Assembly: GCA_902793005.1 (NCBI GenBank) | Contig: CADBBQ010000001.1 | Location: 32,860 to 96,859 of the forward strand | Direction of reading: 5' to 3' | Length of the DNA stretch: 64,000 nt | Origin: an uncultured Pseudomonadota bacterium | GTDB taxonomy: Bacteria > Pseudomonadota > Alphaproteobacteria > Rs-D84 | Shown: one piece after another, positions 1 to 64,000 of the stretch | How the letters are laid out: every line of letters starts with the position of its first letter | Numbering within the stretch: position 1 is the first letter of the stretch | Notes under the pieces: model-generated | Seen by the model: the letters and a program-made list of their open reading frames with translations, nothing else | Told to the model about the DNA's origin: nothing | Database searches by the model: none | Translations under genes and position numbers: made by a program

Positions 1-972
1 AATGCGCTGGAACACGGGCGGCTGCATTTGGATGATTATTTAATTGTATCAAATGCGGCGGCAAATGCCGAACCGGTGAAATTGGGTCTGCCTGCGGGTT
101 CCAAGATAAAGGTCGAAGATGCGATTAAGGCCGTCGCCGTGCACAGTGCGAACGATGTCGCGCGCGTGCTGGCCGAAAATTTAAAGGGCGGCAAAGAGGG
201 CAACTTTGCGTCACTGATGACCCAGGTTGCAACGGAAATCGGTCTGTCGAATACAAATTTTGAAAATTCATCGGGTTTGCCTGACGATGACCACTTGTCA
301 ACCGCGCGTGATATCGCGTTGCTGTCGGTTGCGGTGTATAAACATTTCCCCCAGTATTGGAAATATTTCGGAATTAAAAGTTGGACATACAACGGCCAAA
401 CATACACAAATGGAAATCGGTTGCTTTCATCATATCCGGGCTGTGACGGTATGAAAACAGGATTTACAAACAAATCAAAATATTCACTTGTTGCAACCGC
501 ATCGCGTGACGGCCGTCATTTGATTGCGGTTGTGTTGGGTGCCGATGACAAAGATATTCGCGCATCTGTCGCGACCAGTTTATTGAATCGCGGATTTAAA
601 ATGTTGGAAAATGGAACAGAACCGGTTGTGTTTAATTCGGCACCAACACCGACCCCGGCTGTGCCGAAACAAAATTATAATGCCACACCGATAAACGAAA
701 ACAATCCATTGGCAAAATACACGATAAATCAGTCCAAAAATAACAATATGGCGTCCGGTGCATCTGGCGTGCAATTTGGCGCATTTTCATCGCGTGATGC
801 CGCCCTGCGCCAGGTTAAAAATGTTGAACACACCTTGGGTGTTCACGCATCAATTGAACCGGCATCTGGCGGTTTGTTCCGTGTGCGTGTGAATAACATT
901 TCGGAATCTGTGGCGCAAAGTTTGCGTAATTCTGCGACTGCCGCCGGCATTGACAGTTTTGTGTTTCATTAA
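1..972 (+). CDS. D-alanyl-D-alanine carboxypeptidase (PBP5/6-type), 5'-truncated at the window edge, with a C-terminal SPOR domain
   Basis: The reading frame is open from nt 1; ORF 28-972 begins with an alternative TTG start. Conserved serine-type D,D-carboxypeptidase motifs are present (SGLPDDDHLSTARDIALL, KTG in CDGMKTGFT). The C-terminal ~75 aa (GVQFGAFSSRDAALRQV...FRVRVNNISESVAQSL) match the SPOR peptidoglycan-binding fold. Confidence 0.75.
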   Translation, partial: NALEHGRLHLDDYLIVSNAAANAEPVKLGLPAGSKIKVEDAIKAVAVHSANDVARVLAENLKGGKEGNFASLMTQVATEIGLSNTNFENSSGLPDDDHLSTARDIALLSVAVYKHFPQYWKYFGIKSWTYNGQTYTNGNRLLSSYPGCDGMKTGFTNKSKYSLVATASRDGRHLIAVVLGADDKDIRASVATSLLNRGFKMLENGTEPVVFNSAPTPTPAVPKQNYNATPINENNPLAKYTINQSKNNNMASGASGVQFGAFSSRDAALRQVKNVEHTLGVHASIEPASGGLFRVRVNNISESVAQSLRNSATAAGIDSFVFH

Positions 973-990
973 TGGTATCGGGCACACAAT

Positions 991-1584
991 ATGAATCCAA
1001 AGATAGAAAAATTAATTAAACAATTTGCGCGTCTGCCCCGTGTTGGGAATCGTGCGGCCACGCGCATAGTGTTATCTTTGCTGAACGATAAAACGGGACG
1101 CGCGACGGCATTGGCGGAATCTTTGTTGGACACCACTGCGACAATTCATCCGTGTCAAAATTGTGGTGTTTTAACAGATGCCGACACTTGTGAATTTTGT
1201 CGTGACACATCGCGCAGAAACGGCACATTGTGCATTGTTCGCGATATGGCGGATGTTTGGACATTTGAAAAATCCGGCGTATTCAAAGGTGACTATCACA
1301 TAATTGGTGGTGTGTTATCGGGTGTAAATGGCGTAACCCCGGCGGATTTAAATATTCAAAATTTACCTGCGCGTATAAAATCAGAACATATTACCGAGGT
1401 TATATTTGCACTGCCCAACACGATTGAGGGTAAAACCACCGCGAACTATATTATGTCGGTCATTGGTGAAAATGAAAATATAACATTTTCAGAATTGGCG
1501 TCGGGCGTTCCATTGGGCGGCGAATTGGATTATATTGATGACGGCACATTGACATTGGCGTTCGGGGGGCGTAAAAAATTATGA
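991..1584 (+). CDS. recR: Recombination protein RecR
   Basis: 197 aa with the N-terminal helix-hairpin-helix, a C4 zinc finger (CQNCGVLTDADTCEFC) and a Toprim-like domain (LCIVRDMADV...). The length is typical for RecR. Confidence 0.93.
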   Translation: MNPKIEKLIKQFARLPRVGNRAATRIVLSLLNDKTGRATALAESLLDTTATIHPCQNCGVLTDADTCEFCRDTSRRNGTLCIVRDMADVWTFEKSGVFKGDYHIIGGVLSGVNGVTPADLNIQNLPARIKSEHITEVIFALPNTIEGKTTANYIMSVIGENENITFSELASGVPLGGELDYIDDGTLTLAFGGRKKL

Positions 1585-2411
1585 CAGATAAAATATCATC
1601 TTTGCCACCGGTGTCCCAAATGATGCGCGAATGCGGAATGCTGGCGAAAAAACAATTCGGTCAAAATTTTTTATTTGATTTAAATTTAACTGGTCGTATT
1701 GCGCGCGCTGTGCCGAACATTGAAAAAATCCCCGTGGTCGAGGTTGGACCCGGCCCGGCGGGCCTGACGCGGGCATTGCTGTTGGCGGGTGCGTGCAGGG
1801 TTGTTGCGATTGAAATGGATAAAACCGCCGAACCGATTTTATCACGTGTTGCCGCCGCCGCAGACGGTCGTTTGACGGTTGTGTATGGTGACGCATTGAA
1901 AACAGATTTTTCAAAATTCGGATTTGATGAATATGCGATTTGTTCAAACCTGCCATACAATGTTGGCACCGAATTATTGATTCAATGGATTCATAAAATT
2001 GTGGATGGCGAACCGATAAAATCCCTGACATTAATGTTCCAGCGCGAGGTTGCCGACCGAATTATTGCGCGCGCAAATGACGATGCGTATGGCCGTTTGG
2101 CGGTGTTGGTTGGATTGACGGCGGACGCAAAAATTTTATTCAATGTTCCGCGCACTGCGTTCACCCCCGCACCCAAGGTTACGTCTGCGGTTGTGCAAAT
2201 AATTCCGAATACAGACAAAATAAAATTATTGGGAAAAAATCTGGCGAACTTGGAAAAGATAACTGCGAAATTATTTGGCACGCGTCGCAAAATGATACGC
2301 GGCATTATGCCGGATGTTGATTGGTCGATGTTTGGTTTAACCGGCACCGAACGCGCAGAAAACATACCACCTGAAAAATTTTTAGAAATTTCAAAAAAAG
2401 TATTGATATAA
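1581..2411 (+). CDS. rsmA: 16S rRNA (adenine1518/1519-N6)-dimethyltransferase RsmA/KsgA
   Basis: QNFL...EVGPGPAGLT SAM-binding motif and NLPYN catalytic motif. 276 aa. Start overlaps the recR stop by 4 nt (operon-like). Confidence 0.92.
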   Translation: MTDKISSLPPVSQMMRECGMLAKKQFGQNFLFDLNLTGRIARAVPNIEKIPVVEVGPGPAGLTRALLLAGACRVVAIEMDKTAEPILSRVAAAADGRLTVVYGDALKTDFSKFGFDEYAICSNLPYNVGTELLIQWIHKIVDGEPIKSLTLMFQREVADRIIARANDDAYGRLAVLVGLTADAKILFNVPRTAFTPAPKVTSAVVQIIPNTDKIKLLGKNLANLEKITAKLFGTRRKMIRGIMPDVDWSMFGLTGTERAENIPPEKFLEISKKVLI

Positions 2412-2464
2412 CTTTTCCTGATTTAGTATAGTGATTTCGTATCCAGAGGAGAGGGAGACCCGAT

Positions 2465-4174
2465 ATGATTTCATTGGAAGTATTACTGTTTTTTGCAATT
2501 ACGTGCGGATTGGTTTTTTTCTTTAAAAGTGCCAGGATTGGTGCATTGGTTGCATTTTTATTTACCGGAATTTTATCGGGCCCATATATGTTGAACTTGT
2601 TTGAATTAACCGGCACGTGGCAGACCCTGGGTGATTTAGGCATTTTATTTTTATGGTTTACGATTGGATTGGAAATAAATTTTTCGCGCCTGTGGAATTT
2701 ACGCAACACGATATTCGGATTTGGTGCCGCCCAGGTTTTAATGGTTGCGGTAATGTTATTTCCGTTTTTGTTTGAATTCACGACGTGGAATGTTGCGGGT
2801 GCGATAATGGTATCATTGCTGTTGGCGATGTCATCAACATCCACAGACCTGCAATTATTGGGTGACCGAAATCAGTTAAATTCAAATATGGGTCGCCAGA
2901 TTTTTTCCGTATTATTATTCCAAGATTTATTGTCAATCCCGCTGTTGGCGATGTTGCCGGTATTGTCGGGTAAATCATTTAATCTGGGCGCGACATTAAT
3001 AGATGTTGCGGTATTGTCGGTATTATTGATATTTGGCGTTGTCATCATCGGGCGTTGTTTAATGAATCCGTTGTTGCGCGCAATTGCGAAAATAAAATCG
3101 CACGAGTTATTTTTGCTGGTCATAATGTTAAATATCATTATGTGGGCGGTATTACTGGATTTGGCGGGTTTGCCATCCGGATTGGGCGGATTTTTGTGCG
3201 GTATGTTAATGAGTGAAACAATATACCGTCATCAAATAGAGGCCGAAATCAGTCCATACACTACATTATTCTTGGCGATATTCTTTATTGTTCTGGGTAT
3301 GGGATTGAATATGGATTTACTGTATTCGAAATGGTATCTGGTATTGGGCGGATTGGCCGGATTAATGTTGATAAAGTTTTTTGCGATATTTATGGTTGCG
3401 CGCGTTCGTCGCAATCGTGCACCTGAATCCGGATACATTGCATTATTGTTAACCCAAGGTGGCGAGTTCGGATTACTGATGTTGCAAATGATGCGCAAGG
3501 CCGGCATTGATGCGATACCAATTGTTGACCAAGAAATTTTAATTGCGATAATTGTATTGTCGATTATGATGACGCCTTTGTTGTTGGCGCTGTATGAAAA
3601 ATTGCGTCGTATGGGCAAATTGTCCCAGGTTGATGCGAAAAATCTGAAATCGGCTAAAACAGGCATTCAACCGGCGGTGGTGATATGTGGATTTGGTCGT
3701 GTTGGTCAAATAATTGCGCGCCTGTTGCGGGATCAAAATATACCATATGTTGCGATTGGCCTGAATGTGAATTCTGTAATGGAGGGTCGCGAAAACGGGT
3801 TCAATGCTGTATATGGCGACGCATCGAATATGGCAATATTGCGAGATTGTGGATTAAATTCTCGTACAACGCGTGCGGTGGTATTGGCACTAGATAATAC
3901 GGAAAACGCGCGCAAAACGATATTGTCTGTGCGTGCGATTGCACCGCGTGCGAAAATATTTGCGCGTGCGCGTAATTTAAATGATTCGCGTGTGTTAATG
4001 CGTGCCGGTGTATTGCAAACATTTCCCGAAACGATTGAATCATCATTTTTCCTAGGATACGGTTTATTGGAATTTTTGGGTGTATCTGATGCCAAGATAG
4101 AAAAAATCTTGACCGAATTACGCGCAAATAATTATGAAAAATTAGACCAAGAAATAACCCCCAACGAAAAATAA
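2465..4174 (+). CDS. CPA2-family K+(Na+)/H+ antiporter with a C-terminal TrkA-N (RCK) domain, KefB/KefC-like
   Basis: About 12 predicted transmembrane helices followed by a Rossmann motif (VVICGFGRVGQIIARLL) typical of KefB/KefC. A ribosome-binding site (GGAGAGGGAG) precedes the start. Confidence 0.8.
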   Translation: MISLEVLLFFAITCGLVFFFKSARIGALVAFLFTGILSGPYMLNLFELTGTWQTLGDLGILFLWFTIGLEINFSRLWNLRNTIFGFGAAQVLMVAVMLFPFLFEFTTWNVAGAIMVSLLLAMSSTSTDLQLLGDRNQLNSNMGRQIFSVLLFQDLLSIPLLAMLPVLSGKSFNLGATLIDVAVLSVLLIFGVVIIGRCLMNPLLRAIAKIKSHELFLLVIMLNIIMWAVLLDLAGLPSGLGGFLCGMLMSETIYRHQIEAEISPYTTLFLAIFFIVLGMGLNMDLLYSKWYLVLGGLAGLMLIKFFAIFMVARVRRNRAPESGYIALLLTQGGEFGLLMLQMMRKAGIDAIPIVDQEILIAIIVLSIMMTPLLLALYEKLRRMGKLSQVDAKNLKSAKTGIQPAVVICGFGRVGQIIARLLRDQNIPYVAIGLNVNSVMEGRENGFNAVYGDASNMAILRDCGLNSRTTRAVVLALDNTENARKTILSVRAIAPRAKIFARARNLNDSRVLMRAGVLQTFPETIESSFFLGYGLLEFLGVSDAKIEKILTELRANNYEKLDQEITPNEK

Positions 4175-4199
4175 TCCCAGCCCCCTCCACGGGGGCTTT
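4175..4199 (+). terminator. Rho-independent terminator after the kefB-like gene
   Basis: GC hairpin (agccccc-tccac-gggggct) followed by a T-run. Confidence 0.5.
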
Positions 4200-4200
4200 T

Positions 4201-5040
4201 TAGTGTTCAGAATAATTAGACAAAACGTTGAAAACGTTTTGTCATCCTGAGCGTAGTGAGATTACGTTGTGGCAACCCCACATAAGTAATCGAACGCAGT
4301 CGAAAGCGAGCGTTTCGCGAGCGCGGATCCAGGCATATTTGATGCCCTGGCGCATCCGCGCCACCCCCTCGGACATTCCCCTTCTTTATGAAAGAAGGGG
4401 TGGATTGTGAGCAAAGCGAACAAGACGGGGTAGTTGTGATTTTTATTTTTTATGGCGACTGGCGTCGCTCTGCACAACGTTGAAAACGTTGTGCAAAAAT
4501 TTATTGCATACGCAAAAAAATTTTTTCTATAATAACATCAGAAATCATCTGGGAGTTGATTTCGGAAGGCCTTAGAAAAGCCCGATTGACCCGGTGCAGA
4601 ACTTGCATCGTTATCCCACCCGTGCACGATTCGATTCGGTGCGGTTGTGTTTAACAATTCATTTTTTGCACCGACATTTATTTGTCGATATTTGATTAGA
4701 TAAATGTAAATTTTATTCCCGACTAAAAAACCCGCCCAAAACACATTCACATATTTTGGCATGGGTGCCGCATACAGTAATGTATGTGGGGTCATTGGTC
4801 AATTGATTTTTCTAACACCCTGCCGTTATTTTTTCCCGCTGATTTCCCAGCGGTTTTTTGTTTGTTTTGGAATATTTAAACAGGCCCCGAACCCAACTCC
4901 CTGTGTAGAAAACACACACAAGGCCTTTTATTCCAAACAAACAATCCACCGCACAGATTCCGCCCCAAGCGATAGCGTGGGGAGGGGGACCGCGCCAGCG
5001 GTGGCGGGGGTTAACAAAAAGAAAGAACGGGAGAAAAGCT
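4201..5040. repeat. Copy A of a conserved non-coding leader/repeat region upstream of a secreted-protein gene (second copy at 36181-37393)
   Basis: Long stretches with obvious similarity to 36181-37393. Shared blocks are the cttctttatgaaagaagg hairpin, the acggggtagttgtga block, the promoter-like ttgca(t/c)acgcaa...ttttttctataata, and ggtgccgc(a/g)tacag(t/c)aatgtatgtggggtcattg...tttgctaacaccc. The RBS context gaacgggagaaaa(g/a)ctATG is also shared. The ORFs predicted here (e.g. 4228-4410) lie inside repeat DNA. Confidence 0.7.
4503..4538 (+). promoter_or_regulatory. Putative sigma70-type promoter (TTGCAT-18 nt-TATAAT) within the conserved leader; the matching copy is near 36545-36580
   Basis: ttgcatacgcaaaaaaattttttcTATAATaac. 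The same arrangement (ttgcacacgcaataaaattttttcTATAATacc) is found in copy B. A perfect palindrome cacaacgttgaaaacgttgtg lies immediately upstream and may be an operator. Confidence 0.4.
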
Positions 5041-7269
5041 ATGATAAAGAAAATATTATGTGCGATGTTGGGGCTATTATTCACGATATCTGCAAACGCG
5101 GCATGCAATTTATATACAACAACAAATAGTTCTGCCGGATACATTGATGGAAGTGGTGTTGTACAAAACGCGAGCAGTTATTTGGCAACGGATTACATTG
5201 CGGTTAACTCATCAACCGAATATACCGTTTATATCAAACAGAACGCTGCCATTAGCGGTCACGGGGTTCGTATTGCGTTTTATGATACAAACAAACAATT
5301 TATTTCTCCGCGCCTTGGTGGCGATGCCCCAAGTGCCGGTCAATATATATACAATTTAACATCGCCTGCAAATGCTAAATATATCAGAATGTCAACATAC
5401 GACGGTAATAGTGTTGTCGACAGAACAATAGTCCAGGGTCGATATACCGTGGACACAATCCCAACAAATATGTCGCAATGTGCGACGTGTGACGGGACGA
5501 TTGTGAATTATGTTTCTGCAACTGGAACCGTGTCGCAATCTGGAACTCCAACACCAGACAATCCGATTTATCCAACTTTCTATACCCAGGGCAATATGGT
5601 CCTGCGCAAAGTTGGCAATGTCGCAGATTCTTACGATGCGTCAACGGGTAAAATCACTCGTCGCGTCGGTGTTGCTGTGTTGGATGGTACGGAGAGATGG
5701 GGTGCTCACGCCAGTAACGCAGGTTGGTTTCAATTATCAAGTGATATTTTCCCAACAGATGTTAATACAGATGCATTAAGTACACACTATAGGCAATACA
5801 CACATAATCCATCAAGTATGGCCAATCAAGACATTTTATTTGGACGTCCAGACAGTAGCACAGGAAGAGTTGTTATACGTGATGCTATAAACTTTCCTGA
5901 TGTAGGTCTTGCGGATGATTTTAAATCCTGGCTAGCGCAACAATATGCTGCGGGAACGCCCGTGACGGTTTACTATCCGTTGAAAACGGAAACGACCGAG
6001 GATTGGCCGGCGTCTTACTGTGAAACGCCGATTAAAATCGCTACAACCAAATACAACGAAACTGCATTCAGTCCGCTGAATACGGCGTTGGCGAATGCGA
6101 TTAGTGTGGTGGATTCGGTGGTGTCAAACACGATAACCCAGGCGGCGAGCATCGCGACTTTGCAGGCACAAAAGCAAACGCGGCCGGCGAATGACACTTG
6201 TCCGGCGTACAAACAATGTTTATTGGTTGAGGATGAAAACGGTGCCCCGCACTGGTACGAAATCACCGACCCGTTCCGGGATTTCGTCCGCCCAATTATC
6301 GCGAACAATGTCAACGCGGCATCGTCGACATCCACCAATGGTTATACACAATTGGAATACATCGAATCAACCGGAACACAGTATATTGATACGGGGGTAC
6401 AAGCAACGGGTGATCTTGATATTAAAACAAGATTTAAAATAATATCATACGGCCCCCTATTTGGTACACGAGATGTTGCTACAGGAGCATCGAATAAATC
6501 GGTTTGGGTGGCAGCTTTGGACGGAAGAACCATTTGGTTATACAACAATAAAACTACACATAACCATTTGGAAAAATTAAATTTAGATCAATGGTATGAT
6601 GCAGATATAAACAAAGGCGTGTTATCTTTTAATGGCAATGAAGTTGCGTCGTATGAAACAGAAAATTTTACTGGTTCTGATATATTTCTATTTAATACAA
6701 ATGAGGCCAATGGCACTCTTGCAAGTGGGGCTTCTGTACAAATATCATATTTCAAAATTTATGATGCATCTGGCACCCTCGTTCGCAACTTTGTTCCAGT
6801 TGTTAATAATACAACCGGGAAAATTGGTATGTATGACACTGTCGGTGGGCGGTTCTATGGCAATGCGGCGACGTCGGGTGATGATTTCACCGCGGGTCCG
6901 ATTGTTGAAAACGATGCGGATGTTCCGGGTATGAGTTGGACCGCAACATGGGCGGCGGATGCATCCACGGGTGTTTCAGCCGGCACGGTGTACGGCATCG
7001 CCCGGTGTAATACCCACCCCTCAACGGCAGGTAGCATCATTACGGACACCGCCAGTACCGCATTTAACACACTGGGAAGTATTTGTCACTGTAAAATGAC
7101 ATCAATAGATTTCGAAGGCAGCATATCGGACACAAACACCGCAAAATGGGTGCATGTTGACCATGCAAACGGCGGAACAAAGGTATGTCTACAACAATGC
7201 AGCACATGGTGTCGCGGTTTTACAACAATGACCGAACGCAACAAACCGGTATTATCATCCGTATTGTAA
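5041..7269 (+). CDS. Secreted or lipoprotein paralog A (742 aa) of a two-member family; function unknown
   Basis: N-terminal signal peptide MIKKILCAMLGLLFTISANAAC. A central block (IKIATTKYNETAFSPLNTALANAISVVDSVVSNTITQAASIATLQAQKQTRP...CLLVEDENGAPHWYEI, YTQLEYIESTGTQYIDTG) is nearly identical to 37394-38899, while the N- and C-terminal parts diverge. C-terminal motifs are shared as well (GKIGMYDTVGGRFYGN vs GVVGMYDTDNGVFYEN). Confidence 0.7.
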   Translation: MIKKILCAMLGLLFTISANAACNLYTTTNSSAGYIDGSGVVQNASSYLATDYIAVNSSTEYTVYIKQNAAISGHGVRIAFYDTNKQFISPRLGGDAPSAGQYIYNLTSPANAKYIRMSTYDGNSVVDRTIVQGRYTVDTIPTNMSQCATCDGTIVNYVSATGTVSQSGTPTPDNPIYPTFYTQGNMVLRKVGNVADSYDASTGKITRRVGVAVLDGTERWGAHASNAGWFQLSSDIFPTDVNTDALSTHYRQYTHNPSSMANQDILFGRPDSSTGRVVIRDAINFPDVGLADDFKSWLAQQYAAGTPVTVYYPLKTETTEDWPASYCETPIKIATTKYNETAFSPLNTALANAISVVDSVVSNTITQAASIATLQAQKQTRPANDTCPAYKQCLLVEDENGAPHWYEITDPFRDFVRPIIANNVNAASSTSTNGYTQLEYIESTGTQYIDTGVQATGDLDIKTRFKIISYGPLFGTRDVATGASNKSVWVAALDGRTIWLYNNKTTHNHLEKLNLDQWYDADINKGVLSFNGNEVASYETENFTGSDIFLFNTNEANGTLASGASVQISYFKIYDASGTLVRNFVPVVNNTTGKIGMYDTVGGRFYGNAATSGDDFTAGPIVENDADVPGMSWTATWAADASTGVSAGTVYGIARCNTHPSTAGSIITDTASTAFNTLGSICHCKMTSIDFEGSISDTNTAKWVHVDHANGGTKVCLQQCSTWCRGFTTMTERNKPVLSSVL

Positions 7270-7282
7270 TGTCTTTACCAAA

Positions 7283-7312
7283 TAAAAAACATCCGGCAAC
7301 GGATGTTTTTTT
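7283..7312 (+). terminator. Rho-independent terminator
   Basis: aaaaaacatccggcaacggatgtttttttatg: the stem catccg/cggatg followed by a T-run. Confidence 0.55.
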
Positions 7313-7371
7313 ATGTTTGCTTTTGTTGTGTGATATTGCTATATTTTCTGCGTTGATATAAAGGCGGAAAT

Positions 7372-7878
7372 ATGAAGGTTGCTATTAAATATTTATCAAT
7401 AATTTTTGGTGTCATATTATTGGACCAAATTGTTAAATCTTTATTGTTATATCTGATTACGGGGACTGTGCCGGTGGCGGGTAATGCGTGGGGTATCGTT
7501 GGGTATCCGTATATTATGGCGCGCGTCACCGATTGGTTTAATATTGTGTTTACTTGGAATCCGGGAACATCGTTTTCTTTGTTCCGTGCCCTGGGCGAGG
7601 GCGCACCCTGGGTCATCGTTGGCGCAACCGGGGTGATTTGTGCGATGCTGGTTTATTATATGTTTTGGCGCGCCGGGAAAAACGAGCGGTTGCCGCTGGC
7701 ATTTATTATTGGTGGCGCAATTGGGAACTTAATAGACCGTGTGCGTTTTGGCGCGGTGGTTGATTTTTTGGATTTTCATATTGGCGGACTGCATTGGCCG
7801 GCATTTAATATCGCCGATATGTTTATTGTAATTGGTGTTGCGTTGTATATAATCAATATAACTTTTCGTAAAAAATAA
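7372..7878 (+). CDS. lspA: Lipoprotein signal peptidase (signal peptidase II)
   Basis: 168 aa with four transmembrane segments and the conserved NxGxxF/FNIAD motifs (WNPGTSFSLF; FNIADMFIVIG). Confidence 0.9.
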   Translation: MKVAIKYLSIIFGVILLDQIVKSLLLYLITGTVPVAGNAWGIVGYPYIMARVTDWFNIVFTWNPGTSFSLFRALGEGAPWVIVGATGVICAMLVYYMFWRAGKNERLPLAFIIGGAIGNLIDRVRFGAVVDFLDFHIGGLHWPAFNIADMFIVIGVALYIINITFRKK

Positions 7879-7889
7879 AGGGTAAAATA

Positions 7890-9458
7890 ATGGTTGAGTA
7901 TCTGAATAATAATTCTGGATTTGCGGCGTGGAATGCGGCACAAAATCGCGGTGCACCGCGTTCGCGTTTTTCGAATTTTTTATGGTGGACATTTTTGTTT
8001 TTGGTTGCGTGGTGGATTGTTGGATTGTTTATGTCACCTGCGCAAAACGAAAATAAAAACGCGCCGGCGGCGGATGCGTCAATTTTGGTGGATGTGTCAA
8101 ATGTCCCGGTGTATGAAATTTCATCTGACACGATTGCGGCAAATGTTCGTGGCCTGCGCGTGTCAAATATAGATTTAAAAGATTTTGCAAAATCGGGCGA
8201 TGACAATACGCCGGTACGAATGCTGGGCGATGATGGATTTGTTGAAATTGGCCTGACGTCAAACGGCACGACCGCGCCAAATGCCACGACAAAATGGCAA
8301 AAATCTGGGGATAAAATGGTTTGGCGCAATGGCGACGGTGTGGAATTTTCTCGCACAATTACGGTTGATGGATATTTAATTCGCGTATCAGACACGGTTA
8401 AAAATAATACGAAAAACGGAATTTCTGTGGCGCCATACGCACGCGTGTTGCACAAGGGCGATGCATCGTCGTCGGCCGGCGTTTATACCGGTGCCGTTGC
8501 ATATGTAAACCAAGATGTTGAAAATAACGCGTGGCGTGATTTGGATAAAAAATCATACGCATACACAACGACAAATGGATTCGTCGGATTTGCCGAGCAA
8601 TACTGGGAAACAATTGTGCAAACCGATGCGCCCGATCAAACAATGCGTATGAAAAAGCAGGGCGATTTATACGAGGCCGCAACCGTTGCCGCGCCGGTAA
8701 ATATTGCGGCGGGAAAGACACAGACAATCACAACAAATGTTTTTGCCGGCCCGCGCGATGCAAATGTGTTGCGCACGGTTGACGCGACAATTAACGGTAT
8801 TGGCGAAACCATAGATTATGGTTGGTTTTGGTTCTTGGCACGGCCGATGTTGTGGTCAATAAATATGATTCATAAATTTGTGATGAATTATGGTTTGGCG
8901 ATTATAATCTTTACGATTTTAATTCGTATTTTGATGTGGCCATTGACGCGTAAATCATATACTTCGATGATTGCAATGCAGAAAATGCAGCCTGAATTGC
9001 AACGCGTGCAAAAATTATATGCTAATGACAAACAACGTATGCAAATGGAAATGATGCGTGTGTATCAAACGCACAAAACATCACCTATGTCGGGATGTTT
9101 GCCGATGTTGATTCAGATTCCAATTTTCTTTGCATTGTATAAAGCGTTATTGATTTCGGTGCAAATGCGTAATGCGAACTTTTTATGGATACACGATTTG
9201 GCGACGATGGATCCGTATTTTATATTGCCGATTTTAATGGGCGCAACAATGTGGTTGCAACAATATCTGCAACAAAATAAAACAGACACGAAAAACAAAA
9301 ATGATATAACGGCTCAAACCGCCCAGGTTATGAAATGGATGCCGATATTGTTTGCAATAATGTTTGCGTGGATGCCATCCGGCCTGGTGTTGTATTGGAC
9401 TGTATCGAATATATTTGGTATCGGCCAGATGATGTGGTTAAAACACAAATCAAAATAA
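7890..9458 (+). CDS. yidC: Membrane protein insertase YidC
   Basis: 522 aa: an N-terminal transmembrane helix, a large periplasmic domain, and the conserved C-terminal 60-kDa-IMP core (YGLAIIIFTILIRILMWPLT...MQKMQPELQRVQKLY...MSGCLP). Confidence 0.93.
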   Translation: MVEYLNNNSGFAAWNAAQNRGAPRSRFSNFLWWTFLFLVAWWIVGLFMSPAQNENKNAPAADASILVDVSNVPVYEISSDTIAANVRGLRVSNIDLKDFAKSGDDNTPVRMLGDDGFVEIGLTSNGTTAPNATTKWQKSGDKMVWRNGDGVEFSRTITVDGYLIRVSDTVKNNTKNGISVAPYARVLHKGDASSSAGVYTGAVAYVNQDVENNAWRDLDKKSYAYTTTNGFVGFAEQYWETIVQTDAPDQTMRMKKQGDLYEAATVAAPVNIAAGKTQTITTNVFAGPRDANVLRTVDATINGIGETIDYGWFWFLARPMLWSINMIHKFVMNYGLAIIIFTILIRILMWPLTRKSYTSMIAMQKMQPELQRVQKLYANDKQRMQMEMMRVYQTHKTSPMSGCLPMLIQIPIFFALYKALLISVQMRNANFLWIHDLATMDPYFILPILMGATMWLQQYLQQNKTDTKNKNDITAQTAQVMKWMPILFAIMFAWMPSGLVLYWTVSNIFGIGQMMWLKHKSK

Positions 9459-9482
9459 TAAATCTATAAAGGAAAATAAAAA

Positions 9483-10529
9483 ATGTTCAGCGTTATAAAA
9501 AATTTATTCGGGCCACGTGGAATAAAAATAACTGCGGGTGAATTGGCGACGAAATTCGGTCTGGAATTGCGTGGGAATAAAGATGTCGTTGTGCGTGGTG
9601 TTGCGCCAATCGCGGATGCGCGCCCGGGTCAGTTGGCGTTCTATTCCACCGAACAAAACAGTGCCGCGTTTAAAATTTTGCCAATTGACGTTTTGCGCAA
9701 AACGCGTGCGACGGTTATATTGCTGCAACCGGCGCAAATCAACGATGCGCCTGCGGGTGCAACTTTGTTGGTGACGGATTCGCCGCGTGGAAATATCGTA
9801 AAAATATTGGGCGAAATTTATCGTGAAAAACCACGTTTCGGGGTCAGTGCCGACGCCCGTGTCGAACGTGGTGTGTTCTTTCGTTCGCGTAAAACAAATT
9901 ACGTTGGCCAATTTGCAACAATTGAGCGTGGCGCGGTGATTGAACCGGGCGTAAAAATTTATCCCGGTGCATACATCGGTCGTAATGTCACATTGGGGCG
10001 GGGCACAATTGTATATAGTGGCGCACATATTGAAAACGCCACAATCGGTGCAGATTGCGTGATAAACGCAAATGCCGTGATTGGTAAAAATGGTTTTGGT
10101 TATACCCGCCAAGACGGACACAATATTTTCATCCCACACGTGGGACGCGTGGTGCTGGGCGACCGAGTGTCGGTTGGTGCGAATTCTTGCATTGATCGTG
10201 GCGCGATGACTGACACGATTGTGGGCAATGGCACGAAAATAGATAACCTGTGCCAAATTGCGCACGGTGTTGTTGTGGGGGCTGAATGCTTTTTGGCGTC
10301 GGGCGTTGGATTGGCCGGTGGCACGGTTATTGGTGACCGCGTGTTACTGGGGGGGCAAGTCGGCGTCGCCAACGGAATTCATATTGGCAACGATGTCGAG
10401 GTTGGTGCAAAATCCGGCGTATTCAAAAATGTCCCAGACGGCGCACGCATTATGGGTTACCCGGCGGCGGTAGGATTGGAATTTTTCCGCAACTATGCGT
10501 GGGTGCGAAAAAACGCGGCAAAAAAATAA
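9483..10529 (+). CDS. lpxD: UDP-3-O-acylglucosamine N-acyltransferase LpxD
   Basis: 348 aa with the LpxD N-terminal domain (ELATKFGLELRGNKDVVVRGVAPIADARPGQLAF) and left-handed beta-helix hexapeptide repeats. The catalytic-region pattern GFGYTRQDGHNIFIPHVGRVVLGDRVSVGANSCIDRGAMTDTIVGNGTKIDNLCQIAHGV aligns with E. coli LpxD. Confidence 0.85.
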   Translation: MFSVIKNLFGPRGIKITAGELATKFGLELRGNKDVVVRGVAPIADARPGQLAFYSTEQNSAAFKILPIDVLRKTRATVILLQPAQINDAPAGATLLVTDSPRGNIVKILGEIYREKPRFGVSADARVERGVFFRSRKTNYVGQFATIERGAVIEPGVKIYPGAYIGRNVTLGRGTIVYSGAHIENATIGADCVINANAVIGKNGFGYTRQDGHNIFIPHVGRVVLGDRVSVGANSCIDRGAMTDTIVGNGTKIDNLCQIAHGVVVGAECFLASGVGLAGGTVIGDRVLLGGQVGVANGIHIGNDVEVGAKSGVFKNVPDGARIMGYPAAVGLEFFRNYAWVRKNAAKK

Positions 10530-10560
10530 AAAAATTCGGCGATATTTTTCGCCGTTTTTT
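10530..10560 (+). terminator. Rho-independent terminator after lpxD
   Basis: aaaaaaattcggcgatatttttcgccgttttttt hairpin followed by a T-run. Confidence 0.55.
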
Positions 10561-10640
10561 TATCGGGCCCCACAAAATTCCAAAAGAATTTTGTGGGTAA
10601 TTTCCGGGCCCCGCAAAATTCCAAAAGAATTTTGTGGGTG
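10561..10640. repeat. Two tandem copies of a ~38-bp GC-rich palindromic element (gggccccRcaaaattccaaaagaattttgtgggt)
   Basis: Perfect inverted repeat cccacaaaattc-caaaag-aattttgtggg, repeated twice. Related copies are at 34666-34800, 61295-61395 and 61840-61925. Confidence 0.8.
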
Positions 10641-10642
10641 AA

Positions 10643-10807
10643 CTACATAAACCAAGTCCACGGTAATAATAATTTCATCTCGGTTTGATTGTCATAAACC
10701 GGGTCGCCGGTGGTATCAACATCGGGGACGGTATTTGATGTTATGTCTGCAACCTTGCCACAGCCGGACAAAAAACACACCACACAACAGCAAAATATAA
10801 ACTTCAT
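10643..10807 (-). CDS. Small putative lipoprotein (54 aa), below the ORF-track cutoff
   Basis: My own translation of the minus strand: MKFIFCCCVVCFLSGCGKVADITSNTVPDVDTTGDPVYDNQTEMKLLLPWTWFM, with a lipobox (FLSGC) straight after a hydrophobic leader. No similarity could be checked. Confidence 0.35.
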   Translation of the reverse strand: MKFIFCCCVVCFLSGCGKVADITSNTVPDVDTTGDPVYDNQTEMKLLLPWTWFM

Positions 10808-10941
10808 AATTCCACCCATATATTAATTATATTATACCATTTTTTTGCTATAAATTCAATGTTCGTAAATTCTTATTTGCATCATAAAACAAAAGGGTGT
10901 ATATTTGCCGAACGGCTTTTTTTAACAGAGGAATATTTATA

Positions 10942-11511
10942 ATGGATAATTTTGAGTATATGATAAACCCTGATGCATTTATGATGAAAAAATATTTTAA
11001 TTTTTATATGGATAAAGTTTTGCCTTTTGTAAAACAATATACAACCCAAAATCCAGATGGATGTCACGCGTTGGATAAACACACATCTGCGGTTGTGTTT
11101 CGTGGCATAGATTACGCATTGCATTTGAACACAAATCCTGTGCCGGTGGTATTTGCGTGTGCGTTTCACGATATGGCGCGAACAAATGACGGTATGGATT
11201 TTAATCACGGTCGGGACGCGGTGCCTGATGCGAAAAAAATAATGACGGAATTTTCCACAATGTTAAATGCCCAGCAACAGAAAAATGTAATTTATGCGAT
11301 TGAAAATCATACAACGGGTACGATTGCGCCAAATTATGTGTCGGCGTGCTTGTGGGATGCGGACCGGACGCGTATGTCGTGGGAGTACGGATTTAATCCA
11401 AAATTTTTCAATACTGCGCGTGCAAAGTATGTTGCATCACATCCGGCGGCGGATTATATAAAATTTCAAAAACAATTATTTCCAAATTTATTCTGGTCCC
11501 GCGAGTATTAA
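10942..11511 (+). CDS. HD-domain (metal-dependent phosphohydrolase-like) protein; hypothetical
   Basis: H...H (GCHALDKH) followed by the HD dyad (AFHDMAR) and a later D (LWDADRT), consistent with an HD-superfamily fold. The start was chosen at the MDNFEY methionine inside ORF 10897-11511. Low-GC neighbourhood. Confidence 0.45.
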   Translation: MDNFEYMINPDAFMMKKYFNFYMDKVLPFVKQYTTQNPDGCHALDKHTSAVVFRGIDYALHLNTNPVPVVFACAFHDMARTNDGMDFNHGRDAVPDAKKIMTEFSTMLNAQQQKNVIYAIENHTTGTIAPNYVSACLWDADRTRMSWEYGFNPKFFNTARAKYVASHPAADYIKFQKQLFPNLFWSREY

Positions 11512-11532
11512 AAAAACAGTCATAATAGAATA

Positions 11533-11563
11533 AAATGCCGGGATTTCCGGCATTTTATTTAAA
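11533..11563. terminator. Bidirectional hairpin terminator between convergent genes
   Basis: aaaatgccgggatttccggcattttattt: the stem gccgg-atttcc-ggc is flanked by A and T runs on both strands. Confidence 0.5.
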
Positions 11564-12425
11564 ATATTTTTATTTTAAATATCGGTAAACATTCAAATAA
11601 GTAAACTTTATTGTTTTTCACTTTTAATAACGGAATAAAGTTAAACAAACGTAATCTAAATCGTGTCGTCGAATTGCCACGATATTCAGCGCTTTTACAA
11701 AGTTTTCTCATAAATGGGTGTTTATCGCAAATTTCTAGTTGAACACAATCGTGCGCAAAAGCCATTTTTTGTGCTTGTTTATTTGTTGTGTTGCTTGCGA
11801 ACCAACGATAGTTAACCAAGGCTTCTTGAAAATTATAAAAGTGTGTAACATCCATTAATCTGGCCCATAACCTATAATCTTCGGCAGGACTATAATACTC
11901 TTCGTATTCTATATTGTTTTCTGTTAATACGGATTTTCTAATCATTGCCGCCGTATGGGCAATATAACAATCTTCTGTCAGCCATATTTTTATATCAGTA
12001 TCTTGCTCTGGGGTTTTGTGTAATTTGTTGCTTTCTTCAAAATACTGTAACCATCCAGATACAACACCAACATACGGGTGATTGTCTAAATAATTAACTT
12101 CTTTTTCTAGCCTTTTTTGTATAGAAATGTCATCGTGATCAAATATCGCAAGATATTCACCTTTGGACATTTTTATTAATTTGTTTCGGGAATATGTAAT
12201 ACCCATATTTTTTTTGTTTTTCGCATATTTTATACGGTTGTCGCGTTCGGCATATTTTAATACAATTTTTTCTATGCGTTTGTTGTCTGGGCTATCATTA
12301 AGTATTAAAAATTCAAAATCAGTAAAAGTTTGTTTTAAAATACTTTCAATCATATTTTTTAAATGAACAGGATTGGTATTATAAATAGGTGTTAGCACAG
12401 AAACTTTTGGTGTTTTTTTTATCAT
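11559..12425 (-). CDS. Family 2 (GT-A) glycosyltransferase
   Basis: The N-terminus (VSVLTPIYNTNPVHLKNMIESILKQTFTDFEFLILNDSPDN) is the classic GT2 nucleotide-sugar binding region, with DxD (FDHDD). 288 aa. Very AT-rich. Confidence 0.8.
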   Translation of the reverse strand: MIKKTPKVSVLTPIYNTNPVHLKNMIESILKQTFTDFEFLILNDSPDNKRIEKIVLKYAERDNRIKYAKNKKNMGITYSRNKLIKMSKGEYLAIFDHDDISIQKRLEKEVNYLDNHPYVGVVSGWLQYFEESNKLHKTPEQDTDIKIWLTEDCYIAHTAAMIRKSVLTENNIEYEEYYSPAEDYRLWARLMDVTHFYNFQEALVNYRWFASNTTNKQAQKMAFAHDCVQLEICDKHPFMRKLCKSAEYRGNSTTRFRLRLFNFIPLLKVKNNKVYLFECLPIFKIKIF

Positions 12426-12428
12426 ATT

Positions 12429-13394
12429 TTATAATCCTTTGTTTGAAAAAATACGTTTTATTACATTTTGTATAAAATGTTTCAATGTATATGTTTTGTC
12501 GTGTTTATAATTAATTTTTGTTATATATTTTTTATCAAAAATGCGATTTATTTCGTTATAATAATCATTGTTGTTAGTGTATTCGTGCGGCAAAAATAAA
12601 ATGTTTAAAAAAGTATTTATAATTAAATCGCAATCTTCTTTACTTTGTTGTTTCGCAATTTTATAAATACTGTGCAATATATAAATATCATCACTTACAC
12701 GTTTGTCTTGGTGTATTGGGTTGTGAATTATGCTGCAGGGGTTTGCACGGTAATTATAGAAAACAGAATTTTCAAAAAATATTTTTTTAGATTTTATAAA
12801 TGTTTTTAACAAAACGACATTGTCTTCATAAAACCTTCCGCGTGGAAATATAATATTATTGAAAAGTTCTTTTTTAAATAATTTGGACGCAACGCTACCA
12901 TTTGAAATGTATTTATATTTTAATCGAGATTTTTTTGCCATCATCCTGGGATGTTTGTCTAAATTAGTATATTTACCATTCTCATATAATCTCAAAATAC
13001 CACACGATATATCGCAATCGTATCTTAAACAATTTTCATATAATTTTTGATAAAAATCATCGGATACCCAATCGTCGCTATCTAAAAAACCAATGTAGTC
13101 GCCGGTTGCGTTTTTTAATCCAACATTTCTGGCACAAGACAGCCCAGAATTCTGATTCAATTTTATATACTTAATTCTGGGGTCTTGTTGTAAACGCGTC
13201 AGGTATTTAATTGTATCGGTATCAGAAGAGCAATCGTTTACAACAATAATTTCTATTTCTTTAAGAGTTTGGTTAAACAATGAATTTAACGCCTGTTCTA
13301 TGAACTCTGGTTTGACGTTATATACAGGTACAATAACAGAAACTTTTGGATTCTGGGATTTCGGTTGATTTAATATATTTATGTTTTTCTTCAT
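12429..13394 (-). CDS. Family 2 (GT-A) glycosyltransferase
   Basis: VSVIVPVYNVKPEFIEQALNSLFNQTLKEIEIIVVNDCSSD followed by DSDD. 321 aa. There is a 3-nt gap to the downstream GT2, so the two are probably an operon. Confidence 0.8.
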   Translation of the reverse strand: MKKNINILNQPKSQNPKVSVIVPVYNVKPEFIEQALNSLFNQTLKEIEIIVVNDCSSDTDTIKYLTRLQQDPRIKYIKLNQNSGLSCARNVGLKNATGDYIGFLDSDDWVSDDFYQKLYENCLRYDCDISCGILRLYENGKYTNLDKHPRMMAKKSRLKYKYISNGSVASKLFKKELFNNIIFPRGRFYEDNVVLLKTFIKSKKIFFENSVFYNYRANPCSIIHNPIHQDKRVSDDIYILHSIYKIAKQQSKEDCDLIINTFLNILFLPHEYTNNNDYYNEINRIFDKKYITKINYKHDKTYTLKHFIQNVIKRIFSNKGL

Positions 13395-13666
13395 AATAAT
13401 GACTCCGTGAAAAAAAGACCGTTAAATTTACGGTCGGGCATTTCCAAAATCATAGTACGAAGATTCTCTGCGCTTTTGGTAGAACCTGTTATATAGCGAC
13501 AGATGGCCCGACCACAACAGTCAGGCATAACGATGCGAAACATCATTTGCAAAAAAAACTTAACGATGCGTTTCGCACCGCGTACTATAAGACCTTGGAG
13601 GGCCAAACCCAAATTTAGGATTCACGATAATTATAAACAATAAAATGCGAAAAGTAAATACATTAT

Positions 13667-14686
13667 TTAAAAATTAACCTTTAATGCGGTGGCCAAGAAC
13701 GGCGTTTTTGTCGTCAATCCAACCGATGTCCATAATTCCATATTCTCGCTGTATTTATATCGGAAAGACGCAATTCCGGTATGGTCGTAATACTGTGGTA
13801 AATCGCGATGCCATATTCCGGTTTTCGAATACATATATGACAAAGATACAGAATAATTCAATATGTCATAACTGACGCCACTGCCAAATGATATACCGTC
13901 AGACGGCGCACCAACAGGATTCCGGTCATATATCGCAACGGCGGATGTACCGAAAATCCAACTGTTATATTGTATGTTAAATCCGACAGATGTTTGTGCG
14001 CGCCAATCGGCCGTCACATCCGCCAAATACGATGCAGGACTGTATCCGTCGGGTTTTTCCATAAATGACGCGCCCAACGAGAGTGCCGATTTTAATTTGC
14101 CATTTGGAAATCTGAATTTAACACCCGCATCCAATGCATAATCAAATTCATCGCCAAACGCCGCCGCCGACACACCGTATTGACCAACATTCGTTGGAAC
14201 ACTGACCAAATTTATGCGCGGCGTGCCGTCCCCAGACGAAACCGATGTGTTCGGTATAACATTTCCGCGTGGCGAAATGCGTTTATAAAACAAAGGTTTA
14301 CGGTTCACTCGCAATCCGCCGACATCGGGCACGCCAACGCTTAATTTGCGTGCGGCGGAATCGGTTAATCCAACCTCGATACGGCCAAAATCTTGGTTTT
14401 CATATAACGCGAATGCGTCGTGCGATATGTCGTGTCCGGCCAAGGCTTCTTCGTCCCAACTGTACACCAAACCAAATGTTTGACCGCGTGCCACGGCGTA
14501 ATTATACTGCGCGCGCAAATCAAAATCGCCCAAGAACAAAGTGTTTTTGAATTTGGGTTCGATAACACCGGCCGTCCCCATTGCGGTAAATTTAAACGCA
14601 CTGCGGCCATTGTTATATTGCAACGCGTGCCCCGGGGCAATAAACGCAAATCCGAACATCAATCCGCATAACAAATATTTTTTCAT
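13667..14686 (-). CDS. Outer-membrane beta-barrel (porin-like) protein
   Basis: Signal peptide MKKYLLCGLMFGFAFIAPGHA, alternating amphipathic strands rich in Y/G/S, and a C-terminal aromatic residue (...ALKVNF) typical of BAM substrates. Confidence 0.55.
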   Translation of the reverse strand: MKKYLLCGLMFGFAFIAPGHALQYNNGRSAFKFTAMGTAGVIEPKFKNTLFLGDFDLRAQYNYAVARGQTFGLVYSWDEEALAGHDISHDAFALYENQDFGRIEVGLTDSAARKLSVGVPDVGGLRVNRKPLFYKRISPRGNVIPNTSVSSGDGTPRINLVSVPTNVGQYGVSAAAFGDEFDYALDAGVKFRFPNGKLKSALSLGASFMEKPDGYSPASYLADVTADWRAQTSVGFNIQYNSWIFGTSAVAIYDRNPVGAPSDGISFGSGVSYDILNYSVSLSYMYSKTGIWHRDLPQYYDHTGIASFRYKYSENMELWTSVGLTTKTPFLATALKVNF

Positions 14687-15597
14687 TTATTTCCCCCCGT
14701 ATCACTTAAAATTGCATCGCGTAATTTTTGATACGCGCGTTCTTCGATTTGACGCACGCGTTCACGCGAAATCCCGTATTTCTGTGACAAAGATTCCAAT
14801 GTCGATACAGGTTCTGTCAACCGTCGTGCACGTAAAATTTCACGGTCGCGTTCCGGCAAGTTTGCCAGATGTTTGCGCAATAATTCATATCCGCGTTTTT
14901 TAAATTCCAATTGTTCGATACTATCTTCGATACCGATTTTATCATCAGATAAATTTGATAAAATATCGTGTGCATCCGGATCATTGTGTGCCGGTGCATT
15001 TAACGATACATCACGCGCACCAACACGCGTTGCCATACGCGATACATCTGTTTCAGACACATTTAAAAAATCCGCGATTTGTTTAGTCTGGTCCGAGTTT
15101 AAATTATTATCCATAATTCCCAATGCACGCTTTGCCCGTGATAAATTAAAGAACACGCGTTTTTGATTTGCCGATGTTCCAATTTTTACAATTGACCAGT
15201 TATTCAAAATCGTTTCATAAATTTCCGCCTTGATCCAAAACATTGCGTATGTTGAAAAACGAAAGCCGCGTTCCGGGTCAAATTTTTGTAATGCCTGCAT
15301 CAGTCCCATATTTCCCGATGCGATTAAATCCGCCATTGGCACGCCATAGTTTTTAAAATCATACGCCACCGACACAACCAGGCGCAGGTGCGACGCCACC
15401 AATTTTTCCGCCGCCACCGAATCCGAATTTTTAACCCATTTACTGGCATATTCGTATTCTTGTTCCGCCGATAATATAGGATACTTTTGAATACTTTGAA
15501 TATATTGGGCCAATCCCGATTCATCACTGACCCCACGGGCGGCGACGATACTGGTATTATTTGTGGCCGGCAAAGTATTCTTGATTTGCTTTTTCAT
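14683..15597 (-). CDS. rpoH: RNA polymerase sigma-32 (heat-shock sigma factor RpoH)
   Basis: Sigma70 region 2 (FDPERGFRFSTYAMFWIKAEI) plus the RpoH box (QKRVFFNLSRAKRAL), with regions 3 and 4 present. 304 aa. Confidence 0.9.
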   Translation of the reverse strand: MKKQIKNTLPATNNTSIVAARGVSDESGLAQYIQSIQKYPILSAEQEYEYASKWVKNSDSVAAEKLVASHLRLVVSVAYDFKNYGVPMADLIASGNMGLMQALQKFDPERGFRFSTYAMFWIKAEIYETILNNWSIVKIGTSANQKRVFFNLSRAKRALGIMDNNLNSDQTKQIADFLNVSETDVSRMATRVGARDVSLNAPAHNDPDAHDILSNLSDDKIGIEDSIEQLEFKKRGYELLRKHLANLPERDREILRARRLTEPVSTLESLSQKYGISRERVRQIEERAYQKLRDAILSDTGGNK

Positions 15598-15657
15598 AAT
15601 TTTTATAGTATATCATAAATTATAAATTATCAAGACCCATTGCATAGGAGTATATAA

Positions 15658-16320
15658 ATGGCAAATATTTTATCCCGCAAACAAAATTTAAAACCGGCCA
15701 CCCCAAAAAAAACACGTGAAGATTATGCCCAGGATGCCCTGTATCGCGAGGTGTGGGAGGATGTAAACAACGAAAAAACAATCGCATTTTTTAAAAAATA
15801 TGCGCGTCAAATGATTGGTGGTGCGCTGGCGATATTAATCTTGGTCGCGGGATATCAAATTGGTGTGCGTGCATATCGTGCACGGCAAATGGCGACGGCG
15901 GTAAATTATGAAACGGCATTGGAAAAAACCGATGTAAATGCATTGGCGAAAATTGGTGAAAACGCCCGTGGTGCAAACGCAGATTTGGCTTTGTTCCAAT
16001 CGTATGTGTTGGATAAAAACCGCGACATCACAAAACTGGAAAAATTGGCACAGGATGGAAACACTCGTGATTTTCGTGACTTGGCGCGTTTGCACGTTAT
16101 TGCGGCGCGTGGGGACGAAATGTCGGCACGGGATGTTGAAAAATATCTGTCGGATGTCGTTACAAAATCTTCGCCGTTTTATTACACTGCGATATTAACA
16201 ATTGCGCAAAAATATTTATCCCAAGGGGAAAGGGATGCCGCAAACAAATGGTTGGATAAATTGTTAAATGACCCGGATTGTCCGGCGGAAATATCTGGGA
16301 CGGTTCAAACATTGCGTTAA
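15658..16320 (+). CDS. Membrane-anchored TPR-like protein, YfgM-like (SecYEG-ancillary family); hypothetical
   Basis: A single N-terminal transmembrane helix (IGGALAILILVAGYQIGV) followed by a helical domain. It sits immediately upstream of a BamB-like lipoprotein, as yfgM does before yfgL/bamB in E. coli. Confidence 0.4.
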   Translation: MANILSRKQNLKPATPKKTREDYAQDALYREVWEDVNNEKTIAFFKKYARQMIGGALAILILVAGYQIGVRAYRARQMATAVNYETALEKTDVNALAKIGENARGANADLALFQSYVLDKNRDITKLEKLAQDGNTRDFRDLARLHVIAARGDEMSARDVEKYLSDVVTKSSPFYYTAILTIAQKYLSQGERDAANKWLDKLLNDPDCPAEISGTVQTLR

Positions 16321-16339
16321 AAAATTTTGGGGGGATTTT

Positions 16340-17077
16340 ATGCGTAAATATGTGTTGATTGTTTTATGTGTAATGTTGGTGGCGGCGTGTGATAAACACG
16401 ACCCAATTTTGCCTGGGTTTCGCACAGAAATTTTTAACACAAATACCAACCAAAAAATATTAAACGCGTCTGTTAAAAATTTGCCAGAATCCGCACCGAC
16501 GCGCAATGTTGCGGAATGTAAATATACAATCGATGCAACAAACACAGTACGCGATGATGCGGGGCGTAAAATTTTTGTTGGTTTCCCATCACCAAATTCT
16601 GTGGATATTGAAACAAAACCGATTTGTGATGGCGGATATGTTTATGCCGGATTAAATACCGGTAATATTGTAAAAATCGCACCAAAAAAACGTGATATTG
16701 TTTGGATGACGGATGTATTTGCCGAATCGAATATGACGGGCGGTGCGGCAACGGTGGATATTGTTGCACCATTGGTAATTGACGGAAATGATATTTTTGC
16801 CGCCGGTATGGGTGACGCATTTTGTCGGATAAATGCAATCAATGGTAACAAAAAATGGTGTGCATCTGTGGGAACGCGTTTTCCGTTTATCGTGTTATCA
16901 AATGTTGCATATATAATGGGTATGGACGATATGTTATACGCGGTGCGAACATCGGATGGGGCGATATATTGGCGCACAGAAGTGATAAAAAAAACGGCGG
17001 CTCCGATATATGAAAACAAACAAATCAGAATTGGTAAAAAACGATTCGATGCCGAAACCGGTGACCAGATTAAATAA
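16340..17077 (+). CDS. PQQ-repeat beta-propeller lipoprotein, short BamB-like
   Basis: Lipoprotein signal MRKYVLIVLCVMLVAAC. PQQ-like repeats are present (DGGYVYAGLNTGNIVKI; NDIFAAGMGDAFCRINAINGNKKW; DMLYAVRTSDGAIYW). At about 245 aa it is well short of typical BamB. The start is the internal ATG of ORF 16268-17077. Confidence 0.5.
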   Translation: MRKYVLIVLCVMLVAACDKHDPILPGFRTEIFNTNTNQKILNASVKNLPESAPTRNVAECKYTIDATNTVRDDAGRKIFVGFPSPNSVDIETKPICDGGYVYAGLNTGNIVKIAPKKRDIVWMTDVFAESNMTGGAATVDIVAPLVIDGNDIFAAGMGDAFCRINAINGNKKWCASVGTRFPFIVLSNVAYIMGMDDMLYAVRTSDGAIYWRTEVIKKTAAPIYENKQIRIGKKRFDAETGDQIK

Positions 17078-17435
17078 AAAAATCTGACATTTTTATGTCA
17101 GATTTTTTTTTTATATACCGAAACAATGCATCCGGTGTTTGAATCCATAATTTATTTAATCCGATTGCGTATTTTACATAATTCACACAAGTTGATTTAT
17201 TCGGATTAAAAATCAAGAACGGCACATCTATACGAATAAATCGCCATCCGTATTTTTCTAATTGTTTAATACCGCATCGATTTATTGAAATATATGCGAC
17301 ATTATTGCGCCCCACAAATTGATGCAGAATAAATTTATTTTTGTGTGATGTAATAATTGCGCAATGTTTAAAATTTCGACACAGCAATCGAACAATTGGT
17401 ATATGTGTTTTATATGAAAATCCAACAAGAATCAT
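17070..17435 (-). CDS. Hypothetical protein (121 aa)
   Basis: ORF only; no recognisable motif. Lies downstream of the virB10-like gene. Confidence 0.3.
   Translation of the reverse strand: MILVGFSYKTHIPIVRLLCRNFKHCAIITSHKNKFILHQFVGRNNVAYISINRCGIKQLEKYGWRFIRIDVPFLIFNPNKSTCVNYVKYAIGLNKLWIQTPDALFRYIKKKSDIKMSDFFI
17077..17112. terminator. Bidirectional hairpin terminator
   Basis: aaaaaaatctgacatttttatgtcagattttttttt. Confidence 0.55.
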
Positions 17436-17457
17436 TTTAATAATCCTTTTTTATACA

Positions 17458-17802
17458 TTAATCAATCCATCCATTTTTACGTGCCGCATTTTCTATTACA
17501 TCCATTGCGCAATTCCACACATACGCATCGTGATTTTCCGACCAGATATATTGATGTGGTGCGCGCCGCCTGTCGCCAAATTTTTTCATAACCGCCAATT
17601 GTTCATCGGTCAATCGCCCCGCCAAATACAGTTTTGTAATCAATGTTTCCACATCCAACAATTCACATACACGCCGTGCGCCCGCGCGGTGATTTTGTAC
17701 CAACCCAGATTGCACCGATTTTGAATACACAAACCAGAACCACATCTGTTCGGCATTGTGAAATTTTTCCGCATTATCGTTAATGTTTTTAACAGTATTC
17801 AT
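17458..17802 (-). CDS. Hypothetical protein (114 aa)
   Basis: ORF only; no recognisable motif. Confidence 0.3.
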   Translation of the reverse strand: MNTVKNINDNAEKFHNAEQMWFWFVYSKSVQSGLVQNHRAGARRVCELLDVETLITKLYLAGRLTDEQLAVMKKFGDRRRAPHQYIWSENHDAYVWNCAMDVIENAARKNGWID

Positions 17803-18020
17803 TTTTTTCTCCTTTTATGTTGTTTATTTTATAAACAAAAACAAGAACATTTGCCAAATATTACAACCCGGGGTTGAAATTCGAATCGAAAATTATATTG
17901 ATTAGCAATATTTTCCTATTTTTATTCGAATCGACGCATATTCTGTTTTTGTTATGTTTATTAAATAAAAAAAACACACATCGTTTGATGTGTGTTTTTT
18001 TACTGCGTATTTCCCTCGCA

Positions 18021-20477
18021 TCAGTTCATTTCTAATGGTGGGAAACAATCGCCACTGCCCGCCGGACAGCACGCAAATGGGTATTCCGAATCAGGTCCCA
18101 TTTCCGTATAAACTTCGCCCGGACAGCACCCGTTTGCATCAGGTGCCGCACCATCGCAATCCAAACTGCCAACCGTGTCGGCACCTGGGGTGGCGGCGGG
18201 TTGATTAAATGGATTGACGATGACATTTGTTTCATTACCGTCGGCATCTTTTTCGTATTTCAATCCCAAAATATCTTTATTGTATGCCTTGGTTTGTTCT
18301 TCTGTGCGGTTGTCGGCCGTTCCATATGTGTTTTGGAAAGCCTGTTGTTGACTGTTATAATACGCATCCTGCTTTGCCATATTAATCGCCGTATAGTTCT
18401 TGGCCTGGCAATAAGCCAACACCGTTCTGTAATCGTATCCCGCGTTTGATATTTCCAAAGCGGCATTATCTTTAATGCCCCAAACGCCCTTGGTATCTTG
18501 GCTGCAATATGGGTCCAAGTTAAACGCACGAACCTGACCAATCCAGGAAGAATCTGTTTTATCAACGGTCATTTTGCCTTTGACATCTTTCCATTCGCGA
18601 CGTTTTTTATCACTATATTTTGCAAAGGCGCATTTCTTACCCGCGTTTGGCCCGTTTTCATCGCCACAGGTTGCAATCAAATCAACCGGTGAATATACAG
18701 TAATGCGAGTGCCTGCGGCAATTGAAAATGGTGGAACCGTATTATCCAACGCATCAACCATCAATTTTTGTGCAACCTTGTTCCAGGCGGAAATAACCTC
18801 GTTCTTGGCCAATTCGGACGACCGTACCGTCCCCGATTGCACGACCGTGTTATTATCTAAATCAATTTGATTTACAAATGTATCTGCAATCGGTGCAATC
18901 ATATTCACCGCCGCCGGAATCACCGCCGTCAGCAATGGCATAACCATTTGTTCGATATAATCGGTACTGCCATAACCCGGGACACCAACACGCCCCTGGG
19001 AATCCGCAGAATAGGGGTCTTGGTCTTCGTTTTTGAAATTGAATTCAACGCCGTCTGGACGAATAAATTGATACCATTTAATTTCCATACGACCAATGGA
19101 TTTATATGGGCCGGGTAAATTACCACGCAGATAGCCCAACAACAAAGTCCCGGTTGGAATAATGACCGTGCGGCCATTATCGGAATAAACATTTCTGTCC
19201 ACGGTTGCACGAACAGGAATGCCACTGCCGCCTTTGCAATTGCCGTCGTTATCACAATCATACACGGACGGATCGGCGCGAACCTCGGACACTATTGTTG
19301 CCGGAATTGGTTTGAATTGACGCAATATAAATGTTCTGTCATATGGCATACTGGAATAAACCGATTCTGCTTCCTCGGCCGAACCCTTTAATGCATCTGC
19401 GTTCACAGAATTTACGATAAAATTCATACCACCTTCGGTTGGATTCATTGTCTTTTTTAAATTATTCATCCCGCTGGGTTTATATCCATCAGACACCGCC
19501 GTGCGTGTCGCGACAGCCGTCGATTTTGAACGCAATTTTGGTACCGAATTTGCGTTAACCGATGTTCCACGATGATCGGCATCCGTCCCAATTTTGCGCC
19601 CACGACCATCAATACTGGTTATAATCCCCGTATCCGGATTATAAATACCCGTTGGCTTGTTGCATTCGGTATCTGAAAAAGGATGAAATTCATATCGTCC
19701 CGATTTTGGTTTTATCCATCCGATTTGTGTTCCCGACATATCATATCCCGGCATCGCAAAATCAGAACACTTTTCAGGTGCACGCCGCCGTGGTGTTTCG
19801 ACCGGTGTGTTATTTTCAAAAATATTTTTATTCCCACCAACAATTGGTTCAGGCTCATCAAAATCTTCGTCATCAATCAGTTCGTTATCATCGGCAACAA
19901 TGTCATCATCAACCGGTATCGGTTGGGCCACTGGCTTTTTTTCTGGGGCAGGTTCTGGTTTTTTTGTGGCTCCAACGGCACTGACCGGGATAACAATTTT
20001 CGATGTTTGTAAATTCGTATCGCGTGAATCGTTTTTATCATACCATTCAACCAACAAAGTCACTTCGCCCGTTGTGTCCGCCGCACCCGGGGTAAATGTC
20101 ACATCAACCGAACACGGAATATCTTTATTCACCGGTTGATTAGTGCACCCGGCCGTATTCGCCGAAAACCCAGGTACCGAATTTTGCACACTAACCGAAT
20201 CAACAATTGCATCATATGTTGCGTTTATACGGAAAACTTGGCTGCGCTTTGTGCCAATAGGTGTTTTTGAAAAATCAACATTGTTTGGTGTTATCATCAA
20301 TGTGACATCGCGGTTTTGATGCACCACGGTTGGATTATTGACCGGGCGTGACCGTCCCACCAATAAAAACAACAAAATCAATACCACGACAAACGCCGCC
20401 ACCAATAACATCCAGCGAACCGCCTGGGGTGTTGATTCAAAGGTTTCTTTGATTTTGTCTTTGATTGTATTCGCCAT
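18021..20477 (-). CDS. VirB10/TrbI/ComB10-family protein with an N-terminal TM anchor, Pro-rich linker and a cysteine-rich C-terminal extension (818 aa)
   Basis: A transmembrane helix (MLLVAAFVVVLILLFLLV) and a Pro-rich segment (KKPEPAPEKKPVAQPIPVDDD). The conserved VirB10 C-terminal beta-barrel region (PVRATVDRNVYSDNGRTVIIPTGTLLLGYL...IGRMEIKWYQFIRPDGVEFNF...PFSIAAGTRITVYSPVDL) occupies roughly residues 400-620. About 200-250 further residues follow, ending in CDGAAPDANGCCPGEVYTEMGPDSEYPFACCPAGSGDCFPPLEMN. Confidence 0.8.
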   Translation of the reverse strand: MANTIKDKIKETFESTPQAVRWMLLVAAFVVVLILLFLLVGRSRPVNNPTVVHQNRDVTLMITPNNVDFSKTPIGTKRSQVFRINATYDAIVDSVSVQNSVPGFSANTAGCTNQPVNKDIPCSVDVTFTPGAADTTGEVTLLVEWYDKNDSRDTNLQTSKIVIPVSAVGATKKPEPAPEKKPVAQPIPVDDDIVADDNELIDDEDFDEPEPIVGGNKNIFENNTPVETPRRRAPEKCSDFAMPGYDMSGTQIGWIKPKSGRYEFHPFSDTECNKPTGIYNPDTGIITSIDGRGRKIGTDADHRGTSVNANSVPKLRSKSTAVATRTAVSDGYKPSGMNNLKKTMNPTEGGMNFIVNSVNADALKGSAEEAESVYSSMPYDRTFILRQFKPIPATIVSEVRADPSVYDCDNDGNCKGGSGIPVRATVDRNVYSDNGRTVIIPTGTLLLGYLRGNLPGPYKSIGRMEIKWYQFIRPDGVEFNFKNEDQDPYSADSQGRVGVPGYGSTDYIEQMVMPLLTAVIPAAVNMIAPIADTFVNQIDLDNNTVVQSGTVRSSELAKNEVISAWNKVAQKLMVDALDNTVPPFSIAAGTRITVYSPVDLIATCGDENGPNAGKKCAFAKYSDKKRREWKDVKGKMTVDKTDSSWIGQVRAFNLDPYCSQDTKGVWGIKDNAALEISNAGYDYRTVLAYCQAKNYTAINMAKQDAYYNSQQQAFQNTYGTADNRTEEQTKAYNKDILGLKYEKDADGNETNVIVNPFNQPAATPGADTVGSLDCDGAAPDANGCCPGEVYTEMGPDSEYPFACCPAGSGDCFPPLEMN

Positions 20478-20508
20478 AACTATCTGTCCGTATTTTGTTT
20501 ATCACATA

Positions 20509-22026
20509 TTATTGGATTCTGACCACGCGGCATCCCGATACTTGGAATTTCATCAGTTTATCGCACAATGTTTGTGCTTCATCAATGTCCGCCAATGGGC
20601 CAATGCGCAAACGATACATTGCGGCCGACGATACGCCCGAACCTAAATCGCCCACACCTTCGGTATCAATGGCAAAGAACACTTTGTTTTGATATGGAGT
20701 CAAAATTCCAGCACCACCATCGCCACTGAATTTAACTAACAAATCGTTCCAGTATTCTTCCAACGCCTTGGGTGATTTGTCAGACGCAAATTCCACCGCA
20801 ACCCCCGATTGATTAGATTTAATCAACGGAATATTTGATTGTGGCAAATACGAACCGGCTGTTTCGCGCACGGTTGGCATCATCGATGTCCCACCAGATG
20901 TTGTGGAAACATTTGTCGTATTTGTTGACGCACCGTATCCAGCCGGCATATAAACGCCCGTTGCCATTGGATTTGGTACATTTGACATATACATCGGTGT
21001 CGCGGTGTAATCCATTGTGCCACCATACATCGCCGACATATCTGCATCATACGCGATATTGTTTAATGATTGTCCAGACATCATACTTTGCGCAACATTC
21101 GCCTCGGCCAACGCCATAACCGATGCCGTGTCCGCAATCAAGAACGGTTTTTCACGTTTTTTGATACAAACGATGCGTTGACCACTGCGCAACACCATAT
21201 CACCCACAGCCTCGACAATTAATAATCTGCCGTCTTGACCATCGGTGCGGAAACCAACCGGGGATTCGCCACCTTCGATTAATAAAGACACCACCGGTCT
21301 TTGTGTCATTGCGATAACCTTGTCGCCAAAGTCAATATATGTAAATATTTTATCACGCCACACGCGTTCCGGCGCAATTACATAATCGTCCGGGTTTGGA
21401 ACAAAAATATCCAAATCAAATCTGAATTCAGACGGGTCAATTTTCATAGATTTAATCCACGCATAATCTTCGCCGTCAACGCCAACGGTATTCGATGCCG
21501 GCGCCGCCTTTTTAAATATAGAATTCATCCCCCCAGATTGGCGCTGTGGCGTGGCGGTCGCATTTGCAACCGTTGCACCATTGTCCAACACAATATCCAC
21601 CTGGGAATAAGAAATTTCCGAAGAATCTATTGTCCCGGGACTGGACAGGTAAAATATGTATTTATTTCCTGATTGTCCCGTCACAATCATATTTGTATCG
21701 GATTCGCTTGCCTCCATTGGGGTCACATAAAATGTTCGGTCGCCTTGGGTTGCCTCGATTTGATACAAAGATTGGTCGCCAACAACGGCATCAGCAATTT
21801 GTTCGCCGTTTGGCAATGTCACCATTGTCACCATACCATTGCGTAATTTTAAAGGCAAAACCGTCCCCGTTGACCACGCCAATTGTGCGTATCCGGGTTT
21901 CGTACTGCCGGCGGCCATATTTGCGGTTGGGTTTTCCCACGCGCGTTGTACAGCGGCATCGGCGACGCCCACAGACATCAAAATCAACAAAGACACTAAT
22001 CCATTGATTTTTAAAACTTTTAACAT
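20509..22026 (-). CDS. VirB9/TrbG/ComB9-family protein with a C-terminal low-complexity linker and SPOR-like domain (505 aa)
   Basis: Signal peptide MLKVLKINGLVSLLILMSVGVADA. A VirB9 N-domain (GDRTFYVTPMEASESDTNMIVTGQSGNKYIFYLSS) and a VirB9 C-domain (KIFTYIDFGDKVIAMTQRPVVSLLIEGGESPVGFRTDGQDGRLLIVEAVGDMVLRSGQRIVCI). Then about 200 extra residues: a S/T/M/G/Y-rich linker and a terminal SPOR-like segment (...YRLRIGPLADIDEAQTLCDKLMKFQVSGCRVVRIQ). Confidence 0.7.
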   Translation of the reverse strand: MLKVLKINGLVSLLILMSVGVADAAVQRAWENPTANMAAGSTKPGYAQLAWSTGTVLPLKLRNGMVTMVTLPNGEQIADAVVGDQSLYQIEATQGDRTFYVTPMEASESDTNMIVTGQSGNKYIFYLSSPGTIDSSEISYSQVDIVLDNGATVANATATPQRQSGGMNSIFKKAAPASNTVGVDGEDYAWIKSMKIDPSEFRFDLDIFVPNPDDYVIAPERVWRDKIFTYIDFGDKVIAMTQRPVVSLLIEGGESPVGFRTDGQDGRLLIVEAVGDMVLRSGQRIVCIKKREKPFLIADTASVMALAEANVAQSMMSGQSLNNIAYDADMSAMYGGTMDYTATPMYMSNVPNPMATGVYMPAGYGASTNTTNVSTTSGGTSMMPTVRETAGSYLPQSNIPLIKSNQSGVAVEFASDKSPKALEEYWNDLLVKFSGDGGAGILTPYQNKVFFAIDTEGVGDLGSGVSSAAMYRLRIGPLADIDEAQTLCDKLMKFQVSGCRVVRIQ

Positions 22027-22051
22027 CCCTTTCTTCCTTTGTTTTTTTATT

Positions 22052-22813
22052 TTAATTTGCTTGGCGTGTCCAATTTAACGGATCATATTGTTCTTGGTCC
22101 AAGATTTTGCCATCTGGGCCGATAACATTATATTCACTGACACGGAAACCCAACGGGTTTTCCATACGTTCCGCCCAACGAATTGCATTGTTTGCATTAG
22201 ATTCCAATTTCACGCGCAATCTGTATGGTTTACGATATTCCATATCCCCCAACGGCCCATAATTGCACACATATGTAAAACTGACATCATATGTATCGGC
22301 GGTATTTGATGCGACCGTATCAACCACAGAATAACTGGCCGGATATTCAACCGTGCACCGGACATCAAAAGCCTCGTCTAAATCTTGACGGATAACATTT
22401 ACCATATCTGTCATAACGAATTGTCCAAAAACCGTATCTGTTGAACGATTTTTGATAACCCCATCGTCGCTGTACGCCCATTTTGCACGCATAATCGCCA
22501 AATCAGGCACGATTTCATTACGTTCACGAACATATTCGCGAATAAATTGTTTTTTGTAATCGTCCAAATTTTCCGGCATCTGGGTCAACGTCAGTTCTTT
22601 ATCAGTTAAATTTTGCGATGTTAAAAAGAACACCTGGGGACGATTTAACGGGAACATTTTATCCAATGTCCAAACCAATACCCCCAGCACGACCAAGGCC
22701 GTTGCCATAACAAAGGTCATTAATCTAGATATCAAAACTGGCGGTTCTATGCGTTCTGGCACAGGTTTTTCTCCCCCTTTTATTAAATGATTGTAGAAAA
22801 AATATTTATACAT
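22052..22813 (-). CDS. VirB8/ComB8-family protein
   Basis: Short cytoplasmic N-terminus, one transmembrane helix (LMTFVMATALVVLGVLVW) and a periplasmic NTF2-like domain carrying the VirB8 signature NPLGFRVSEY. ORF 22052-22819 begins with TTG; an ATG two codons in (22813) is the likelier start. Confidence 0.75.
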   Translation of the reverse strand: MYKYFFYNHLIKGGEKPVPERIEPPVLISRLMTFVMATALVVLGVLVWTLDKMFPLNRPQVFFLTSQNLTDKELTLTQMPENLDDYKKQFIREYVRERNEIVPDLAIMRAKWAYSDDGVIKNRSTDTVFGQFVMTDMVNVIRQDLDEAFDVRCTVEYPASYSVVDTVASNTADTYDVSFTYVCNYGPLGDMEYRKPYRLRVKLESNANNAIRWAERMENPLGFRVSEYNVIGPDGKILDQEQYDPLNWTRQAN

Positions 22814-22997
22814 ACGCAAGTAAAAAATATATAAAACTTATCTGAAAAGTGCGCCCTGAAAACTGAACGCCGGGGCAAGTTTTTACTTGCGTTAAAATAA
22901 TTAAATCTTTATAATATTTTTCGCTTGATTTTTGCCAATGTTGTGCTAGCCTTGGCAAGAATATCGGTTATATCGTGCGCAACGGGTTTGTCTATCC

Positions 22998-23071
22998 AGG
23001 GGCTTAGTTCAACGGTAGAATATCGGTCTCCAAAACCGCGGATGAGGGTTCGATTCCTTCAGCCCCTGCCA
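22998..23071 (+). tRNA. trnW: tRNA-Trp (anticodon CCA)
   Basis: aggggcttagttcaacggtagaatatcggtctCCAaaaccgcggatgagggttcgattccttcagcccctgcca: a cloverleaf with 7-bp acceptor stem, anticodon loop ctCCAaa and encoded CCA. Its position before secE-nusG is canonical. Confidence 0.9.
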
Positions 23072-23140
23072 GAATCTTGGCCTTGCATAACCCGATGATA
23101 TTACTGATAAAGTCTGGACAAAAAAACAAGTGGATGCTTT

Positions 23141-23320
23141 ATGAAAAAAGTATTTGATTACATAAAATCTGTTCGCGCAGAATGGTTTAAAATTGTATGG
23201 CCATCGCGTGATACTGTTATACGTTCAACCATAATGATTTTGATATTTTCTGGGTTGGCGGCGTTGTTTTTCTTTGTTGTGGACAGTATTCTTAACGCAC
23301 TTGTAAATTGGATTTTCTAA
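23141..23320 (+). CDS. secE: Preprotein translocase subunit SecE (59 aa)
   Basis: My translation: MKKVFDYIKSVRAEWFKIVWPSRDTVIRSTIMILIFSGLAALFFFVVDSILNALVNWIF, the single-TM SecE core (EWxKVxWP). It lies between tRNA-Trp and nusG as in most bacteria, and is absent from the ORF track because it is under 60 aa. Confidence 0.8.
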   Translation: MKKVFDYIKSVRAEWFKIVWPSRDTVIRSTIMILIFSGLAALFFFVVDSILNALVNWIF

Positions 23321-23355
23321 CACTGGGGTAACAAAACACCAAAGGGGTATATGAA

Positions 23356-23889
23356 ATGGAAGATAAAATGCAGTGGTTTGTTGTTAATGTTCATACTGGG
23401 GCCGAAGATAAAGTCGCCCGTCAGTTGCGTGAACAGGTTGATAAACGTCGTTTAAATGCATACTTTGGTGAAATTTTGGTTCCCACGCGTGAGGTTGCGG
23501 AAATCAAGGGTGGAAAACGTGTTGTTTCTGAAAAGAAATTTTTTCCTGGATACATTGTTGTTCAAATGGTTTTGAATAATGAAACGTTTTCATTGATTAA
23601 ATTGATGCCTTTGGTTGTTATGTTTTTGGGTGCAAAAAATAAACCAATCCCGGTTACCGAGGAAGAAGCCCGTCGTTTGTTAAAACAGGTCGAAGAGGGT
23701 AATCGTGTTCCCGAAGAAATTATATACGAAAAAGGTCAAGAGGTTCACGTTATTGATGGGCCGTTCTCGGGATTCAACGGTATTATTTCCGAGGTTGATA
23801 ATTTGAAACAAAAAATGAATGTGACGGTCTTGGTATTTGGGCGTGAAACCGGTATGGAATTAGACTTTGCCCAGGTCGAAAGAGTTTAG
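23356..23889 (+). CDS. nusG: Transcription termination/antitermination factor NusG
   Basis: NGN domain (QWFVVNVHTGAEDKVA) and a C-terminal KOW (EVHVIDGPFSGFNGIISEVD). Confidence 0.93.
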   Translation: MEDKMQWFVVNVHTGAEDKVARQLREQVDKRRLNAYFGEILVPTREVAEIKGGKRVVSEKKFFPGYIVVQMVLNNETFSLIKLMPLVVMFLGAKNKPIPVTEEEARRLLKQVEEGNRVPEEIIYEKGQEVHVIDGPFSGFNGIISEVDNLKQKMNVTVLVFGRETGMELDFAQVERV

Positions 23890-24000
23890 TTTGGGTGTTC
23901 CAAACTGAAAAAAACACATTGTGTGTTTTTAATAAAATCCGTGGCAGATGGCCATATCGTACCACGGGGTTACTTGAAAAAACAAAAGAGGTAAAACAAA

Positions 24001-24432
24001 ATGGCAAAAAAAGAAGTAAAAAGTCTTGTAAAGTTGGTTGTCCCAGCAAAACAAGCAAACCCGGCTCCACCGATTGGTCCGGCGTTGGGTGCGGCGGGTG
24101 TTAATATCGCCGAATTCTGCAAACAATTTAATGACAAAACAGCCGACAAAAAACCTGGAATGCCAATTCCTTGTATTATCACTGTTTATACAGACCGCAG
24201 TTTTGAATTCGTTATGAAATTGCCGCCTGTGTCATATTACATCAAAGAAGCGTTAAAATTGAAATCTGGTTCTCATAAACCGGGTCGTGAATTTGTTGGA
24301 ACATTGAACAAATCGCAAATCAAAGAAATTGCTGAAAACAAAATGCCTGATTTGAATTGCTCTACCATTGAATCTGCGATGAATATCGTTGCGGGTCAGT
24401 GCCGTTCTATGGGTGTCAAGGTGGAGGATTAA
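24001..24432 (+). CDS. rplK: 50S ribosomal protein L11
   Basis: MAKKEVKSLVKLVVPAKQANPAPPIGPALGAAGVNI..., the canonical L11 sequence. Confidence 0.95.
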   Translation: MAKKEVKSLVKLVVPAKQANPAPPIGPALGAAGVNIAEFCKQFNDKTADKKPGMPIPCIITVYTDRSFEFVMKLPPVSYYIKEALKLKSGSHKPGREFVGTLNKSQIKEIAENKMPDLNCSTIESAMNIVAGQCRSMGVKVED

Positions 24433-24434
24433 TT

Positions 24435-25109
24435 ATGAAACAGACAAAAAGACAAAAAGTATTATCCGCATTGGATAAAGAAAAAGTTTACACAATTTCT
24501 GATGCGATTGAGGCATTGCGTCCATATTGTTCGTCTAAATTTGATGAAACATTGGAAATTGCGGTGCGTTTGGGTATTGATGTGACCAAAAACGATCAAA
24601 ATATTCGTGGTATGTTGTCTTTGCCAAACGGAACCGGTAAAACTGTCCGTGTTGCCGTGTTTACCGAAAATGCCCAGGACGATGCCAAAAAGGCTGGTGC
24701 CGACGTTATTGGTGGCGAAGATTTAATTGCCCGCGTATTGGATGGTAACATTGATTTTGATCGTGTAATTGCGACACCTGATATGATGCCAAAAATGTCC
24801 AAGGTTGCCCGTGTTTTGGGACCAAAAGGTTTAATGCCGAATCCGAAATTGGGTACGGTTACAACCAATGTTGCCGAAGCAGTCAAAACCGCCAAGGCGG
24901 GACAAATTGAATACCGTGCGGACAAAAATGGTATTATTCACGCCGGTGTTGGCAAAATGTCTTTTGCAACGGATAAATTGGTTGAAAATGCAAATGCGTT
25001 GATTGACCAATTGAAAAAGGTTAAACCTGCGTCCAGTAAGGGTCAATACATCTTGGGATGCAGTGTCGCAACAACCCAAGGCGCTGGCTTAAAGGTTGAT
25101 GTAAAATAA
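24435..25109 (+). CDS. rplA: 50S ribosomal protein L1
   Basis: MKQTKRQKVL...FDETLEIAVRLGIDV...RVLGPKGLMPNPKLGTVT. The start is the ATG after the rplK stop; ORF-track coordinates 24399-25109 include upstream read-through. Confidence 0.95.
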   Translation: MKQTKRQKVLSALDKEKVYTISDAIEALRPYCSSKFDETLEIAVRLGIDVTKNDQNIRGMLSLPNGTGKTVRVAVFTENAQDDAKKAGADVIGGEDLIARVLDGNIDFDRVIATPDMMPKMSKVARVLGPKGLMPNPKLGTVTTNVAEAVKTAKAGQIEYRADKNGIIHAGVGKMSFATDKLVENANALIDQLKKVKPASSKGQYILGCSVATTQGAGLKVDVK

Positions 25110-25132
25110 TATTTTTCAAGGTTTATATGTGC

Positions 25133-25172
25133 AAAGTTTGAACTTTGAACTTTGCACTTTGAACTTTGATAA
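25133..25172. repeat. TTTGAAC/TTTGCAC short tandem repeat (intergenic rplA-rplJ); an identical 33-mer occurs at 61938-61970
   Basis: ttgaactttgaactttgcactttgaactttgat is found verbatim at both loci. Degenerate relatives are at 36190-36228, 36490-36520, 36945-36985 and 44078-44175. Confidence 0.8.
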
Positions 25173-25318
25173 CAAGATTTCTGTCCGAGACTGATGGTGT
25201 GGCAACACTTAATTCCCATCATAGACAAAGAAAATTCTTTGGGGCAGAAAGCAAAGCCCCACCCACAAAACAATGTGGATGGATAAGTTAAACAAAACGA
25301 AGAAGTAAGGGTATATAG

Positions 25319-25798
25319 ATGAGACGCGAAGAAAAATCAGATTTGATTTCAGCGTTGCAGTCGTCCTTGAAATCCGCAAACGGTGTTTTCGTTATTGAAA
25401 ACCACGGTTTGACAGTGCGCGAAATGGAAACATTACGTAATGAATTACGTCCATTGGTGTCTTTGTTCAAAGTCGTGAAAAACCGTTTGATGAAGTTGGC
25501 GTTGGCCGACACTGATTTCGCACCTGTATCCGATATGATGAAACGTCCAACGGCGGTTGCGATTGCAACAGACGCATTGGCGGTCACCAAGGTTTTGGCC
25601 AAGTTTGCCGATGAACATCCGAACTTGACAATTGTTGGTGGAAAAATGGATGCGGATGTATTGGGTGTGGATGACATTGTGCAATTATCCAAGCTTCCTT
25701 CCCTGTTGGAAATTCGTTCTACTATTGCGCGTATTTTGGTTGAACCTGCATCGCGTTTGGCACGTGTTTCTGCAGAGTATGGAAAAAAAGAAAATTAA
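25319..25798 (+). CDS. rplJ: 50S ribosomal protein L10
   Basis: 159 aa, L10 family (KSDLISALQSSLKSANGVFVIENHGLTVREMETLR). Confidence 0.9.
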   Translation: MRREEKSDLISALQSSLKSANGVFVIENHGLTVREMETLRNELRPLVSLFKVVKNRLMKLALADTDFAPVSDMMKRPTAVAIATDALAVTKVLAKFADEHPNLTIVGGKMDADVLGVDDIVQLSKLPSLLEIRSTIARILVEPASRLARVSAEYGKKEN

Positions 25799-25822
25799 AC
25801 TAGAACTCACAAGGAGTAAAAA

Positions 25823-26188
25823 ATGGCAGACATTCAAAAATTAGTTGAAGAATTGTCAAAATTGACTGTTTTGGAAGCCGTCGAACTGTCCAAAGCATTA
25901 GAAGAAACATGGGGCGTCAGTGCCGCCGCTGCGGTCGCAGTTGCTGCGGGCCCGGCTGCTGCTGCTGCTGAAGAAAAAACAGAATTTGATGTCGTCTTGG
26001 CAGAAGCCGGCGCCAACAAATTGGCTGTTATCAAGGCTGTGAAAGATATCACAGGTTTGGGCCTGTCGGAAGCCAAAGCTTTGGTTGAATCTGCACCCAA
26101 GGCCGTGAAAGAAGGCGTTGCCAAAGAAGAAGCCGAAAAAATGAAGGCAACTTTGGAAGCCGCTGGCGCAAAAGTAGAAATGAAATAA
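25823..26188 (+). CDS. rplL: 50S ribosomal protein L7/L12
   Basis: N-terminal dimerisation helix, Ala-rich hinge ([19 protein letters not shown]) and C-terminal domain ([28 protein letters not shown]). Confidence 0.95.
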
Positions 26189-26328
26189 TTTTTACAAAAA
26201 ATTGCTAATCGCACAAACTTGCGATTCGTGTCCTGGCCCACCGAAAAAAATTTCGGTGGGCGTTGGGCGAAAATATATTACAAACAGTTTCGTTTGCAAA
26301 ACGCATAGAAAAAAAGGAATTTAAACCC

Positions 26329-29300
26329 ATGGCAGTCATCCAGAAATTTAGAAAATCTTTTGGCAAAAGTTTTTTGCAAACTCCACTTCCCGATTTGGTT
26401 GAAATTCAATATAATTCATACAAGGACTTTTTACAGGCCGATGTTGAACCGCAAAACCGCGAAAACAAGGGTCTGCAAAGCGTGTTCTTGTCAATGTTCC
26501 CAATCAAAGATTATGCCGGTATCGCGGATTTGGAATTTGTCGAATATACACTGGAAAAACCTGTATACAACGTCAAAGAATGTATGTTGCGCAATTTGAC
26601 ATATTCACGCAGATTAAAGGTGAAACTTCGCCTGATTCTGTGGGATGTTGCCGAAGATGGCAAAAAAACATTGCGTGATATCAAAGATCAAGAAATATTT
26701 ATGGGCGAAGTCCCATTGATGACCGAACGGGGCAGTTTTATCGCGGCCGGTGTGGAACGTGTTATCGTTTCCCAAATGCACCGTGCCCAAGGTGTCGTTT
26801 TTGCAACAACCAAAGAGGCTAAAATTGCGGGTAATCCGACAACATACACTGCGCGTATCATTCCTGAACACGGTTCTTGGATTGATTTCGAAGAATCCAA
26901 AGGTGTGATTTACGTTCGTATTGACCGTCGTCGTAAAATTCCGGCGACCGTGCTGTTGCGTTGTTTGCCCTGTGCCGAAGATGAAAAGAAATGGGTTGCC
27001 GACCCACGCAAACCGAGCATTCGTGGTATGTCTGATACGGAAATTTTATCGGCGTTTTATAAATCCATCCCATTATCGTTTGATGGCAAGGTTTGGGTTG
27101 GTGACACCGCCAGTTTCGAGGGTTTGGATAAATATCGCCTGAATTATGATTTGTTGAGTGTTCGTGGCGACAAAGAATTGGCGAACAAAGGCGACCGCTT
27201 GACGGTGAAACGTTTATCAAAATTGATGTCGTCGGCCAAACAATTTGGTATTAAATCGGAATCGTTGGTTGGTGAATATTTGTTCGAACCAATAACATCT
27301 GCGGGCGAAGTTATTTACCCATCTGGTACCGAAATAACGGACGAAATTTTATCTGATTTGGATAAAATGGGTGTCAAAAACATTTCTATTATTGCGATTG
27401 ATAACACAACCGTGACGGCCCATATGCGTAATACATTGGCGGCGGATAAAATCACAAATCGCGATGATGCATTGATTGAAATTTATAATGTTATTCGTCC
27501 GGGTGAACGTCCCACGGTCGAAGCCGCGTTGGGATTGTTCCTGCGCCAGGGCTTTGATGCCGCATACTATGATTTGTCGGCGGTTGGTCGTTTCAAAATG
27601 AACAAACGTTTGAAAATTGATTCTGGGAAACGTCCCGAAGACGAACGTTTGTTGACCAAGGCTGATTTCTTGGCGGTATTAAAAACATTAACAAATATTA
27701 TCGATCACAAAGACACAATTGATGATATTGATAATTTGTCGAACCGTCGTGTTCGTGCGGTTGGCGAATTGTTGGAACAAACATTCCGTACGGGTATGTT
27801 GCGTATTGAACGTCTGGTTCGCGAAAGTTTGTCTTCGCCGAACATTGCAAATATGCAACCCCAAGATGTTATCAATGTCAAACCGTTGATGTCATTGGTT
27901 TCTGAATTTTTGGGAACATCCCAGTTATCTCAATTTATGGATGCATATAATCCGTTGTCTGAATTGGAACACAAACGTCGTATTTCCGCTTTGGGTCCTG
28001 GGGGCTTGAACCGTGAACGCGCCGGTATTGATGTCCGCGACGTGCATCCGACACACTATGGCCGTTTGTGCCCAATTCATACACCCGAAGGTGCCAACAT
28101 TGGTTTGATTAACCATTTGGCTGCATATGCGCGTGTTAATGAATACGGTTTTATCACAACCCCATATTACGAGGTCAAAGATGGCAAGGTCACAAACAAA
28201 ATTGTATATTTGACCGCTGATGAAGAAGTGGGACACAAAATTGCCCAGGGTAACACCCCGACAAACGCGCGCGGCGAATTGACAACTGATGTTGTGACGG
28301 CTCGTGTTGATGGCGAATTTACAATGGTTCCAAAATCCGAGGTTGACCTGATTGACGTTGAACCACGCCAGGTGGTGTCCATTGCAACGGGATTAATACC
28401 GTTCGTTGAAAACGACGACGCTAACCGTGCATTGATGGGTTCGAATATGCAACGCCAAGGCGTGCCATTACTGCGTGTCCAGGCTCCATTGGTCGGTACC
28501 GGTATTGAACGCGAGGTTGCACGTGATTCCCGCACCGGCAAGGTTGCAAAACACAGTGGTGTTGTGGAATCTGTGGATGCAAACCGTATTGTGGTTAAAT
28601 GTATGAATTCCCGCAATGTCGTGACCGGTGTGGATATTTATAATTTGGAAAAATTCGAACGTTCTAACAGTGAAACATTGATTCACCAAAAACCATTGGT
28701 CAAAGTTGGCGACCGTATCTCTGCGGGCGACATTATTGCCGACGGTTCTTCGATGAATTATGGTGAATTGGCGTTAGGTCGCAATGTCTTGGTTGCGTTC
28801 GTGCCGTGGCGCGGATATAACTATGAAGACGCGATTGTGATTTCCGAACGCATTTCACGCGATGATGCGTTTACATCTGTTAAAATCGTGGAAAAAGAAT
28901 TCAAGGTGCGTGATACCCAATTGGGCCCAGAAAGTTTCACACGCGACATCCCAAATGTCAGTGAAGAAGCCGTCAAAAACTTGGACGAATCCGGTATCAT
29001 TTATGTTGGCGCACGCGTGAAACAAGGGGACATTTTGGTCGGTCGTGTATCACCAAAATCCGAAACATTATTGACCCCCGAAGAGGCTCTGTTGCGTAAC
29101 ATATTTGGTGAAAAGGCTTTGAACGTCAAAGATACATCTTTGCGCGTTGGTCCAAACGAAGAAGGAACAGTTATCGGTGTGAACATCTTGACCCGTCACG
29201 GTGTCAAAAAAGACGAACGCACCCAGATGATTGAATTGGAAAAAATTGCCAAAATCAATAAAGACCGCAGTGAAGAAATTGCGATTATTGAAAAAGGTTT

Positions 29301-30465
29301 CGCAGACCAGATTTTCCAAATGGCGGAAAACGAAACAATCGAAAATGGCACAGGCAGCATCAAACCATTTATTGGTAAAAAATTGACCAGTGAAGTGTTC
29401 GAGGCTATCCGTCCATCCGATGTTAAAAAATTGTCTGTCAAAAACAAAGAAATCCAGGCAAAAATTTCAGAATTGGTCGAACAACACAACATCAAATTGG
29501 CGGCTTTGAATGAAAAAGCCGATGCCGAAGTTGCGAAAGTGACCGAAAGCAATTCGTTAAGTGCGGGTGTCTTGAAAGAAGTCAAGGTTTACATTGCACA
29601 CAAAATGAAATTGCAACCGGGTGATAAAATGGCCGGTCGTCACGGAAACAAAGGTATCGTGTCCAAGGTTGTTCCAATCGAAGATATGCCATATATGGAA
29701 GACGGAACCCCGGTCGATATCGTTTTGAATCCGTTGGGTGTGCCGTCCCGTATGAACATTGGTCAGATTTTAGAAACTCACCTTGGTATGGCGGCGCGTT
29801 CATTGGGCCAACAAATTGGCGAAGTTTTGGACGAGGTCAAACAAAAACGTGCCGTAACCGACGATTTGCGTAATATTATGGGCAAAATCTATGGCAAAGA
29901 TGTCGCCGAAAAATTGGAAAAAATGACGGATACCGATGTCCGTGCCGAGGCCGCATTATTGCGTGACGGTGTACCAATGGCAACACCAACATTTGACGGT
30001 GCCAGCCCCGAAGACATTAAATCAATGTTGAAATTGGCAAAATTACCAGAAACCGGTCAATTCACATTGTACGATGGTATGACGGGTGAAAAATTTGCAC
30101 GTCCTGTGACCGTTGGTGTTATGTATATGATGAAACTGCACCACTTTGTGGATGAAAAGATTCACGCGCGTTCCGTGGGCAGTTATTCGCTTGTCACACA
30201 ACAACCTTTGTCTGGTAAGGCCCATATGGGTGGCCAGAGATTAGGTGAAATGGAGGTTTGGGCATTAGAGGCCCACGGTGCCGCACACTTGTTGCGCGAA
30301 ATGTTGACGGTTAAATCCGACGATATTACCGGCCGTAACAAAATGTACGAAGCCATCATTTCCGGCAGTAACGACATCCAAACCGGTACACCCGAAGCGT
30401 TCAACGTGTTCGTTCGTGAATTGCGTGGTTTGGGATTGGCGATGACACCTAAAAAAGTAGACTAA
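26329..30465 (+). CDS. rpoB: DNA-directed RNA polymerase subunit beta
   Basis: 1378 aa from MAVIQKF (the internal ATG of ORF 26263-30465, preceded by aaaaaggaat). Canonical beta-subunit blocks are present, including the rifampicin region (...FMDAYNPLSELEHKRRISALGPGGL) and NADFDGD-adjacent motifs. Confidence 0.97.
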   Translation: MAVIQKFRKSFGKSFLQTPLPDLVEIQYNSYKDFLQADVEPQNRENKGLQSVFLSMFPIKDYAGIADLEFVEYTLEKPVYNVKECMLRNLTYSRRLKVKLRLILWDVAEDGKKTLRDIKDQEIFMGEVPLMTERGSFIAAGVERVIVSQMHRAQGVVFATTKEAKIAGNPTTYTARIIPEHGSWIDFEESKGVIYVRIDRRRKIPATVLLRCLPCAEDEKKWVADPRKPSIRGMSDTEILSAFYKSIPLSFDGKVWVGDTASFEGLDKYRLNYDLLSVRGDKELANKGDRLTVKRLSKLMSSAKQFGIKSESLVGEYLFEPITSAGEVIYPSGTEITDEILSDLDKMGVKNISIIAIDNTTVTAHMRNTLAADKITNRDDALIEIYNVIRPGERPTVEAALGLFLRQGFDAAYYDLSAVGRFKMNKRLKIDSGKRPEDERLLTKADFLAVLKTLTNIIDHKDTIDDIDNLSNRRVRAVGELLEQTFRTGMLRIERLVRESLSSPNIANMQPQDVINVKPLMSLVSEFLGTSQLSQFMDAYNPLSELEHKRRISALGPGGLNRERAGIDVRDVHPTHYGRLCPIHTPEGANIGLINHLAAYARVNEYGFITTPYYEVKDGKVTNKIVYLTADEEVGHKIAQGNTPTNARGELTTDVVTARVDGEFTMVPKSEVDLIDVEPRQVVSIATGLIPFVENDDANRALMGSNMQRQGVPLLRVQAPLVGTGIEREVARDSRTGKVAKHSGVVESVDANRIVVKCMNSRNVVTGVDIYNLEKFERSNSETLIHQKPLVKVGDRISAGDIIADGSSMNYGELALGRNVLVAFVPWRGYNYEDAIVISERISRDDAFTSVKIVEKEFKVRDTQLGPESFTRDIPNVSEEAVKNLDESGIIYVGARVKQGDILVGRVSPKSETLLTPEEALLRNIFGEKALNVKDTSLRVGPNEEGTVIGVNILTRHGVKKDERTQMIELEKIAKINKDRSEEIAIIEKGFADQIFQMAENETIENGTGSIKPFIGKKLTSEVFEAIRPSDVKKLSVKNKEIQAKISELVEQHNIKLAALNEKADAEVAKVTESNSLSAGVLKEVKVYIAHKMKLQPGDKMAGRHGNKGIVSKVVPIEDMPYMEDGTPVDIVLNPLGVPSRMNIGQILETHLGMAARSLGQQIGEVLDEVKQKRAVTDDLRNIMGKIYGKDVAEKLEKMTDTDVRAEAALLRDGVPMATPTFDGASPEDIKSMLKLAKLPETGQFTLYDGMTGEKFARPVTVGVMYMMKLHHFVDEKIHARSVGSYSLVTQQPLSGKAHMGGQRLGEMEVWALEAHGAAHLLREMLTVKSDDITGRNKMYEAIISGSNDIQTGTPEAFNVFVRELRGLGLAMTPKKVD

Positions 30466-30551
30466 ATAATTGGGAATTGGCGCGGTGGTAATCGCTTTCC
30501 ATCGCCCATTTTCCAACAGCATCTTTAAAGCGACTTAAAGGAGCAAAATAC

Positions 30552-33500
30552 ATGACAAATATGTTGCAAAAGATATTTGGACAAATTGAAACCAAAGAAC
30601 AATTCGACGCGTTGCGTATCACCATCGCATCGCCAGAAGAAATCTTGTCTTGGTCTCATGGCGAGGTTAAAAAACCAGAAACCATCAATTATCATTCTTT
30701 GAAACCGGAACCCGAAGGATTGTTCTGCCAAGAAATTTTTGGCCCGGTCAAAGATTACGAATGCGCGTGCGGCAAGTATAAACGCATTAAAAACCGTGGT
30801 ATTATCTGTGAAAAATGCCATGTCGAGGTTGGACCATCCGCTGTTCGTCGTGAACGTATGGGCCACATTAAATTGGCAATGCCGGTGGCGCACACTTGGT
30901 TTTTACGCGAAGGAAAAATCGCCGTGTTGTTAAATAATTTGCCCCAGAAAAAGTTAGAGCAGGTTATTTCATACGATGCGTATATTGTTATTGAACCGGG
31001 ATTGACATCTTTGAAATTATACGATGTCATCAGTGAAGATGAATACCAGGCCAAAGTCGAAGAATTCGGTCCCGACGCATTCCGTGTCGGCATTGGTGCC
31101 GAAGGCGTTCGCAGCATTATTGCGAATTTGGATATGGGTGATGAACGTACACGTCTGCGCGCAGAATTGGCGGATGCAAAATCCGAACAAAAACGCAAAT
31201 TGTTAATCAAACAATTGAAATTGGTCGAAGCATTTTTGGATTCTAAAACAGAACCTGCGTGGATGTTGCCGGATATTTTACCGGTTATCCCACCAGATAT
31301 GCGTCCATTGGTCACATTGGATGCGGGGCACGTTGCGGCATCTGACTTGAACGATTTGTATCGTCGTGTGATTATTCGTAACAATCGTTTGAAACGTTTT
31401 ATGGAAATGCACGCGCCTGACATCATTATTCGTAACGAAAAACGTATGTTGCAAGAGGCCGTTGATTCCTTGTTCGATAACGGACACAAAGCACGTCCAA
31501 TGGTTTCGCAAAACCGTCGTCCATTGAAATCATTATCTGATTCTTTGCGTGGTAAATCGGGTCGTTTCCGTATGAATATGTTGGGTAAACGTGTGGATTA
31601 TTCCGGTCGTTCGGTTATTACCCCGGGGCCAACCCTTCGTATGCACCAGGTTGGTTTGCCGAAAACAATGGCATTGGAATTGTTTAAACCATTTGTATTT
31701 GCGCGTCTGTTGGCGGGTGGTTATGCAAACACATTGAAAACCGCGCGTAAAATGGTTGAAAACGGCGAAGATATCGTATGGGAAATTTTGGAAAAGGTTA
31801 TCTATCAACATCCTGTTCTGTTGAACCGTGCGCCATCATTGCACAGATTGTCGTTGATTGCGTTTGAACCAGTTTTAATCGAAGGCAAGGCAATTCGTTT
31901 GCACCCATTGGTCTGCAAGGGATTCAATGCCGACTTTGACGGTGACCAGATGTCTGTCCACGTTCCAATTTCACTCGAGGCTCAATTAGAGGCCCGTACA
32001 TTAATGTTGTCCACGAACAACGTGTTGTCGCCTGCGAACGGTGAACCAATGACCGTACCATCCCAAGATATGGTGTTGGGTATTTACTATATTTCGTTGA
32101 TAAACGGCGAACACGATGAAAAGAAGTCTCCACGATTCTCTGGTATGGACGAGGTTAAATTGGCGTTGGAAAATCACGTAATTACTTTGCACACACCAAT
32201 TTATGCGCGTATCAATGGTAAAACATATGCGACGACGGCGGGTCGTATGATTTTGGGCGAATTGTTGCCGAAATCTGACAAAATGCCGTTTGATTTGGTG
32301 AACAAAGTTATGCCCAAGAAAGCCATTGAAAAATTATTGGCAACCGCATATGAAAATTGTGGTGACAAGGCGATGATTTTATTGGCCGACGCATTGAAAG
32401 ATACCGGTTTTGAACAAGCGGCACGCAGTGGTATTTCCATCGGGTTTAACGATATCGTTATTCCAGAAGAGAAAGAATCTATGATTGCGGAATCGACACG
32501 CGCGGCCGAAGAAATCGAAGAACAATATCAAAACGGTTTGCTTTCTGGCGGTGAACGTCATAATAAACTGATTGATTTGTGGCAAAAAACAACCGATAAA
32601 TTGGGTGATTTGGCATATGCCACATTGGGTAAAACAACCGGTGAAAACTGGAATTCGGTGTATATGATGGCATTGTCCGGCGCCCGTGGTTCCAAGGGCC
32701 AGATTCAACAGTTGGCTGGTATGCGTGGTATGATGCAGAAGCCCGACGGTTCAATTATCGAAGTTCCAATTATTTCAAACTTTAAAGAAGGTTTGACTAT
32801 GTCCGAATACTTTACGTCCACCCACGGTGCGCGCAAGGGTATGTCGGATACGGCTTTGAAAACGGCAACGGCTGGATATTTGACACGTCGTTTGGTTGAA
32901 TTGGCGCAAAACACGGTTATCACCGAACACGATTGTGGCACACACGAATTTATTACTGCAAAACCTGTGTACCAAGGGTCCACATTGGTTGTGCCATTGG
33001 GTGATGTGGTTTTGGGTCGTACCGCTGCGCACGATATTGTCAATCCAATTACCAAGGAAGTTATCGTTCCGGCTGGTGAATTGGTCACAAAATCCGCGTC
33101 CAAGGTTATCAATGAATGCGGTTTGCCGTCTGCGGATGTGCGTTCTGTTTTGACGTGCCAAAGTGACGGTTTGTGTGCGAAATGTTATGGTATGGATTTG
33201 TCGCGTAATGCGCTGGTGCACGTTGGCGAACCGGTTGGTGTTATTGCGGGTCAATCCATTGGTGAACCTGGAACTCAGTTGACATTGCGTACCTTCCATA
33301 TTGGTGGTATTGCGGAAAGTAGTGCCGAAAGTCACTTTATTGAAATGCCTGTTGCGGGTCGCATTAAATTGATTGGTGTGAATACAATTACGAACAAATC
33401 TGGTCGTGTGGTTGTATTGTCGCGTAACGGTGAAATTGCCGTCGTCGATGACAAAGACAACAAATTGTTCAGTTGTGCATTACCATACGCATCAAAATTG

Positions 33501-34664
33501 ATTGTGTCTGAGGGCGATATGGTTGAAAAAGGTGCCAAGGTTGCCGAATGGGATCCATATTCAAACGATATTATTGCGGAAAAAGATGGAACCGTGTGCT
33601 TTAACGATTTGGTCGAAAATGTTTCGTTCCAAGAAGAAGTTGACGGCACAACCGGCATCACATCTCGCAAGGTTATCAATTGGAAAAACGTAACCAAAAA
33701 GGCATTAAACCCGTCAATCACATTGGTTGATGATAAAGGCGAGGTTATATCACTGGGTGGTAAAAAGGTTGCCCAATATATGTTGCCGGTGTATTCGGTG
33801 TTAAATGTTGCGAACGGTGACCACGTTGCCGCGGGTGACATTTTGGCGCGTATTCCTGTCCAGGCGAAAAAGACGGGCGATATTACCGGTGGTTTGCCGC
33901 GCGTCGAAGAATTACTAGAGGTTCGTCGTCCATCCAACCCGGCATTATTGGCCGAGGTTGACGGTACAATCGAATTAGAAGATGCAAAATCGAAAATCAT
34001 TATTCGCATTGAACCGACCGACGGAACGGCGCCTGTGGAATATGCGGTGCCCAAGGGTACAAACTTGTTGGTGCGCAGTGGCGATGTCGTGAAAAAGGCG
34101 GAAAAATTGGTTGATGGTGAACCTGTTCCCCAAGACATCTTGCGTATTTTGGGACAAAAGGCATTGGCGACATTTATGGTTGACCAAGTGCAACAAGTTT
34201 ATCGCTTGCAGGGTGTGACCATCAACGACAAACATATTGAAATTTTGATTCGCGAAATGACACGTCGTGTTGAAATTGCAAACCCGGGCGATACTGGATT
34301 CTTGATGGGTTCGGTTGTTGACCGTGTTGATTTCGAAGAAGAAAACGCCCGTGTTATCCGTGACGGCGGCCGCCCGGCCGAGGCTTCCCAGGTCTTGGTT
34401 GGTTTGACCCGTGCGTCATTAACATCGCGTTCGTTTATTTCAAACGCATCGTTCCAACAAACGACCAAGGTTTTGGTGGATGCCGCCATTAACGGTTCGA
34501 CCGATAAATTGGTTGGTATCAATGAAAACTTGATTGTTGGTCGTCTGATTCCAATTGGCACCGGCGCATATGTCCGCCGTGTTCGTGAAATCGCCAAGGA
34601 AGAAGAACGTGCGGAAAAAATTGCCCGCGAAGGTGGCGAACACCAACAATTGTTGGATATCTAG
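30552..34664 (+). CDS. rpoC: DNA-directed RNA polymerase subunit beta'
   Basis: 1370 aa with a zinc-binding N-terminus (CACGKYKRIKNRGIICEKCHVEV), the catalytic NADFDGDQM motif, and the bridge-helix/trigger-loop regions. Confidence 0.97.
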   Translation: MTNMLQKIFGQIETKEQFDALRITIASPEEILSWSHGEVKKPETINYHSLKPEPEGLFCQEIFGPVKDYECACGKYKRIKNRGIICEKCHVEVGPSAVRRERMGHIKLAMPVAHTWFLREGKIAVLLNNLPQKKLEQVISYDAYIVIEPGLTSLKLYDVISEDEYQAKVEEFGPDAFRVGIGAEGVRSIIANLDMGDERTRLRAELADAKSEQKRKLLIKQLKLVEAFLDSKTEPAWMLPDILPVIPPDMRPLVTLDAGHVAASDLNDLYRRVIIRNNRLKRFMEMHAPDIIIRNEKRMLQEAVDSLFDNGHKARPMVSQNRRPLKSLSDSLRGKSGRFRMNMLGKRVDYSGRSVITPGPTLRMHQVGLPKTMALELFKPFVFARLLAGGYANTLKTARKMVENGEDIVWEILEKVIYQHPVLLNRAPSLHRLSLIAFEPVLIEGKAIRLHPLVCKGFNADFDGDQMSVHVPISLEAQLEARTLMLSTNNVLSPANGEPMTVPSQDMVLGIYYISLINGEHDEKKSPRFSGMDEVKLALENHVITLHTPIYARINGKTYATTAGRMILGELLPKSDKMPFDLVNKVMPKKAIEKLLATAYENCGDKAMILLADALKDTGFEQAARSGISIGFNDIVIPEEKESMIAESTRAAEEIEEQYQNGLLSGGERHNKLIDLWQKTTDKLGDLAYATLGKTTGENWNSVYMMALSGARGSKGQIQQLAGMRGMMQKPDGSIIEVPIISNFKEGLTMSEYFTSTHGARKGMSDTALKTATAGYLTRRLVELAQNTVITEHDCGTHEFITAKPVYQGSTLVVPLGDVVLGRTAAHDIVNPITKEVIVPAGELVTKSASKVINECGLPSADVRSVLTCQSDGLCAKCYGMDLSRNALVHVGEPVGVIAGQSIGEPGTQLTLRTFHIGGIAESSAESHFIEMPVAGRIKLIGVNTITNKSGRVVVLSRNGEIAVVDDKDNKLFSCALPYASKLIVSEGDMVEKGAKVAEWDPYSNDIIAEKDGTVCFNDLVENVSFQEEVDGTTGITSRKVINWKNVTKKALNPSITLVDDKGEVISLGGKKVAQYMLPVYSVLNVANGDHVAAGDILARIPVQAKKTGDITGGLPRVEELLEVRRPSNPALLAEVDGTIELEDAKSKIIIRIEPTDGTAPVEYAVPKGTNLLVRSGDVVKKAEKLVDGEPVPQDILRILGQKALATFMVDQVQQVYRLQGVTINDKHIEILIREMTRRVEIANPGDTGFLMGSVVDRVDFEEENARVIRDGGRPAEASQVLVGLTRASLTSRSFISNASFQQTTKVLVDAAINGSTDKLVGINENLIVGRLIPIGTGAYVRRVREIAKEEERAEKIAREGGEHQQLLDI

Positions 34665-34665
34665 T

Positions 34666-34800
34666 TCCCCTCCCTTGGAGGGGAGGGCCGGCCCGGGCCC
34701 CACGAAATTCCCACAGAATTTCGTGGGTGGACACAGCCGGAGGGGTGGTTTCTCCCTTGGAGGGGAGGGGCTTGTCCCACGAAGCCTTGGCGAAGTGGGA
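34666..34800. repeat. Cluster of GC-rich palindromic elements downstream of rpoC, probably doubling as a terminator
   Basis: Hairpins cccctcccttggaggggaggg, gggccccacgaaattcccacagaatttcgtgggtgg and ctcccttggaggggagggg. Same family as 10561-10640, 61295-61395 and 61840-61925. Confidence 0.75.
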
Positions 34801-34878
34801 TGGCGGGGGTAAACTTTTCCTTGCAAAAACGGAATTATGAATTAAAATACATCGAACAAAAAATAAAAAGGATTAAAA

Positions 34879-35029
34879 AATGGCAACGCCCAGAAGTAAA
34901 ACAAGCAAAGCACGCAGTGCACAACGTCAATCACATGATGCATTAACCGTGATGCCATGTGGTGTTTGCAAATCTTGTGGCGAAAAGAAACGTCCACATC
35001 ATATTTGCCCGGCCTGTGGTGCGAAATAA
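34879..35029 (+). CDS. rpmF: 50S ribosomal protein L32 (zinc-ribbon type) with an apparent +1 frameshift after codon 14
   Basis: Frame 1 gives MATPRSKTSKARSA then TTSIT and a stop. The next frame gives ...QQRQSHDALTVMPCGVCKSCGEKKRPHHICPACGAK. Together they match the L32 consensus (MAVPKRKTSKSRR..RRSHDAL...C..CGE.KRPH..C..CG), with one extra base near 34921. Located upstream of plsX as usual. Confidence 0.6.
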
Positions 35030-35118
35030 TAAATAAAAAATAAGTATGGCAGATTTGGCAATCCTGTGTCATAATGGGGTTATCAAATCTGTTTTTTTAT
35101 GACAAAGGCGTAACACAT

Positions 35119-36165
35119 ATGACCAAGGTTATTTCCATTGATGCATTTGGTGGCGACAAAGGGCCACGGGTTGTTTTGGGCGGAATAAACCAATTTTTAT
35201 ACCAAAATGGCGAGGGCTCGGTTCATTTTCGCATATTTGGCAAGCAATCAACCTTGAACAAATTACTGGCGAAATTTCCGCGTGTTATGCGCAATTGCAC
35301 GGTGATTGACGCGCCGGATGTTATTCGTGGCACGGACAAGGTTCGCGATGTAATCCGTCACGCTGACGGGACATCAATGTTTATGGCAATCAAAGATGTT
35401 CGCGCCGGAAATGCGTCTGCGGTGGTCAGTGCGGGCAACACCGGGGTTTTGATGTCGCTGTCTAAATTGGCGTTAAAGACCGTTGATGGCATATCGCGTC
35501 CGGCGATAACGACGATGTTGCCGTCGGGCGGTGGTGATTCCCGTGTGGTGGTTTTGGATTTGGGTGCGAACCTGCAATGTGATGCCCAGAATTTATTTGA
35601 TTTTGCGATATTGGGATCTGTGTACGCGGAAACAATTGGGCATATGTCGCGTCCGCGCGTCGGCATTTTGAATATCGGTACCGAGGAAACCAAGGGTAAC
35701 GAAACCTTGCAAGAATTAAACCGCGTATTGACCGAACACCGTGACGAATTACCATACGAATACATTGGCTTTGTTGAACCAACCGACATCAGTGCCGGCC
35801 GGGTCCAGGTTGTCGTTACCGACGGCTTTACGGGCAATATTGTTCTAAAAACGGTCGAGGGTACCGCAAAATTGATAAAACGCGTCATAATGGAAAATTT
35901 CAAGAAATCCGTGCTGGCGATAATTGGTGCGTTTTTCTTGGTTCACGTATTCAAACGGTTAAAGCATAAAATTGACCCGCGTTCATACGCCGGCGCAACA
36001 TTTTTGGGATTAAATGGGTTTTCGGTTAAAACCCACGGGAACAGTGACGCCTTGGCATTTTCGAACGCGATAAAATATGCGGTGGATTTATCGAATGCGG
36101 ACTTTAATGGTGCAATACGCGAGCGTGTTGCGGCGGTCGCACGCATCCGTGATGAATTGGTATAA
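35119..36165 (+). CDS. plsX: Phosphate acyltransferase PlsX
   Basis: MTKVISIDAFGGDKGP...SAGNTGVLM...VLDLGANLQCD, the PlsX family. Start taken at the internal ATG of ORF 35074-36165. Confidence 0.9.
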   Translation: MTKVISIDAFGGDKGPRVVLGGINQFLYQNGEGSVHFRIFGKQSTLNKLLAKFPRVMRNCTVIDAPDVIRGTDKVRDVIRHADGTSMFMAIKDVRAGNASAVVSAGNTGVLMSLSKLALKTVDGISRPAITTMLPSGGGDSRVVVLDLGANLQCDAQNLFDFAILGSVYAETIGHMSRPRVGILNIGTEETKGNETLQELNRVLTEHRDELPYEYIGFVEPTDISAGRVQVVVTDGFTGNIVLKTVEGTAKLIKRVIMENFKKSVLAIIGAFFLVHVFKRLKHKIDPRSYAGATFLGLNGFSVKTHGNSDALAFSNAIKYAVDLSNADFNGAIRERVAAVARIRDELV

Positions 36166-36192
36166 AAAAACCGGCATATGCCGGTTTTTTTA
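36166..36192 (+). terminator. Rho-independent terminator after plsX
   Basis: aaaaaaccggcatatgccggttttttt. Confidence 0.55.
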
Positions 36193-37393
36193 GTGTTCAG
36201 AGTTCAAAGTACAAAGCACAAAGTACAATTATGGCAGGATAATTCATTCTCGGACATTCTCCTTCTTTATGAAAGAAGGAGTACCCGAGCAAGCATCGGC
36301 GCGCGAGGGGGAGGTAGTTGTGCACGGCGACAAAGTGAAACGGCGTCGCCATAAAAAAAATTAAAAATCACAACTGCCCCGTCTGACTCGTTGACACTCG
36401 TCATCCACCCCTTCTTTTCCCGTCCCCGCACAGCGGGGCCGCGGTTGAAAAGACGGGGAATATCCAATAATAAATAATTATGCCACAACTGAACTTTGTA
36501 CTCTGTACTCTGAAAACTGCACAACACCCGTTGTGCAAAAAAATATTGCACACGCAATAAAATTTTTTCTATAATACCTTTGTGAATCCGAAACAAGGGA
36601 GTTGGATTCCGGTGGCTTTAGCAGGCCTAAAAACTCCGGTGCAAAGTTTGCATCGTGACTCTCCCAATCTGAAAAACCGATTCGATAATCGGGATGATTG
36701 TGTTTGTTGCATCCATATTTTGCACCGACATTTTTATCACGGTGCCGGAGAAAATTTTTAAATCCCCCTGATGAAAATGTAAATTTTTCCCAGACTGAAA
36801 CCCCCATTATAACATTTTATGTTTGTCGGGGTGCCGCGTACAGCAATGTATGTGGGGTCATTGAGTTTTTGATTTGCTAACACCCCGGCCGCATTCCCGT
36901 TTTTGGATTTGGCGGTGTTTTTTATTTTTTCGCGACTGCGAAAAAATAACAGAGTTCAGAGTGCAAAGTTCAGAGTTCAGTTGATGAATTATTGAATTTG
37001 ACTGTGAACCCAGCCCCGGACATTCCCCGTCGCCAATTTTTACCGAGGTAAAACCGAGGATTAAAAATTGAGCGCCGCGCCGTAGCATTGCGCGTTTTGG
37101 GGGAACGAACCTTGTTTTGTCGGCGAAGGCGGGCAAACCCTCGCGTCAGCACAAAAAGAAGGGGTGGCACGAAACCGTCAGGTTGAGTGACGGGGTAGTT
37201 GTGAAAAAATTACCGCACGGTGGCGTTTTGTTTTGGGAAAATTAAAGGCTCCGAATTCAATTCCCTCGACACAACTGCGTTGTGTCTGCGGGGCACTCCT
37301 CGCTCACGACCAGTTGTGTTTAAACAAAACCAGGCTTTTTGTCCCGAAACAAATCCACCGCACGAACAAAAAGAAAAGAACGGGAGAAAAACT
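36181..37393. repeat. Copy B of the conserved non-coding leader/repeat region (see 4201-5040), longer and with extra internal repeat units
   Basis: Shares the cttctttatgaaagaagg hairpin, acggggtagttgtg units (three, one inverted), the TTGCAC...TATAAT promoter, the conserved block ggtgccgcgtacagcaatgtatgtggggtcattg, and gaacgggagaaaaactATG. Confidence 0.7.
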
Positions 37394-38899
37394 ATGAAAA
37401 AAATATTAAGCCTCGTACTGGGGCTGTTGTGGGCTGTGCCCGTATTGGCACAAGAAAATTATTTATCCGCACTGTCATTATCTGGCACTTTTGTTACGGG
37501 CGCCGAAAAACCATATAAAATCCCCGTACGTGTCAGCAACGGCGAAACATCGCAAACCGGATACATTTACGCCAATGCGCCTGTATATAAATTAAGTAAT
37601 TACGCCGACGTGGTTGATTTTCAAACGGGAAAAATTACACGCAATATTAAAAAAGATGTTTTTACCGGAGCAGAAGCCTGGGGATATTCCGGATATGCAC
37701 CGGGCAGATTATTTATATTTAATAACAACGCAAAAAAAGAACTTGCGCTGGGGGCAAGTAATTATTACCCATTTGTAAACAACATAAGCGAAGATATGCC
37801 AGATAAAAGTTTTTCCATCCAAGGATATTCAACAACCCAAAACGGCATATTTTTAAACGATAAAAGTTATACATCCGCGGCTGCGTGGAAAGCGCATTTA
37901 ACTGAATTATATAATGCGGGACGACCGTTGGAAATATATGTTGTGACAAACACGCCCACGGTCGAAGAAATTAATTTATCAACTTTGCCACAAATGTCTG
38001 GAAATGTGACATACCAAGTAATATTCCCAGAACCACAAATTGCAATTGCTACAACCAAATACAACGAAACGAAATTTTCGCCGCTGAATACGGCGTTGCA
38101 AAATGCGATTTCGGTGGTGGACACGGTCGTGTCGAACACGATTACTCAGGCCGGGCGGATTGCGACTTTGCAGGCACAAAAACAAACCCGACCGAACGAC
38201 ATTGCGGACGACAATGAAAAATGCCCCGCCGGCAAAAAGTGCCTGCTGGTCGAAGACGCCAGCGGTGTCCCACATTGGTACGAGATTGTAACAAGTCGCT
38301 TGCCCGACGGCTATACCGAATTGCAGTATATCGAAAGCACAGGAACGCAGTATATTGATACGGGGATTGTTGGAAAATCCATTGTTGGTATAGAATATGA
38401 TTTTACTATATTGAACGATATTACTGTTGGTAGTTCGTTATTTGGTACTCGTTTATACGGAAATGTTGGTAGCGGAATAAACTTTGGGCACTCTGCAGAC
38501 GGAAAAGTAACAGTAGATTTTTTTGACGGCTACAGATATACCAGTAATTTATCTTTTGAAAAAAATACCCCTTATAGATTAGTAGTCCAAAATAATAAAT
38601 ATACACTGTATAATGCTATTACTGGCGCGACAGTAGACTCGCATACTTTTAATGCCACGACTAGTGATTTGGAATATGTTGCTGTTTTATTTGGTTTAAA
38701 TAATGGCGGAAGCATTAGTGCGGCGAAAGATTCTGTAAAAGTCACAAGTTGTAAAATATATACGACTAATGGTACAGTGAACCTTGTTCCTGCTAAAAAT
38801 CCAGACGGTGTTGTTGGTATGTATGACACGGACAACGGTGTGTTTTACGAAAACAAAGGTACTGGAACATTTATCGGTGGACAGCCCGTATTTAATTAA
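37394..38899 (+). CDS. Secreted paralog B (502 aa) of the family that includes 5041-7269; function unknown
   Basis: Signal peptide MKKILSLVLGLLWAVPVLAQ, the internal ATG of ORF 37220-38899 with the same RBS context as paralog A. The shared cassette is IAIATTKYNETKFSPLNTALQNAISVVDTVVSNTITQAGRIATLQAQKQTRP...CLLVEDASGVPHWYEIV and YTELQYIESTGTQYIDTG. Confidence 0.7.
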   Translation: MKKILSLVLGLLWAVPVLAQENYLSALSLSGTFVTGAEKPYKIPVRVSNGETSQTGYIYANAPVYKLSNYADVVDFQTGKITRNIKKDVFTGAEAWGYSGYAPGRLFIFNNNAKKELALGASNYYPFVNNISEDMPDKSFSIQGYSTTQNGIFLNDKSYTSAAAWKAHLTELYNAGRPLEIYVVTNTPTVEEINLSTLPQMSGNVTYQVIFPEPQIAIATTKYNETKFSPLNTALQNAISVVDTVVSNTITQAGRIATLQAQKQTRPNDIADDNEKCPAGKKCLLVEDASGVPHWYEIVTSRLPDGYTELQYIESTGTQYIDTGIVGKSIVGIEYDFTILNDITVGSSLFGTRLYGNVGSGINFGHSADGKVTVDFFDGYRYTSNLSFEKNTPYRLVVQNNKYTLYNAITGATVDSHTFNATTSDLEYVAVLFGLNNGGSISAAKDSVKVTSCKIYTTNGTVNLVPAKNPDGVVGMYDTDNGVFYENKGTGTFIGGQPVFN

Positions 38900-39008
38900 A
38901 TACGGGTTGTAATGTGTTGGGGGCGGGCTTGTTTCCTGGGGCGACAATCCGATACAAATTGTGCGGGTCTTGATTTATAATAATGTCGCACAACCAAAGG
39001 AACGAGTT

Positions 39009-39230
39009 ATGGAAAAAAAGAAACAAAATCCCCAACACAAATCGTTAAAAAAAACACCGTCTAAAAAATCTGTGGCAACAAAAAAATCCAGTGTCGCAAA
39101 GCGTAAAAACGCAAGTGAAACGCATTGGATTGAATCGCGCGCCCGGTTGGTGAAAATTATGGAGGCCGCGGGTTTCGTGCCAGAAAAATGCGCGATTATG
39201 ATTACGCATCGTAAACGTCCCGACAGATAA
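39009..39230 (+). CDS. Small lysine-rich basic protein; hypothetical
   Basis: MEKKKQNPQHKSLKKTPSKKSVATKKSSVAKRKN.... ORF only; start taken at the internal Met of ORF 38961-39230. Confidence 0.3.
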   Translation: MEKKKQNPQHKSLKKTPSKKSVATKKSSVAKRKNASETHWIESRARLVKIMEAAGFVPEKCAIMITHRKRPDR

Positions 39231-39320
39231 CCCTAAAAAACAAAAATTCTGTGTAAAAAAACCGCCGGCAATTACTTGACGGCGGCTTCTCCTCTCCTTC
39301 CGGTCTCCCGGAAACTGTGT

Positions 39321-39653
39321 TTAGGCGGCACGGACGTGACGTTCTGCGCCCTCGGTGTCGTTATCCATAATCTTTTTCGCCTCGGCAAAAACCATTTCTT
39401 TGACTTTCAATGCCAAATCGTGTGTTTCCAAGCTTTCGGCCGCAACATCAAAATTATCGGTTCTGATTTGCAAAGACACATACGCACCGACCAATGACGC
39501 GCGTGATAAATCTTCGATAGAACGTGGCGCATTATTGTGACCAATATGCAATTCATCACTTAATGACACGATTTGTCTGTCTTGATTTACCCAAACGGTT
39601 GTGTTTAAAACCTGGTCCAGTGCAATCATTATTTGTTTGATATTTTTTTGCAT
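39321..39653 (-). CDS. Hypothetical protein (110 aa), possibly ZapA-like
   Basis: Size and a vague pattern (IEDLSRASLVGAYVSLQI) resemble ZapA. Divergent from mraZ. Weak. Confidence 0.25.
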   Translation of the reverse strand: MQKNIKQIMIALDQVLNTTVWVNQDRQIVSLSDELHIGHNNAPRSIEDLSRASLVGAYVSLQIRTDNFDVAAESLETHDLALKVKEMVFAEAKKIMDNDTEGAERHVRAA

Positions 39654-39942
39654 TGTGTGGGTCCCTCCTTTCCGGGTGTATTGGTTTGTTTGGTGGTTTA
39701 ACCTGTATTTACAAGCGTATTTACAAAATCAAACCATCGTTTGGTTGTTTTTATTTGCTTTTTTGCCAGAAAACCGGGGTTTTCAGGCGGTTTAGAACTC
39801 TTTCCCCATGTCTATACAAACAGTTTAGAACAAAAACGAATCGCAGGTCAAGAGAAAAAATGATTTATTTGAAAAATATTTTAAAAAATATCAAATTGTC
39901 TTGTAAAACCATAAAATCCCATAATTTGATTATGAATTGTCA

Positions 39943-39971
39943 TTGACAATGGAAAAATCGCGTGCTATTCT
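39943..39971 (+). promoter_or_regulatory. Putative sigma70 promoter for mraZ (TTGACA-17 nt-TATTCT)
   Basis: cattgacaatggaaaaatcgcgtgctattctg, with consensus -35 and near-consensus -10 at 17-bp spacing, about 55 nt upstream of the mraZ ATG. Confidence 0.4.
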
Positions 39972-40027
39972 GAATACACGAAGTACGAAGCGGGCCGGGA
40001 AAGTCCCGAAAAAATTGGGTTATACAG

Positions 40028-40471
40028 ATGTCATTGTTTCTCTCATCTTATGAAAATCGTTTGGATTCCAAGGGGCGGATTTCTGTCCCGGCGTCCTTTC
40101 GTGCTTCGTTAAACAATGAAAAATTTGCCGGCGTGGTGCTGTATCGTTCGTTTACAAATAATTGTATCGAGGGGTTATCAATGTCGCGTATGGAATCTTT
40201 GGCGGCGGCAACCGACAAAATGGGCGTGTTTGATAATACGTTGGATGATTTGTCGGCGATGCTGTTTGCTGATGCGCGGCCATTACAATTTGATGTGACG
40301 GGGCGCATTGTAATCCCGGCGGATTTGTTGGCACACGCGGGAATAGGGGACACGGCATTATTCGTCGGTCGCGGGAACAGTTTTCAAATCTGGGATCCGG
40401 CGGCGTTCCGTGCGGCGCAAGAAAAATCGTTGAAAAATCTGCGCGCGTCGCGTCCGAATTTGGTGATATAA
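40028..40471 (+). CDS. mraZ: Transcriptional regulator MraZ
   Basis: Two SpoVT/AbrB-like halves (NRLDSKGRISVPASFR; VTGRIVIPADLL) with the characteristic DxxxR motifs. 147 aa. Confidence 0.88.
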   Translation: MSLFLSSYENRLDSKGRISVPASFRASLNNEKFAGVVLYRSFTNNCIEGLSMSRMESLAAATDKMGVFDNTLDDLSAMLFADARPLQFDVTGRIVIPADLLAHAGIGDTALFVGRGNSFQIWDPAAFRAAQEKSLKNLRASRPNLVI

Positions 40472-40581
40472 CATCGCATATTTAATACCGAATTTTATCA
40501 GTCAAAAATTTAGCAAAAAAATTTAGCAAAAAACATTAGCAAAAAATTGCCGCAATCTTTCGAAAAATTGCGGCAAAATAA

Positions 40582-40612
40582 AAACCCCGTTTCCGGGGCT
40601 TTATTTTTAGTT
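40582..40612. terminator. Bidirectional terminator between mraZ and the convergent cysteine-rich protein gene
   Basis: aaaaccccgtttccggggctttatttttag. It is preceded by a 3x tandem repeat of aaaaatttagcaaaa at 40495-40540. Confidence 0.55.
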
Positions 40613-42958
40613 GCACGTTGTTCCAGATTTCATACTGCAAGTACCGCCGTTAGGGTTGCTGGTATTAGTGGTCCAAGTGCAAACCAGTCCTTTGGATGTC
40701 GTAGAACCATCAGAGTTCAAGCAATATCCACGCATTTCCCCACATTCGGTGGGATCTGTGATGGATTCACACGCCGTGCGTATTTCGGGTGTTGATTCGA
40801 ACATTTCAATACTGGCGTATGTGCCGGTTACCCAGGTTTTCATTTCGTTCGATGAAATGTTGCCAAAGATATTTCCGTTAACCGACATACACGTTTTGAT
40901 TTGGGCATAGCACGAATTGATTGCTGTTTTAGACTTTGTGCTGTCCGGGTTTGCATCATCATAACTGTTCGAACTCAGGCAGTTTTGAACATCTTTGACG
41001 CAGTCGGTTGCGTATGATGCCAACAATTCGTCTTGTTGCATTTTGATTTGCACCAATGCGCGTTGCATAAAGTTTTTAATAACTTCGTTGTCTTGTTTAT
41101 ATGTTTTTTTGCTGCCCTTGGTTTCATATGTGTAATCTTGGCATTTGTTTAAAACCTCCATACACATACCATAGTCTTTGTTTGAACTGTCGTCGTGATA
41201 TCCGATTTTGTTCTGTAAAAATCCAGACATTTTATCAGACGGTGTTTGTGCCGCGCCCGCAACCACGGTTTGATTTATGTAATCAACCAATGTGATTGCA
41301 TCGCCATTGTTGCCCGTGTTTGTTGGGTCTTTGGCCCACGGGTTTTTGGCGTTTGCACCAGTGCCGACGGTCCAAGTGTTAAACAAGTTTTCGTGTGAAT
41401 ATGTCGAACTGATAGAACCATCGCTGTTTTTGGATACATCTTCGGTGTTATTGCCCGGCATACTGCCCACGACAACCGCACCATTTACGATATATTGACC
41501 GGTTGGATCCATACAACTTTCGTAATCAGAACCGCATACATAATCGTCTTGCATACATGATTCCAAATTCTGGACGCATTGACGCAGGTTGTATTCGTTT
41601 TTATTTTGCGCAACCATCAAACGCGCGCGTTTCAAAACCTCTTTGGCGTTCGCGACGGTTTGTGTCATTTGTTGATTTGATTCGGTCAATGCGCGTTCAT
41701 ATGCCAAACACGCCTTGTCGATTTCCAAATCATATGAATTCGTTACAACGGCGGCGTCAACCCCTTGGGCGGTGCAAGAATTCAAGACAGATGCCCGGCA
41801 ACGCGCAACGGCGGTTTTATATAAAGATTCGCCACGTTGATTTGAAATGCTGTTGGTGTTGTTGGATGTTGTATTCATAAATGTACTTAAATCAAATCCA
41901 AAATCACCCATATCGAAATTTAATAATCCCGATAAATCGAAATTCATTGTGTTGCCCGTGTCAGATACCGATGCGGTGCCACTTTTTACATCGACAACCA
42001 TACGTTTTACGCGGTCCAAACTGGAACGCATAGCGGAATTATCCTTGGCATTTTTCATTGATAATTCGGCCTCGGTCTCGGCAAACAATGTTGTGATTTG
42101 GTCAGCCGATAACCCAATGTATTGAATGTCGCGTGCGACATCTTGTAATGCCTCGGTTGCGGCCTCTAATGCGGCCTCGGTCTTTTCATAATTCTTTAAG
42201 TTTTTGGAACAAGTGCAACGGCCTTGGTTATCATCCAACGCATTACAATAATTATCCATACACGATGCGTATTGCGCCTGGCAATATTCGGTCAGCGCCT
42301 TCATCGTATTCATTTCATTGGTGGTTTCTGTGGCAGATTCCGCGGTTGCAACCGGTGTTGTCGATGCGGCTGTGACACTTGCCGCACGAATAGAGCCGGC
42401 GCGCGTCGCAATCGATGCACGTGCCGCAGATGTTCCCCCACGGGATTGAACCACCGCGTTCGGATTGTATAAAGTTGTTGTTGTATTAATTGATGCCGCG
42501 CGTGCGGTTGAACCCGGACGTTGTTGTGTCGCACCGGTTGTGCTGGCGCCACGACGTGTTGATACAGATGTCGTCCGCATCGGTGTCGTTGTGCCACGTC
42601 CAGACACAACACGTGAACGCACGCTGTTTGTGCGCATTGATGGTGTGCGTGCCGCGCGATTTACCGCCGTCCGCGCCGTTGTCGTCGCGCGTGCACTGGT
42701 GCGCGGCGATGTTGCCTGGCGTGTGGTTTCAGGTTGCGCATCGTTTTTTTCTTCGACGGCACCAGTATCGACGTCATTTAACTCGACATCGGAAAACGTC
42801 AAATCTTCGTCGTAATATGTCGGTACAACCTCGGCAAAGGCCGGTAAAACCAACAAACTGCTAAGCACAACAACCAATCGTTTCATATTTTTCACTCCTA
42901 CTGTTACAAATATTTTATCATATTTAGGGGTATAAAACAAATAAAAAAATAAGTGCAT
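40607..42958 (-). CDS. Large secreted cysteine-rich protein (783 aa) with an N-terminal S/T/R/A low-complexity region; function unknown
   Basis: Signal peptide MKRLVVVLSSLLVLPAFA. Residues ~60-210 are low-complexity (TSPRTSARATTTARTAVNRAARTP...). About 40 Cys then follow in recurring C-x-C-MD-x-Y-C contexts (YCQAQYASCMDNYC...; CVQNLESCMQDDYVCGSDYESCMDPTG), ending ...CTWTTNTSNPNGGTCSMKSGTTCN. Confidence 0.6.
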   Translation of the reverse strand: MHLFFYLFYTPKYDKIFVTVGVKNMKRLVVVLSSLLVLPAFAEVVPTYYDEDLTFSDVELNDVDTGAVEEKNDAQPETTRQATSPRTSARATTTARTAVNRAARTPSMRTNSVRSRVVSGRGTTTPMRTTSVSTRRGASTTGATQQRPGSTARAASINTTTTLYNPNAVVQSRGGTSAARASIATRAGSIRAASVTAASTTPVATAESATETTNEMNTMKALTEYCQAQYASCMDNYCNALDDNQGRCTCSKNLKNYEKTEAALEAATEALQDVARDIQYIGLSADQITTLFAETEAELSMKNAKDNSAMRSSLDRVKRMVVDVKSGTASVSDTGNTMNFDLSGLLNFDMGDFGFDLSTFMNTTSNNTNSISNQRGESLYKTAVARCRASVLNSCTAQGVDAAVVTNSYDLEIDKACLAYERALTESNQQMTQTVANAKEVLKRARLMVAQNKNEYNLRQCVQNLESCMQDDYVCGSDYESCMDPTGQYIVNGAVVVGSMPGNNTEDVSKNSDGSISSTYSHENLFNTWTVGTGANAKNPWAKDPTNTGNNGDAITLVDYINQTVVAGAAQTPSDKMSGFLQNKIGYHDDSSNKDYGMCMEVLNKCQDYTYETKGSKKTYKQDNEVIKNFMQRALVQIKMQQDELLASYATDCVKDVQNCLSSNSYDDANPDSTKSKTAINSCYAQIKTCMSVNGNIFGNISSNEMKTWVTGTYASIEMFESTPEIRTACESITDPTECGEMRGYCLNSDGSTTSKGLVCTWTTNTSNPNGGTCSMKSGTTCN

Positions 42959-42959
42959 T

Positions 42960-43090
42960 AATCGTCATCCCGCGGTCGCGCGGGATCCAGTTTTGCGGAA
43001 CGCAAAACTTGCGTAATAATGCCTAATGACACAAGTTGACGCTTTGCGTCAACTGGATACCGGCCTGCGCCGGTATGACAAAATAACAAG
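42960..43090. repeat. Cluster of four consecutive GC-rich hairpins (dispersed-repeat-like)
   Basis: cccgcggtcgcgcggg; gttttgcggaacgcaaaac; agttgacgctttgcgtcaact; accggcctgcgccggt. The gcgcgggatccag segment recurs at 4319-4340. Confidence 0.55.
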
Positions 43091-43099
43091 GAACCACGA

Positions 43100-43429
43100 T
43101 TAGTGTTGTGCAATAATATGTAAAATAACACTGATGATGAATAATCCGGTTATAACACCCAAGAATATTTTCTGGGGCACGTGGTGGTCGGTGTGGCAAT
43201 CCGCGTCGTCACAACACGGGCATTCGCGTAAAACAAAAATCCAAGACACGCCCAACATTAATGCAGACAAAACAAAAATCCACGGTTCAATCCACTGGGG
43301 AATGTATTCGGCGTGGGCAACCTCGGGCGCAAAGAGTCCCACAATTCCCATTACTACCGGCAACACACAGCAAAAAATGTGTGGCAAAACCGTTGCAATG
43401 ATTCCCAATTTTACAATTTTGTTTTTCAT
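43100..43429 (-). CDS. Small integral membrane protein with a Cys/His metal-binding-like motif; hypothetical
   Basis: Three transmembrane helices plus CPCCDDADCHTDHH. Confidence 0.35.
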   Translation of the reverse strand: MKNKIVKLGIIATVLPHIFCCVLPVVMGIVGLFAPEVAHAEYIPQWIEPWIFVLSALMLGVSWIFVLRECPCCDDADCHTDHHVPQKIFLGVITGLFIISVILHIIAQH

Positions 43430-43558
43430 ATGTTTTTCTTTAAATAAAGTTTTTGTGTCCGCTTACATTCACTGCGTTCATTACAGCGAGACATCCGTTT
43501 CTCTAACTCTACATCTCGATTGCGGGTGCAATCTCGCTGTAGCGTAAGCGAAAGCGGA

Positions 43559-43633
43559 TGGTATCCCCAGCAGGAATCGAACCTGCATCAGAGGTTTAGG
43601 AAACCCCCGTTCTATCCAGTTGAACTATGGGGA
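43559..43633 (-). tRNA. tRNA-Arg (anticodon CCT)
   Basis: Reverse complement: gcgttcgtccccatagttcaactggatagaacgggggtttCCTaaacctctgatgcaggttcgattcctgctggggatacca, with cloverleaf, GTTCGATTC T-loop and encoded CCA. Confidence 0.85.
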
Positions 43634-43755
43634 CGAACGCAAATATTTTAATCAAATTAAAACATAAAATCAACTATTCGCAAAAAAACAAATAAATGTT
43701 GATTTTTTTATGCGTATCGATATAATAATTACGAAAAAACAAAGGGAAATTCAAA

Positions 43756-44046
43756 ATGGCAACGATAACCCGTAATGATTTGGCGTCCCGCCTGCGTGAC
43801 CAATTTGGGCTGACTGCGACGGATGCATACAAAATGATTGATATTATTTTCCAAGAAATTGGTGATGCATTAACCAATGGCGAGGATGTAAAACTGTCCG
43901 GTTTTGGTACATTTAAAATTTTGACCAAGCCTGCGCGCATTGGCCGTAACCCAAAAACGGGGGTGCCGGCGGTGATATCTGCGCGTCGCGTGGCGGCATT
44001 TCGCCCCAGTGCTGAATTTCGCACCCGCGTCGGGAATAAAGATTAA
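43756..44046 (+). CDS. Integration host factor / HU-family DNA-binding protein
   Basis: 96 aa with GFGTF...R.GRNPKTG arm (FGTFKILTKPARIGRNPKTGVPAVISARRVAAFRPS). The IHF-type proline arm is followed by a terminator (44046-44074). Confidence 0.85.
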   Translation: MATITRNDLASRLRDQFGLTATDAYKMIDIIFQEIGDALTNGEDVKLSGFGTFKILTKPARIGRNPKTGVPAVISARRVAAFRPSAEFRTRVGNKD

Positions 44047-44193
44047 AAAAACCGACCATCTGGTCGGTTTTTTCAAAGTTCAATTTTCAAAGTGCAGTCA
44101 ATGCTTCGAACAGGATTTTAATTGTTTTATAATTCATCATTTGAACTCTGTACTTTGAACTTTGTACTCTGGTAAAAAATCCTGATGGATTTT

Positions 44194-46194
44194 TTACCAA
44201 ATCTTTACTCTGCTTTCCGGTGCAACATACATTTTGTCGCCCGAGGCTACACCAAATGCGTCATACCAGGCATCAATATGTGGCAATATCCCGTTCACGC
44301 GCCAGCGTTCTAACGAATGTTCGTTTGTCTTGGTTTGTTTTAATATTGCCTCGTCCCGGATGTTGCCGGCCCAGTTTGTCGCGTATGAAATAAAGAATCT
44401 TTGTACATCGGTAAATCCGTCAGCACTCTCGGTGCGATTGCCAAAATTCATATACGCCGTATATGCAACCGTTATGCCACCATAGTCCGCCAAATTTTCA
44501 CCCAATGTAAATTCGCCATTTGCGTGCACATTTGGTGCAACAATGATGTTGTTGAAAAAGTCCCGCATAACATTTGCGCGCGCAACAAAAGATTTTGCAT
44601 CCGTATCCCCCCACCAATCGCGCATATTACCGTTTTCATCAAATTGACGACCGCTGTCATCAAATCCGTGTGTCATTTCGTGGCCAATCACCGCACCAAT
44701 CGCGCCATAGTTAAACGCATCGTCCGCCGTCATATCAAAAAATGGATATTGTAAAATTCCGGCCGGAAAACAGATTTCATTTGTTGTTGGATCATAATAC
44801 GCATTGACCTCGTGTGCGTTCATAAACCAAATGTTTGGATCTTTCTTTTGACCAATTTTATCCAACCAAAACCGGTCTTCGAATTCTGCAACACGAATCA
44901 TATTGTCGTATAAAGAATCGTCGCGGATTTCCAGTTTTGAATAATCGCGCCAAACATCCGGATATCCAATTTTTGCACGAAAAGTATTTAATTTTTTCAA
45001 CGCCTGATGTTTTGTATTCTCACTCATCCAATCCAATTGTTCGATGCGCATTTTTAATGCAGATTGCAAGTTTTTCACCAATGTCTGCATACGTTTTTTT
45101 GCCGCATCCGAAAAATATTTTTTTACATACAACCGCCCGATTTCTTCGCCCAACGACCCATCCAGCATTGCAACGGCGCGTTTCCAACGAGGCTTTTTTT
45201 CCGCCTGGCCGGATAAAACACGTGAAAAATCAAATGCAATGTCATATGTTTTGTCGTCTAAAAAACCGTCCGCAGAACTGATTAAAAACCATTTTAAGTA
45301 TGCTTTTAATAAATCTAAATCCACGGTGTTTATGATTTTAATAGATTCCGCAATCGGTTCGATTTGATTTACATTTATATATTCCGGTGCGATGCCGCGT
45401 GCGCGAAAATATGCGTCCCAATCAAACCCGGGCAGTTCAGATTTTAATTGTGCAATTGGCATTTTATGATAATTTGCAACCGGGTCACGCAACTTTTCTT
45501 TTTTAAAGAAAGATTTTGCCATACGTTTTTCCAATTCAAATATTTTTTTTGCGTCCACCTTTACACCAAAGTTTTCCATTTGTTTTGAAATATATTCAAT
45601 GTATTTTTTGCGAACCTCGACAGATTTATCATCATTATCAAAGTAATAATCACGTGACAAACCAATGCCGCCTTGGCCGATGTTATATAAATAATGTTCG
45701 CTGTCTTTTTCATCTAATCCAACGCCGTCACTGAAAAATCCGCCAGAAAACGTGTGAAATTTACCCAAAAATTCCGGCAACTCTGAACGAGATTTTATCG
45801 CATCAATTTGCTGCAAATATTTTGCAACCGGCGCAGTGCCGTCCGTGTTTAATTTTTTTTCATCCATTGCGATTTTATACAGTTTTCCAATTTTGCCTTT
45901 ATCATTTTCGGCAATATCACGCACGCGCGCCAAGTTAGTATTTACCAATACATCAAACATACCATACCGGGAATAGTCCGCCGGAATAGGATTTGCGTTG
46001 CGCCATCCGCGTGTTGCAAAATCATAAAAATCATCGCCCGGTTTAACGGTTAAATCCATATCGTTTAATTTTATTCCTGTATCCATTTTCTTTCCTTTTG
46101 TTTCAAAAAACGCAACCGCCAATGCCACGACCACGGCGCAAATTCCAATAATGTTCAAAAATTTATGTTCCATAAATCTACCCCAAAATATCAA
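44194..46194 (-). CDS. M13-family zinc metallopeptidase (PepO/neprilysin-like endopeptidase)
   Basis: HEMTHGFDD (HExxH) and ENLADYGG (ExxxD) motifs. An N-terminal transmembrane/signal segment. 666 aa. Confidence 0.85.
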   Translation of the reverse strand: MIFWGRFMEHKFLNIIGICAVVVALAVAFFETKGKKMDTGIKLNDMDLTVKPGDDFYDFATRGWRNANPIPADYSRYGMFDVLVNTNLARVRDIAENDKGKIGKLYKIAMDEKKLNTDGTAPVAKYLQQIDAIKSRSELPEFLGKFHTFSGGFFSDGVGLDEKDSEHYLYNIGQGGIGLSRDYYFDNDDKSVEVRKKYIEYISKQMENFGVKVDAKKIFELEKRMAKSFFKKEKLRDPVANYHKMPIAQLKSELPGFDWDAYFRARGIAPEYINVNQIEPIAESIKIINTVDLDLLKAYLKWFLISSADGFLDDKTYDIAFDFSRVLSGQAEKKPRWKRAVAMLDGSLGEEIGRLYVKKYFSDAAKKRMQTLVKNLQSALKMRIEQLDWMSENTKHQALKKLNTFRAKIGYPDVWRDYSKLEIRDDSLYDNMIRVAEFEDRFWLDKIGQKKDPNIWFMNAHEVNAYYDPTTNEICFPAGILQYPFFDMTADDAFNYGAIGAVIGHEMTHGFDDSGRQFDENGNMRDWWGDTDAKSFVARANVMRDFFNNIIVAPNVHANGEFTLGENLADYGGITVAYTAYMNFGNRTESADGFTDVQRFFISYATNWAGNIRDEAILKQTKTNEHSLERWRVNGILPHIDAWYDAFGVASGDKMYVAPESRVKIW

Positions 46195-47233
46195 CCAATA
46201 AATCGTCCAGTATTAAAATGCCGGCATCCGTTGCGTAAATTCGGTTGCCATCAATTTTAACCAACGCATTATGTGAATTTATAAAATCAAAATCCAGAAT
46301 ATTTTTTATATCATCATCAATCACGGTCCCGCGCAAAGTGCGTAATCCTGTCATTAATTTTTCGATTGCGCGTGTTTTATTGTCGATTGCATCAAATTGA
46401 ATATCGCCACCCGATTGTTCAAACCATTGGTTTTCCATAAATATACGTCCACGTGCGCCAAAACCTAAACCGATATATGGTGCGCCCGCCCAAATGTTTT
46501 CATTGTGTTGGCACGTGTGGCCCGCCGCGGCATAATTAGAAACCTCGTACCGGGGCAATTTTAAATTGTCTTGGATTGCCAGATACATATCCGCCATTAT
46601 ATTATTGTCGGGCATTTTTAAATTCATCCGCCCAAACGGAGTGTTTTTTTCAATCGTCAATTCGTATAAAGACGCGTGTTGCAATCCAATTTTGTTTATC
46701 TGGTCACATAACCGAATAATGTTTTCCACATTGTGATTGGGCAGGCCGTAAATAAAATCCGCACTGACGCGTATGTTTTTTTTCATTGCGCCATCCAATA
46801 ATTTTATTGCGGTTGTGGCATCGTGTCGCCGTCCCAAAAATTTTAATTCATCATCATCAAATGATTGAACGCCCACGGACAATCGTGACACGCCACATTT
46901 AATAAAATCGTCCAGTTTTTGTGTGTCCAATGTTCCCGGATTTGATTCCAATGTAATTTCCGCACATTCAGATAAATCAAATTTTGTCGCAATATGTTTT
47001 ATAATCTTGTCAAAAATATCCACAGGCATCAAACTGGGTGTGCCACCACCAAAAAATATTGTTGGTATTTTAATGCGGTCTAATTTATTGTGCCAAAAAT
47101 CAATCTCGGATAAAACTTGTGATTCATAAGATTCCCAATCTGGTGAAATTGCGCGTGAAAAAAAAGCACAATAATTGCATTTAGAAATGCAATATGGAAC
47201 GTGTATATAAATGTTGTGCGCTGGATTCATCAA
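46178..47233 (-). CDS. hemW: Radical-SAM family heme chaperone HemW (HemN-like)
   Basis: YIHVPYCISKCNYCAFFS (CxxxCxxC radical-SAM) and a HemN C-terminal domain. 351 aa. Confidence 0.8.
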   Translation of the reverse strand: MMNPAHNIYIHVPYCISKCNYCAFFSRAISPDWESYESQVLSEIDFWHNKLDRIKIPTIFFGGGTPSLMPVDIFDKIIKHIATKFDLSECAEITLESNPGTLDTQKLDDFIKCGVSRLSVGVQSFDDDELKFLGRRHDATTAIKLLDGAMKKNIRVSADFIYGLPNHNVENIIRLCDQINKIGLQHASLYELTIEKNTPFGRMNLKMPDNNIMADMYLAIQDNLKLPRYEVSNYAAAGHTCQHNENIWAGAPYIGLGFGARGRIFMENQWFEQSGGDIQFDAIDNKTRAIEKLMTGLRTLRGTVIDDDIKNILDFDFINSHNALVKIDGNRIYATDAGILILDDLLVDILG

Positions 47234-47321
47234 GGTTGATATTACACGTCAAAATAAAAAAATCCAGTAAATCATTTTTTTTATTGCATTGAATATAATT
47301 TTTGTTTCATAATATCAGCAA

Positions 47322-48768
47322 ATGAGGAAGGATTTATTCACTGTTTTGCTTGGAATTTGCGCGTCAACGGCCGCTGTGGCCAGTAACGAAGGGGTGCCTT
47401 CATACTATCAAAAAAACGCGACGTCAATGAATCGGGCGGGGTATGGTGCGTATCAAAATCGTGGTTATACAAATTATACTGGTGCCGGTTCAAAACAGGT
47501 TTTATCTTCGAAATCATATTCTTATAACGTTCCATCCGCGACCCAGCCACCCGCATACAAGGGTATGATGACTGCAAATGGTGTGTCGCGTGCGGCGTCT
47601 GATGACAACGGTTTTTCGGTTTATGGTGGATATGGACGTCGTTTTGCGGACTTTCAATTTACAACATCGGTCAATTCTGTCTTGGAATGGGACGATATGA
47701 TGTTTAACGAATTGACGGCGGGTGCGCGTTATAATTTTTCGGTCCGTAATTTTGATATGATGGCGTTTGGTGAATATACATACGGCAAAATGTCGTCGGG
47801 CGGTCTGTCGATGGATTATGATTTGCGTCCGTATGACGATTCGTATCCAAACGATGGAATATTTACGATTTCCGTTGGTGACCAAAGTGGCGATTCTCAT
47901 CATATGCGTTTTGGAATTGGTGCTCGTAATATTTGGGATATTGGTGGATGGAAATTAACACCAATTGTTGGATATGAAATTTTCAAACACAACCTGCAAA
48001 TGAACGACCATTACTATCCGAACCAAGGGGTATATATCCCATTGATGACGACCGATGGTGATTATGTGTTTGGTGACCCAAACAATTTGGATATTTATTA
48101 TGCTGTTCCAATTGACCAGGCCGAGGCTGCGGCCGAAAATTATTACCAGGTTTGTGTCTCGCCCGACCAAATTCAATTGGCAACGGTCAGTGCGACGGGC
48201 GGTTTAACTGTCGGTAACGCCAGTTTTCCTGATGTTGATGTTTTATCCGGATCAATGCGTTGTGATTGGTGGTGATGGTCCGATTATGATTTCCGGTAAA
48301 ACGCACGAGTATAATACGACGTGGTCTGGTTTTTATATCGGTTTGGAAATTGAAAAGCAAATGACATTGACCGATAAATTGCGTTTTTATGGTCAAATCG
48401 GAATGCCTAAATATTCGTCCGAGGGTATTTGGCCAAATCGTACCGATTGGCAACAAAACCCCAGTTTCCTGGACGAGGGCGACAACGGCGCATTGGCATA
48501 CCAATTGGAAATGGAATATACTATGAAATTGTCAGACCGGCTTAGTTTATCATTAAAGGCCGACACAAATTATTTCCACGTTGATAAAATTGGTGGTGAA
48601 ATTTATTGGGCCGAATATGTCGAATATACCGAGGTTCCTGCCGGTAACGATGATTATGATATTGTCGCAACAAAATGGCCGGCATACACCGAAAAGGTTT
48701 CCGACGCCTTGAAAGAGGCAACCTGGCGTTCATTCGGGTTGTATTTGGGACTGAAATATTCATTTTAA
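47322..48768 (+). pseudogene. Outer-membrane beta-barrel protein gene split by a +1 frameshift (ORFs 47322-48275 and 48232-48768)
   Basis: The first ORF has signal peptide MRKDLFTVLLGICASTAAVA and amphipathic beta-strands. The second ORF has no signal peptide of its own, overlaps in frame+1, continues the same style and ends ...LGLKYSF (C-terminal Phe signature). Confidence 0.5.
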
Positions 48769-48789
48769 TTTACAAACAGGGTTTGTCAT

Positions 48790-49821
48790 ATGAAAAAAAT
48801 TGGCGTGATATTATCTTGCGCGGCTTTTGTGTGTTGTGCGTGTCCGGCAAATGCGGCGCGTGGTGATTTTGATTTTGACCGTTGGAACGCGTTGATGGAA
48901 TCTGTGCGGAATATGGCGGTGGCGAAAAATATATCCGGCCCAACAATTGATGCAACATTAAAAAATCCGGTGTTTATTCCACGCATTGTTTATAACGATA
49001 AAAACCAATCAGAATTCAAATTGACGCTAGATGAATATCTGCGCCGCACGGTAAATGCCGAACGGGTGAGGGCCGGGCGCAATATGGCAAAAAAATATCC
49101 AACATTATTGGGAAAAACGCACGCAAAATATGGTGTGCCACGCCACGTTATTTTGGCGTTTTGGGGAATGGAATCAAATTATGGCTCGGTTAAAAAGGCA
49201 TATCGATTAAAGGACGCTTTTTTCACATTGATGTATGATGGGCGGCGCGAAAAATTTTTCACCGAACAATTACTAGCGTTAATGAAAATCACTGATAAAA
49301 ATGGCACCGACATAAATGATGTTTATGGCAGTTGGGCGGGTGCTATGGGGCATTTTCAATTTATCCCAACGACATTGTCGCAATATGGTGCCGACGGAAA
49401 TGGTGACGGAAAAATTGATATTATAAATAATGTCAGTGACGCAATGTTCAGCGCGGGAAATTATTTGAATAAATTGGGTTGGGATGACACGCAACCAATT
49501 GCGCGTCGTGTTTTGATACCATCTGATTTTGACGATGCGTTAACGGGTGGTGATAAAAAATATACCATTGCCCAGTGGGCCAAAATGGGTGTGTTAAATG
49601 CCGATGGTTTACCATTGACGGCGATGAACGAAACGGTCGGCCTGGTTGCGGGGTCGGAAGATAATGCCACGAATTTAGTATCATCGCCGGATAATGATGT
49701 TGAAATGACAACGATGCGTGTGGCGTATTTAACATATCCAAATTTTTATCGCATTAAACGTTGGAATAATTCAAATTGGTATGCAATTGCAATACACGAG
49801 TTGTCTGAAAAATTAAAATAA
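48790..49821 (+). CDS. Lytic murein transglycosylase (MltB/Slt35 family)
   Basis: Signal peptide. ILAFWGMESNYG matches the catalytic-Glu motif of family-3 lytic transglycosylases (AIWGVESNFG in MltB). 343 aa. Confidence 0.75.
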   Translation: MKKIGVILSCAAFVCCACPANAARGDFDFDRWNALMESVRNMAVAKNISGPTIDATLKNPVFIPRIVYNDKNQSEFKLTLDEYLRRTVNAERVRAGRNMAKKYPTLLGKTHAKYGVPRHVILAFWGMESNYGSVKKAYRLKDAFFTLMYDGRREKFFTEQLLALMKITDKNGTDINDVYGSWAGAMGHFQFIPTTLSQYGADGNGDGKIDIINNVSDAMFSAGNYLNKLGWDDTQPIARRVLIPSDFDDALTGGDKKYTIAQWAKMGVLNADGLPLTAMNETVGLVAGSEDNATNLVSSPDNDVEMTTMRVAYLTYPNFYRIKRWNNSNWYAIAIHELSEKLK

Positions 49822-49885
49822 ATCTGTTGCGATGGGGCGTTTTCTTTGCTATTCTTTTTCGGGTATATAAAAGGATACAAAACAA

Positions 49886-50848
49886 ATGTCTATAAAAGTT
49901 CGTGATTTCGAGGTGCGTTTAACCCGTACCAAAGAAGAACGCCGCCAGGTGCGCGCGTTGCGCTATCGTGTTTTTGTCGAGGAAGAGGGTGCGTCCGCTA
50001 CCGAAGAACAAAAAAATTTGCGCGAAGAATATGATTCTTATGACCGGTTTGCGGAATATTTGGGTGTGTTTCACAATGGAAAAATTGTTGGAACATATCG
50101 TATTATAAATCGTGATGCCGCGGAAAAAATGGGTGGATTTTATACCGAAACCGAATTTGATATTTCAAAAATAAAGCGGTCTGGGACAAATATTGCGGAA
50201 ATGTCGCGTGCGTGTGTTGCACCTGAATATCGCGAAAATGCATTGGTAATGCGCCTGTTATGGGTGGGGTTAGGCGAATATATTGTGCGTAATAAAATTG
50301 GCATTGTGTTTGGTGTTGCGTCTTGGACGGGAACAAATCCGGCGATGTCGGCCCAGGCAATTTCATATCTGTATTATAATCATTTGTCCCCGTTGCGCCT
50401 GCGTGCGACGGTTGATCCGACGAAATTGGCCGATGGTGTAAATCCAAAATTGACGCGAATGAATATTTTGCCCGCGGTCTTTGTTGATGCGGCCGAGGCT
50501 CGTCGTCAAATGACCCCATTGGTCAAGGGGTATCTGCGTATCAATGCAACATTTGGTCGTGGTGTATTTATTGATAAACCATTTAATTCATATGATGTAT
50601 TTGTAATGTTGGAAACACGCAAAATGGATGCATTATACAGAAAACGTTTCTTGGGCACGGATGAATCTTTCGAAGGGGAAAATTTCGAATTGCCATCGAA
50701 CTTTATTCAAACGTTGGGTAAAATTATAACAACACCTGCGGTTGGTGCGATGCGTGTTGTGCGTTCTGTATTCGCGTTTTTGCTGCGCGAAGACGCGGCG
50801 GATGCGGAATTAATTGCCGAAGATAAACCTACCGAAGAAGAGGAATAA
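49886..50848 (+). CDS. olsB: Ornithine-lipid N-acyltransferase OlsB-like (GNAT, COG3176 'hemolysin-like')
   Basis: The N-terminus (VRLTRTKEERRQVRALRYRVFVEEEGA) is the hallmark of OlsB-family acyl-ACP:ornithine N-acyltransferases. It is followed directly by a PlsC-type acyltransferase, as in the olsBA operon. Confidence 0.65.
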   Translation: MSIKVRDFEVRLTRTKEERRQVRALRYRVFVEEEGASATEEQKNLREEYDSYDRFAEYLGVFHNGKIVGTYRIINRDAAEKMGGFYTETEFDISKIKRSGTNIAEMSRACVAPEYRENALVMRLLWVGLGEYIVRNKIGIVFGVASWTGTNPAMSAQAISYLYYNHLSPLRLRATVDPTKLADGVNPKLTRMNILPAVFVDAAEARRQMTPLVKGYLRINATFGRGVFIDKPFNSYDVFVMLETRKMDALYRKRFLGTDESFEGENFELPSNFIQTLGKIITTPAVGAMRVVRSVFAFLLREDAADAELIAEDKPTEEEE

Positions 50849-50851
50849 AAA

Positions 50852-51694
50852 ATGAAAATAATGGCGGATAAATGTCGGGTTAATATTTTTGACACAATCA
50901 TTGCGGTATTTCGTGCGGTGCTGTTTGTATTGGTTGTTTTAATCCAGGTTCCGATTATTTTTATAATTCCGCGTGGTCGTTTTTCGGTTAAATATATGCG
51001 TTTTTTTATGTGGACATTGTGTTTTGCAACTGGTGTGCGTGTTCGTCGGCACGGAAAATTGACGGGTGCGCGTCCACTGTTATGCATTTGCAATCATATA
51101 TCGGTATTTGAATTGATGTCTATGCCGGTGGCGTATGGATGTTCATTTGTTGGGAAAATTGATATTGCGTCATACCCATTGGTTGGTTGGATTGCGAAAA
51201 AATTTGGTGTGGTGTTTGTTGACCGTCGTCCATCCCACGCTGTCGAGGCGATTTCCGATATGACCCGTCAATTGCGCAACGCGTCATATCCCGTCACCAT
51301 TTTCCCCGAGGGTACCACAACCAACGGTGCATATGTTCGCGAATTCAAATCTGCGATGTTTAATTTGGTGGATGCGGTCCCTGATTTGACAATTCAACCA
51401 ATGGTGATAACATATCGGACGCGTCGCAATAAATGCGTCAATGACCAGGTTCTGGCAAACGATTATGCGTATTTCGATAATGCCAAACAAACCCAGGGAC
51501 CAAAATGTGAACGCGAACGCAGTGCGTTTGGTCAAATATTTCATATTGCGCAACTGGGTGGGATGACGGTGCATATAACGGTATTGCCCCCGGTGTCCAC
51601 GGCTGGTATGGACCGCAAAGAAATTGCAAAGGTATTACACGAAATCGTATCGAACAAATATATGGAATTAAAAGATAAAGAAATAAAGAGATAA
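50852..51694 (+). CDS. olsA: Lysophospholipid / lyso-ornithine-lipid O-acyltransferase (PlsC family, OlsA-like)
   Basis: NHISVFE (NHxxxxD/E box) and FPEGTTTNG (FPEGTR box). An N-terminal transmembrane segment. Confidence 0.6.
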   Translation: MKIMADKCRVNIFDTIIAVFRAVLFVLVVLIQVPIIFIIPRGRFSVKYMRFFMWTLCFATGVRVRRHGKLTGARPLLCICNHISVFELMSMPVAYGCSFVGKIDIASYPLVGWIAKKFGVVFVDRRPSHAVEAISDMTRQLRNASYPVTIFPEGTTTNGAYVREFKSAMFNLVDAVPDLTIQPMVITYRTRRNKCVNDQVLANDYAYFDNAKQTQGPKCERERSAFGQIFHIAQLGGMTVHITVLPPVSTAGMDRKEIAKVLHEIVSNKYMELKDKEIKR

Positions 51695-51698
51695 AGAA

Positions 51699-53135
51699 AT
51701 GAAAACGGCAATAACTCCGACGCGTGCGGAAAATTTTAGTGAATGGTATCAAAATTTAATTGTGGCGGCCGATTTGGCGGAAAACGCACCTGTGCGTGGT
51801 TGTATGACGATAAAGCCATACGGTTGGGCAATATGGGAACTGATGCGTGACCAAATGGATAAACGGATTAAGGCGGCGGGCGTTCAAAACGCAAACTTTC
51901 CATTATTGATACCTATTGCATATTTTAATAAGGAAGCCGAACACGTCGCCGGTTTTGCCAAGGAAGCGGCTGTTGTCACACATTATCGTTTGAAAATGAT
52001 TGACGGTAAATTACAACCGGATCCCGATGCAGAATTAACAGACCCCTATGTTATTCGTCCAACATCCGAAACCATTATTGGCGAGGCTATGTCCCGTTGG
52101 GTGCAATCTTGGCGTGATTTGCCGATGAAGTTGAATCAATGGGTAAATGTTATGCGCTGGGAAATGCGGCCGCGTATGTTTTTGCGCACATCTGAATTTA
52201 ATTGGCAAGAAGGTCATAATGTTTTTGCCACCCACGAAGACGCAAATGCCGACGCGAAAAAAATGCATAAAATGTATGCGGATTATATGCGCGATGTTTT
52301 GGCAGCGCCTGTCGTTGCCGGCGAAAAAACACCCGAAGAACGCTTTGCCGGTGCCGACCATACATACACCGTTGAACAAATTATGCAAGATGGCAAGGCA
52401 TTACAGGCGGGCACATCGCACGATTTGGGACAACATTTTGCAAAATCATTTAATATTCAATATCTGGGGACGGACGGTAAATTACAATATGCTTGGACGA
52501 CCAGCTGGGGGACATCAACCCGTATGATGGGCGGACTGTTTATGATACATTCGGACGATGACGGTCTGGTTTTGCCGCCGGCCATTGCGCCATATCAAAT
52601 TGTGATTATTCCAATTGTTCGCGAAGAAAACACAGATGCATTAAATAAATATGCCGAAGATTTGGGCGAAAAATTACGCGAATTGGATTTGCGTGTATTG
52701 GTTGATACGTCTGATATGCGTGCGCCTGACAAAATGTGGAAGTGGATTAAACGCGGTGTGCCATTGCGTGTTGAAATAGGTAGCCGTGAAATGGAAAATA
52801 ATTCTGTCACAATTACCCGTCGTGATTTGGGCAAAGAATCCAAACAAACGGTGTCTGTGGATGAATTGTTGAAAATCGCACCTGATTTAATGAAACAAAT
52901 GCAACGCGAAATGTATGAACGCGCATTGGCGCGCCAGCAATCACAAATGCACGATGTTGAAACATTGGCGGCATTAGAGGGCGCATTGGAACGCGGCACA
53001 ACCGGATTTTTCCGCATTAAATATGATTTAACATTAAACGCGGAATTTGACGGATTGATTGAAAAATATAAAATCAGCCGCCGGTGTCTGGATGCGAATG
53101 ACCCAAGTTACGTCTATGTCGCAAAATCATATTAA
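51699..53135 (+). CDS. proS: Proline--tRNA ligase (short, eukaryote/archaeal-like form lacking the editing insertion)
   Basis: The N-terminus (TRAENFSEWYQNLIVAADL...YGWAIWELMRDQMDKRIKAAGVQNANFPLLIP) and class-II motifs 2/3 are conserved. 478 aa, a length typical of alphaproteobacterial ProRS. Confidence 0.87.
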   Translation: MKTAITPTRAENFSEWYQNLIVAADLAENAPVRGCMTIKPYGWAIWELMRDQMDKRIKAAGVQNANFPLLIPIAYFNKEAEHVAGFAKEAAVVTHYRLKMIDGKLQPDPDAELTDPYVIRPTSETIIGEAMSRWVQSWRDLPMKLNQWVNVMRWEMRPRMFLRTSEFNWQEGHNVFATHEDANADAKKMHKMYADYMRDVLAAPVVAGEKTPEERFAGADHTYTVEQIMQDGKALQAGTSHDLGQHFAKSFNIQYLGTDGKLQYAWTTSWGTSTRMMGGLFMIHSDDDGLVLPPAIAPYQIVIIPIVREENTDALNKYAEDLGEKLRELDLRVLVDTSDMRAPDKMWKWIKRGVPLRVEIGSREMENNSVTITRRDLGKESKQTVSVDELLKIAPDLMKQMQREMYERALARQQSQMHDVETLAALEGALERGTTGFFRIKYDLTLNAEFDGLIEKYKISRRCLDANDPSYVYVAKSY

Positions 53136-53136
53136 A

Positions 53137-53168
53137 AATAAACAGGGATTTTCATCCCTGTTTTTTTA
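53137..53168 (+). terminator. Rho-independent terminator after proS
   Basis: aaacagggattttcatccctgtttttttatt. Confidence 0.55.
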
Positions 53169-53229
53169 TTAAAACAAATCCAGTCAAATATGATATAATA
53201 AACAAAAAAACAACGGCAGGGGGGATTTT

Positions 53230-54153
53230 ATGAAAGTTGCAATTATTGGTTTGGGTTCTGTTGGTTCGGCGATTGCCACCGCAATTAAAAATACTGGCCT
53301 GGTGCACGAAATGGTTTTGTTTGACCGTGACGGCGTGCGGAGTGCCGCTGCGGCGGCGGATTTGGGACACGCATCCGCATTTTCGTTCGATGTAAAAATC
53401 ACGGCGGCAAATTCATATCGTGAAATCCGTGGTTCTGAAATCGTGGTTATTGCGGCCGGCGCAAATCAAAAGCCGGGACAAACCCGCACGGATTTATTGG
53501 ATGCAAACGCAAATGTTATTCGTGATATTATCCCACGTGTTATGGCAAATACAGACCCCAAAACGGTTAAAATCATTATGGTCACCAACCCGTTGGATGT
53601 TATGGTTATGTTGGCACGCGATTTGTCAGGCCTGCCGTCTGCGCGTGTTATTGGCACGGGTACGATGTTGGATTCGGCGCGTCTGCGCACGATATTGGCG
53701 CGGCAATTGTCGGTTTCGCCAATGTCAATCAATGCGTATGTGTTGGGTGAACACGGTGATGCAAGCGTGGTAAATTGGGAATCGATCAGTATTGGTGCAA
53801 TACCATTAAATGATTTTTGTAAATCAACAAAAATATCTTTGCCACAAACGACCCGTCGCACGATAGAACACCGTGTTCATAACGCGGCGTATGAAATAAT
53901 CCAGGGTCGCGGTGCGACGTGGGACGGAATTGCGGCGGCGGTAAATGATTTGCTGCGCTGTATCATAAATGACGAAAAAAGAATTTTAACCGTGTCAATA
54001 TGCGCGCCAAAAACAAATATTGCTATGTCGCGTCCATCGATTGTTGGGCGTTCGGGGGTAATAACGGTGTTGTCGCCACGTATGTCGCCATCGGAAAGCA
54101 AAGGTTTACAAGCGTGCACTCGTATTATCAAGAAAAATTACAATAATATTTAA
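53230..54153 (+). CDS. ldh: L-lactate dehydrogenase (LDH/MDH superfamily, Gln at the substrate-specificity position)
   Basis: NAD-binding region KVAIIGLGSVGSAIATAI. Substrate loop AAGANQKPGQTR (Gln rather than the Arg of LDH-like MDHs). LGEHGDASV catalytic His region. Confidence 0.72.
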   Translation: MKVAIIGLGSVGSAIATAIKNTGLVHEMVLFDRDGVRSAAAAADLGHASAFSFDVKITAANSYREIRGSEIVVIAAGANQKPGQTRTDLLDANANVIRDIIPRVMANTDPKTVKIIMVTNPLDVMVMLARDLSGLPSARVIGTGTMLDSARLRTILARQLSVSPMSINAYVLGEHGDASVVNWESISIGAIPLNDFCKSTKISLPQTTRRTIEHRVHNAAYEIIQGRGATWDGIAAAVNDLLRCIINDEKRILTVSICAPKTNIAMSRPSIVGRSGVITVLSPRMSPSESKGLQACTRIIKKNYNNI

Positions 54154-54228
54154 TGGATTTTAATCGTATTTATTCGTATTGATTTTGCGTTTATAGTTGT
54201 TGTGATAAACATTTGGGACACGATAATT

Positions 54229-54525
54229 ATGGACAAAATTCAATACGAACTTTTACCAGACGGTTGCGGTTTTTGTGCCAAGAAAGATGGGGAAAATATT
54301 GGCGAAATCACATTTGTAAAAATTGGTCTGGATAAATTGATGATTGAACATACCACTGTTGAATCGGAATATCAAAATTTTCCCATTGTTTTTAATCTGG
54401 TAAATTGTGTTGTGAATTTGGCGCGGCACCAGCATCGCAAGGTTTTAAATCGTTGCAACACGGCGCAAAATATTTTTATTGGCCATCCAGAATTTGACGA
54501 TGTGTTGCTAATGAATTCTCATTAA
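54229..54525 (+). CDS. Small GNAT-like (Acetyltransf_CG-type) protein; hypothetical
   Basis: About 98 aa whose pattern (ITFVKIGLDKLMIEHTTV...VNLARHQHRKVLNRC) resembles the compact GNAT_CG family. Weak. Confidence 0.4.
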   Translation: MDKIQYELLPDGCGFCAKKDGENIGEITFVKIGLDKLMIEHTTVESEYQNFPIVFNLVNCVVNLARHQHRKVLNRCNTAQNIFIGHPEFDDVLLMNSH

Positions 54526-54610
54526 AAATAAATATAAATTTTCATAAAATTATCTTGCGCGATTTGGTTAGTATTTTCTATAATCAAAGCAACAATGAAA
54601 AGGAGAAATT

Positions 54611-55123
54611 ATGAAAATCAAGATTTTATACGCGTTGATGGGTTTGTTTTTTGTGTGTGGTGCGCACGCGGCTGATATGACGATTTATTATTCACCAACG
54701 TGTCCGCATTGTCATCACGCGCGTGATTATGCATCGAATAATTTTATTTACGAATATCCAACAATGAATATCACTATGATTGATGTGACGGTGCCTGAAC
54801 ATCGTGCGTTATTCATTGATGTTATAAAAACGTGTGATTTTTCATCAGGTGGCGTGCCGGTAATAAAAATTGGTGATAAATGTTTCCAAGGATTTGCGGA
54901 ATCTATGGCGGATGATATGCGTGCGGCAATTGAAATTGATATGGATGACGCGGCAAAAAAATCTGCGGCGGATGTAAAGCGTGCAATCAGTGAAAACGGT
55001 GATGCATATCGTGATGAACATCCAACACCGGTTGCGACAATTACAGAATACACCGCGACGGGTGACGAAATGCGGAAAAAAAAACGACCGCATCGGACAG
55101 TAAATGGGCATCTTGGGTATTGA
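54611..55123 (+). CDS. Periplasmic thioredoxin-fold thiol:disulfide oxidoreductase (CPHC active site)
   Basis: Signal peptide MKIKILYALMGLFFVCGAHAA, then YYSPTCPHCHHA (CxxC). Confidence 0.55.
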   Translation: MKIKILYALMGLFFVCGAHAADMTIYYSPTCPHCHHARDYASNNFIYEYPTMNITMIDVTVPEHRALFIDVIKTCDFSSGGVPVIKIGDKCFQGFAESMADDMRAAIEIDMDDAAKKSAADVKRAISENGDAYRDEHPTPVATITEYTATGDEMRKKKRPHRTVNGHLGY

Positions 55124-55206
55124 TAATATTGGCGTTGGTTGTTTTGGGATTTTGTGTATCGGTTGCAAAATCAAAAAAATAAAACTGCATTCCAAGGATT
55201 TAAATT

Positions 55207-55998
55207 ATGTTTGATTTAACAAGTCTGGATTATGTTTATATTATTGTGTTGTTGGCATCCACGGTTTGGGCGACAATTCGTGGTGGTGTGTACGAAACAA
55301 TTGCGACACTGTCTTGGGTGGTTGCGGCGGTTGCGGCGCGTTTTACGTCCCCGTGGTTGGATGGTGTATTCCAAGATTGGTTTAAATTACCTGATTCGAC
55401 GGTTGTGACATTGGTTGCGTCGTATTTTGTGGTGTTTTTTGTGATATTATTGGTGGTTGGTTTTGTGAATCAAAAACTGCGCGATAAAATCCAAGAATCA
55501 ATGATGAATGTGACCGATCATACATTGGGCGTTATATTTGGTATTATTCGTGGAATTGTGGTTATGGGCATTGTGTATTGGGTTGCATTGTGGTATTATT
55601 CGGATGTACCGCATATGCCGCGTTGGATGGAAAATGCACGCACTCGTCCAATTATGCAATTAACCGCGGTAAAATTGGATGATTGGTTTGTTCCGGGTGA
55701 TGTAAACAAGTTATTGGCCCGTGATGTCGAGGGAACAAAACAAGCGGACGAGATTTATAAAAATTTAATAAATCCTGCGGTATCAACAATGAATGATATA
55801 AAAAACGGAACAAGTCGCCAGCCCAAGGTTGATGTGAATGACAAGACTGTTTCAAAACCGGAATCGACGGTTCGTCCGGATGCGGATACGGGATATAAAT
55901 CATCTGAGCGGACGGCGTTGGAAAAACAGTTGTTGCAAATAGAAACATCGGCGCGTGCGGCGGATGCAAAAAATAAAGAACAAAAAATCACAGAATAA
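55207..55998 (+). CDS. cvpA: CvpA-family membrane protein (colicin V production protein homolog)
   Basis: N-terminal CvpA pattern (LDYVYIIVLLASTVWATIRGGVYETIATLSWVVAAV) with four transmembrane helices and a hydrophilic C-terminus. Confidence 0.7.
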   Translation: MFDLTSLDYVYIIVLLASTVWATIRGGVYETIATLSWVVAAVAARFTSPWLDGVFQDWFKLPDSTVVTLVASYFVVFFVILLVVGFVNQKLRDKIQESMMNVTDHTLGVIFGIIRGIVVMGIVYWVALWYYSDVPHMPRWMENARTRPIMQLTAVKLDDWFVPGDVNKLLARDVEGTKQADEIYKNLINPAVSTMNDIKNGTSRQPKVDVNDKTVSKPESTVRPDADTGYKSSERTALEKQLLQIETSARAADAKNKEQKITE

Positions 55999-56083
55999 AT
56001 AAAAACATCAACCCCGATTGCATCGGGGTTTTTACATAGGTTTTGGTTCTTGGTGCATATTGATTTGCCTTGTGTAAAACGAT

Positions 56084-56557
56084 ATGTTATTAAAACCAAA
56101 AATTTATATCACGGTATTATTCATATACGAAGTTATTGCGGTAATGATGTTGCATTGTCAAACGATATGTACGCCAATGTTGGGCGAAACCGCGTGCGCT
56201 GATTGGTTTCGGTATTTTGCATTTTGTGTAGTTGTGCCCGGAGTCGTTGGTTTGATATGGATGTGGGTTAAAACGATTATTTGTTCATATCGTAATCGGT
56301 TTTTTCGTCGTGCGCGTGGTGCGGTCATAGATGCGTTTGATGGATTACGTGATAAATTAGCCGACAGAATTTCTCGCCAAGATATTGAAAAATATATAAC
56401 AATCGCATCGTTATATGGAATTCGTTATTATATGTCGCGCAACCCACGCTTTCGCGAGTTGTTACACGAAATTTTACCAGAAAGCGCCGAATGGGATTTG
56501 GACGAAGAACCAACCAAGGCGCGCACAAAAAATAAAAAGCGTCCGCGCCGAAAATAA
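56084..56557 (+). CDS. Hypothetical membrane protein (157 aa)
   Basis: Two or three predicted transmembrane helices and a basic C-terminus. ORF only. Confidence 0.3.
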   Translation: MLLKPKIYITVLFIYEVIAVMMLHCQTICTPMLGETACADWFRYFAFCVVVPGVVGLIWMWVKTIICSYRNRFFRRARGAVIDAFDGLRDKLADRISRQDIEKYITIASLYGIRYYMSRNPRFRELLHEILPESAEWDLDEEPTKARTKNKKRPRRK

Positions 56558-56606
56558 TTTTTGTTTTGCCAAGGACAAACATCGCCGCAATTGCGGCGAT
56601 GTTTTT

Positions 56607-58925
56607 TTATCGATTTTGTTGCAAAGAAAATTTTTCTTGTAACAATTTTTGCATTTCTTCAACATTTCGCAACTGGCGTTGTGTATCATCAGGATTATTC
56701 ATAACATCTTTGGCCAATCGTTTTATTTGAGCATCTAAATTACTGATGAAATTTTCTATTTGTACTTCCAAAGATTTAACATCAACCATTGTTGTGTGCG
56801 TTTGTGATACAGGACGCATAATCCGTGGACGTTTTTCGCGTGATTGATTTGCGGCGATGTTGTTTTTTTGTTTGTCCGCAATTTTTTTAGCATATGTTTC
56901 TAATAATTCAGACACATTTAAATAATCCGACCGTTCAACAAAATCTTTGGTAATCGTCACGCCATCCATATTTTGACCTTTGGCGGCATTTGGAATTGCC
57001 ACAGAATTATACATTTTTATTGCCTGTGCATTGTCGCCATGGGCGGCAAAGAAAGCGGTTGCAACCATAATTTTATCATCTGGGTTTATTGTCCAAACAA
57101 TTCGTCTGTTGTCGTTGTTTTCAATATGTTGTGATGCCGCGCGCCCAGATTTTATTTCAGTATTAGGAATAATTTGTTTAGTATTATTTTTATCTATATA
57201 TTGTAAAGGCGTATGTGGTGTTTGTGTTGCATAATTCATATTCACTTTGTTTATTCGTTCCAACACAGAATACAACAAATTCAAACTGTCGCCACAGGCA
57301 TTGCAGATACTTTTCCAAATTTGTTTTGGAATATATTTTTCAATTTTAATTGTTTGTTTTTCTTTTTTAACTTTTGCGACTTTTTTCTCTGCCTGGGTTT
57401 TAGGTGTTGATGTGGTTGTGGGCTTTGGTGTTTCACGAACGGCATCAGTGTTGTATATTTGCAACATCACCTGCTTTAACAAATCCAGTGATTCCATATG
57501 CACGCAAGTAATGGATTGACCGTTGTGCGATTTGGTGCCTGACTTAATTTGTTTGTTTGTTTTTATTGCCAGTCTGACTAATTTTTCCATATCTGCATCA
57601 ATGTCTTTGAAACGTGCATCCGCGCGACACAATTCAACAATTTCTTTACGACTAAGCCATTGTTCGGTTTTTGTTGTTGGGTCTGTTGTTTTTACGACCG
57701 CAACAGGCGCGGCAACATTTTGTTGTGCGTGTTTTTGTTCAATTTGATTTAACGCCGCCACTAAAATATCCTGTAAAGATAACGCGTGTTTTGAATCCCA
57801 AATTTCGATATGTGGATTTTTATCTTGGAATTGTCTGAATTCGCGCAACATTTGTAAATCTTTGGCGGTCGCATTCAGCATTGAACGTGATAACAAAATT
57901 TCACGCACAGATTTTGGAAATTTCATATTCAACAATTCTGAAAAATTTTTCACTGTTCTTGAAAAATCGATTTTCGTTGTGCCGTTTGGTATATCGCCTT
58001 TGAATAAATCCAGTTTCGTATTCGAACAGTCTAAACGTCCGCGAATGCTTTTTGGAAAAACGATTTTTTCGCGTGCACCGGAACAAACGAAATTAGAATT
58101 TATATCAATATTAGAAAAATCAAACGGGATTTTATTTTTTGACACATCGATTTGATGCATAATACGGTAATGTTTTGTGCCGTCTAATTTGAAAACGTCT
58201 GTTTGTGTTCCGTCTTCCAATACGATTGGTAATGCCGGTGGTACAGAATTTTTGATTCGCCCCAGGCAGTTATTAAATTGGTTGATTTTATATACCATAC
58301 CTGAATCGTCAAAAATCACAGTTTCAATAATTTTATTGATTTTTGACATTTTTTCAGATTCCGATTTTGTTGCTTCGATATCTTTTATCAGCAAAAACAG
58401 ATATTCGCGGAAAATTGCCTCGGTTCTGCGTTGACTGTCGGTAATTTCATTTGTGCGAATATTGTTTTCCGCCCAAGAATATAAAAAGTTTACATAATCG
58501 CGTTTTTCTGGGGTTTGTTCCAAAGATGTTTTTGGACGTATTATTAATTTTCTGTGTGTATCCCAGAAATCACGTGATTTTTTCAAACTGGATTCTTGTA
58601 TTGTTATCTTTTCTGTGCCAGATAACATATTTTCACAAAAATCTATAAATCCTTTTTCATCGCCCTGTATAGGGTTTGCTGTAAAATCATTGTATGCATT
58701 GGTTTTGACAATGAAATGATAATCTTTGGAAAAGTAATCCGTGGTATACACCGGCGAATTCACAGGGACAATCACAATGGCGTTTGTTTTGTATAATAAC
58801 CACGCCGCCGCACGCGGATTAATACTGTGCGGAAAAATCACGTGCGAAATCCCATCGCTTGAATCAATGTGTGCACCCATAGCCAGTTCAGCATATGCAC
58901 CAGATAACGATTTTTTTTGTGGCAT
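56607..58925 (-). CDS. Large hypothetical protein (772 aa), AT-rich, next to a serine recombinase; possible effector or cargo protein
   Basis: No signal peptide and no familiar catalytic motifs that I can name. A Lys/Thr-rich linker (TPKPTTTSTPKTQAEKKVAKVKKEKQ). The C-terminal part has a RelE/ParE-like pattern (RRIVWTINPDDKIMVATAFFAAHGDN). Low-GC codon usage unlike its neighbours. Confidence 0.45.
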   Translation of the reverse strand: MPQKKSLSGAYAELAMGAHIDSSDGISHVIFPHSINPRAAAWLLYKTNAIVIVPVNSPVYTTDYFSKDYHFIVKTNAYNDFTANPIQGDEKGFIDFCENMLSGTEKITIQESSLKKSRDFWDTHRKLIIRPKTSLEQTPEKRDYVNFLYSWAENNIRTNEITDSQRRTEAIFREYLFLLIKDIEATKSESEKMSKINKIIETVIFDDSGMVYKINQFNNCLGRIKNSVPPALPIVLEDGTQTDVFKLDGTKHYRIMHQIDVSKNKIPFDFSNIDINSNFVCSGAREKIVFPKSIRGRLDCSNTKLDLFKGDIPNGTTKIDFSRTVKNFSELLNMKFPKSVREILLSRSMLNATAKDLQMLREFRQFQDKNPHIEIWDSKHALSLQDILVAALNQIEQKHAQQNVAAPVAVVKTTDPTTKTEQWLSRKEIVELCRADARFKDIDADMEKLVRLAIKTNKQIKSGTKSHNGQSITCVHMESLDLLKQVMLQIYNTDAVRETPKPTTTSTPKTQAEKKVAKVKKEKQTIKIEKYIPKQIWKSICNACGDSLNLLYSVLERINKVNMNYATQTPHTPLQYIDKNNTKQIIPNTEIKSGRAASQHIENNDNRRIVWTINPDDKIMVATAFFAAHGDNAQAIKMYNSVAIPNAAKGQNMDGVTITKDFVERSDYLNVSELLETYAKKIADKQKNNIAANQSREKRPRIMRPVSQTHTTMVDVKSLEVQIENFISNLDAQIKRLAKDVMNNPDDTQRQLRNVEEMQKLLQEKFSLQQNR

Positions 58926-59014
58926 TTTGTCCCCCTGAAAGTGTTATTGATAAATAATATATAATACAAAAATACACTTTTGTCAATATATAATATAAAG
59001 ATACAGTTTTTATT

Positions 59015-59614
59015 TTACCACCCCATCCGATTTATAAATCGGGACAAAGTTGCGTGTTTCACCCCCACGATTTTTGCGATTTTATACCGTGTCATCCCCA
59101 TATCCAGTAATTTTTTTACCTTTTTTGCGTTATCAGACAATTTTAATTTTTTTGACTGCGCGGCAAAAGGACGCCCCAATCGCTTGCCGGACGCGCGTAC
59201 ACTTTCCAGGGACGCTTTTGTTCGTTGTGATATCAGGTTGCGTTCGATTTCCGCGGACAGACCAAATGCGAAAGCCATAACCTTGCTTTGAATATCGTTC
59301 CCCAATCGGTAATTTTCTTTCAGTGTCCATACTTGGCAATTTTTATTTAAACACGATTCTAAAATCCGCATAACTTCCAACAATGACCGCCCCAGGCGCG
59401 ATATTTCGGCGGCGATTAAAATATCGCCGTTATTCAAACTGTCTAATAATTGTCCTAATTTTCGTTTGCTTAACGCCTTGCGCGAAGAAATTGTTTCCAT
59501 TACCCATTTATCAATTAGAATATGATTTTTTTTTGCAAACTGTTCAATTTCGAACCGCTGGTGTTGCAGCGTTTGTTTTGTTGACGACACACGAATATAT
59601 CCGATAATAGCCAT
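59015..59614 (-). mobile_element. Serine recombinase (resolvase/invertase family)
   Basis: N-terminal catalytic domain with the nucleophile Ser (MAIIGYIRVSSTKQTLQHQR), a conserved RLGRS region, and a C-terminal HTH (TRYKIAKIVGVKHATLSRFI). 199 aa, the typical resolvase/Hin size. Confidence 0.88.
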
Positions 59615-59831
59615 TGTAAAATCCTTTGTTTAATAGAAATTAATCTAATAAACAATTGTGGACAATTTTTACAAACACAAATTAAAAAAATATTGGAGAT
59701 ACCGGAAATTAATTGTTTTTTGCATAAAAAAACGCCCATTGGGCGATTTTATAATTAAATTCGGAGACATAACCACACAATTTCAAAAAAGAAAATGCGG
59801 CCCGCCACCCGAAGCCCCCCAGGGCGAAACG

Positions 59832-59907
59832 TGGTGCCAGTTGTCGGACTTGAACCAACGACCCTCTGATTACAAATCAGATGCTCTACCAGCTGAGCTA
59901 AACTGGC
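59832..59907 (-). tRNA. tRNA-Thr (anticodon TGT)
   Basis: Reverse complement: gccagtttagctcagctggtagagcatctgatttGTaatcagagggtcgttggttcaagtccgacaactggcacca, with anticodon loop ttTGTaa, T-loop GGTTCAAGTCC and encoded CCA. Confidence 0.85.
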
Positions 59908-60000
59908 AATGTGAACAAATCATATATTTTTTATTTGATAATTTCAAGTGTTTTTTTATGCGTGCTTGCTTTTCGTAAAATCGTTGTTAAAATGATGCTT

Positions 60001-61293
60001 ATGAAAAAATTACCTGAACTTCTTGCGCCGGCGGGCACATTAGACGCATTCAAAACGGCTGTTTTATATGGTGCGGATGCAATTTATGCGGGATTGCCCG
60101 GGTTTTCTATGCGTGCGCGTGCAAAAATTGATGTTGATGGCGTAAAATCCGGTATTGAATTCGCGCACAGCCACGGCAAAAAAGTTTATTTAGCATTTAA
60201 TTTATTTGCGCACGAGCGGGATTTTGAAAATATGTCGCGTGTGGCCGAGGTTGTTGAATATTTAAAACCGGATGCATTAATTGTGGCGGATGCGGGCGTA
60301 TTGATGTGGTGCAAAGAAAAATTCCCCGATATGCCAATCCATATATCGACCCAGGCAAATATTTGTTCGGCGGCATCTGTTAAGTTCTGGCAATCGGCGG
60401 GGGCATCGCTGTGCGTTCTTGCGCGCGAGGTATCGCATCCGGAATTTTGTGAAATTCGTAAACAATGCCCAGATGTAAAATTGGAAATTTTTGTGCACGG
60501 TGCGATGTGTATGGCGTATTCTGGGCGGTGTTTGCTGTCGAATTATATAACGGGCCGTCCGTCAAATCGTGGTGCGTGTGCGCAACTGTGCCGGTGGAAG
60601 TATGATGTCATTTTGCGCGAACGTGAAAGTGGTGTCGAAATGCCAATCGACGAAGATGAACGCGGTGCCTATATTTTGAACAGTAAAGATTTATGCCTGA
60701 TGCCGCGATTAGCCGAAGTATTAGAATCCGCCCCGGACAGTTTGAAAATCGAGGGCCGCAACCGTTCCGAATATTATGTGGGCAGTGTTGTGCGTGCATA
60801 TCGCAATGCAATGGATGCGTGGGCGCGCGACCCGGTGAATTTCAATCCTGATGAATTTATGGCGGATTTAAATGTTTTGGAAACGCGTGGATACACAACG
60901 GCGTTTTTTGATGGGCCTTTGCCGGCGACGGCACACGATTTTGATACAACAAAATCAGATTCCGCATTTCACGCCGCCGGCGTTGTGACGGCTGTTGATG
61001 AATTCCGCCCCAGCCCCAACGGGGCGACCGGGGAGGGGGACCGCGTTAGCGGTGGCGGGGGTATTGTGCTTGAACTGCGTAACGAAGTGCGTGCTGGCGA
61101 CGAAATTACATTTTTATTGCCACGCGACAAATTCAGCATCAAATTGGATAAAATCCAAAACGCCAAAACTGGCGAATTTGTGCCAAAAATGTCCGCAGGC
61201 CAGGGCAACTCGATTTTAATACCGGTTGCCAAAATTCCGCACGAATATTTACCACAAATACAGCAATACATATTGGCATATAAACGCAAATAA
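60001..61293 (+). CDS. U32-family peptidase (YegQ/YhbU-like) with an in-frame repeat-derived insertion
   Basis: MKKLPELLAPAGTLDAFKTAVLYGADAIYAGLPGFSMRARA...VYLAFNLFAHERD...LIVADAGVLMW...HISTQANI matches the U32 N-terminal TIM-barrel consensus. The start was chosen at 60001 because ORF 59911-61293 overlaps the tRNA-Thr region. Confidence 0.82.
   Translation: MKKLPELLAPAGTLDAFKTAVLYGADAIYAGLPGFSMRARAKIDVDGVKSGIEFAHSHGKKVYLAFNLFAHERDFENMSRVAEVVEYLKPDALIVADAGVLMWCKEKFPDMPIHISTQANICSAASVKFWQSAGASLCVLAREVSHPEFCEIRKQCPDVKLEIFVHGAMCMAYSGRCLLSNYITGRPSNRGACAQLCRWKYDVILRERESGVEMPIDEDERGAYILNSKDLCLMPRLAEVLESAPDSLKIEGRNRSEYYVGSVVRAYRNAMDAWARDPVNFNPDEFMADLNVLETRGYTTAFFDGPLPATAHDFDTTKSDSAFHAAGVVTAVDEFRPSPNGATGEGDRVSGGGGIVLELRNEVRAGDEITFLLPRDKFSIKLDKIQNAKTGEFVPKMSAGQGNSILIPVAKIPHEYLPQIQQYILAYKRK
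61008..61062 (+). repeat. G-rich dispersed element (ggggagggggaccgcgNNagcggtggcgggggt) embedded in-frame within the U32 peptidase CDS
   Basis: 34 of 36 nt identical to 4977-5012 in the non-coding leader of paralog A. Here it encodes ...PSPNGATGEGDRVSGGGGIV... inside the ORF without breaking the frame. Confidence 0.7.
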
Positions 61294-61294
61294 A

Positions 61295-61395
61295 ATGCCG
61301 CCCCTGGTTCCCCTCCACCGGGCCCCAAAAAATTCAAATGAATTTTTTGGGTGGTTTTCGGAGGGGAGGGCCACGAAGTGGAGGGGTGGTTTTTT
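61295..61395. repeat. GC-rich palindromic element(s), same family as 10561-10640 and 34666-34800
   Basis: cccctccaccgggccccaaaaaattcaaatgaattttttgggtggttttcggaggggaggg. Confidence 0.7.
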
Positions 61396-61612
61396 ATTTA
61401 TGTGTTTTTACGGCGGTTAACGCCAATCCACGGTGCAACAACGCGCACAGCAAATCCGGTGGAATTGGTAATCGCCCGATTTCATACAAGTATAAATCAC
61501 GCGGCGATATTTTTAAAATTTCCGCCACGGCGGCTTTATTCATATGCAATGATTTGCGCGCCCGGCGTAATTGCTGGCCATACGCGCGTGCATCAATTAA
61601 AACAATAGACAT
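61394..61612 (-). CDS. XRE-family helix-turn-helix transcriptional regulator (small)
   Basis: YGQQLRRARKSLHMNKAAVAEILKISPRDLYLYEIG fits the HTH_XRE pattern. Start taken at the internal Met (MSIVLID) of ORF 61394-61669. Confidence 0.5.
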   Translation of the reverse strand: MSIVLIDARAYGQQLRRARKSLHMNKAAVAEILKISPRDLYLYEIGRLPIPPDLLCALLHRGLALTAVKTHK

Positions 61613-61839
61613 CTTCTCTCCTCCATTTTTAATAAAAAATACCGCGTAAAAAAGCGCGGTTGGAGGCAAGAAAACTACTGAAATAATTAAGGTAGTGCTG
61701 CTTATTCAAAATATTCGCAGCCCTCCAACCAGTTTGGTGGAGTTTTATTATTTCAAAGGGTTTTCTTGACCCACACTGGCAACACACCAATGCAATTATA
61801 TTCTAGCCGATAATCAACGCATTTGCAAATTTATTTTTA

Positions 61840-61925
61840 CCCCCTCCACCGTCTCACCGGGCCCCACGAAATTGAAAATTTCGTGGGTGGTTCACCGGTC
61901 CCCCTCCCCACGCTAACGCTTGGGG
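61840..61925. repeat. GC-rich palindromic element (gggccccacgaaattgaaaatttcgtgggtgg) with cccctcc flanks
   Basis: Perfect hairpin ccccacgaaatt-gaaa-atttcgtgggg. It is followed at 61938 by the 33-nt TTTGAAC repeat. Confidence 0.75.
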
Positions 61926-61930
61926 CGGAA

Positions 61931-62746
61931 TCATTTATTGAACTTTGAACTTTGCACTTTGAACTTTGATATAAAAATTCCGGCGCCAATCACAAACATT
62001 ACGCCCGATAATAATTGTCCCATTGTTAACCCCCAGGTTGTTAAAAATCCAATCTGGGCGTCCGGTGCACGAAACATTTCGCAAAAAATCCGGGCCACCG
62101 CGTACAGCATTGCCAACACGCCCGACAGCGCACCGGGATGTGATTTTAAATTTGTTTTCTTGTATAACCACCACATTAATATAAATAAAATTACGCCCTC
62201 GGTTGCGGCCTCGTACAGGGGGCTGGGGTGGCGTGGCGTGGTTGTGTCGCCACGGAACACGACTCCCCACGGCATATCGGTTGCGCGACCCATAACCTCC
62301 ATATTTATAAAGTTTGCAATTCGGCCAAAAAACAGGCCAATCGGCGCCAAAACTGCACATAAATCCAATAATTTCCACCCGTTTAATTTATTTTTGTGTG
62401 CAAATATAAAATTCGCAATTACAACCCCAATCAGACCACCGTGAAAACTCATCCCGCCGTGCCATACCATAAATATTTCCAACGGGTGCGCAATAAAAAA
62501 CGGCAAATTATAAAATAACACATACCCCAGGCGTCCGCCCAGTATCACACCCAAAATAATCGCGGTTAAAAAATCATCGCTTTGTTTTTTATCCAACATA
62601 ATTCCAGAATTTTTGTCGCGTATCATACGCAAAAACAACCAAAAGCAGATTAAAAATCCCGCGATATAAGCCAATGCATACCAACGAATATCAATGCCGA
62701 ATATTGACACCGCCACGGGCGAAATTGGATTTATAACAATTGCCAT
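61931..62746 (-). CDS. lgt: Phosphatidylglycerol:prolipoprotein diacylglyceryl transferase
   Basis: IRWYALAYIAGFL..., GGRLGYVLFYN, and the Lgt signature GGMSFHGGLIGV. Start at the internal Met (MAIVINPI) of ORF 61931-62794. Confidence 0.88.
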   Translation of the reverse strand: MAIVINPISPVAVSIFGIDIRWYALAYIAGFLICFWLFLRMIRDKNSGIMLDKKQSDDFLTAIILGVILGGRLGYVLFYNLPFFIAHPLEIFMVWHGGMSFHGGLIGVVIANFIFAHKNKLNGWKLLDLCAVLAPIGLFFGRIANFINMEVMGRATDMPWGVVFRGDTTTPRHPSPLYEAATEGVILFILMWWLYKKTNLKSHPGALSGVLAMLYAVARIFCEMFRAPDAQIGFLTTWGLTMGQLLSGVMFVIGAGIFISKFKVQSSKFNK

Positions 62747-62840
62747 TTTTATATCCTTTTGCGGAAATTGTAGTCTAAAAATTTGCAAAAACACAATAAA
62801 AAAAGCACCGAAAATCGGTGCTGAAAAAATAATTTTTTTA

Positions 62841-63131
62841 TTAACGTCTGCGTGATTTTAAATCGCACAGTTCACCGAACGGATTTTGTTGTAATACGCG
62901 TTTCGAAACACGTTCGCGTTCGATTTTTTCCAATTGGTTTTGTATGATTTCTTCGCAACGCGCACGAATTGCAGAATTTTTTTCGGTTTTTAAACGTTCT
63001 TGCATTTTTGCAATCGTTTCTTTGGCATCCGCAATAATTTTATCTTTGTCCGCCACGGTTTGACGACCGGTTGGGTACGGTAATACAGAACTGTAATTAC
63101 TGAAATTAAAATTAGCCACTTTTTTATACAT
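62841..63131 (-). CDS. Small hypothetical protein (96 aa), tandem paralog of 63156-63416
   Basis: Shares the pattern ...A(I/V)RA(R/K)..E..I.N.L(E/D).I.RE with the adjacent ORF. Confidence 0.3.
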   Translation of the reverse strand: MYKKVANFNFSNYSSVLPYPTGRQTVADKDKIIADAKETIAKMQERLKTEKNSAIRARCEEIIQNQLEKIERERVSKRVLQQNPFGELCDLKSRRR

Positions 63132-63155
63132 TTTTATATTCCCTTTAATTTTTTA

Positions 63156-63416
63156 TTAATGTTGACGAGCGCCACTTAAAATTTTCATAGATTCTTTTTC
63201 ACGACGAATTGTGTCCAAATGATTATAAATGCAATTTTCGTAACGTTTTGCGCGTACTGCATCGTTTTCTTTTTTAATTTCGTTCCATTTTGCGTGCATT
63301 TCACGAATGTGTTTCCAACAATCGTCAATGATGTGTTGTTTGTCGTTGCACGTTTGACGGTCCGGGTTGATGTATTCGCATCCGGTACCCTGATAATATC
63401 TTGCGCCTGTGGTCAT
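63156..63416 (-). CDS. Small hypothetical Cys-containing protein (86 aa), tandem paralog of 62841-63131
   Basis: CEYINPDRQTCNDKQHIIDDCWKH...AVRAKRYENCIYNHLDTIRRE. ORF only. Confidence 0.3.
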   Translation of the reverse strand: MTTGARYYQGTGCEYINPDRQTCNDKQHIIDDCWKHIREMHAKWNEIKKENDAVRAKRYENCIYNHLDTIRREKESMKILSGARQH

Positions 63417-63622
63417 AATTTTGCCTCCTGTGTATTTTTTTTGATTATTACAAAAATATTATAGTATAAAAAAATTATTTGTCAACCTTTAATAGATAAA
63501 ATATTTTATGAATATTTATTTTGTTGCGTATTTGCAATAAATATTATTTGTTTTTATTCTTGAATTTATGGGGTGTTTGTATTATATAATCGTTAGAAAA
63601 AAACAAAAGGAGAAAACAAAAA

Positions 63623-64000
63623 ATGACAGGTGTTCAAACAAATACAATGGACGGATATCTAAGACGGATTTTTGCATTAATGTTCGGCGCGGTTGGAATT
63701 ACCGCGGTGGCGGCGTACCTGACGATTTGGGGCGGGGGATTACGGTTTTTGATAAATGGTGCGGGAACCGGATTTTCGGTACTGTATTATGTTCTGTTAT
63801 TCGGCGGATTGGCGTTTTCCATCTGGGCCCAGGTTCGTGCGTTTTCATTAAAGCCTGCGACCGGCGCGGTGATGTTGATGTTGTATGCCGCGGTTATCGG
63901 CATTACATTGACGCCATTGTTGGCGGTATCCCTGGCGGTCAATCCGGCATCGATTTTATACGCATTTGTTTTATCGGCACTGATGTTCGCGTGTATGGCG
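63623..64000 (+). CDS. Bax-inhibitor-1/YccA-family (TMBIM) membrane protein, 3'-truncated at the window edge
   Basis: My translation: MTGVQTNTMDGYLRRIFALMFGAVGITAVAAYLTIWGGG...LYAAVIGITLTPLL. The N-terminus (Y.RRIF.LM...) and the multi-TM profile are typical of BI-1/YccA. Preceded by RBS aaaggagaaa. Confidence 0.5.
   Translation, partial: MTGVQTNTMDGYLRRIFALMFGAVGITAVAAYLTIWGGGLRFLINGAGTGFSVLYYVLLFGGLAFSIWAQVRAFSLKPATGAVMLMLYAAVIGITLTPLLAVSLAVNPASILYAFVLSALMFACMA

Follow-up and report, generated by a model that had tools for sequence, protein, structure and literature searches.

A predicted exported cysteine-rich protein with a strain-variable tail, encoded beside a solitary mraZ in the order Rs-D84: a candidate partner-recognition protein

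The Hcp proteins of Helicobacter (Sel1-like repeat) are signal-peptide proteins in which helix pairs are cross-linked by regularly spaced disulfides. Chlamydial OmcB, an envelope protein with a signal peptide and about 24 cysteines, has a basic region at its N-terminus that is implicated in the binding of anionic glycans. We analysed a gene of an Rs-D84 bacterium within a 64-kb window, the whole stretch of DNA considered here, and compared its predicted product with these and other systems. Like Hcp, it is a signal-peptide protein of a host-associated proteobacterium and has helices with regularly spaced cysteines, its disulfides being putative. Unlike Hcp, it lacks repeat periodicity; its helical core, present as a single copy, is much longer, and it has an arginine-rich linker and a variable tail; no Sel1 repeat (PF08238) was detected in the protein (database entry P0001) or in 46 alignment members, even at E <= 1. 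With OmcB it shares the signal peptide, the N-terminal basic region, about 24 cysteines and, by prediction, a place in the envelope of a bacterium whose envelope biology is unusual. However, OmcB is beta-rich (Chlam_OMP6/DUF11 repeats), whereas the modelled core of our protein is mainly helical and its basic tract is far longer; Pfam searches revealed no Chlam_OMP6/DUF11 domain. CHCH proteins (twin CX9C or twin CX3C) also carry two cysteines on one helix face, which gives a disulfide ladder with a neighbouring helix; the corresponding pairings are putative in our protein. CHCH proteins, by contrast, are small proteins of the eukaryotic mitochondrial intermembrane space; in our protein the cysteines are separated by six residues (one heptad), and the sequences are unrelated.

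A conserved scaffold with a cysteine-rich or disulfide-bounded distal part that differs by strain via recombination or allele replacement links the protein to the hypervariable disulfide loop of type IV pilins, to the helical-bundle receptors of trypanosomes and to the VSPs of Giardia, and so does a stalk of long helical bundles. Differences are the absence of homology and of a membrane anchor, and the bacterial diderm context; the best structural match to a trypanosome surface protein (5vtl) had an E value of 2.2 and TM scores of 0.13-0.30 in Foldseek. The polymorphic toxins CdiA-CT and Rhs-CT have a similar layout, with a conserved N-terminal body, a sharp breakpoint and alternative C-terminal cassettes within one species. 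The protein differs from them in lacking a downstream immunity gene and any known pre-toxin motif, in its small cysteine-rich tails of binding type and in a Sec signal peptide in place of T5/T6/T7 delivery.

The gene lies in an uninterrupted open reading frame on the minus strand (40607-42958), convergent with mraZ. Of the 783-aa protein proposed in the initial annotation, the reading frame stood, its start did not. The true start is most likely the ATG at 42886, M25 of the frame, yielding 759 aa, since an AGGAG is located 8 nt upstream, the identical database protein P0001 (759 aa) is called from M25 and the family consensus begins with MKR. The 24 in-frame codons upstream of this ATG (42887-42958) are probably untranslated. 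The gene is monocistronic, its GC content of 0.44-0.47 matches the rest of the window, and no paralog was present in the 64-kb window; our best explanation assumes a single family copy in the genome. Its four parts, from N- to C-terminus, are a signal peptide, about 170 aa of disordered linker, a core of some 480 aa that is mostly helical, and a cysteine-rich beta tail of 88 aa (Table 1).

Table 1 Features of the locus and of the encoded protein (positions in the 64-kb window, residues of the 759-aa protein)
Feature	Position	Strand	Basis or remark
13-nt tandem repeat AAAAATTTAGCAA, three good copies and degenerate flanking copies	40504..40555	.	
Second palindromic hairpin, 13-15 bp stem, convergent intergenic region	40547..40576	.	
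GC-rich hairpin with A/T-run flanks, bidirectional terminator-like, common to the gene and mraZ	40581..40602	.	found on both strands
Solitary mraZ	40028..40471	+	convergent with the gene; Pfam MraZ 5e-21, NCBIfam MraZ 1.5e-45
Coding sequence, 759 aa (most likely start)	40607..42886	-	stop codon 40607-40609; ORF, P0001 identity, MKR consensus
Variable tail, residues 672-759 (88 aa), 6 Cys, predicted small beta-rich module	40610..40873	-	pLDDT 74-95 with beta strands
Conserved core, residues 189-671, long helices and small mixed alpha/beta subdomain, 18 Cys	40874..42322	-	AlphaFold2, homolog alignment
Conserved loop, residues 301-344, alternating hydrophobic/acidic pattern NFDLSGLLNFDMGDFGFDLSTF	41855..41986	-	pLDDT 42-47, unstructured in monomer model
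Disordered linker, residues 19-188	42323..42832	-	composition; pLDDT ~30
Signal peptide, residues 1-18, MKRLVVVLSSLLVLPAFA, predicted cleavage between AFA and EV, no lipobox Cys	42833..42886	-	hydropathy, family conservation
Shine-Dalgarno AGGAG	42895..42899	-	8 nt 5' of ATG at 42886; read from sequence
Four-hairpin palindromic element between upstream MerC-like gene and promoter region of the gene	42964..43079	.	RNA fold z = -5.3
Exported thioredoxin/glutaredoxin-like protein, CPHC motif (DsbA-type)	54611..55123	+	signal peptide and CPHC read; weak glutaredoxin-like matches

The signal peptide and the long S/T/R/A-rich low-complexity region described in the initial annotation were both recovered. 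Rule-based inspection classified the N-terminus as a Sec-type, non-lipoprotein signal (MKR, LVVVLSSLLVLP and AFA before EV, no lipobox cysteine), and no other 19-residue window of the protein exceeds 1.6 on the Kyte-Doolittle scale. In 122 homologs the region is kept as MKRxxxxLxGLLxLPAFAEVAP, and about 92% of 239 N-terminally complete homologs passed a crude signal-peptide test. The linker begins with an acidic head (net -10), followed by an Arg/Ser/Thr/Ala tract (net +16) of 131 aa with 18 arginines, no lysine, 2 acidic residues and 48 serines or threonines. Across the family the tract comprises about 55% R/S/T/A, with 12% R+K against 7% D+E.

A word-indexed search retrieved over 1,095 homologs, and at the 50% level there were 592 representatives. 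In GTDB species genomes 303 matching stretches were found, all of them in gut or rumen Alphaproteobacteria, Enterousia or 'Rickettsiales' MAGs. By this distribution the family, a predicted exported protein family that was previously undescribed, is restricted to the order Rs-D84 (Candidatus Enterousia) and related gut MAGs labelled Rickettsiales by NCBI. The neighbourhood rpoC-plsX-mraZ...HU-M13 is found again in genomes that carry the label Enterousia or uncultured Alphaproteobacteria, and it holds in relatives with only 50-78% identity. Among 85 loci of relatives, all of which contain the gene by construction, 42 had mraZ within 10 kb. Downstream of the gene lies the convergent mraZ in this genome; relatives have HU, DUF3419 or GIY-YIG at this place. 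Genes for envelope and lipid functions are located nearby (plsX, an SLT lytic transglycosylase, a porin-like gene and acyltransferases), in relatives also a PLD-type gene. Some Enterousia carry a tandem duplicate of the gene, and a termite-gut MAG has an array of at least three paralogs.

The initial annotation had described an accessory gene inserted into the dcw cluster behind mraZ. The 64-kb window contains no rsmH, ftsL, ftsI or mur genes at all. In the locus gene tables that were read, mraZ was next to plsX or to a 110-aa gene without annotation, and no member of a dcw-type family adjoined it; with the 110-aa gene it forms a conserved divergent pair that was extracted in 38 genomes. As mraZ was solitary in every locus examined, its isolation is a lineage trait and not an insertion scar. 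For annotation this means that a solitary mraZ is normal in the order Rs-D84 and is not to be read as a disrupted dcw cluster. A recently inserted accessory or island gene is not supported, given the conserved neighbourhood, the 303 matches in species genomes, the window-like GC content and the lack of an adjacent integrase; the nearest mobility gene is a resolvase at 59015-59614. Wide conservation in relatives in the same context, which the initial annotation had named as a refuting observation, thus spoke against the insertion. The idea of an effector or adhesin survives it, because all those relatives are bacteria with reduced genomes and probably depend on partners (PMC12306168). Genomes of Rs-D84 are mostly below 1 Mbp and lack biosynthetic pathways and standard transporters, and a dependence on partner cells has been proposed; with regard to cell contact, this survey of genomes names no more than 'hypothetical membrane-bound proteins' (PMC12306168).

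The AlphaFold2 model, built from 122 sequences, had a mean pLDDT of 84.3 and a pTM of 0.66. Pfam and NCBIfam searches with the protein and a PDB sequence-profile search at E <= 1 gave no match, and Pfam searches with the 46 alignment members at E <= 1 produced coiled-coil-type noise only (FTA4 in 25 members, best E = 3e-4). Foldseek with the model returned nothing significant, with best E values of 0.71 in PDB and 0.78 in BFVD. The absence of a housekeeping counterpart, suspected from the beginning, thus extended to the model search. In the confident model the core would represent a fold without detectable relative in the PDB. Its NFDLSGLLNFDMGDFGFDLSTF loop keeps the pattern down to homologs of about 30% identity.

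Some 40 cysteines in recurring C-x(n)-C-MD-x-Y-C contexts had been noticed earlier. The actual count is 24, with 18 in the core and 6 in the tail; they lie in the second half of the protein. The proposed motif occurs strictly once (CMDNYC) and in two looser variants; the recurrent pattern is C-x6-C, with pairs at 226/233, 461/468/475/482, 599/606, 653/660, 683/690 and 739/746 in ORF numbering. Cysteines make up 3.7% of the core and 6.8% of the tail, compared with 0.97% in 37 other proteins of the window. All 18 core cysteines were retained in 300 of 301 homologs at a mean column identity of 16%. The sole exception, P0177, had lost C14 and C183 together; with this single event and otherwise invariant cysteines, the co-loss analysis has almost no power. 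A spacing of i/i+7 corresponds to two helical turns on one helix face and hence fits ladder-like inter-helix disulfides, not a single metal site. The core cysteines are probably structural and paired as disulfides, the individual bond pairs being putative. Specific helix pairings derived from equal sums of cysteine positions were withdrawn, as such sums are a tautology for any two Cx6C motifs. The published 'CX6C' literature concerns only the retroviral and filoviral CX6CC chain-reversal loop, a different context.

The tail behaves differently from the core. In the species cluster of the studied genome, 51% of the tail sites were variable versus 3.1% of the core sites; in four clusters the within-species density of variable sites was 22-51% in the tail versus 0.9-6.6% in the core, of which some could originate from mixed closely related species and not from strains. 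The variation consists of discrete alternative whole-tail alleles within species that start at sharp breakpoints and keep most alignable cysteines; one tail site had five alleles. Among relatives the tail measures between 0 and about 1,650 aa, with cysteine-rich repeats at 6.5% Cys, and the tail of P0233 contains Flg_new (Listeria-Bacteroides-type) repeats. Judged from these alignments, the tail is a strain-variable cassette exchanged as a whole on a nearly invariant core. Tail swapping and expansion are the pattern expected of an exposed part under selection from outside, for instance by phage, host immunity or a receptor on partner cells. Against the loci L006 and L007, the core and the porin-like gene showed similar divergence (74-78%); mraZ, HU and rpoC were 92-97% identical.

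The flanking repeats were found much as initially annotated: the bidirectional terminator with the threefold repeat of 13-nt period on one side and a cluster of four hairpins on the other. Conservation of the AAAAATTTAGCAA repeat stops at the closest relative. The four-hairpin element is 98.5% identical in L006, where the flanking proteins are 76-82% identical, and its hairpin 4 recurs in distant genomes. It is probably a REP/MITE-like element and not part of the function of the protein. Rfam searches of the element and the terminator region gave no match except a tRNA at 43562-43634.

Other secretion-related genes noted in the window were also confirmed. Homologs of VirB8, VirB9 and VirB10, core components of a type IV secretion system (T4SS), are encoded at 18021-22819. 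Two secreted proteins (5041-7269 and 37220-38899) are paralogs of each other, not of the protein studied here. The gene for the CPHC protein is 12 kb away; the protein is conserved in the lineage, with the motif kept as YYSP[ST]CPHCHH in L032, L037, L040, L054 and L087. This protein may be the periplasmic disulfide oxidase for the cysteine-rich protein and for other exported cysteine-rich proteins.

For the function we give about an even chance to an exposed adhesin or partner-recognition protein, in which a disulfide-stapled scaffold would display a diversifying binding module. The precursor would be exported by Sec, as its sequence features suggest, and lose 18 residues to signal peptidase I. 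In the periplasm, the 18 core and 6 tail cysteines would be oxidized to disulfides, probably by the CPHC oxidoreductase. Locked together by these disulfides, the long helices would form a rigid scaffold whose fold has no counterpart in the PDB. The C-terminal cysteine-rich beta module would be the specificity end, swapped between strains and expanded in other species, and the linker, basic by arginine only, may hold the protein on the anionic envelope or on anionic glycans of a host or partner. In favour of this reading, there is no hydrophobic segment besides the signal peptide and no lipobox. From the initial suggestion of a surface or secreted effector/adhesin-like protein, the exposed, interaction-type character gained support from the tail cassettes, tail expansion, tandem paralogs and porin-like divergence; the exposure itself is deduced from variation patterns only. 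Neither a beta-barrel, a lipid anchor, an autotransporter domain nor an adjacent secretion gene was found for the protein, and the lack of an obvious outer-membrane route for a soluble disulfide-rich Sec substrate counts against an adhesin. The neighbours are housekeeping and envelope genes that fit a periplasmic role equally well, and the tail of the studied protein is short (88 aa); both speak against an adhesin. So does the habitat, which is strongly reducing, and the lineage reportedly has no respiratory chains, making the formation and upkeep of disulfides puzzling.

An unlikely alternative, in our estimate, is an envelope scaffold that stays between the membranes. The Arg-rich linker would bind peptidoglycan or phospholipid head groups and the helical core would act as spacer or organiser of the Lpp or Tol-Pal type in a genome short of standard envelope proteins. 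Such a role would suit the lineage-wide conservation, the fixed position among envelope and lipid genes, a signal peptide without recognisable outer-membrane targeting feature and the near invariance of the core within species. Unexpected for a scaffold, however, are strain-swapped tail cassettes of 0 to about 1,650 aa with adhesin-type repeats and the tandem paralog arrays. Still less probability is given to a partner of the T4SS, that is, a protein brought by Sec to the periplasm and then released or displayed by the VirB-type system, similar to pertussis toxin, or acting as pilus-tip adhesin like VirB5 or CagL. The Ptl T4SS secretes pertussis toxin, a Sec substrate with disulfide bonds; VirB5 and CagL are signal-peptide adhesins of the helical-bundle type; and the VirB8/VirB9/VirB10 homologs belong to the only outer-membrane-spanning machine seen in the window. 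However, the gene is about 20 kb distant from the virB genes, and no T4SS gene occurred in the inspected gene tables of relatives, T4SS genes not having been queried in the comparison of 85 loci. Membership among the VirB5/TraC/CagL-type adhesins was rejected, as the protein has no sequence or fold similarity to them in Pfam or Foldseek and is not encoded in the virB operon.

We consider it just as improbable that a secreted membrane-active or toxic protein is encoded. Its tail would bind the target cell, and the conserved amphipathic loop, folding only on oligomerisation, would insert into the target membrane like the stem or tongue of a pore-forming toxin and free metabolites for a scavenger; a variant of this reading is a polymorphic toxin. 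A lineage devoid of transporters and biosynthesis (PMC12306168) could benefit from this activity. The conserved loop with its strict hydrophobic/polar alternation is flanked by long helices and has no structure in the monomer model, the alternative C-terminal cassettes are preceded by sharp breakpoints, and the noise-level Foldseek matches include ClyA, AhlB, YaxAB and Tc toxins. Yet these matches are non-significant (E >= 0.7, TM <= 0.3) and reflect long helices only, so that membership in the ClyA/Hbl/YaxAB-type alpha-pore-forming toxins was rejected for want of a significant fold match. The loop is aspartate-rich, and disulfide-stapled helices argue against the large refolding of alpha-pore-formers. 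The tails are small cysteine-rich beta modules and repeats, not enzyme-like. A polymorphic toxin was rejected despite the variable cassettes, since no immunity-like small ORF follows the gene and no toxin domain was matched.

Members of Rs-D84/Enterousia are common in the guts of humans, ruminants, birds and termites and are thought to live off partner cells. The family is a concrete candidate for partner contact: it occurs throughout the lineage sample, is large for such small genomes and is predicted to be exported, with a near-frozen core and a swapped tip. It also poses a biochemical question, namely how a strictly fermentative gut anaerobe would make and keep at least nine disulfides in an exported protein. 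Extending the adhesin reading, the protein might be the principal cell-contact organelle protein of Rs-D84. A disulfide-laddered stalk of new fold, oligomerising via the NFDLSGLLNFDMGDFGFDLSTF loop and either shown on the cell or released through a so far unrecognised route, perhaps the VirB-type T4SS, would carry a strain-specific tip that selects partner cells (bacteria, gut protists, host epithelium or mucus) and attaches to or permeabilises them. We regard this as speculative and rather doubtful. If it were true, the family would be the determinant of the host or partner range in widespread uncultured gut symbionts with tiny genomes.

The open reading frame of the initial annotation was present on the minus strand without interruptions, convergent with a genuine mraZ gene on the plus strand (Pfam MraZ 5e-21, NCBIfam MraZ models up to 1.5e-45). 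Translation probably does not begin at the first in-frame ATG, and the product is probably shorter than the annotated 783 aa: a perfect AGGAG precedes the ATG at 42886 by 8 nt, an identical protein in the database (P0001, 759 aa) starts with this codon, and the family consensus opens with MKR. Residues are counted here from ATG 42886, whereas ORF numbers begin 24 codons earlier. Residues 1-18 are the sole hydrophobic segment (maximal Kyte-Doolittle value 2.23 in a 19-residue window, elsewhere none above 1.6) and have the classical n/h/c layout of the proposed signal peptide, ending AFA/EV, with no lipobox cysteine. The following residues 19-188 are disordered (pLDDT ~30). They open with an acidic head (net -10) and continue in a tract of 131 aa with 18 Arg, 0 Lys, 2 acidic and 48 Ser/Thr residues (net +16); this annotated S/T/R/A-rich low-complexity region was found family-wide, with ~55 % R/S/T/A. 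The core, in contrast, has more Lys than Arg and a net charge of -18.

Coordinates of the gene, its protein regions, neighbouring features and related loci
Feature	Position	Strand	Remark
Cysteine-rich exported protein, ORF	40607-42958	-	
Conserved core	residues 189-671		
Cys-rich tail	residues 672-759		
mraZ	40028-40471		
110-aa gene	39321-39653	-	
Divergent intergenic region, 110-aa gene/mraZ	39654-40027		
13-nt tandem repeat	40504-40555		
Hairpin	40547-40576		
Hairpin	40581-40602		terminator-like on both strands
Four hairpins	42964-43079		RNA fold z = -5.3 vs shuffles
Four-hairpin palindromic element	42960-43095		132 nt; 9795-9926 in L006
Fourth-hairpin recurrences	L022 5748, 7811, 13329, 15520		
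MerC/MerT-like gene	43100-43429	-	
VirB8, VirB9, VirB10 homologs	18021-22819	-	
Paralogous secreted proteins	5041-7269; 37220-38899	+; +	second start likely near 37394
Pom-like porin gene	47322-48768		ORFs 47322-48275 and 48232-48768
CPHC protein	54611-55123	+	
772-aa ORF	56607-58925	-	no family match
Serine resolvase/invertase gene	59015-59614	-	
Family array, termite-gut MAG GCA_031283185	L086 1-1619 and 7677-14125		

All DNA features listed as flanking the gene were found. The four-hairpin element is 98.5 % identical in another species (locus L006), where the proteins on its flanks are merely 76-82 % identical. Distant genomes contain up to four copies of its fourth hairpin, ATACCGGC-n4-GCCGGTAT. 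A comparison with Rfam gave no match, and the element resembles mobile or structured elements of the REP/MITE type.

An AlphaFold2 model of core and tail, built on a 122-sequence alignment (mean pLDDT 84.3, pTM 0.66), presents several long helices, which reach 50 residues, along with a small mixed subdomain; the tail is rich in beta structure. A 44-residue loop (window 41855-41986), unstructured in the model, is conserved to ~30 % identity with alternating hydrophobic and acidic residues (NFDLSGLLNFDMGDFGFDLSTF; DLDIDLDFS in distant members) and could be an oligomerisation or insertion element. The annotated lack of a housekeeping counterpart held in every search. Pfam and NCBIfam gave no match to the protein, all 46 members of a diverse alignment scanned at E <= 1 yielded coiled-coil-type noise only, and a profile search of all PDB sequences at E <= 1 returned nothing. 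Foldseek with the confident model reached best E-values of 0.71 in PDB and 0.78 in BFVD, the listed matches being generic long-helix proteins with TM <= 0.3. The modelled fold is without detectable relative in PDB and BFVD.

Instead of the annotated ~40 cysteines, 24 were counted, and the supposedly recurring context C-MD-x-Y-C occurs strictly once. The repeated spacing is C-x6-C (ORF residues 226/233, 461/468/475/482, 599/606, 653/660, 683/690 and 739/746). Cysteine content is 3.7 % in the core and 6.8 % in the tail; for 37 other window proteins it is 0.97 %. The cysteine pattern is conserved in homologs: of the 301 that cover these columns, 300 retain the full set of 18 core cysteines, in an alignment with a mean column identity of 16 %. 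The core cysteines are predicted to be structural. In the sole exception, the homolog P0177, both C14 and C183 (core numbering; ORF C226 and C395) are replaced within cleanly aligned flanks, and this joint loss is a single hint that the two may be bonded to each other. Most cysteines are situated in predicted helices at i/i+7, a distance of two turns or roughly 10 Å on one helix face; this geometry would suit two separate inter-helix disulfide rungs rather than one tetrahedral metal site. Specific helix pairings derived from equal sums of cysteine positions were withdrawn, as any two Cx6C motifs satisfy the test. The window also encodes an exported protein with signal peptide, a small thioredoxin/glutaredoxin-like fold and the DsbA-type active-site motif CPHC. 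Conserved as YYSP[ST]CPHCHH in five related loci, a distant termite-gut genome included, it is a plausible candidate for a minimal periplasmic disulfide oxidase. Respiratory chains are reported absent from its lineage, Rs-D84 (PMC12306168).

The family comprises more than 1,095 matches in an indexed search and 592 representatives at 50 % identity. Its members come from MAGs of rumen, faecal and termite-gut origin, which bear the labels Candidatus Enterousia, Alphaproteobacteria bacterium or uncultured Rickettsiales bacterium. In GTDB, Enterousia belongs to the order Rs-D84, whose mostly sub-1-Mbp genomes are devoid of most biosynthesis, respiration and standard transporters; a dependence on partner cells has been proposed (PMC12306168). 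Window proteins were compared with 85 loci of relatives. Most of these loci share the neighbourhood of the gene, with local rearrangements: rpoC, plsX, mraZ, the 110-aa gene, a MerC-like gene, HU, an M13 peptidase, a radical SAM gene, a porin-like gene and SLT. In 42 of them mraZ lies within 10 kb of the gene. No dcw-type family was found beside mraZ in the locus gene tables read; its flanks are plsX or the unannotated 110-aa gene, which argues for the solitary mraZ as a trait of the whole lineage. Together with the conserved neighbourhood, this speaks against the annotated insertion into a broken division and cell wall (dcw) cluster and against an accessory or island gene; judged by sequence comparison, the gene is a conserved core gene. 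Otherwise the window contains housekeeping genes (rpoBC, ribosomal proteins, nusG, yidC, lpxD, lgt, lspA, plsX, proS-like, mdh), with the VirB homologs embedded among them.

The 110-aa protein is highly conserved (75-98 % identity). Its gene was extracted as a pair with mraZ from 38 genomes, and the intergenic region contains strongly conserved blocks (>= 80 % across these genomes). Within such blocks are a direct repeat of two GTATTTACAA with 12-nt spacing (39705-39727) and a promoter-like TTGACA-17-TATTCT (39943-39971). The region is a candidate MraZ operator region, and MraZ appears to be retained in Rs-D84 as a regulator paired with the 110-aa protein, not rsmH. Directly upstream of the cysteine-rich gene, the 109-aa membrane protein with weak similarity to MerC/MerT carries two adjacent cysteines (CC) within its first TM helix as well as the motif CPCC...C..H.HH; its gene is conserved in 57 of the 85 loci. 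The gene of the Pom-like porin (Protochlamydia outer membrane protein) is split by a frameshift. Contig L001, otherwise 99.85 % identical, has 17 extra bases and a single gene (487 aa); the split reflects either a disruption specific to the strain or an error in the assembly. Apart from the serine resolvase/invertase gene, which the 772-aa ORF adjoins, no gene of a mobility type was noticed in the window.

Family conservation stops at about core residue 500, and the tail beyond comprises 0 to ~1,650 residues. Extensions above 150 aa average ~6.5 % cysteine. The one examined in full, in the homolog P0141, consists of repeated small Cys-rich modules, e.g., CTNAGGTWNGTTCxCG..., and one family member carries Listeria-Bacteroides (Flg_new) repeats. 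Within species, four clusters of sequences at least 90 % identical, from different samples, had 22-51 % variable sites in the tail versus 0.9-6.6 % in the core. The within-cluster alignments revealed discrete alternative tails with sharp breakpoints, most alignable cysteines being kept. In the gene's own cluster the P0293 allele has its entire tail replaced after ...TGTYASIE, and the tail site ORF T764 is occupied by five different residues; in a second species, forms of 816 and 833 aa split after ...QGG[ST]W, and a third has two alternative C-termini. Core identity to the closest species other than its own (L006, L007) is 76-78 %, about as high as for the porin-like gene (74-75 %); mraZ, HU, the 110-aa gene and rpoC reach far higher values (92-98 %). 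In some Enterousia the gene is duplicated in tandem at this chromosomal position, with 61 % identity between the copies, and the termite-gut MAG has at least three tandem paralogs plus others. Whereas Enterousia keep the family in a conserved housekeeping context, this array has the surroundings of a variable region. It adjoins a 1,851-aa protein for which Chlam_PMP (polymorphic membrane protein) gave a faint signal; genes for Bro-N, RhuM and restriction-modification are nearby.

At the sequence level, the protein has an export signal, a defined domain layout, invariant cysteines, lineage restriction, a conserved location and a diversified tail. After predicted Sec export and cleavage by SPase I, the CPHC protein would oxidise its cysteines and yield a disulfide-stapled helical scaffold. 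The Arg-only tract may tether it electrostatically to anionic envelope or glycan surfaces, and the tail would serve as the module for binding or specificity, facing partner cells, host or phage. We give an exposed adhesin or recognition protein about even chances: by analogy, a frozen scaffold whose Cys-framed tip can be exchanged, combined with expanded repeats and amplified genes, is typical of such proteins. The same traits are hard to square with a purely periplasmic housekeeping role, and a periplasmic scaffold is rather unlikely. As for a route across the outer membrane, neither a beta-barrel or lipid anchor nor an autotransporter or neighbouring secretion gene was found. The sharp-breakpoint tail cassettes are reminiscent of polymorphic toxins, but no immunity gene follows the gene here or in the relatives' loci inspected and the tails are not enzyme-like; a membrane-active or polymorphic toxin is improbable.

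There is also a slim chance of a T4SS-linked protein, the connection to a VirB-type system being only a possibility. The annotated T4SS-core genes were recovered (VirB10-like, 818 aa; VirB9/CagX-like with SPOR domain, 505 aa; VirB8-like, 255 aa), with a sigma-70 gene on one side and the nusG/ribosomal protein cluster on the other; they are a chromosomal T4SS core kept in a very small genome. Likewise recovered were the two paralogous secreted proteins (~39 % identity over 475 aa), which have signal peptides, had no match in Pfam or NCBIfam and are unrelated to the cysteine-rich protein. The second gene occurs in only 6 of the 85 related loci and behaves like a variable accessory gene, unlike the cysteine-rich one.

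In its working principle the protein resembles scaffold-plus-variable-tip surface proteins, and as a disulfide-stapled helical protein it may be likened to Hcp/Sel1 proteins and CHCH hairpins. With chlamydial OmcB it shares a signal peptide, a basic N-terminus and ~24 cysteines. It was placed outside all these groups, since the tests for their defining domains or folds were all negative. The protein represents, in this genome, a hitherto undescribed family that spans the lineage of these gut bacteria and combines a fold without detectable relative, a conserved and putatively rigid core, and a tip that varies between strains.

Follow-up and report, generated by a model that had tools for sequence, protein, structure and literature searches.

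A Serine DNA Invertase Gene, a Putatively Decayed Switch, and an Empty tRNA-Thr Attachment Site in a Probably Vertically Inherited Locus of an Uncultured Gut Alphaproteobacterium

The segment at 56607–59907 of the window (the whole stretch of 64,000 nucleotides that was analyzed) probably represents ordinary, vertically inherited chromosomal DNA without a mobile islet, which combines a trans-acting Mpi-like invertase, a decayed local switch, and an empty attachment site in a tRNA-Thr gene; its host is an uncultured alphaproteobacterium of the gut akin to "Candidatus Enterousia". An earlier note on this DNA had read the tRNA, the recombinase gene, and a large AT-rich orphan gene as a small integrative element of 3.2 kb. 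For the window the outcome is mainly corrective: This textbook-looking combination forms no islet, and the true variable segment of the tRNA-Thr site is missing from the window strain.

The Large Gene and Its Promoter

The large gene (56607..58925, minus strand) encodes a lineage-specific multidomain protein of 772 aa, and its AT-richness, pointed out earlier, is evident from a GC content of 0.360 (GC3 0.314) versus 0.425 for the whole window. The composition of both genes had been described as unlike that of their flanks; this is true of the large gene and not of the recombinase gene, whose GC content (0.412) is typical of the host (window mean 0.425, cvpA 0.422). No Pfam, NCBIfam, or PHROG family matches the 772-aa protein, and no signal peptide is apparent in its sequence as judged by eye. 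The protein is not an orphan in the strict sense, since an exhaustive profile search retrieved 125 clusters at 50% identity, 61 at E <= 1e-30; a Pfam search of ten distant members of this family found no shared annotated domain. The AlphaFold model (pLDDT 74.5) comprises an N-terminal alpha/beta region, an LRR-like beta-solenoid (residues ~230–380), a winged-helix-like part (~420–498), an alpha/beta domain with weak RelE/ParE resemblance (~529–650), and a C-terminal coiled coil, and Foldseek returned only weak matches to it.

Every relative examined has the gene in syntenic position; in those at 64%, 35%, and 32% identity it lies beside an ORF of 156–158 aa, cvpA, and genes for a GNAT protein, ldh, and proS. 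Its neighbor in the window is a 157-aa hypothetical ORF (56084..56557, plus strand), which is followed by cvpA; this ORF and the large gene adjoin each other at all related loci. Between these two convergent genes lies a perfect palindrome, AAACATCGCCGCAATTGCGGCGATGTTT (56577..56604; an inverted repeat with 19-nt arms, 100% complementary), which is probably a bidirectional terminator. The orthologs have GC contents of 0.345–0.377 versus 0.41–0.46 for their cvpA genes, and two relatives without the recombinase, L001 (at 64% identity) and L006, have nevertheless kept the ortholog and its promoter block. Gene order and composition across the relatives thus indicate that the large gene is ancestral at this locus, where it would be fast-evolving and driven by a fixed promoter of its own.

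This promoter lies in the 89-bp spacer between the recombinase gene and the large gene (58926..59014), which is AT-rich and promoter-like as the earlier note had it. On the minus strand the spacer holds TTGACA (58981–58986) and TATATA (58958–58963) at 17-nt spacing, followed by the ribosome-binding site CAGGGGGA (58930–58937); a strict promoter scanner omits this promoter because its −10 box ends in A. The block TTATTGACAAA...ATTTTTGTAT...CAGG.G.A.AAAATG is conserved in six species, including the recombinase-less L001 and L006, and the stretch joining the recombinase stop codon to the promoter is likewise conserved in the four species with both genes.

Given these relatives, we see next to no chance that the two genes constitute a 3.2-kb integrative islet at tRNA-Thr, with the recombinase as the integrase and the large gene as the cargo. 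Relatives carry the same large gene with its promoter at the same position, also in species that have no recombinase, the low GC content is common to all its orthologs, and both genes are found in all conspecific contigs. The enzyme, moreover, belongs to a small invertase type and not to a known integrase type, and there is no match of at least 9 nt to the tRNA 3′ half in 54000–59831, where the longest matches are 7–8 nt, in agreement with the earlier observation that no direct repeat of the tRNA 3′ end is obvious. The islet would account for the position of the pair next to the tRNA and for the low GC content of the large gene, and it finds a parallel in the four loci L026, L071, L076, and L090, in which the tRNA 3′ end is repeated 100–190 bp downstream of a recombinase of the same family, indicating that islands bounded by a tRNA can have a recombinase module at their far end. 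Among the relatives the large gene shows no presence/absence polymorphism; the polymorphic segment is the one between tRNA and recombinase.

The earlier note had also considered that a Hin/Gin-like invertase might switch the large gene through the spacer. Here the enzyme class was well chosen and the target was not: The invertible segment proven for the family is located upstream of the recombinase gene, at the end away from the spacer, and faces a divergent operon. No inverted repeats were found to flank the spacer, which does contain a 26-nt direct repeat (58956–58981 and 58985–59010), the promoter block has a fixed orientation in six species, the recombinase-less L001 and L006 among them, and the 11 conspecific sequences are collinear. 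That the promoter in the spacer, or some other local segment, is flipped to turn the large gene on and off is therefore extremely improbable, despite the invertase type of the enzyme, the promoter-like boxes and direct repeat of the AT-rich spacer, and the possibility of read-through, as no terminator separates the recombinase from the large gene. An inverted repeat within the large gene (58571–58594/58821–58844; 24 nt, 79%) is unlike the sites of the recombinase family and lies in collinear conspecific contigs, and was treated as a chance occurrence.

The Recombinase Family and Its Switches

The recombinase gene (59015..59614, minus strand) encodes an intact 199-aa Mpi-like small serine recombinase of the DNA invertase type, in keeping with the resolvase/invertase-type enzyme recognized there before. 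Pfam Resolvase (PF00239) covers residues 3–144 (E = 2.5e-32), and a weak C-terminal HTH at residues 156–196 (HTH_7, 21.5 bits with a cutoff of 23.8; HTH_38, 21.5 bits with a cutoff of 27) aligns with the HTH of Gin. The protein scores 268.7 bits over 195 of the 203 positions of the NCBIfam profile NF009949 ("master DNA invertase Mpi family"), narrowly missing the curated equivalog cutoff of 272; it further matches a PHROG DNA invertase (1.9e-42), and its best solved relative is the Gin invertase 4m6f (E = 5e-10). The YIRVSS motif with the nucleophile serine and the arginines of RLGRS align with those of Gin, Sin, and gamma-delta resolvase, so that the catalytic residues, whose loss had been contemplated, are intact in the alignment. 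The residue equivalent to D67 of gamma-delta resolvase is a serine (ISRLGRS), as in three aligned family members, and is probably characteristic of the family and not a defect. These matches predict a serine DNA invertase of the small invertase type, as opposed to a known integrase type. Its gene contains 25 polymorphic nucleotides and not one amino-acid change among the 11 conspecific sequences, a pattern indicating strong purifying selection.

Members of this family occur in "Candidatus Enterousia" and in other gut Alphaproteobacteria related to it, where a genome often has several copies, and at most related loci the recombinase gene adjoins a segment of ~137 bp bounded by inverted crossover sites. 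Both conserved outer inverted half-sites, 124–142 bp apart, lie just upstream of the recombinase gene in 57 of 81 related loci, and two pairs of contigs (L011/L012 and L057/L058) differ by an inversion of 143–146 bp directly upstream of the recombinase start. Both orientations of the switch are represented among the genomes (37 vs. 12, with 5 ambiguous). The crossover sites of the family read CAAACC-AA-CGATTGTG, and the best-preserved site, in L092, consists of two 13-bp half-sites around an AA core. A divergent ORF starts at most 150 nt away in 52 of 54 loci; about half of these ORFs have lipoprotein or signal-peptide N-termini, and others head glycosyltransferase operons.

The promoter facing this operon reads TTGAAA-17-TATATT in L012 and ATAACA-17-TATATT in L011, and under a strict test 32 of 55 switches contain it in complete form in one orientation but not in the other. 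These comparisons indicate that flipping of the segment exchanges the −35 box of the divergent operon, which often encodes surface or secreted proteins; in the pair of contigs caught in both states TTGAAA would be exchanged for ATAACA in the promoter reading into the operon, a classic design for phase variation. An effect of the exchange on expression is inferred from agreement with the consensus only (9 vs. 10 of 12 matches). A two-way toggle between a recombinase promoter and the operon promoter was rejected, as only 14 of 55 switches have a recombinase side that is complete in one orientation, versus 32 of 55 for the operon side; the spacing on which that reading rested is 9 nt, not 17.

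In the window the local switch seems to have decayed, such that the recombinase-side junction alone would still be recognizable, frozen in one orientation and with the divergent operon gone. Alignment with the closest relatives (L104, L105, L028, and L009) and the survey of family sites place this junction, in its "state B" form, at 59640..59657 (minus strand), where it differs from the family by three changes (window CCACAATTGTT-TATTAGAT vs. family CCACAATCGTTCTATTAAAT); no distal family site was recognizable in the window in the alignment with these relatives, and no divergent operon is present at its recombinase locus. A doubtful distal arm, GCAAAAAACAATTAATTT (59711..59728, minus strand), emerged from an inverted-repeat scan and a by-eye comparison with the family sites. 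It matches the family CAAACCAACGATT at 10 of 13 positions and forms with 59640–59657 an inverted repeat of 18 nt (78% complementary, 53 nt apart); MAFFT instead puts the distal family site at the terminator region, and the assignment is uncertain. This weak inverted repeat could be a working mini-switch. Upstream of the recombinase a single orientation is shared by all 11 conspecific sequences, which is compatible with flipping at low frequency because assemblies report the majority orientation. A metagenome scan gave 0 matches to the flipped junction, a count without power given that the native junction itself occurred in only 1 contig there.

The conservation of the protein despite the decay of its local switch suggests that the recombinase probably works in trans, on intact switches at other places in the genome. 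Such action is supported by the presence of several family members within single genomes, with 2–3 copies accompanied by switches in related genomes, and by L092, in which two perfect inverted sites of 30 nt form an orphan pair at a distance of 2 kb from the recombinase. Within the 64-kb window, the site motifs of the family are not enriched and none are paired, no target switch was seen, and there is no second copy of the recombinase. Two other kinds of sequence in the window were discarded as sites: The heptamer arrays AGTTCAG/AGTGCAA are unlike the family sites, and the 12-mer CAAACCAACGAC at 56243–56254 belongs to the conserved 157-aa ORF and is shared with the recombinase-less L001, and was taken as a coding coincidence.

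The Attachment Site at tRNA-Thr

ARAGORN and the Rfam tRNA model (72.6 bits) confirm the tRNA-Thr gene (anticodon UGU) at 59832..59907 on the minus strand. Its 3′-terminal 45 nt (59832..59876, minus strand) were mapped by blastn and exact matching in the conspecific contigs L015, L016, L019, L020, and L021, where two identical copies in direct orientation enclose cassettes of 2.3–3.7 kb; in the window they occur as a single copy. Three types of cassette can be distinguished (L015; L016/L020; L019/L021), and the site is empty in the window, L017, L018, and L024. The cassettes sit between tRNA-Thr and the recombinase, and neither the recombinase gene nor the large gene is part of them. The tRNA-Thr had been proposed as an integration site, and sister strains do use it as such; the segment concerned is that from tRNA to recombinase, which is empty in the window.

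The cassettes have conserved ends and variable cargo with lipoprotein genes, and no intact integrase. Their left, tRNA-proximal end encodes a truncated N-terminus matching "site-specific integrase" genes of the tyrosine type. The tRNA-Thr directly upstream of the recombinase is an unoccupied attachment site, at which sister strains would hold decayed tyrosine-integrase islets with lipoprotein genes. Repeated motifs of the GGTCCAATT type at both cassette ends resemble integrase arm sites when read by eye, and are listed here as candidates. Between tRNA-Thr and the region upstream of the recombinase, a terminator scan found a terminator-like hairpin, CGCCCAATGGGCG, followed by a T-run (59733..59745, minus strand), which is kept in all conspecific contigs. 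An enrichment of tRNAs near the recombinase was rejected, with 0.48 tRNAs per 10 kb in the related loci versus ~0.47 in the window (3 in 64 kb).

The arrangement raises the question whether a domesticated, host-resident serine recombinase inserts and excises integrase-less cassettes with surface-protein genes at the neighboring tRNA-Thr site, which would make an enzyme of the invertase type the basis of an integron-like platform. The recombinase gene is 217 bp from the attachment site, three different cassettes without an intact integrase occur there in strains with a 100% identical recombinase, and conservation of the enzyme has remained strong despite the decay of its own switch. The truncated tyrosine integrase retained at the tRNA-proximal end, together with the candidate arm-site motifs, makes a decayed classical island the simpler account, and the crossover sites of the recombinase family are unlike the tRNA 45-mer. 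Integration of DNA is not known for small invertase-type serine recombinases. We consider capture and release of cassettes by this enzyme very unlikely, and favor the decayed tyrosine-integrase islets.

A different origin may be considered for the recombinase module alone (the gene and the switch remnant, ~0.85 kb), which could have inserted long ago between the terminator of tRNA-Thr and the promoter of the large gene, brought in by a tRNA-integrating island that has since decayed. L006 has tRNA-Thr, a terminator, and the large-gene promoter with nothing between them; the recombinase family is multi-copy and found elsewhere inside islands bounded by tRNA repeats; and L076 has a tyrosine-integrase-like remnant beside the tRNA (DUF6538, E = 3e-4, below the Pfam cutoff). 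However, the same junction of recombinase and promoter occurs in four species spanning 35–100% identity of the large protein, and L001, at 64%, has no recombinase, a spread for which ancestral presence with two losses is at least as parsimonious; no att scar is left either. We therefore regard such an insertion as an unlikely origin, which is compatible with the best explanation for the present function, the invertase working in trans from a vertically inherited locus.

Comparison with Known Systems

The RelE/ParE-like pattern that the earlier note had placed at the C-terminus of the 772-aa protein corresponds to a weak fold likeness at residues ~529–650. This domain is predicted to consist of a strand, two helices, and then four or more strands, and its top Foldseek matches are the RelE/ParE-type toxin HP0892 (probability 0.77, E = 0.15), YoeB/ParE 6n90, and RelE1 9g12. 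It differs from these toxins in being embedded in a 772-aa protein without an antitoxin partner; no match reaches E <= 0.001, a profile search of the PDB found nothing, and Pfam is negative or marginal, with one of six family members matching Gp49 (E = 0.055).

The cassettes of the sister strains resemble the tRNA islands of tyrosine integrases in their position at the tRNA-Thr 3′ end, the 45-nt repeat, the variable cargo, and the truncated integrase, with the difference that they are absent from the window and include neither the recombinase nor the large gene.

With Hin, Gin, Cin, and Pin the window recombinase has the fold and the catalytic motifs in common, Gin (4m6f) being the best solved match, and hix and gix sites likewise consist of two half-sites around an AA core, the layout of the L092 site. 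Identity to these enzymes is only ~25%, and the segment flipped by the family is far shorter (~137 bp), contains no gene, and exchanges neither whole promoters nor alternative gene ends but only the −35 hexamer.

Mpi of Bacteroides fragilis and the window protein are both small serine recombinases of ~200 aa. As summarized in PMC4747536, the promoter regions inverted by Mpi number 13, of which 7 precede capsular polysaccharide loci (Coyne et al. 2003), and mpi is a single gene, head-to-head with tsr19 (PMC4747536). The Enterousia family similarly would flip short promoter-bearing segments before glycosyltransferase, lipoprotein, Slam-type, and other operons; in contrast to the single mpi, it is multi-copy, each copy normally having its own switch directly upstream. 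Further differences are the host, an alphaproteobacterium and not a Bacteroides, the window locus without an intact switch, and the score just below the cutoff. The sites of the family presumably look similar to the inverted-repeat consensus of Mpi, the core of which we take to be ARACGTWCGT; this core is not enriched in the window (10 matches vs. 19.8 expected). The family motifs, CAAACCAAC … GTTCTATTAAAT, can be used for mapping invertons in metagenomes. Taken together, a clade of uncultured Alphaproteobacteria from gut and rumen ("Candidatus Enterousia" and relatives) has multiple copies of an Mpi-like invertase, each normally with an invertible segment of ~137 bp, and the switched operons often encode lipoproteins, secreted proteins, or enzymes of polysaccharide synthesis. 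With two natural inversions caught, this would extend cell-surface phase variation in the style of Bacteroides to an unrelated gut lineage with reduced genomes.

The tRNA-Thr site and its islets

ORF and tRNA calls confirmed the tRNA-Thr(UGU) gene (59832-59907, minus strand), the 199-aa recombinase ORF (59015-59614, minus) and the large 772-aa ORF (56607-58925, minus) of the earlier note, which had joined the two ORFs into an islet at the tRNA. That observation is largely correct; its headline interpretation is not: the feature is an Mpi-like invertase with a decayed local switch, lying beside an empty tRNA attachment site and an ancestral large gene.

In sister strains, real islets do occupy this tRNA. 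An identical recombinase is encoded by ten contigs; in three of these, the conspecific L017, L018 and L024, U32, tRNA-Thr and recombinase adjoin one another as in the window, and five others carry extra DNA between tRNA and recombinase, of 2253 bp (L015), 3156 bp (L016, L020) or 3670 bp (L019, L021). All five cassette contigs have the last 45 nt of tRNA-Thr at its 3' end (59876-59832 in the window) twice, as a perfect direct repeat. The window has them once, and, as the note had seen for 56560-56640, the tRNA end does not recur there (no match of at least 9 nt to the tRNA 3' half in 54000-59831). The window carries the unoccupied site, and the recombinase and large gene, outside the repeats, are its conserved flank.

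The three cassette types share a left end of ~640 bp (99% identical) and a right end of ~200 bp (94-96%) around unrelated cargo, namely Cys-rich predicted lipoproteins and, in L015, also an Mrr-type nuclease-domain protein. None of the three encodes an integrase; about 35 codons of the left end match the N-termini of "site-specific integrase" genes (best 56% identity, E = 3e-4), and the simplest account of the cassettes would be a family of decayed tyrosine-integrase islets. Within the conserved left end, a promoter-like TTGACT-17-TAAAAT also precedes a 221-nt stretch closed by a terminator (L015 7895-8115; also in L016, L019, L020 and L021), for which the predicted folding energy is -89.5 kcal/mol compared with -59.3 ± 4.4 for shuffles (z = -6.9). 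Rfam gave no match for this stretch, and the islets may thereby carry a structured RNA not described before.

The large gene and its promoter

In contigs of relatives whose large proteins are 64%, 35% and 32% identical to that of the window, the large gene has the same neighbors (a 156-158-aa ORF, cvpA, a GNAT gene, ldh, proS and two acyltransferase genes), and it is present in L001 and L006, from which the recombinase is absent; the order tRNA-Thr, terminator, large gene is seen in L006 and L007. The unusual composition ascribed to both genes holds for the large gene (GC 0.360, window 0.425) but not for the recombinase gene, which at 0.412 is unremarkable. Because orthologues of the large gene are as AT-rich as the window copy (0.345-0.377 vs 0.41-0.46 for the cvpA genes of the same relatives), low GC is a trait of its family. 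Relatives thus show the large gene in synteny and with matching composition, the first of the two observations that the note had named as refuting the islet, and the gene is ancestral and not cargo.

The note's alternative, an invertase switching the large gene through the spacer at 58926-59014, named the right class of enzyme but the wrong target. A spacer block TTATTGACAAA…ATTTTTGTAT…CAGG.G.A.AAAATG is kept in all six species compared, including two without the recombinase; in the window this conserved block comprises TTGACA (58981-58986), 17 nt, TATATA (58958-58963) and then an RBS, on the minus strand, and is a fixed promoter belonging to the large gene. A 26-nt direct repeat (58956-58981 and 58985-59010, 88% identical, 29-bp spacing) overlaps this promoter, and the equivalent position of L004 and L056 holds a different 15-nt repeat, AAAAGCAnAnTTTTG, at 41-bp spacing; these repeats may be operator sites.

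The large protein, described earlier as an orphan, had ten homologues in a first search, of which the only one with a named source came from an Alphaproteobacteria MAG, and 125 clusters at 50% identity in an exhaustive profile search (61 at E <= 1e-30), many of them 500-700-aa proteins with the C-terminal two-thirds in common. It is therefore no strict orphan, but it matched no family in Pfam, NCBIfam or PHROG, and no informative domain was shared among ten family members tested. In an AlphaFold model (pLDDT 74.5), parts of the chain resemble an LRR solenoid and a winged helix, an alpha/beta domain seems to span residues ~529-650, and the C-terminus looks like a coiled coil; of the proposed RelE/ParE-like pattern there remains a weak resemblance within the ~529-650 domain. 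In two species (L013 7622-11758, minus; L027 6625-10764, minus) the recombinase is followed not by a member of the 772-aa family but by a convergent gene whose 1378-aa product matches AAA/STAND NTPases weakly; which large gene fills the cvpA-side slot therefore varies between lineages.

The recombinase and the remnant of its switch

The recombinase has a Resolvase catalytic domain (Pfam, E = 2.5e-32) with a weak C-terminal HTH, matches the PHROG "DNA invertase" (1.9e-42), and scores 268.7 bits against NCBIfam NF009949, "master DNA invertase Mpi family", slightly below the 272-bit cutoff. Among solved structures it matches the Gin invertase 4m6f best (E = 5e-10), with the YIRVSS nucleophile motif and RLGRS arginines aligned. 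The best 120 homologues are 79-100% identical and nearly all 199 aa long; across related genomes the neighboring large protein drops to 32%. Eleven conspecific sequences of the recombinase gene contain 25 polymorphic nucleotides and no amino-acid change, and conspecific large genes differ by 8-23 nonsynonymous and 17-33 synonymous codons. In a scan of reference genomes, members of the family came from "Candidatus Enterousia" and from MAGs of related Alphaproteobacteria of gut and rumen, several genomes having two or three copies. A recombinase 70% identical, preceded by a strong Shine-Dalgarno, lies beside a full switch (5820-5975; sites CAAACGAACGTTTGTG and AATCGTTCGTTTAAAA) in L091, contig CAVGNU010000004.1, labelled Bacteroides fragilis; its layout is unlike the mpi-tsr19 arrangement described for that species, and mis-binning of the contig or a transfer from one gut phylum to another may account for the find.

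Elsewhere, the recombinase is divergent from glycosyltransferase clusters or Slam-type lipoprotein operons. All-against-all comparison of 103 loci revealed two contig pairs, otherwise collinear, whose members carry the stretch immediately before the recombinase start in opposite orientations: 143 bp in L011/L012, 100% identical when reversed, and 146 bp in L057/L058. The junctions fall within two conserved motifs, of which CAAACCAAC-GATTGTG is the far one and ATCG-TTCTATTAAAT the near one, and site pairs of the family read CAAACCAAC…GTTCTATTAAAT. Both outer half-sites were found in 57 of 81 loci, 124-142 bp apart (mode 137), and 54 well-formed switches divide into 37 in one orientation, 12 in the opposite and five ambiguous. 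The best-preserved pair, in L092, is a perfect 30-nt inverted repeat whose sites consist of two 13-bp half-sites around an AA core, the layout of hix/gix sites. Its arms (8621-8650 and 8709-8738), each palindromic, flank 58 nt; the pair lies beside a tRNA cluster and at 2 kb from the recombinase, and is a candidate "orphan" switch.

Aligned with its closest relatives (recombinases 87-80% identical), the window keeps the near junction in its operon-on form with three changes, CCACAATTGTT-TATTAGAT vs CCACAATCGTTCTATTAAAT. The far site and divergent operon are missing; a terminator and tRNA-Thr, oriented as the recombinase, stand there instead. A weak inverted repeat (59640-59657 and 59711-59728; 18 nt, 78% complementary, 53 nt apart) could mark a shrunken partner site at 59711-59728, but MAFFT prefers a different alignment. 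All 11 conspecific sequences show one orientation, and the predicted flipped junction had no matches in a metagenome-collection scan in which the native-junction control matched only one contig, too few to give the scan any power. The 64-kb window contains neither a second recombinase copy nor paired switch sites, and its local switch appears to be a remnant. Since the protein is perfectly conserved despite this decay, we infer that its targets are switches in other parts of the genome; such action in trans is made plausible by orphan sites (L092) and by the multi-copy genomes.

Other repeats and near-matches occur in the window. CAAACCAACGAC (56243-56254, minus) differs from the outer half-site of the switch by one mismatch and falls within the conserved 157-aa ORF. 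Conspecific strains have the exact 12-mer and L001, which has no recombinase, a version with one mismatch; the likeness is probably a coincidence of coding sequence. Arrays of 7-nt units (AGTTCAG / AGTGCAA / AGTACAA) at 36193-36228, 36489-36512, 36950-36980, 44073-44097, 44142-44172 and 61940-61970 are intergenic, often just past terminators, and occur in both orientations; their sequence is unlike that of the recombinase sites. Two of them, inverted (36489-36512 and 36950-36973; 24 nt, 92% complementary), bracket ~430 bp within 36166-37219, about 1 kb between two plus-strand genes with no convincing ORF and no Rfam family at gathering score.

The ~0.85-kb recombinase module is an indel bounded precisely by the tRNA-Thr terminator on one side and the large-gene promoter on the other; it is present in the window, L028 (large-protein identity 59%) and L004/L056 (35%) and absent from L001 (64%) and L006 (32%). 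An old insertion at this position is a possible reading, but the junction to the promoter is the same in all four carriers, and for this reason ancestral presence with two losses is favored. Overall, tRNA genes show no enrichment around the recombinase (0.48 per 10 kb in related loci, ~0.47 in the window with three tRNAs in 64 kb). In other genomes, members of the family are carried on islands: at four loci, each with a different tRNA, the 3'-terminal 12-19 nt of the upstream tRNA recur 100-190 bp downstream of the recombinase (L026 6729-6740; L071 6735-6750; L076 6783-6801; L090 6693-6709), so that the recombinase-switch-operon module occupies the distal end of an island integrated at that tRNA. 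Next to its tRNA, L076 also retains a tyrosine-integrase-like remnant (DUF6538, E = 3e-4, below the Pfam cutoff).

Predicted control of the divergent operon

One end of the invertible segment carries a TTGAyy hexamer; placed against the far flank, it would lie 16-18 nt from a fixed TAnnnT hexamer and form a promoter into the divergent operon. An independent scanner returned TTGAAA-17-TATATT for L012 and ATAACA-17-TATATT for L011, and under a strict pattern test 32 of 55 switches had a full operon-side promoter in one orientation and not in the other. The idea that the same hexamer completes the recombinase's own promoter was dropped, the spacing being 9 nt. In 52 of 54 loci the start of a divergent ORF is no more than 150 nt from the far site, with lipoprotein or signal-peptide N-termini in 26 of 54 by a crude N-terminal test; other divergent ORFs are autotransporter-like or catalytically dead recombinase paralogs leading glycosyltransferase operons.

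Such paralogs are the first genes of operons facing the switch in L004 (6553-7149, minus) and L009 (6234-6842, minus), with similar genes in L028, L030 and L090. Those of L004 and L009 are 24-25% identical to the recombinase, have LIFLGH instead of YIRVSS, keep the HTH and may be invertase-derived DNA-binding regulators.

At the level of the family, exchange of the -35 box probably controls the divergent operon. The window itself is of modest interest, and the inverton shared by this family, in a clade of uncultured gut Alphaproteobacteria, is the more useful result. In the account of PMC4747536, Mpi of Bacteroides fragilis is one serine recombinase that inverts 13 regions, seven of them polysaccharide promoters. 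The switch logic of the family, with the size of the expression change inferred, would be that of the surface phase variation described for Mpi in B. fragilis.

Follow-up and report, generated by a model that had tools for sequence, protein, structure and literature searches.

The segment at 61001-61062 of the window –the whole 64,000-nucleotide stretch of DNA that we analysed– is a copy of a dispersed repeat. Judged by sequence comparison, it is also an insertion relative to orthologues, with the reading frame kept, in the gene of a TrhP-like U32 family protein. The reading that we consider likely is that a hairpin repeat of the REP/BIME/REPIN or MITE type entered this coding sequence at a beta-hairpin turn. 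Rickettsia is the best-known setting for palindromic repeats inserted in frame into genes; the present case adds an uncultured gut and rumen alphaproteobacterial lineage and a different repeat family. What makes the case unusually informative is that close relatives show the site in different states: empty, occupied at one codon by any of at least three element versions, and with a hairpin module swapped in the resident copy. Thus, the steps from selfish DNA to protein sequence can be read in natural variation.

At the gene level, the longest open reading frame (59911-61293, GTG start at 59911) runs continuously through the element, as claimed in the first-pass annotation, which had proposed an in-frame insertion. 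The gene probably starts further in, at the ATG where homologues begin:

60001-61293, plus strand: host gene, U32 family protein with Pfam Peptidase_U32 plus an interrupted U32_C

The protein has 430 aa, and its orthologues have 412-414 aa. PF01136 (Peptidase_U32) matches it with an E-value of 2e-80 and, together with the C-terminal U32_C domain (PF16325), places it among the Peptidase U32/TrhP-like proteins. The TrhP model NF011996 (tRNA U34 hydroxylase) was the best-scoring NCBIfam model, with 352 bits vs. a cutoff of 534; being below that cutoff, the protein is best described as TrhP-like and not as a TrhP equivalog. The N-terminal domain of its predicted model matches PDB 5d88, and a sequence search of PDB with the protein gave no match.

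At the insertion site, orthologues read V-D-D-K-N-I and the window protein reads V-D-EFRPSPNGATGEGDRVSGGGG-I: D-K-N is exchanged for 21 residues, a net gain of 18 aa. The stretch 61001-61062 encodes residues 335-354 (FRPSPNGATGEGDRVSGGGG). Of the 32 aligned proteins, 19 (73-94% identical to the window protein) read VDD-KNI with no extra residues. PF16325 matches empty alleles continuously (profile positions 3-72, 31.2 bits), whereas on insert-bearing alleles it matches only from profile position 16-17; for the window protein, the match starts at profile position 16 and has 21.6 bits, below its cutoff. The protein alignment, the DNA of the site in relatives, and the split U32_C match bear out the earlier proposal that the segment is inserted relative to the family. 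The linker region in which it had been placed is actually a beta-hairpin turn in the C-terminal domain, according to the AF2 model and the U32_C match. In that model, strands 323-332 and 354-359 flank the insert, and residues 335-351 have a pLDDT below 50. In this prediction the insert forms a loop of low confidence that caps the beta-hairpin, between two strands inside U32_C; its Gly/Pro-rich peptide is predicted to be disordered and is probably without function. Every insert-bearing allele lacks the D(D)KN codons, a loss that a simple insertion would not cause.

The copy in the U32 gene and its type-A relatives in the window were as follows (hp, hairpin):

61001-61062, plus strand: type-A copy in the U32 gene, AATTCCGCCCC-hp1-GGGGAGGGGGACC-hp2-GGTGGCGGGGGT, nhmmer E-value 5e-9
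61003-61011, plus strand: constant 5' block TTCCGCCCC, pairing with GGGGAGG of the core block and leaving one G/A mismatch
61013-61025, plus strand: variable hairpin 1, GCCCC-AAC-GGGGC, unlike hairpin 1 of the copy at 4956 and decaying in the relative L001
61030-61042, plus strand: constant core block GGGGAGGGGGACC
61040-61053, plus strand: variable hairpin 2, ACCGC-GTTA-GCGGT, with a longer module here in allele A' (L007)
61051-61062, plus strand: constant 3' block GGTGGCGGGGGT
4956-5011, plus strand: intergenic copy of type A, followed after 29 nt by the ATG of a signal-peptide ORF (742 aa), folding into two hairpins, z -3.2
61837-61932, minus strand: type-A copy in which a long CCCACGAAATTTTCAATTTCGTGGG hairpin module takes the place of hairpin 2, located in a 686-nt insertion specific to the strain

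A similarity of 34/36 to 4977-5012 had been reported for the U32 segment. The similarity is real, with 31/33 in the core 33-mer, but the identity over 36 nt is 31/36 when counted by eye. The 33-mer GGGGAGGGGGACCGCGTTAGCGGTGGCGGGGGT (61030-61062) has a single other match in the window at up to three mismatches, 4979-5011, and none in 100 shuffles. Its two mismatches both fall in the 4-nt loop of hairpin 2 (GTTA vs. GCCA), and the similarity of the two copies reaches upstream through TTCCGCCCC (50 nt at 80%). The first-pass annotation missed the minus-strand copy at 61837-61932, which is 97% complementary to 4956-4992. For the U32 copy itself, predicted folding is not stronger than that of shuffled sequence with the same composition (z -0.22).

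Besides these three type-A copies, the window holds copies of other subfamilies, a hairpin module, and a mosaic:

4370-4435, plus strand: type-B subfamily copy, CGGACATTCCCC...GACGGGGTAGTT
10565-10638, plus strand: two copies of the GGGCCCCACAAAATTCCAAAAGAATTTTGTGGG hairpin module, also nested inside mosaic elements
34664-34810, plus strand: two tandem sister-subfamily copies, TTCCCCTCC-loop-GGAGGGGAGGGCC-hp2-GG.GGGG.GGT, downstream of an rpoC-like ORF
36372-36466, minus strand: type-B subfamily copy
61295-61395, no strand assigned: repeat modules in a mosaic (a C-rich half, a hairpin with an AT stem, and a G-rich half), directly after the U32 stop codon

The related elements already pointed out at 34666-34800 and 61295-61395 are genuine: GGAGGGGAGGG motifs lie at 34677, 34759, and 61360 (three found vs. 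0.08 expected), and they represent a sister subfamily with the same architecture.

Considering the window plus the fetched loci, three constant blocks –TTCCGCCCC, GGGGAGGGGGACC, and GGTGG(A/C)GGGGGT– recur in the same order across 54 pattern-matched copies, parted by two variable hairpins. The copies are 42-96 nt long and G+C-rich in a genome of 42% GC, and the element ends are TTCC... and ...GGGGGT. Hairpin 2 has 38 different sequences in the 54 copies; it is perfect with a 3-4-nt loop in 31 of them (23 distinct, nine with a GAA loop). Hairpin loops are mostly GNA, and the stems are often perfect while their sequences change. A G-quadruplex was discarded, since the blocks give only three runs of at least three G. 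Rfam searches of the whole window at gathering thresholds, and of 60900-62000 and four loci in E-value mode, returned only tRNAs and noise. The constant-block strings found no relevant match in the searchable literature, the lone Caulobacter match being a synthetic YFP gene.

In close relatives, the U32 site is polymorphic: it can be empty or carry type A, A' (hairpin 2 swapped), B (a separate subfamily), or C. Proteins 94% identical to the window protein can have an empty site. Hairpin 2 is the sole difference between A' and A, and the hairpin 2 of A' is a module common in other genomes. Type B is the insert of relatives P0004 and P0010-12, and its subfamily has its own intergenic copies, one of which (L029:4201) hardly differs from the type-B insert in U32. 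Types A, B, and C lie at the same turn with different 5' junctions and reading frames, and type C falls in a clade with all other members empty. RUG14746 harbors at least 11 strict-pattern copies, yet P0031, tentatively assigned to it, has an empty site, which suggests that the insert state is derived. Scanning metagenomes with the 3'-junction pattern added one type-A allele (L056) and no new allele types, and a protein search with the C-terminal 135 aa of U32 retrieved only short fragments (up to 67% identity) and no more insert alleles. The pre-insertion U32 sequence cannot be reconstructed from the known alleles.

The flanks of the site are mosaic. In the empty allele L004, identity to the window is 97-98% over the initial 600 nt but only 70-78% within 100 nt of the site on each side. 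L005 carries type B on a window-like backbone (91-99% identical); by our own count its insert and that of L002 agree at ~94%, although the L002 backbone reaches just 74-85% identity, and the two share identical type-B junctions. The mosaic of L004 and this shared insert on unlike backbones point to transfer of alleles by recombination.

In the mechanism that we propose, the element would spread as DNA via its hairpins. Single-stranded DNA hairpins are what REP/IS200-type HUH transposases use, and such enzymes could act on it in trans; the perfect stems and GNA loops are what suggest this route. Selection would spare only frame-keeping insertions in a tolerant loop. The resident copy would go on swapping hairpin modules with genomic copies through gene conversion across the constant G-rich blocks, which could account for the difference of A' from A, and alleles –the empty one included– would pass between strains by homologous recombination. 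In a weak test, no RAYT/HUH transposase was found by tblastn with a RAYT query or by a scan for the HUH...Y motif in the window plus ~50 loci (about 450 kb). After clustering 145 neighboring ORFs, no family with a transposase domain recurred beside the copies; the one recurrent neighbor family, eight proteins without Pfam domains, consists of paralogs specific to the lineage and was rejected as a transposase. The flanks of the 54 copies showed no direct repeat as target-site duplication, and the 5' flank showed only a loose T(T/A/G)AA preference (TTAA/TAAA/TGAA).

It is possible, though we doubt it, that the family recognizes a DNA sequence or structure at the U32 codon and inserted there at least two to three times independently, as A, B, and C. 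Three element versions with differing 5' junctions and frames at one turn would fit such recurrent targeting, as would the isolated type C and a type B drawn from a separate subfamily with intergenic copies. Furthermore, the empty site GACGATAAAAATAT is A/T-rich, as are many intergenic flanks, and in L004 a CACCATGGTG palindrome precedes it. However, the identical type-B junctions of L005 and L002, on very different backbones, are better explained by allele recombination than by independent hits, the D(D)KN codons are missing in all insert-bearing alleles, and the flanks of the 54 copies hold no defined target motif. Selection could also mimic targeting, if the loop is the sole place in the gene that tolerates an insert.

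Regarding its hosts, a scan of species-representative genomes retrieved 47 stretches, and all records named more finely than 'proteobacterium' were alphaproteobacterial; the family appears restricted to this class. It occurs in low-GC rumen and gut alphaproteobacterial MAGs, where many copies are singletons, and GC-rich Sphingomonadales, Caulobacterales, and Rhizobiales carry it as inverted REPIN-like pairs with a spacer (Sphingomonas, Brevundimonas, Rhodoplanes, and others). L010 and L055 also hold inverted pairs, and spacers range from 8 to about 120 nt. Among 72,556 plasmids, matches were found only in Sphingomonas, Sphingobium, and Azospirillum, in records where the repeat is unannotated, which makes the RIME/Sm repeats of rhizobia unlikely candidates; Br-REP1 and Br-REP2 of Bradyrhizobium were discarded because their consensus sequences differ from the repeat. 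In Sphingomonas parapaucimobilis YK209, single replicons hold the element at up to 10 places.

Only the U32 copies sit in a convincing gene among the 46 low-GC copies scored, and the family is essentially extragenic. Other candidate coding copies were rejected: L040 is located upstream of a signal-peptide start, L021 has many stops in the frame translated (checked on a sub-range), and L010, L044, L048, and L052 have ORFs that translate the repeat itself into low-complexity sequence. For 27 fully intergenic copies, the neighboring genes were convergent in 12 cases, tandem in 15, and divergent in none, and the G-rich strand was the sense strand of the upstream gene in 22. Copies often lie beside or inside terminator hairpins; the L013 copy is within a terminator loop.

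This location could also be expected if the repeat were mainly a functional host module and not selfish mobile DNA –an RNA 3'-end stabilizer, a terminator, or a protein-binding DNA site– kept by selection throughout Alphaproteobacteria, the U32 copy being an accidental by-product of recombination with it. The avoidance of divergent promoter regions, the association with terminator hairpins, the strand preference, and stems that stay perfect despite sequence change would all suit it. Lineages with anything from 37% to 72% GC have the same constant blocks; conservation from gut MAGs of 40% GC to soil bacteria of 70% GC is unusual for selfish REP-like DNA and may reflect a host function. We nonetheless regard this explanation as unlikely. 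Copies are polymorphic for presence and absence within a species, modules are reshuffled into mosaics and inverted pairs as is typical of REP/BIME DNA, both orientations occur between tandem genes (10 sense, five antisense), and no Rfam family matched. Besides, an insertion that breaks the protein domain model is hard to see as a selected function.

A bolder and rather improbable version makes the repeat not an ordinary selfish element but a hitherto unrecognized, class-wide alphaproteobacterial DNA or RNA module. A conserved factor, of the host or domesticated, would recognize its invariant G-rich blocks with their conserved G/A mismatch, active processes would diversify or swap its hairpins, and the machinery would repeatedly target one codon of the trhP-like gene. 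If true, the beta-hairpin tip would be a hypervariable, module-swapping protein loop.

Chance similarity in a native variable linker, that is, an ordinary lineage-specific expansion of the U32 loop with a merely compositional likeness to 4977-5012, is very improbable: Gly-rich loops do evolve readily and the U32 copy folds like shuffled sequence, but the shuffles (expectation 0 for the 33-mer with two mismatches), the alignment, the empty site DNA of relatives at 94% protein identity, and the genome scan with its three ordered blocks refute it. An assembly artefact, in which a chimeric metagenome join put repeat DNA inside the gene, has a negligible probability: the window and all relatives were assembled from metagenomes and misjoins classically arise at repeats, but insert alleles come from independent assemblies of ENA, NCBI, Logan, and JGI data, always in frame, in clusters of 7, 6, 18, and so on members, with flanks colinear with those of empty alleles.

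Compared with known systems, the repeat is probably a new family of REP/BIME/REPIN or MITE type, set apart from CIR and from the Rickettsia palindromic elements (RPEs) by their descriptions. RPEs are AT-rich, and many of their copies are located inside ORFs. They were reportedly described by Ogata and colleagues in 2000 and by Claverie and Ogata in 2003. Reviews that cover them are PMC2229807 and PMC3184786, and their size is about 105-146 bp (PMC3184786). Like an RPE, the element is a dispersed palindromic repeat of an alphaproteobacterium that lies in frame within a conserved housekeeping gene, keeps the ORF, and adds a peptide at a surface loop. The parallel with RPEs drawn in the first-pass annotation stands for this phenomenon and fails for the habit: the element is shorter and rich in G+C, with a modular build that includes two variable hairpins; nearly all of its copies are extragenic, U32 being the sole convincing coding site; and it is found in free-living GC-rich Alphaproteobacteria as inverted pairs.

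REP, BIME, and REPIN sequences are mobilized by RAYT transposases, and their conserved part is the stem itself (PMC2817692, PMC3116915, PMC3337134). A RAYT is a Y1 HUH transposase, encoded by a cognate single-copy gene that usually has the repeats on its flanks. The repeat resembles them as a short, G+C-rich, extragenic imperfect palindrome with multiple copies per genome, at gene 3' ends and between convergent genes, with mosaics, inverted pairs with a spacer, and vertical inheritance between species. Unlike in REPs, it is the G-rich single-stranded flank that stays constant, with stem sequences free to vary, and the constant blocks are kept across orders of a class. REPs also bear a GTAG or CGTC tetranucleotide at one end (PMC3733652); GTAG/CTAC was located within 12 nt of an end in only 4/68 copies.

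Intragenic MITEs of bacteria include the 107-bp form of Correia/NEMIS, ERIC/RU-1, RU-2, and RU-3 (Delihas 2007 PMC2759123; PMC2229807). As in MITEs, this is a small non-autonomous repeat with open reading frames, occasionally fused in frame into genes, and its paired form has terminal inverted repeats (AATTCCSCCCC...GGGGSGGAATT), which single copies lack. It departs from them in that no target-site duplication was seen in the 54 copies, half-elements often stand alone, and the internal hairpins are hypervariable. According to PMC2229807, which describes the work of Chen and Shapiro (2003), the CIR of Caulobacter and other Alphaproteobacteria are likewise intergenic repeats and as a rule absent from genes; they have inverted-repeat arms joined by a linker and are shared by different alphaproteobacterial species. 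CIR are defined by a conserved GANTC (CcrM) site exposed in the loop, whereas GANTC was present in only 6/68 copies of the repeat (5/46 low-GC and 1/22 high-GC).

The repeat family is perhaps the more useful by-product of this analysis, since it provides a defined sequence with which to seek a mobilizing enzyme or a binding factor in culturable Alphaproteobacteria. Finally, the 686-nt repeat-bearing segment adjoining the U32 gene is absent in contigs of the same species, which points to recent turnover of the repeat.

The observation of a G-rich repeat inside the U32 family gene is real, and its reading as an in-frame insertion is essentially right. Its value lies in a natural allele series at one codon, together with evidence of module swapping and an apparently undescribed alphaproteobacterial repeat family.

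The host ORF spans 59911-61293, with the ATG at 60001 as the probable start. It matched Pfam Peptidase_U32, and its best NCBIfam model was tRNA U34 hydroxylase TrhP, with a score under the model's cutoff. The first homologue search returned at least 8000 homologues, and most among the 120 matches listed had 412-414 aa. In a 32-sequence alignment, 19 proteins (73-94% identical to the window protein) lacked the extra residues and presented V-D-D-K-N-I-T-F at the site. The window protein reads V-D-[EFRPSPNGATGEGDRVSGGGG]-I-V-L there, a net gain of 18 residues. Empty alleles gave an unbroken Pfam U32_C match (profile positions 3-72, above cutoff), whereas on insert alleles the insert splits the domain: the match began only at profile position 16-17 and was below cutoff. 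Both results agree with the first-pass annotation in considering the segment an insertion. The same annotation located it in a linker region and suggested modelling the protein. In the AlphaFold2 model (mean pLDDT 71.6), with an N-terminal domain resembling the U32 TIM barrel in PDB 5d88, strands 323-332 and 354-359 bracket the insert and residues 335-351 present pLDDT <50. Thus, the insert is predicted to form a floppy loop at the beta-hairpin tip within the C-terminal domain, and not an interdomain linker. A repeat-family member sits in the U32 gene, in frame and in a tolerant loop.

Within the window, the 33-mer at 61030-61062 had a single other match with up to 3 mismatches, at 4979-5011 (2 mismatches, 31/33 identity), and none in 100 dinucleotide-preserving shuffles. 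The resemblance to the leader at 4977-5012 is real, but the 34/36 identity initially reported becomes 31/36 when counted here. Both mismatches of the 33-mer fall within a 4-nt hairpin loop (ACCGC-GTTA-GCGGT vs. ACCGC-GCCA-GCGGT), and the likeness extends upstream through a common TTCCGCCCC block. The related elements proposed at 34666-34800 and 61295-61395 were also confirmed, with GGAGGGGAGGG motifs at 34677, 34759, and 61360 (3 observed vs. 0.08 expected).

Repeat copies in the window
61001-61062, type-A copy within the U32 gene (60001-61293, plus strand)
4956-5011, intergenic copy A
61837-61932, minus strand, third type-A copy (copy C), overlooked at first pass, 97% complementary to 4956-4992
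34664-34810, tandem pair of a sister subfamily, TTCCCCTCC...GGAGGGGAGGGCC...GGTGGGGAGGGT
4370-4435 and 36372-36466, type-B subfamily, GGAYATTCCCCGTCTTTT-hairpin-AAAAGAAGGGGGGGACC-hairpin-GGTGGGGCAGTT

With the pattern TTCCGCCCC-N(0-30)-GGGGAGGGGRACC-N(4-34)-GGNGGGGGT, a scan of 185,579 species, one genome each, retrieved 47 stretches; all records named more finely than "proteobacterium" were alphaproteobacterial. The low-GC matches were rumen and gut MAGs: RUG14746 (11 copies), RUG13870 (9), UBA3635 (5), UBA3760 (4), two sheep-rumen RGIG MAGs, and one Candidatus Enterousia sp. The GC-rich matches belonged to Phenylobacterium, Brevundimonas, Sphingomonas, Allosphingosinicella, Xanthobacteraceae, Rhodoplanes, Roseiarcus, and Micropepsaceae. 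No Rfam family matched the repeat in the window and loci scanned, and the searchable literature contained no relevant occurrence of the constant-block strings. The family spans Alphaproteobacteria and is apparently undescribed so far.

The layout is constant. Across a variable hairpin (hp1), the 5' block TTCCGCCCC is paired to GGGGAGG with one G/A mismatch; next come the core GGGGAGGGGGACC, a second variable hairpin (hp2) closed by ACC/GGT, and the 3' end GGTGG(A/C)GGGGGT. Among 54 copies, hp2 presented 38 different sequences, and 31 copies (23 distinct) formed perfect hairpins with 3-4-nt loops, mostly GNA (GAA in 9 of the 23). C(GNA)G loops form exceptionally stable DNA mini-hairpins, so the reading we favor is that the repeat acts at the DNA level. 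In GC-rich genomes, the repeat appears as two inverted copies separated by 20 to about 120 nt, with hp1 common to both arms and hp2 different. This paired form was also found in Sphingomonas, Sphingobium, and Azospirillum replicons, intergenic and unannotated, in up to 10 places per record. Low-GC genomes carry singletons and pairs, along with mosaics involving two sister subfamilies.

Using a simple gene map of the low-GC loci, we located 12 copies between convergent genes, 15 between tandem genes (10 sense, 5 antisense), and none between divergent genes. The 5' flank was often TTAA, TAAA, or TGAA, and several copies adjoin terminator hairpins or sit within them. At locus L013, around 7660-7705, a copy occupies the very loop of a bidirectional terminator hairpin (GCCGGGAAAT...ATTTCCCGGC), and several others come straight after a terminator T-run, which hints at hairpins or T-runs as preferred landing sites. 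Copies at L016 (4020-4066) and L045 (4343-4389), from different species-level MAGs (RUG14746 and RUG13870), are orthologous with common flanks, and thus repeat copies outlast speciation; they differ by one substitution that disrupts the hp2 stem.

When copies inside ORFs were tallied in the low-GC loci, the U32 gene was the sole convincing coding case, with the frame kept. Regarding the other ORFs spanning copies, the one in L040 had its copy upstream of the true start, and the rest were low-complexity translations of the repeat. Therefore, U32 is the exceptional coding copy, in contrast with Rickettsia palindromic elements (RPEs). The parallel to RPEs drawn at first pass holds for the phenomenon of in-frame insertion but not for element size, composition, and coding habit.

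In the DNA of relatives, the U32 site presented five states.

States of the U32 site (L numbers are fetched loci)
Empty: L004, sequence GTGGACGATAAAAATATA
Type A: window, L001, and L056; hp1 decaying in L001
Type A': L007, same as A but with an hp2 module 15 nt longer
Type B: L002 and L005, separate subfamily, near-identical to the intergenic copy at L029:4201
Type C: L006, relative of type A, entering in another 5' frame

Allelic differences involve entire hairpin modules and entire elements, and the longer hp2 module of A' is common in other genomes. In a protein neighbor-joining tree built without the insert, A, A', B, and two empty alleles formed one clade, and C fell among empty alleles in another. 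At the DNA level, the empty L004 matched the window at 97-98% identity across the first 600 nt, dropping to 70-78% in the 100-nt segments that flank the site. The type-B L005 combines a window-like backbone (91-99% identity) with an insert that, as counted here, matches the L002 insert at about 94%; the L002 backbone reaches only 74-85%. These segment-wise identities show mosaicism: recombination shuffled the U32 region. Protein P0031, with an empty site, was assigned to RUG14746, which carries at least 11 copies of the element; if this assignment is right, the element family is older than the U32 insertion.

We propose that an enzyme of the REP/IS200 HUH type, acting in trans, could spread the repeat in the form of single-stranded DNA hairpins, and that selection would retain only frame-preserving insertions in this U32 loop. 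The module exchange from A to A' may reflect gene conversion over the constant blocks, and homologous recombination may carry alleles, including the empty one, between strains. Several results count against the enzymatic step. No RAYT-like gene was found in the window and fetched loci, a weak test with an approximate query sequence, and no transposase-like family recurred near copies. No target-site duplication was visible in the flanks, the D(D)KN codons are gone from all element alleles, and the U32 copy shows no folding advantage over shuffled sequence (z -0.22, vs. -3.2 for intergenic copy A and -4.4 for type B). Recurrent, truly site-specific targeting of this U32 codon is a less likely alternative. 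Somewhat less probable again is a host-function module, to which the conservation of the G-rich blocks throughout the class would point. An assembly artefact was excluded because independent assemblies of ENA, NCBI, Logan, and JGI data recovered insert alleles.

The closest likeness is to REP/BIME/REPIN sequences, which are also extragenic G+C-rich hairpins with mosaics and inverted pairs; however, the GTAG/CGTC tag occurred in 4/68 repeat copies, and the RAYT search was negative. The paired form has MITE-like terminal inverted repeats, without the target-site duplication. The defining feature of the Caulobacter CIR, a conserved GANTC site, was found in only 6/68 copies.

Between U32 and lgt, the window harbors a 686-nt segment (61297-61982) that is lacking in two contigs of the same species, L056 and L001; these have just a short spacer there (with a bidirectional terminator in L001). 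The segment contains a mosaic repeat, a 91-aa HTH/XRE-like ORF (61394-61669, minus strand), copy C, and a heptamer repeat, and looks like a recent strain-specific insertion with repeats on both sides. It replaced the last codons of lgt (61931-61979, minus strand): the protein now ends in ...FISKFKVQSSKFNK, encoded by the heptamer repeat TTGAACTTTGAACTTTGCACTTTGAACTTTGA, and those of relatives end differently, about 6 residues past ...FI. The lgt tail is the window's second example of coding sequence supplied by repeat DNA. A separate TTGAACT/TTGCACT heptamer family appears in both orientations at 25138-25179, 36947-36992, 44129-44182, and 61938-61979, and in other loci often adjoins type-B elements.

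Beside tRNA-Thr (59832-59907 in the window), L056 has about 3.7 kb (7343-11012) missing from the window, with the tRNA partly duplicated, which suggests an integrated element. In the window, the tRNA neighbors a resolvase-family gene (59015-59614, minus strand) and a 772-aa ORF. Finally, two paralogous loci separated by about 32 kb have leaders in common (4487-4534 and 36529-36576, 92% identity), as well as parts of large signal-peptide ORFs with no Pfam domain (6022-6186 and 38030-38194; ORF 5041-7266, 742 aa). Both have repeat elements upstream, and similar Pfam-less paralogues lie beside copies in related MAGs (8/145 neighboring ORFs).
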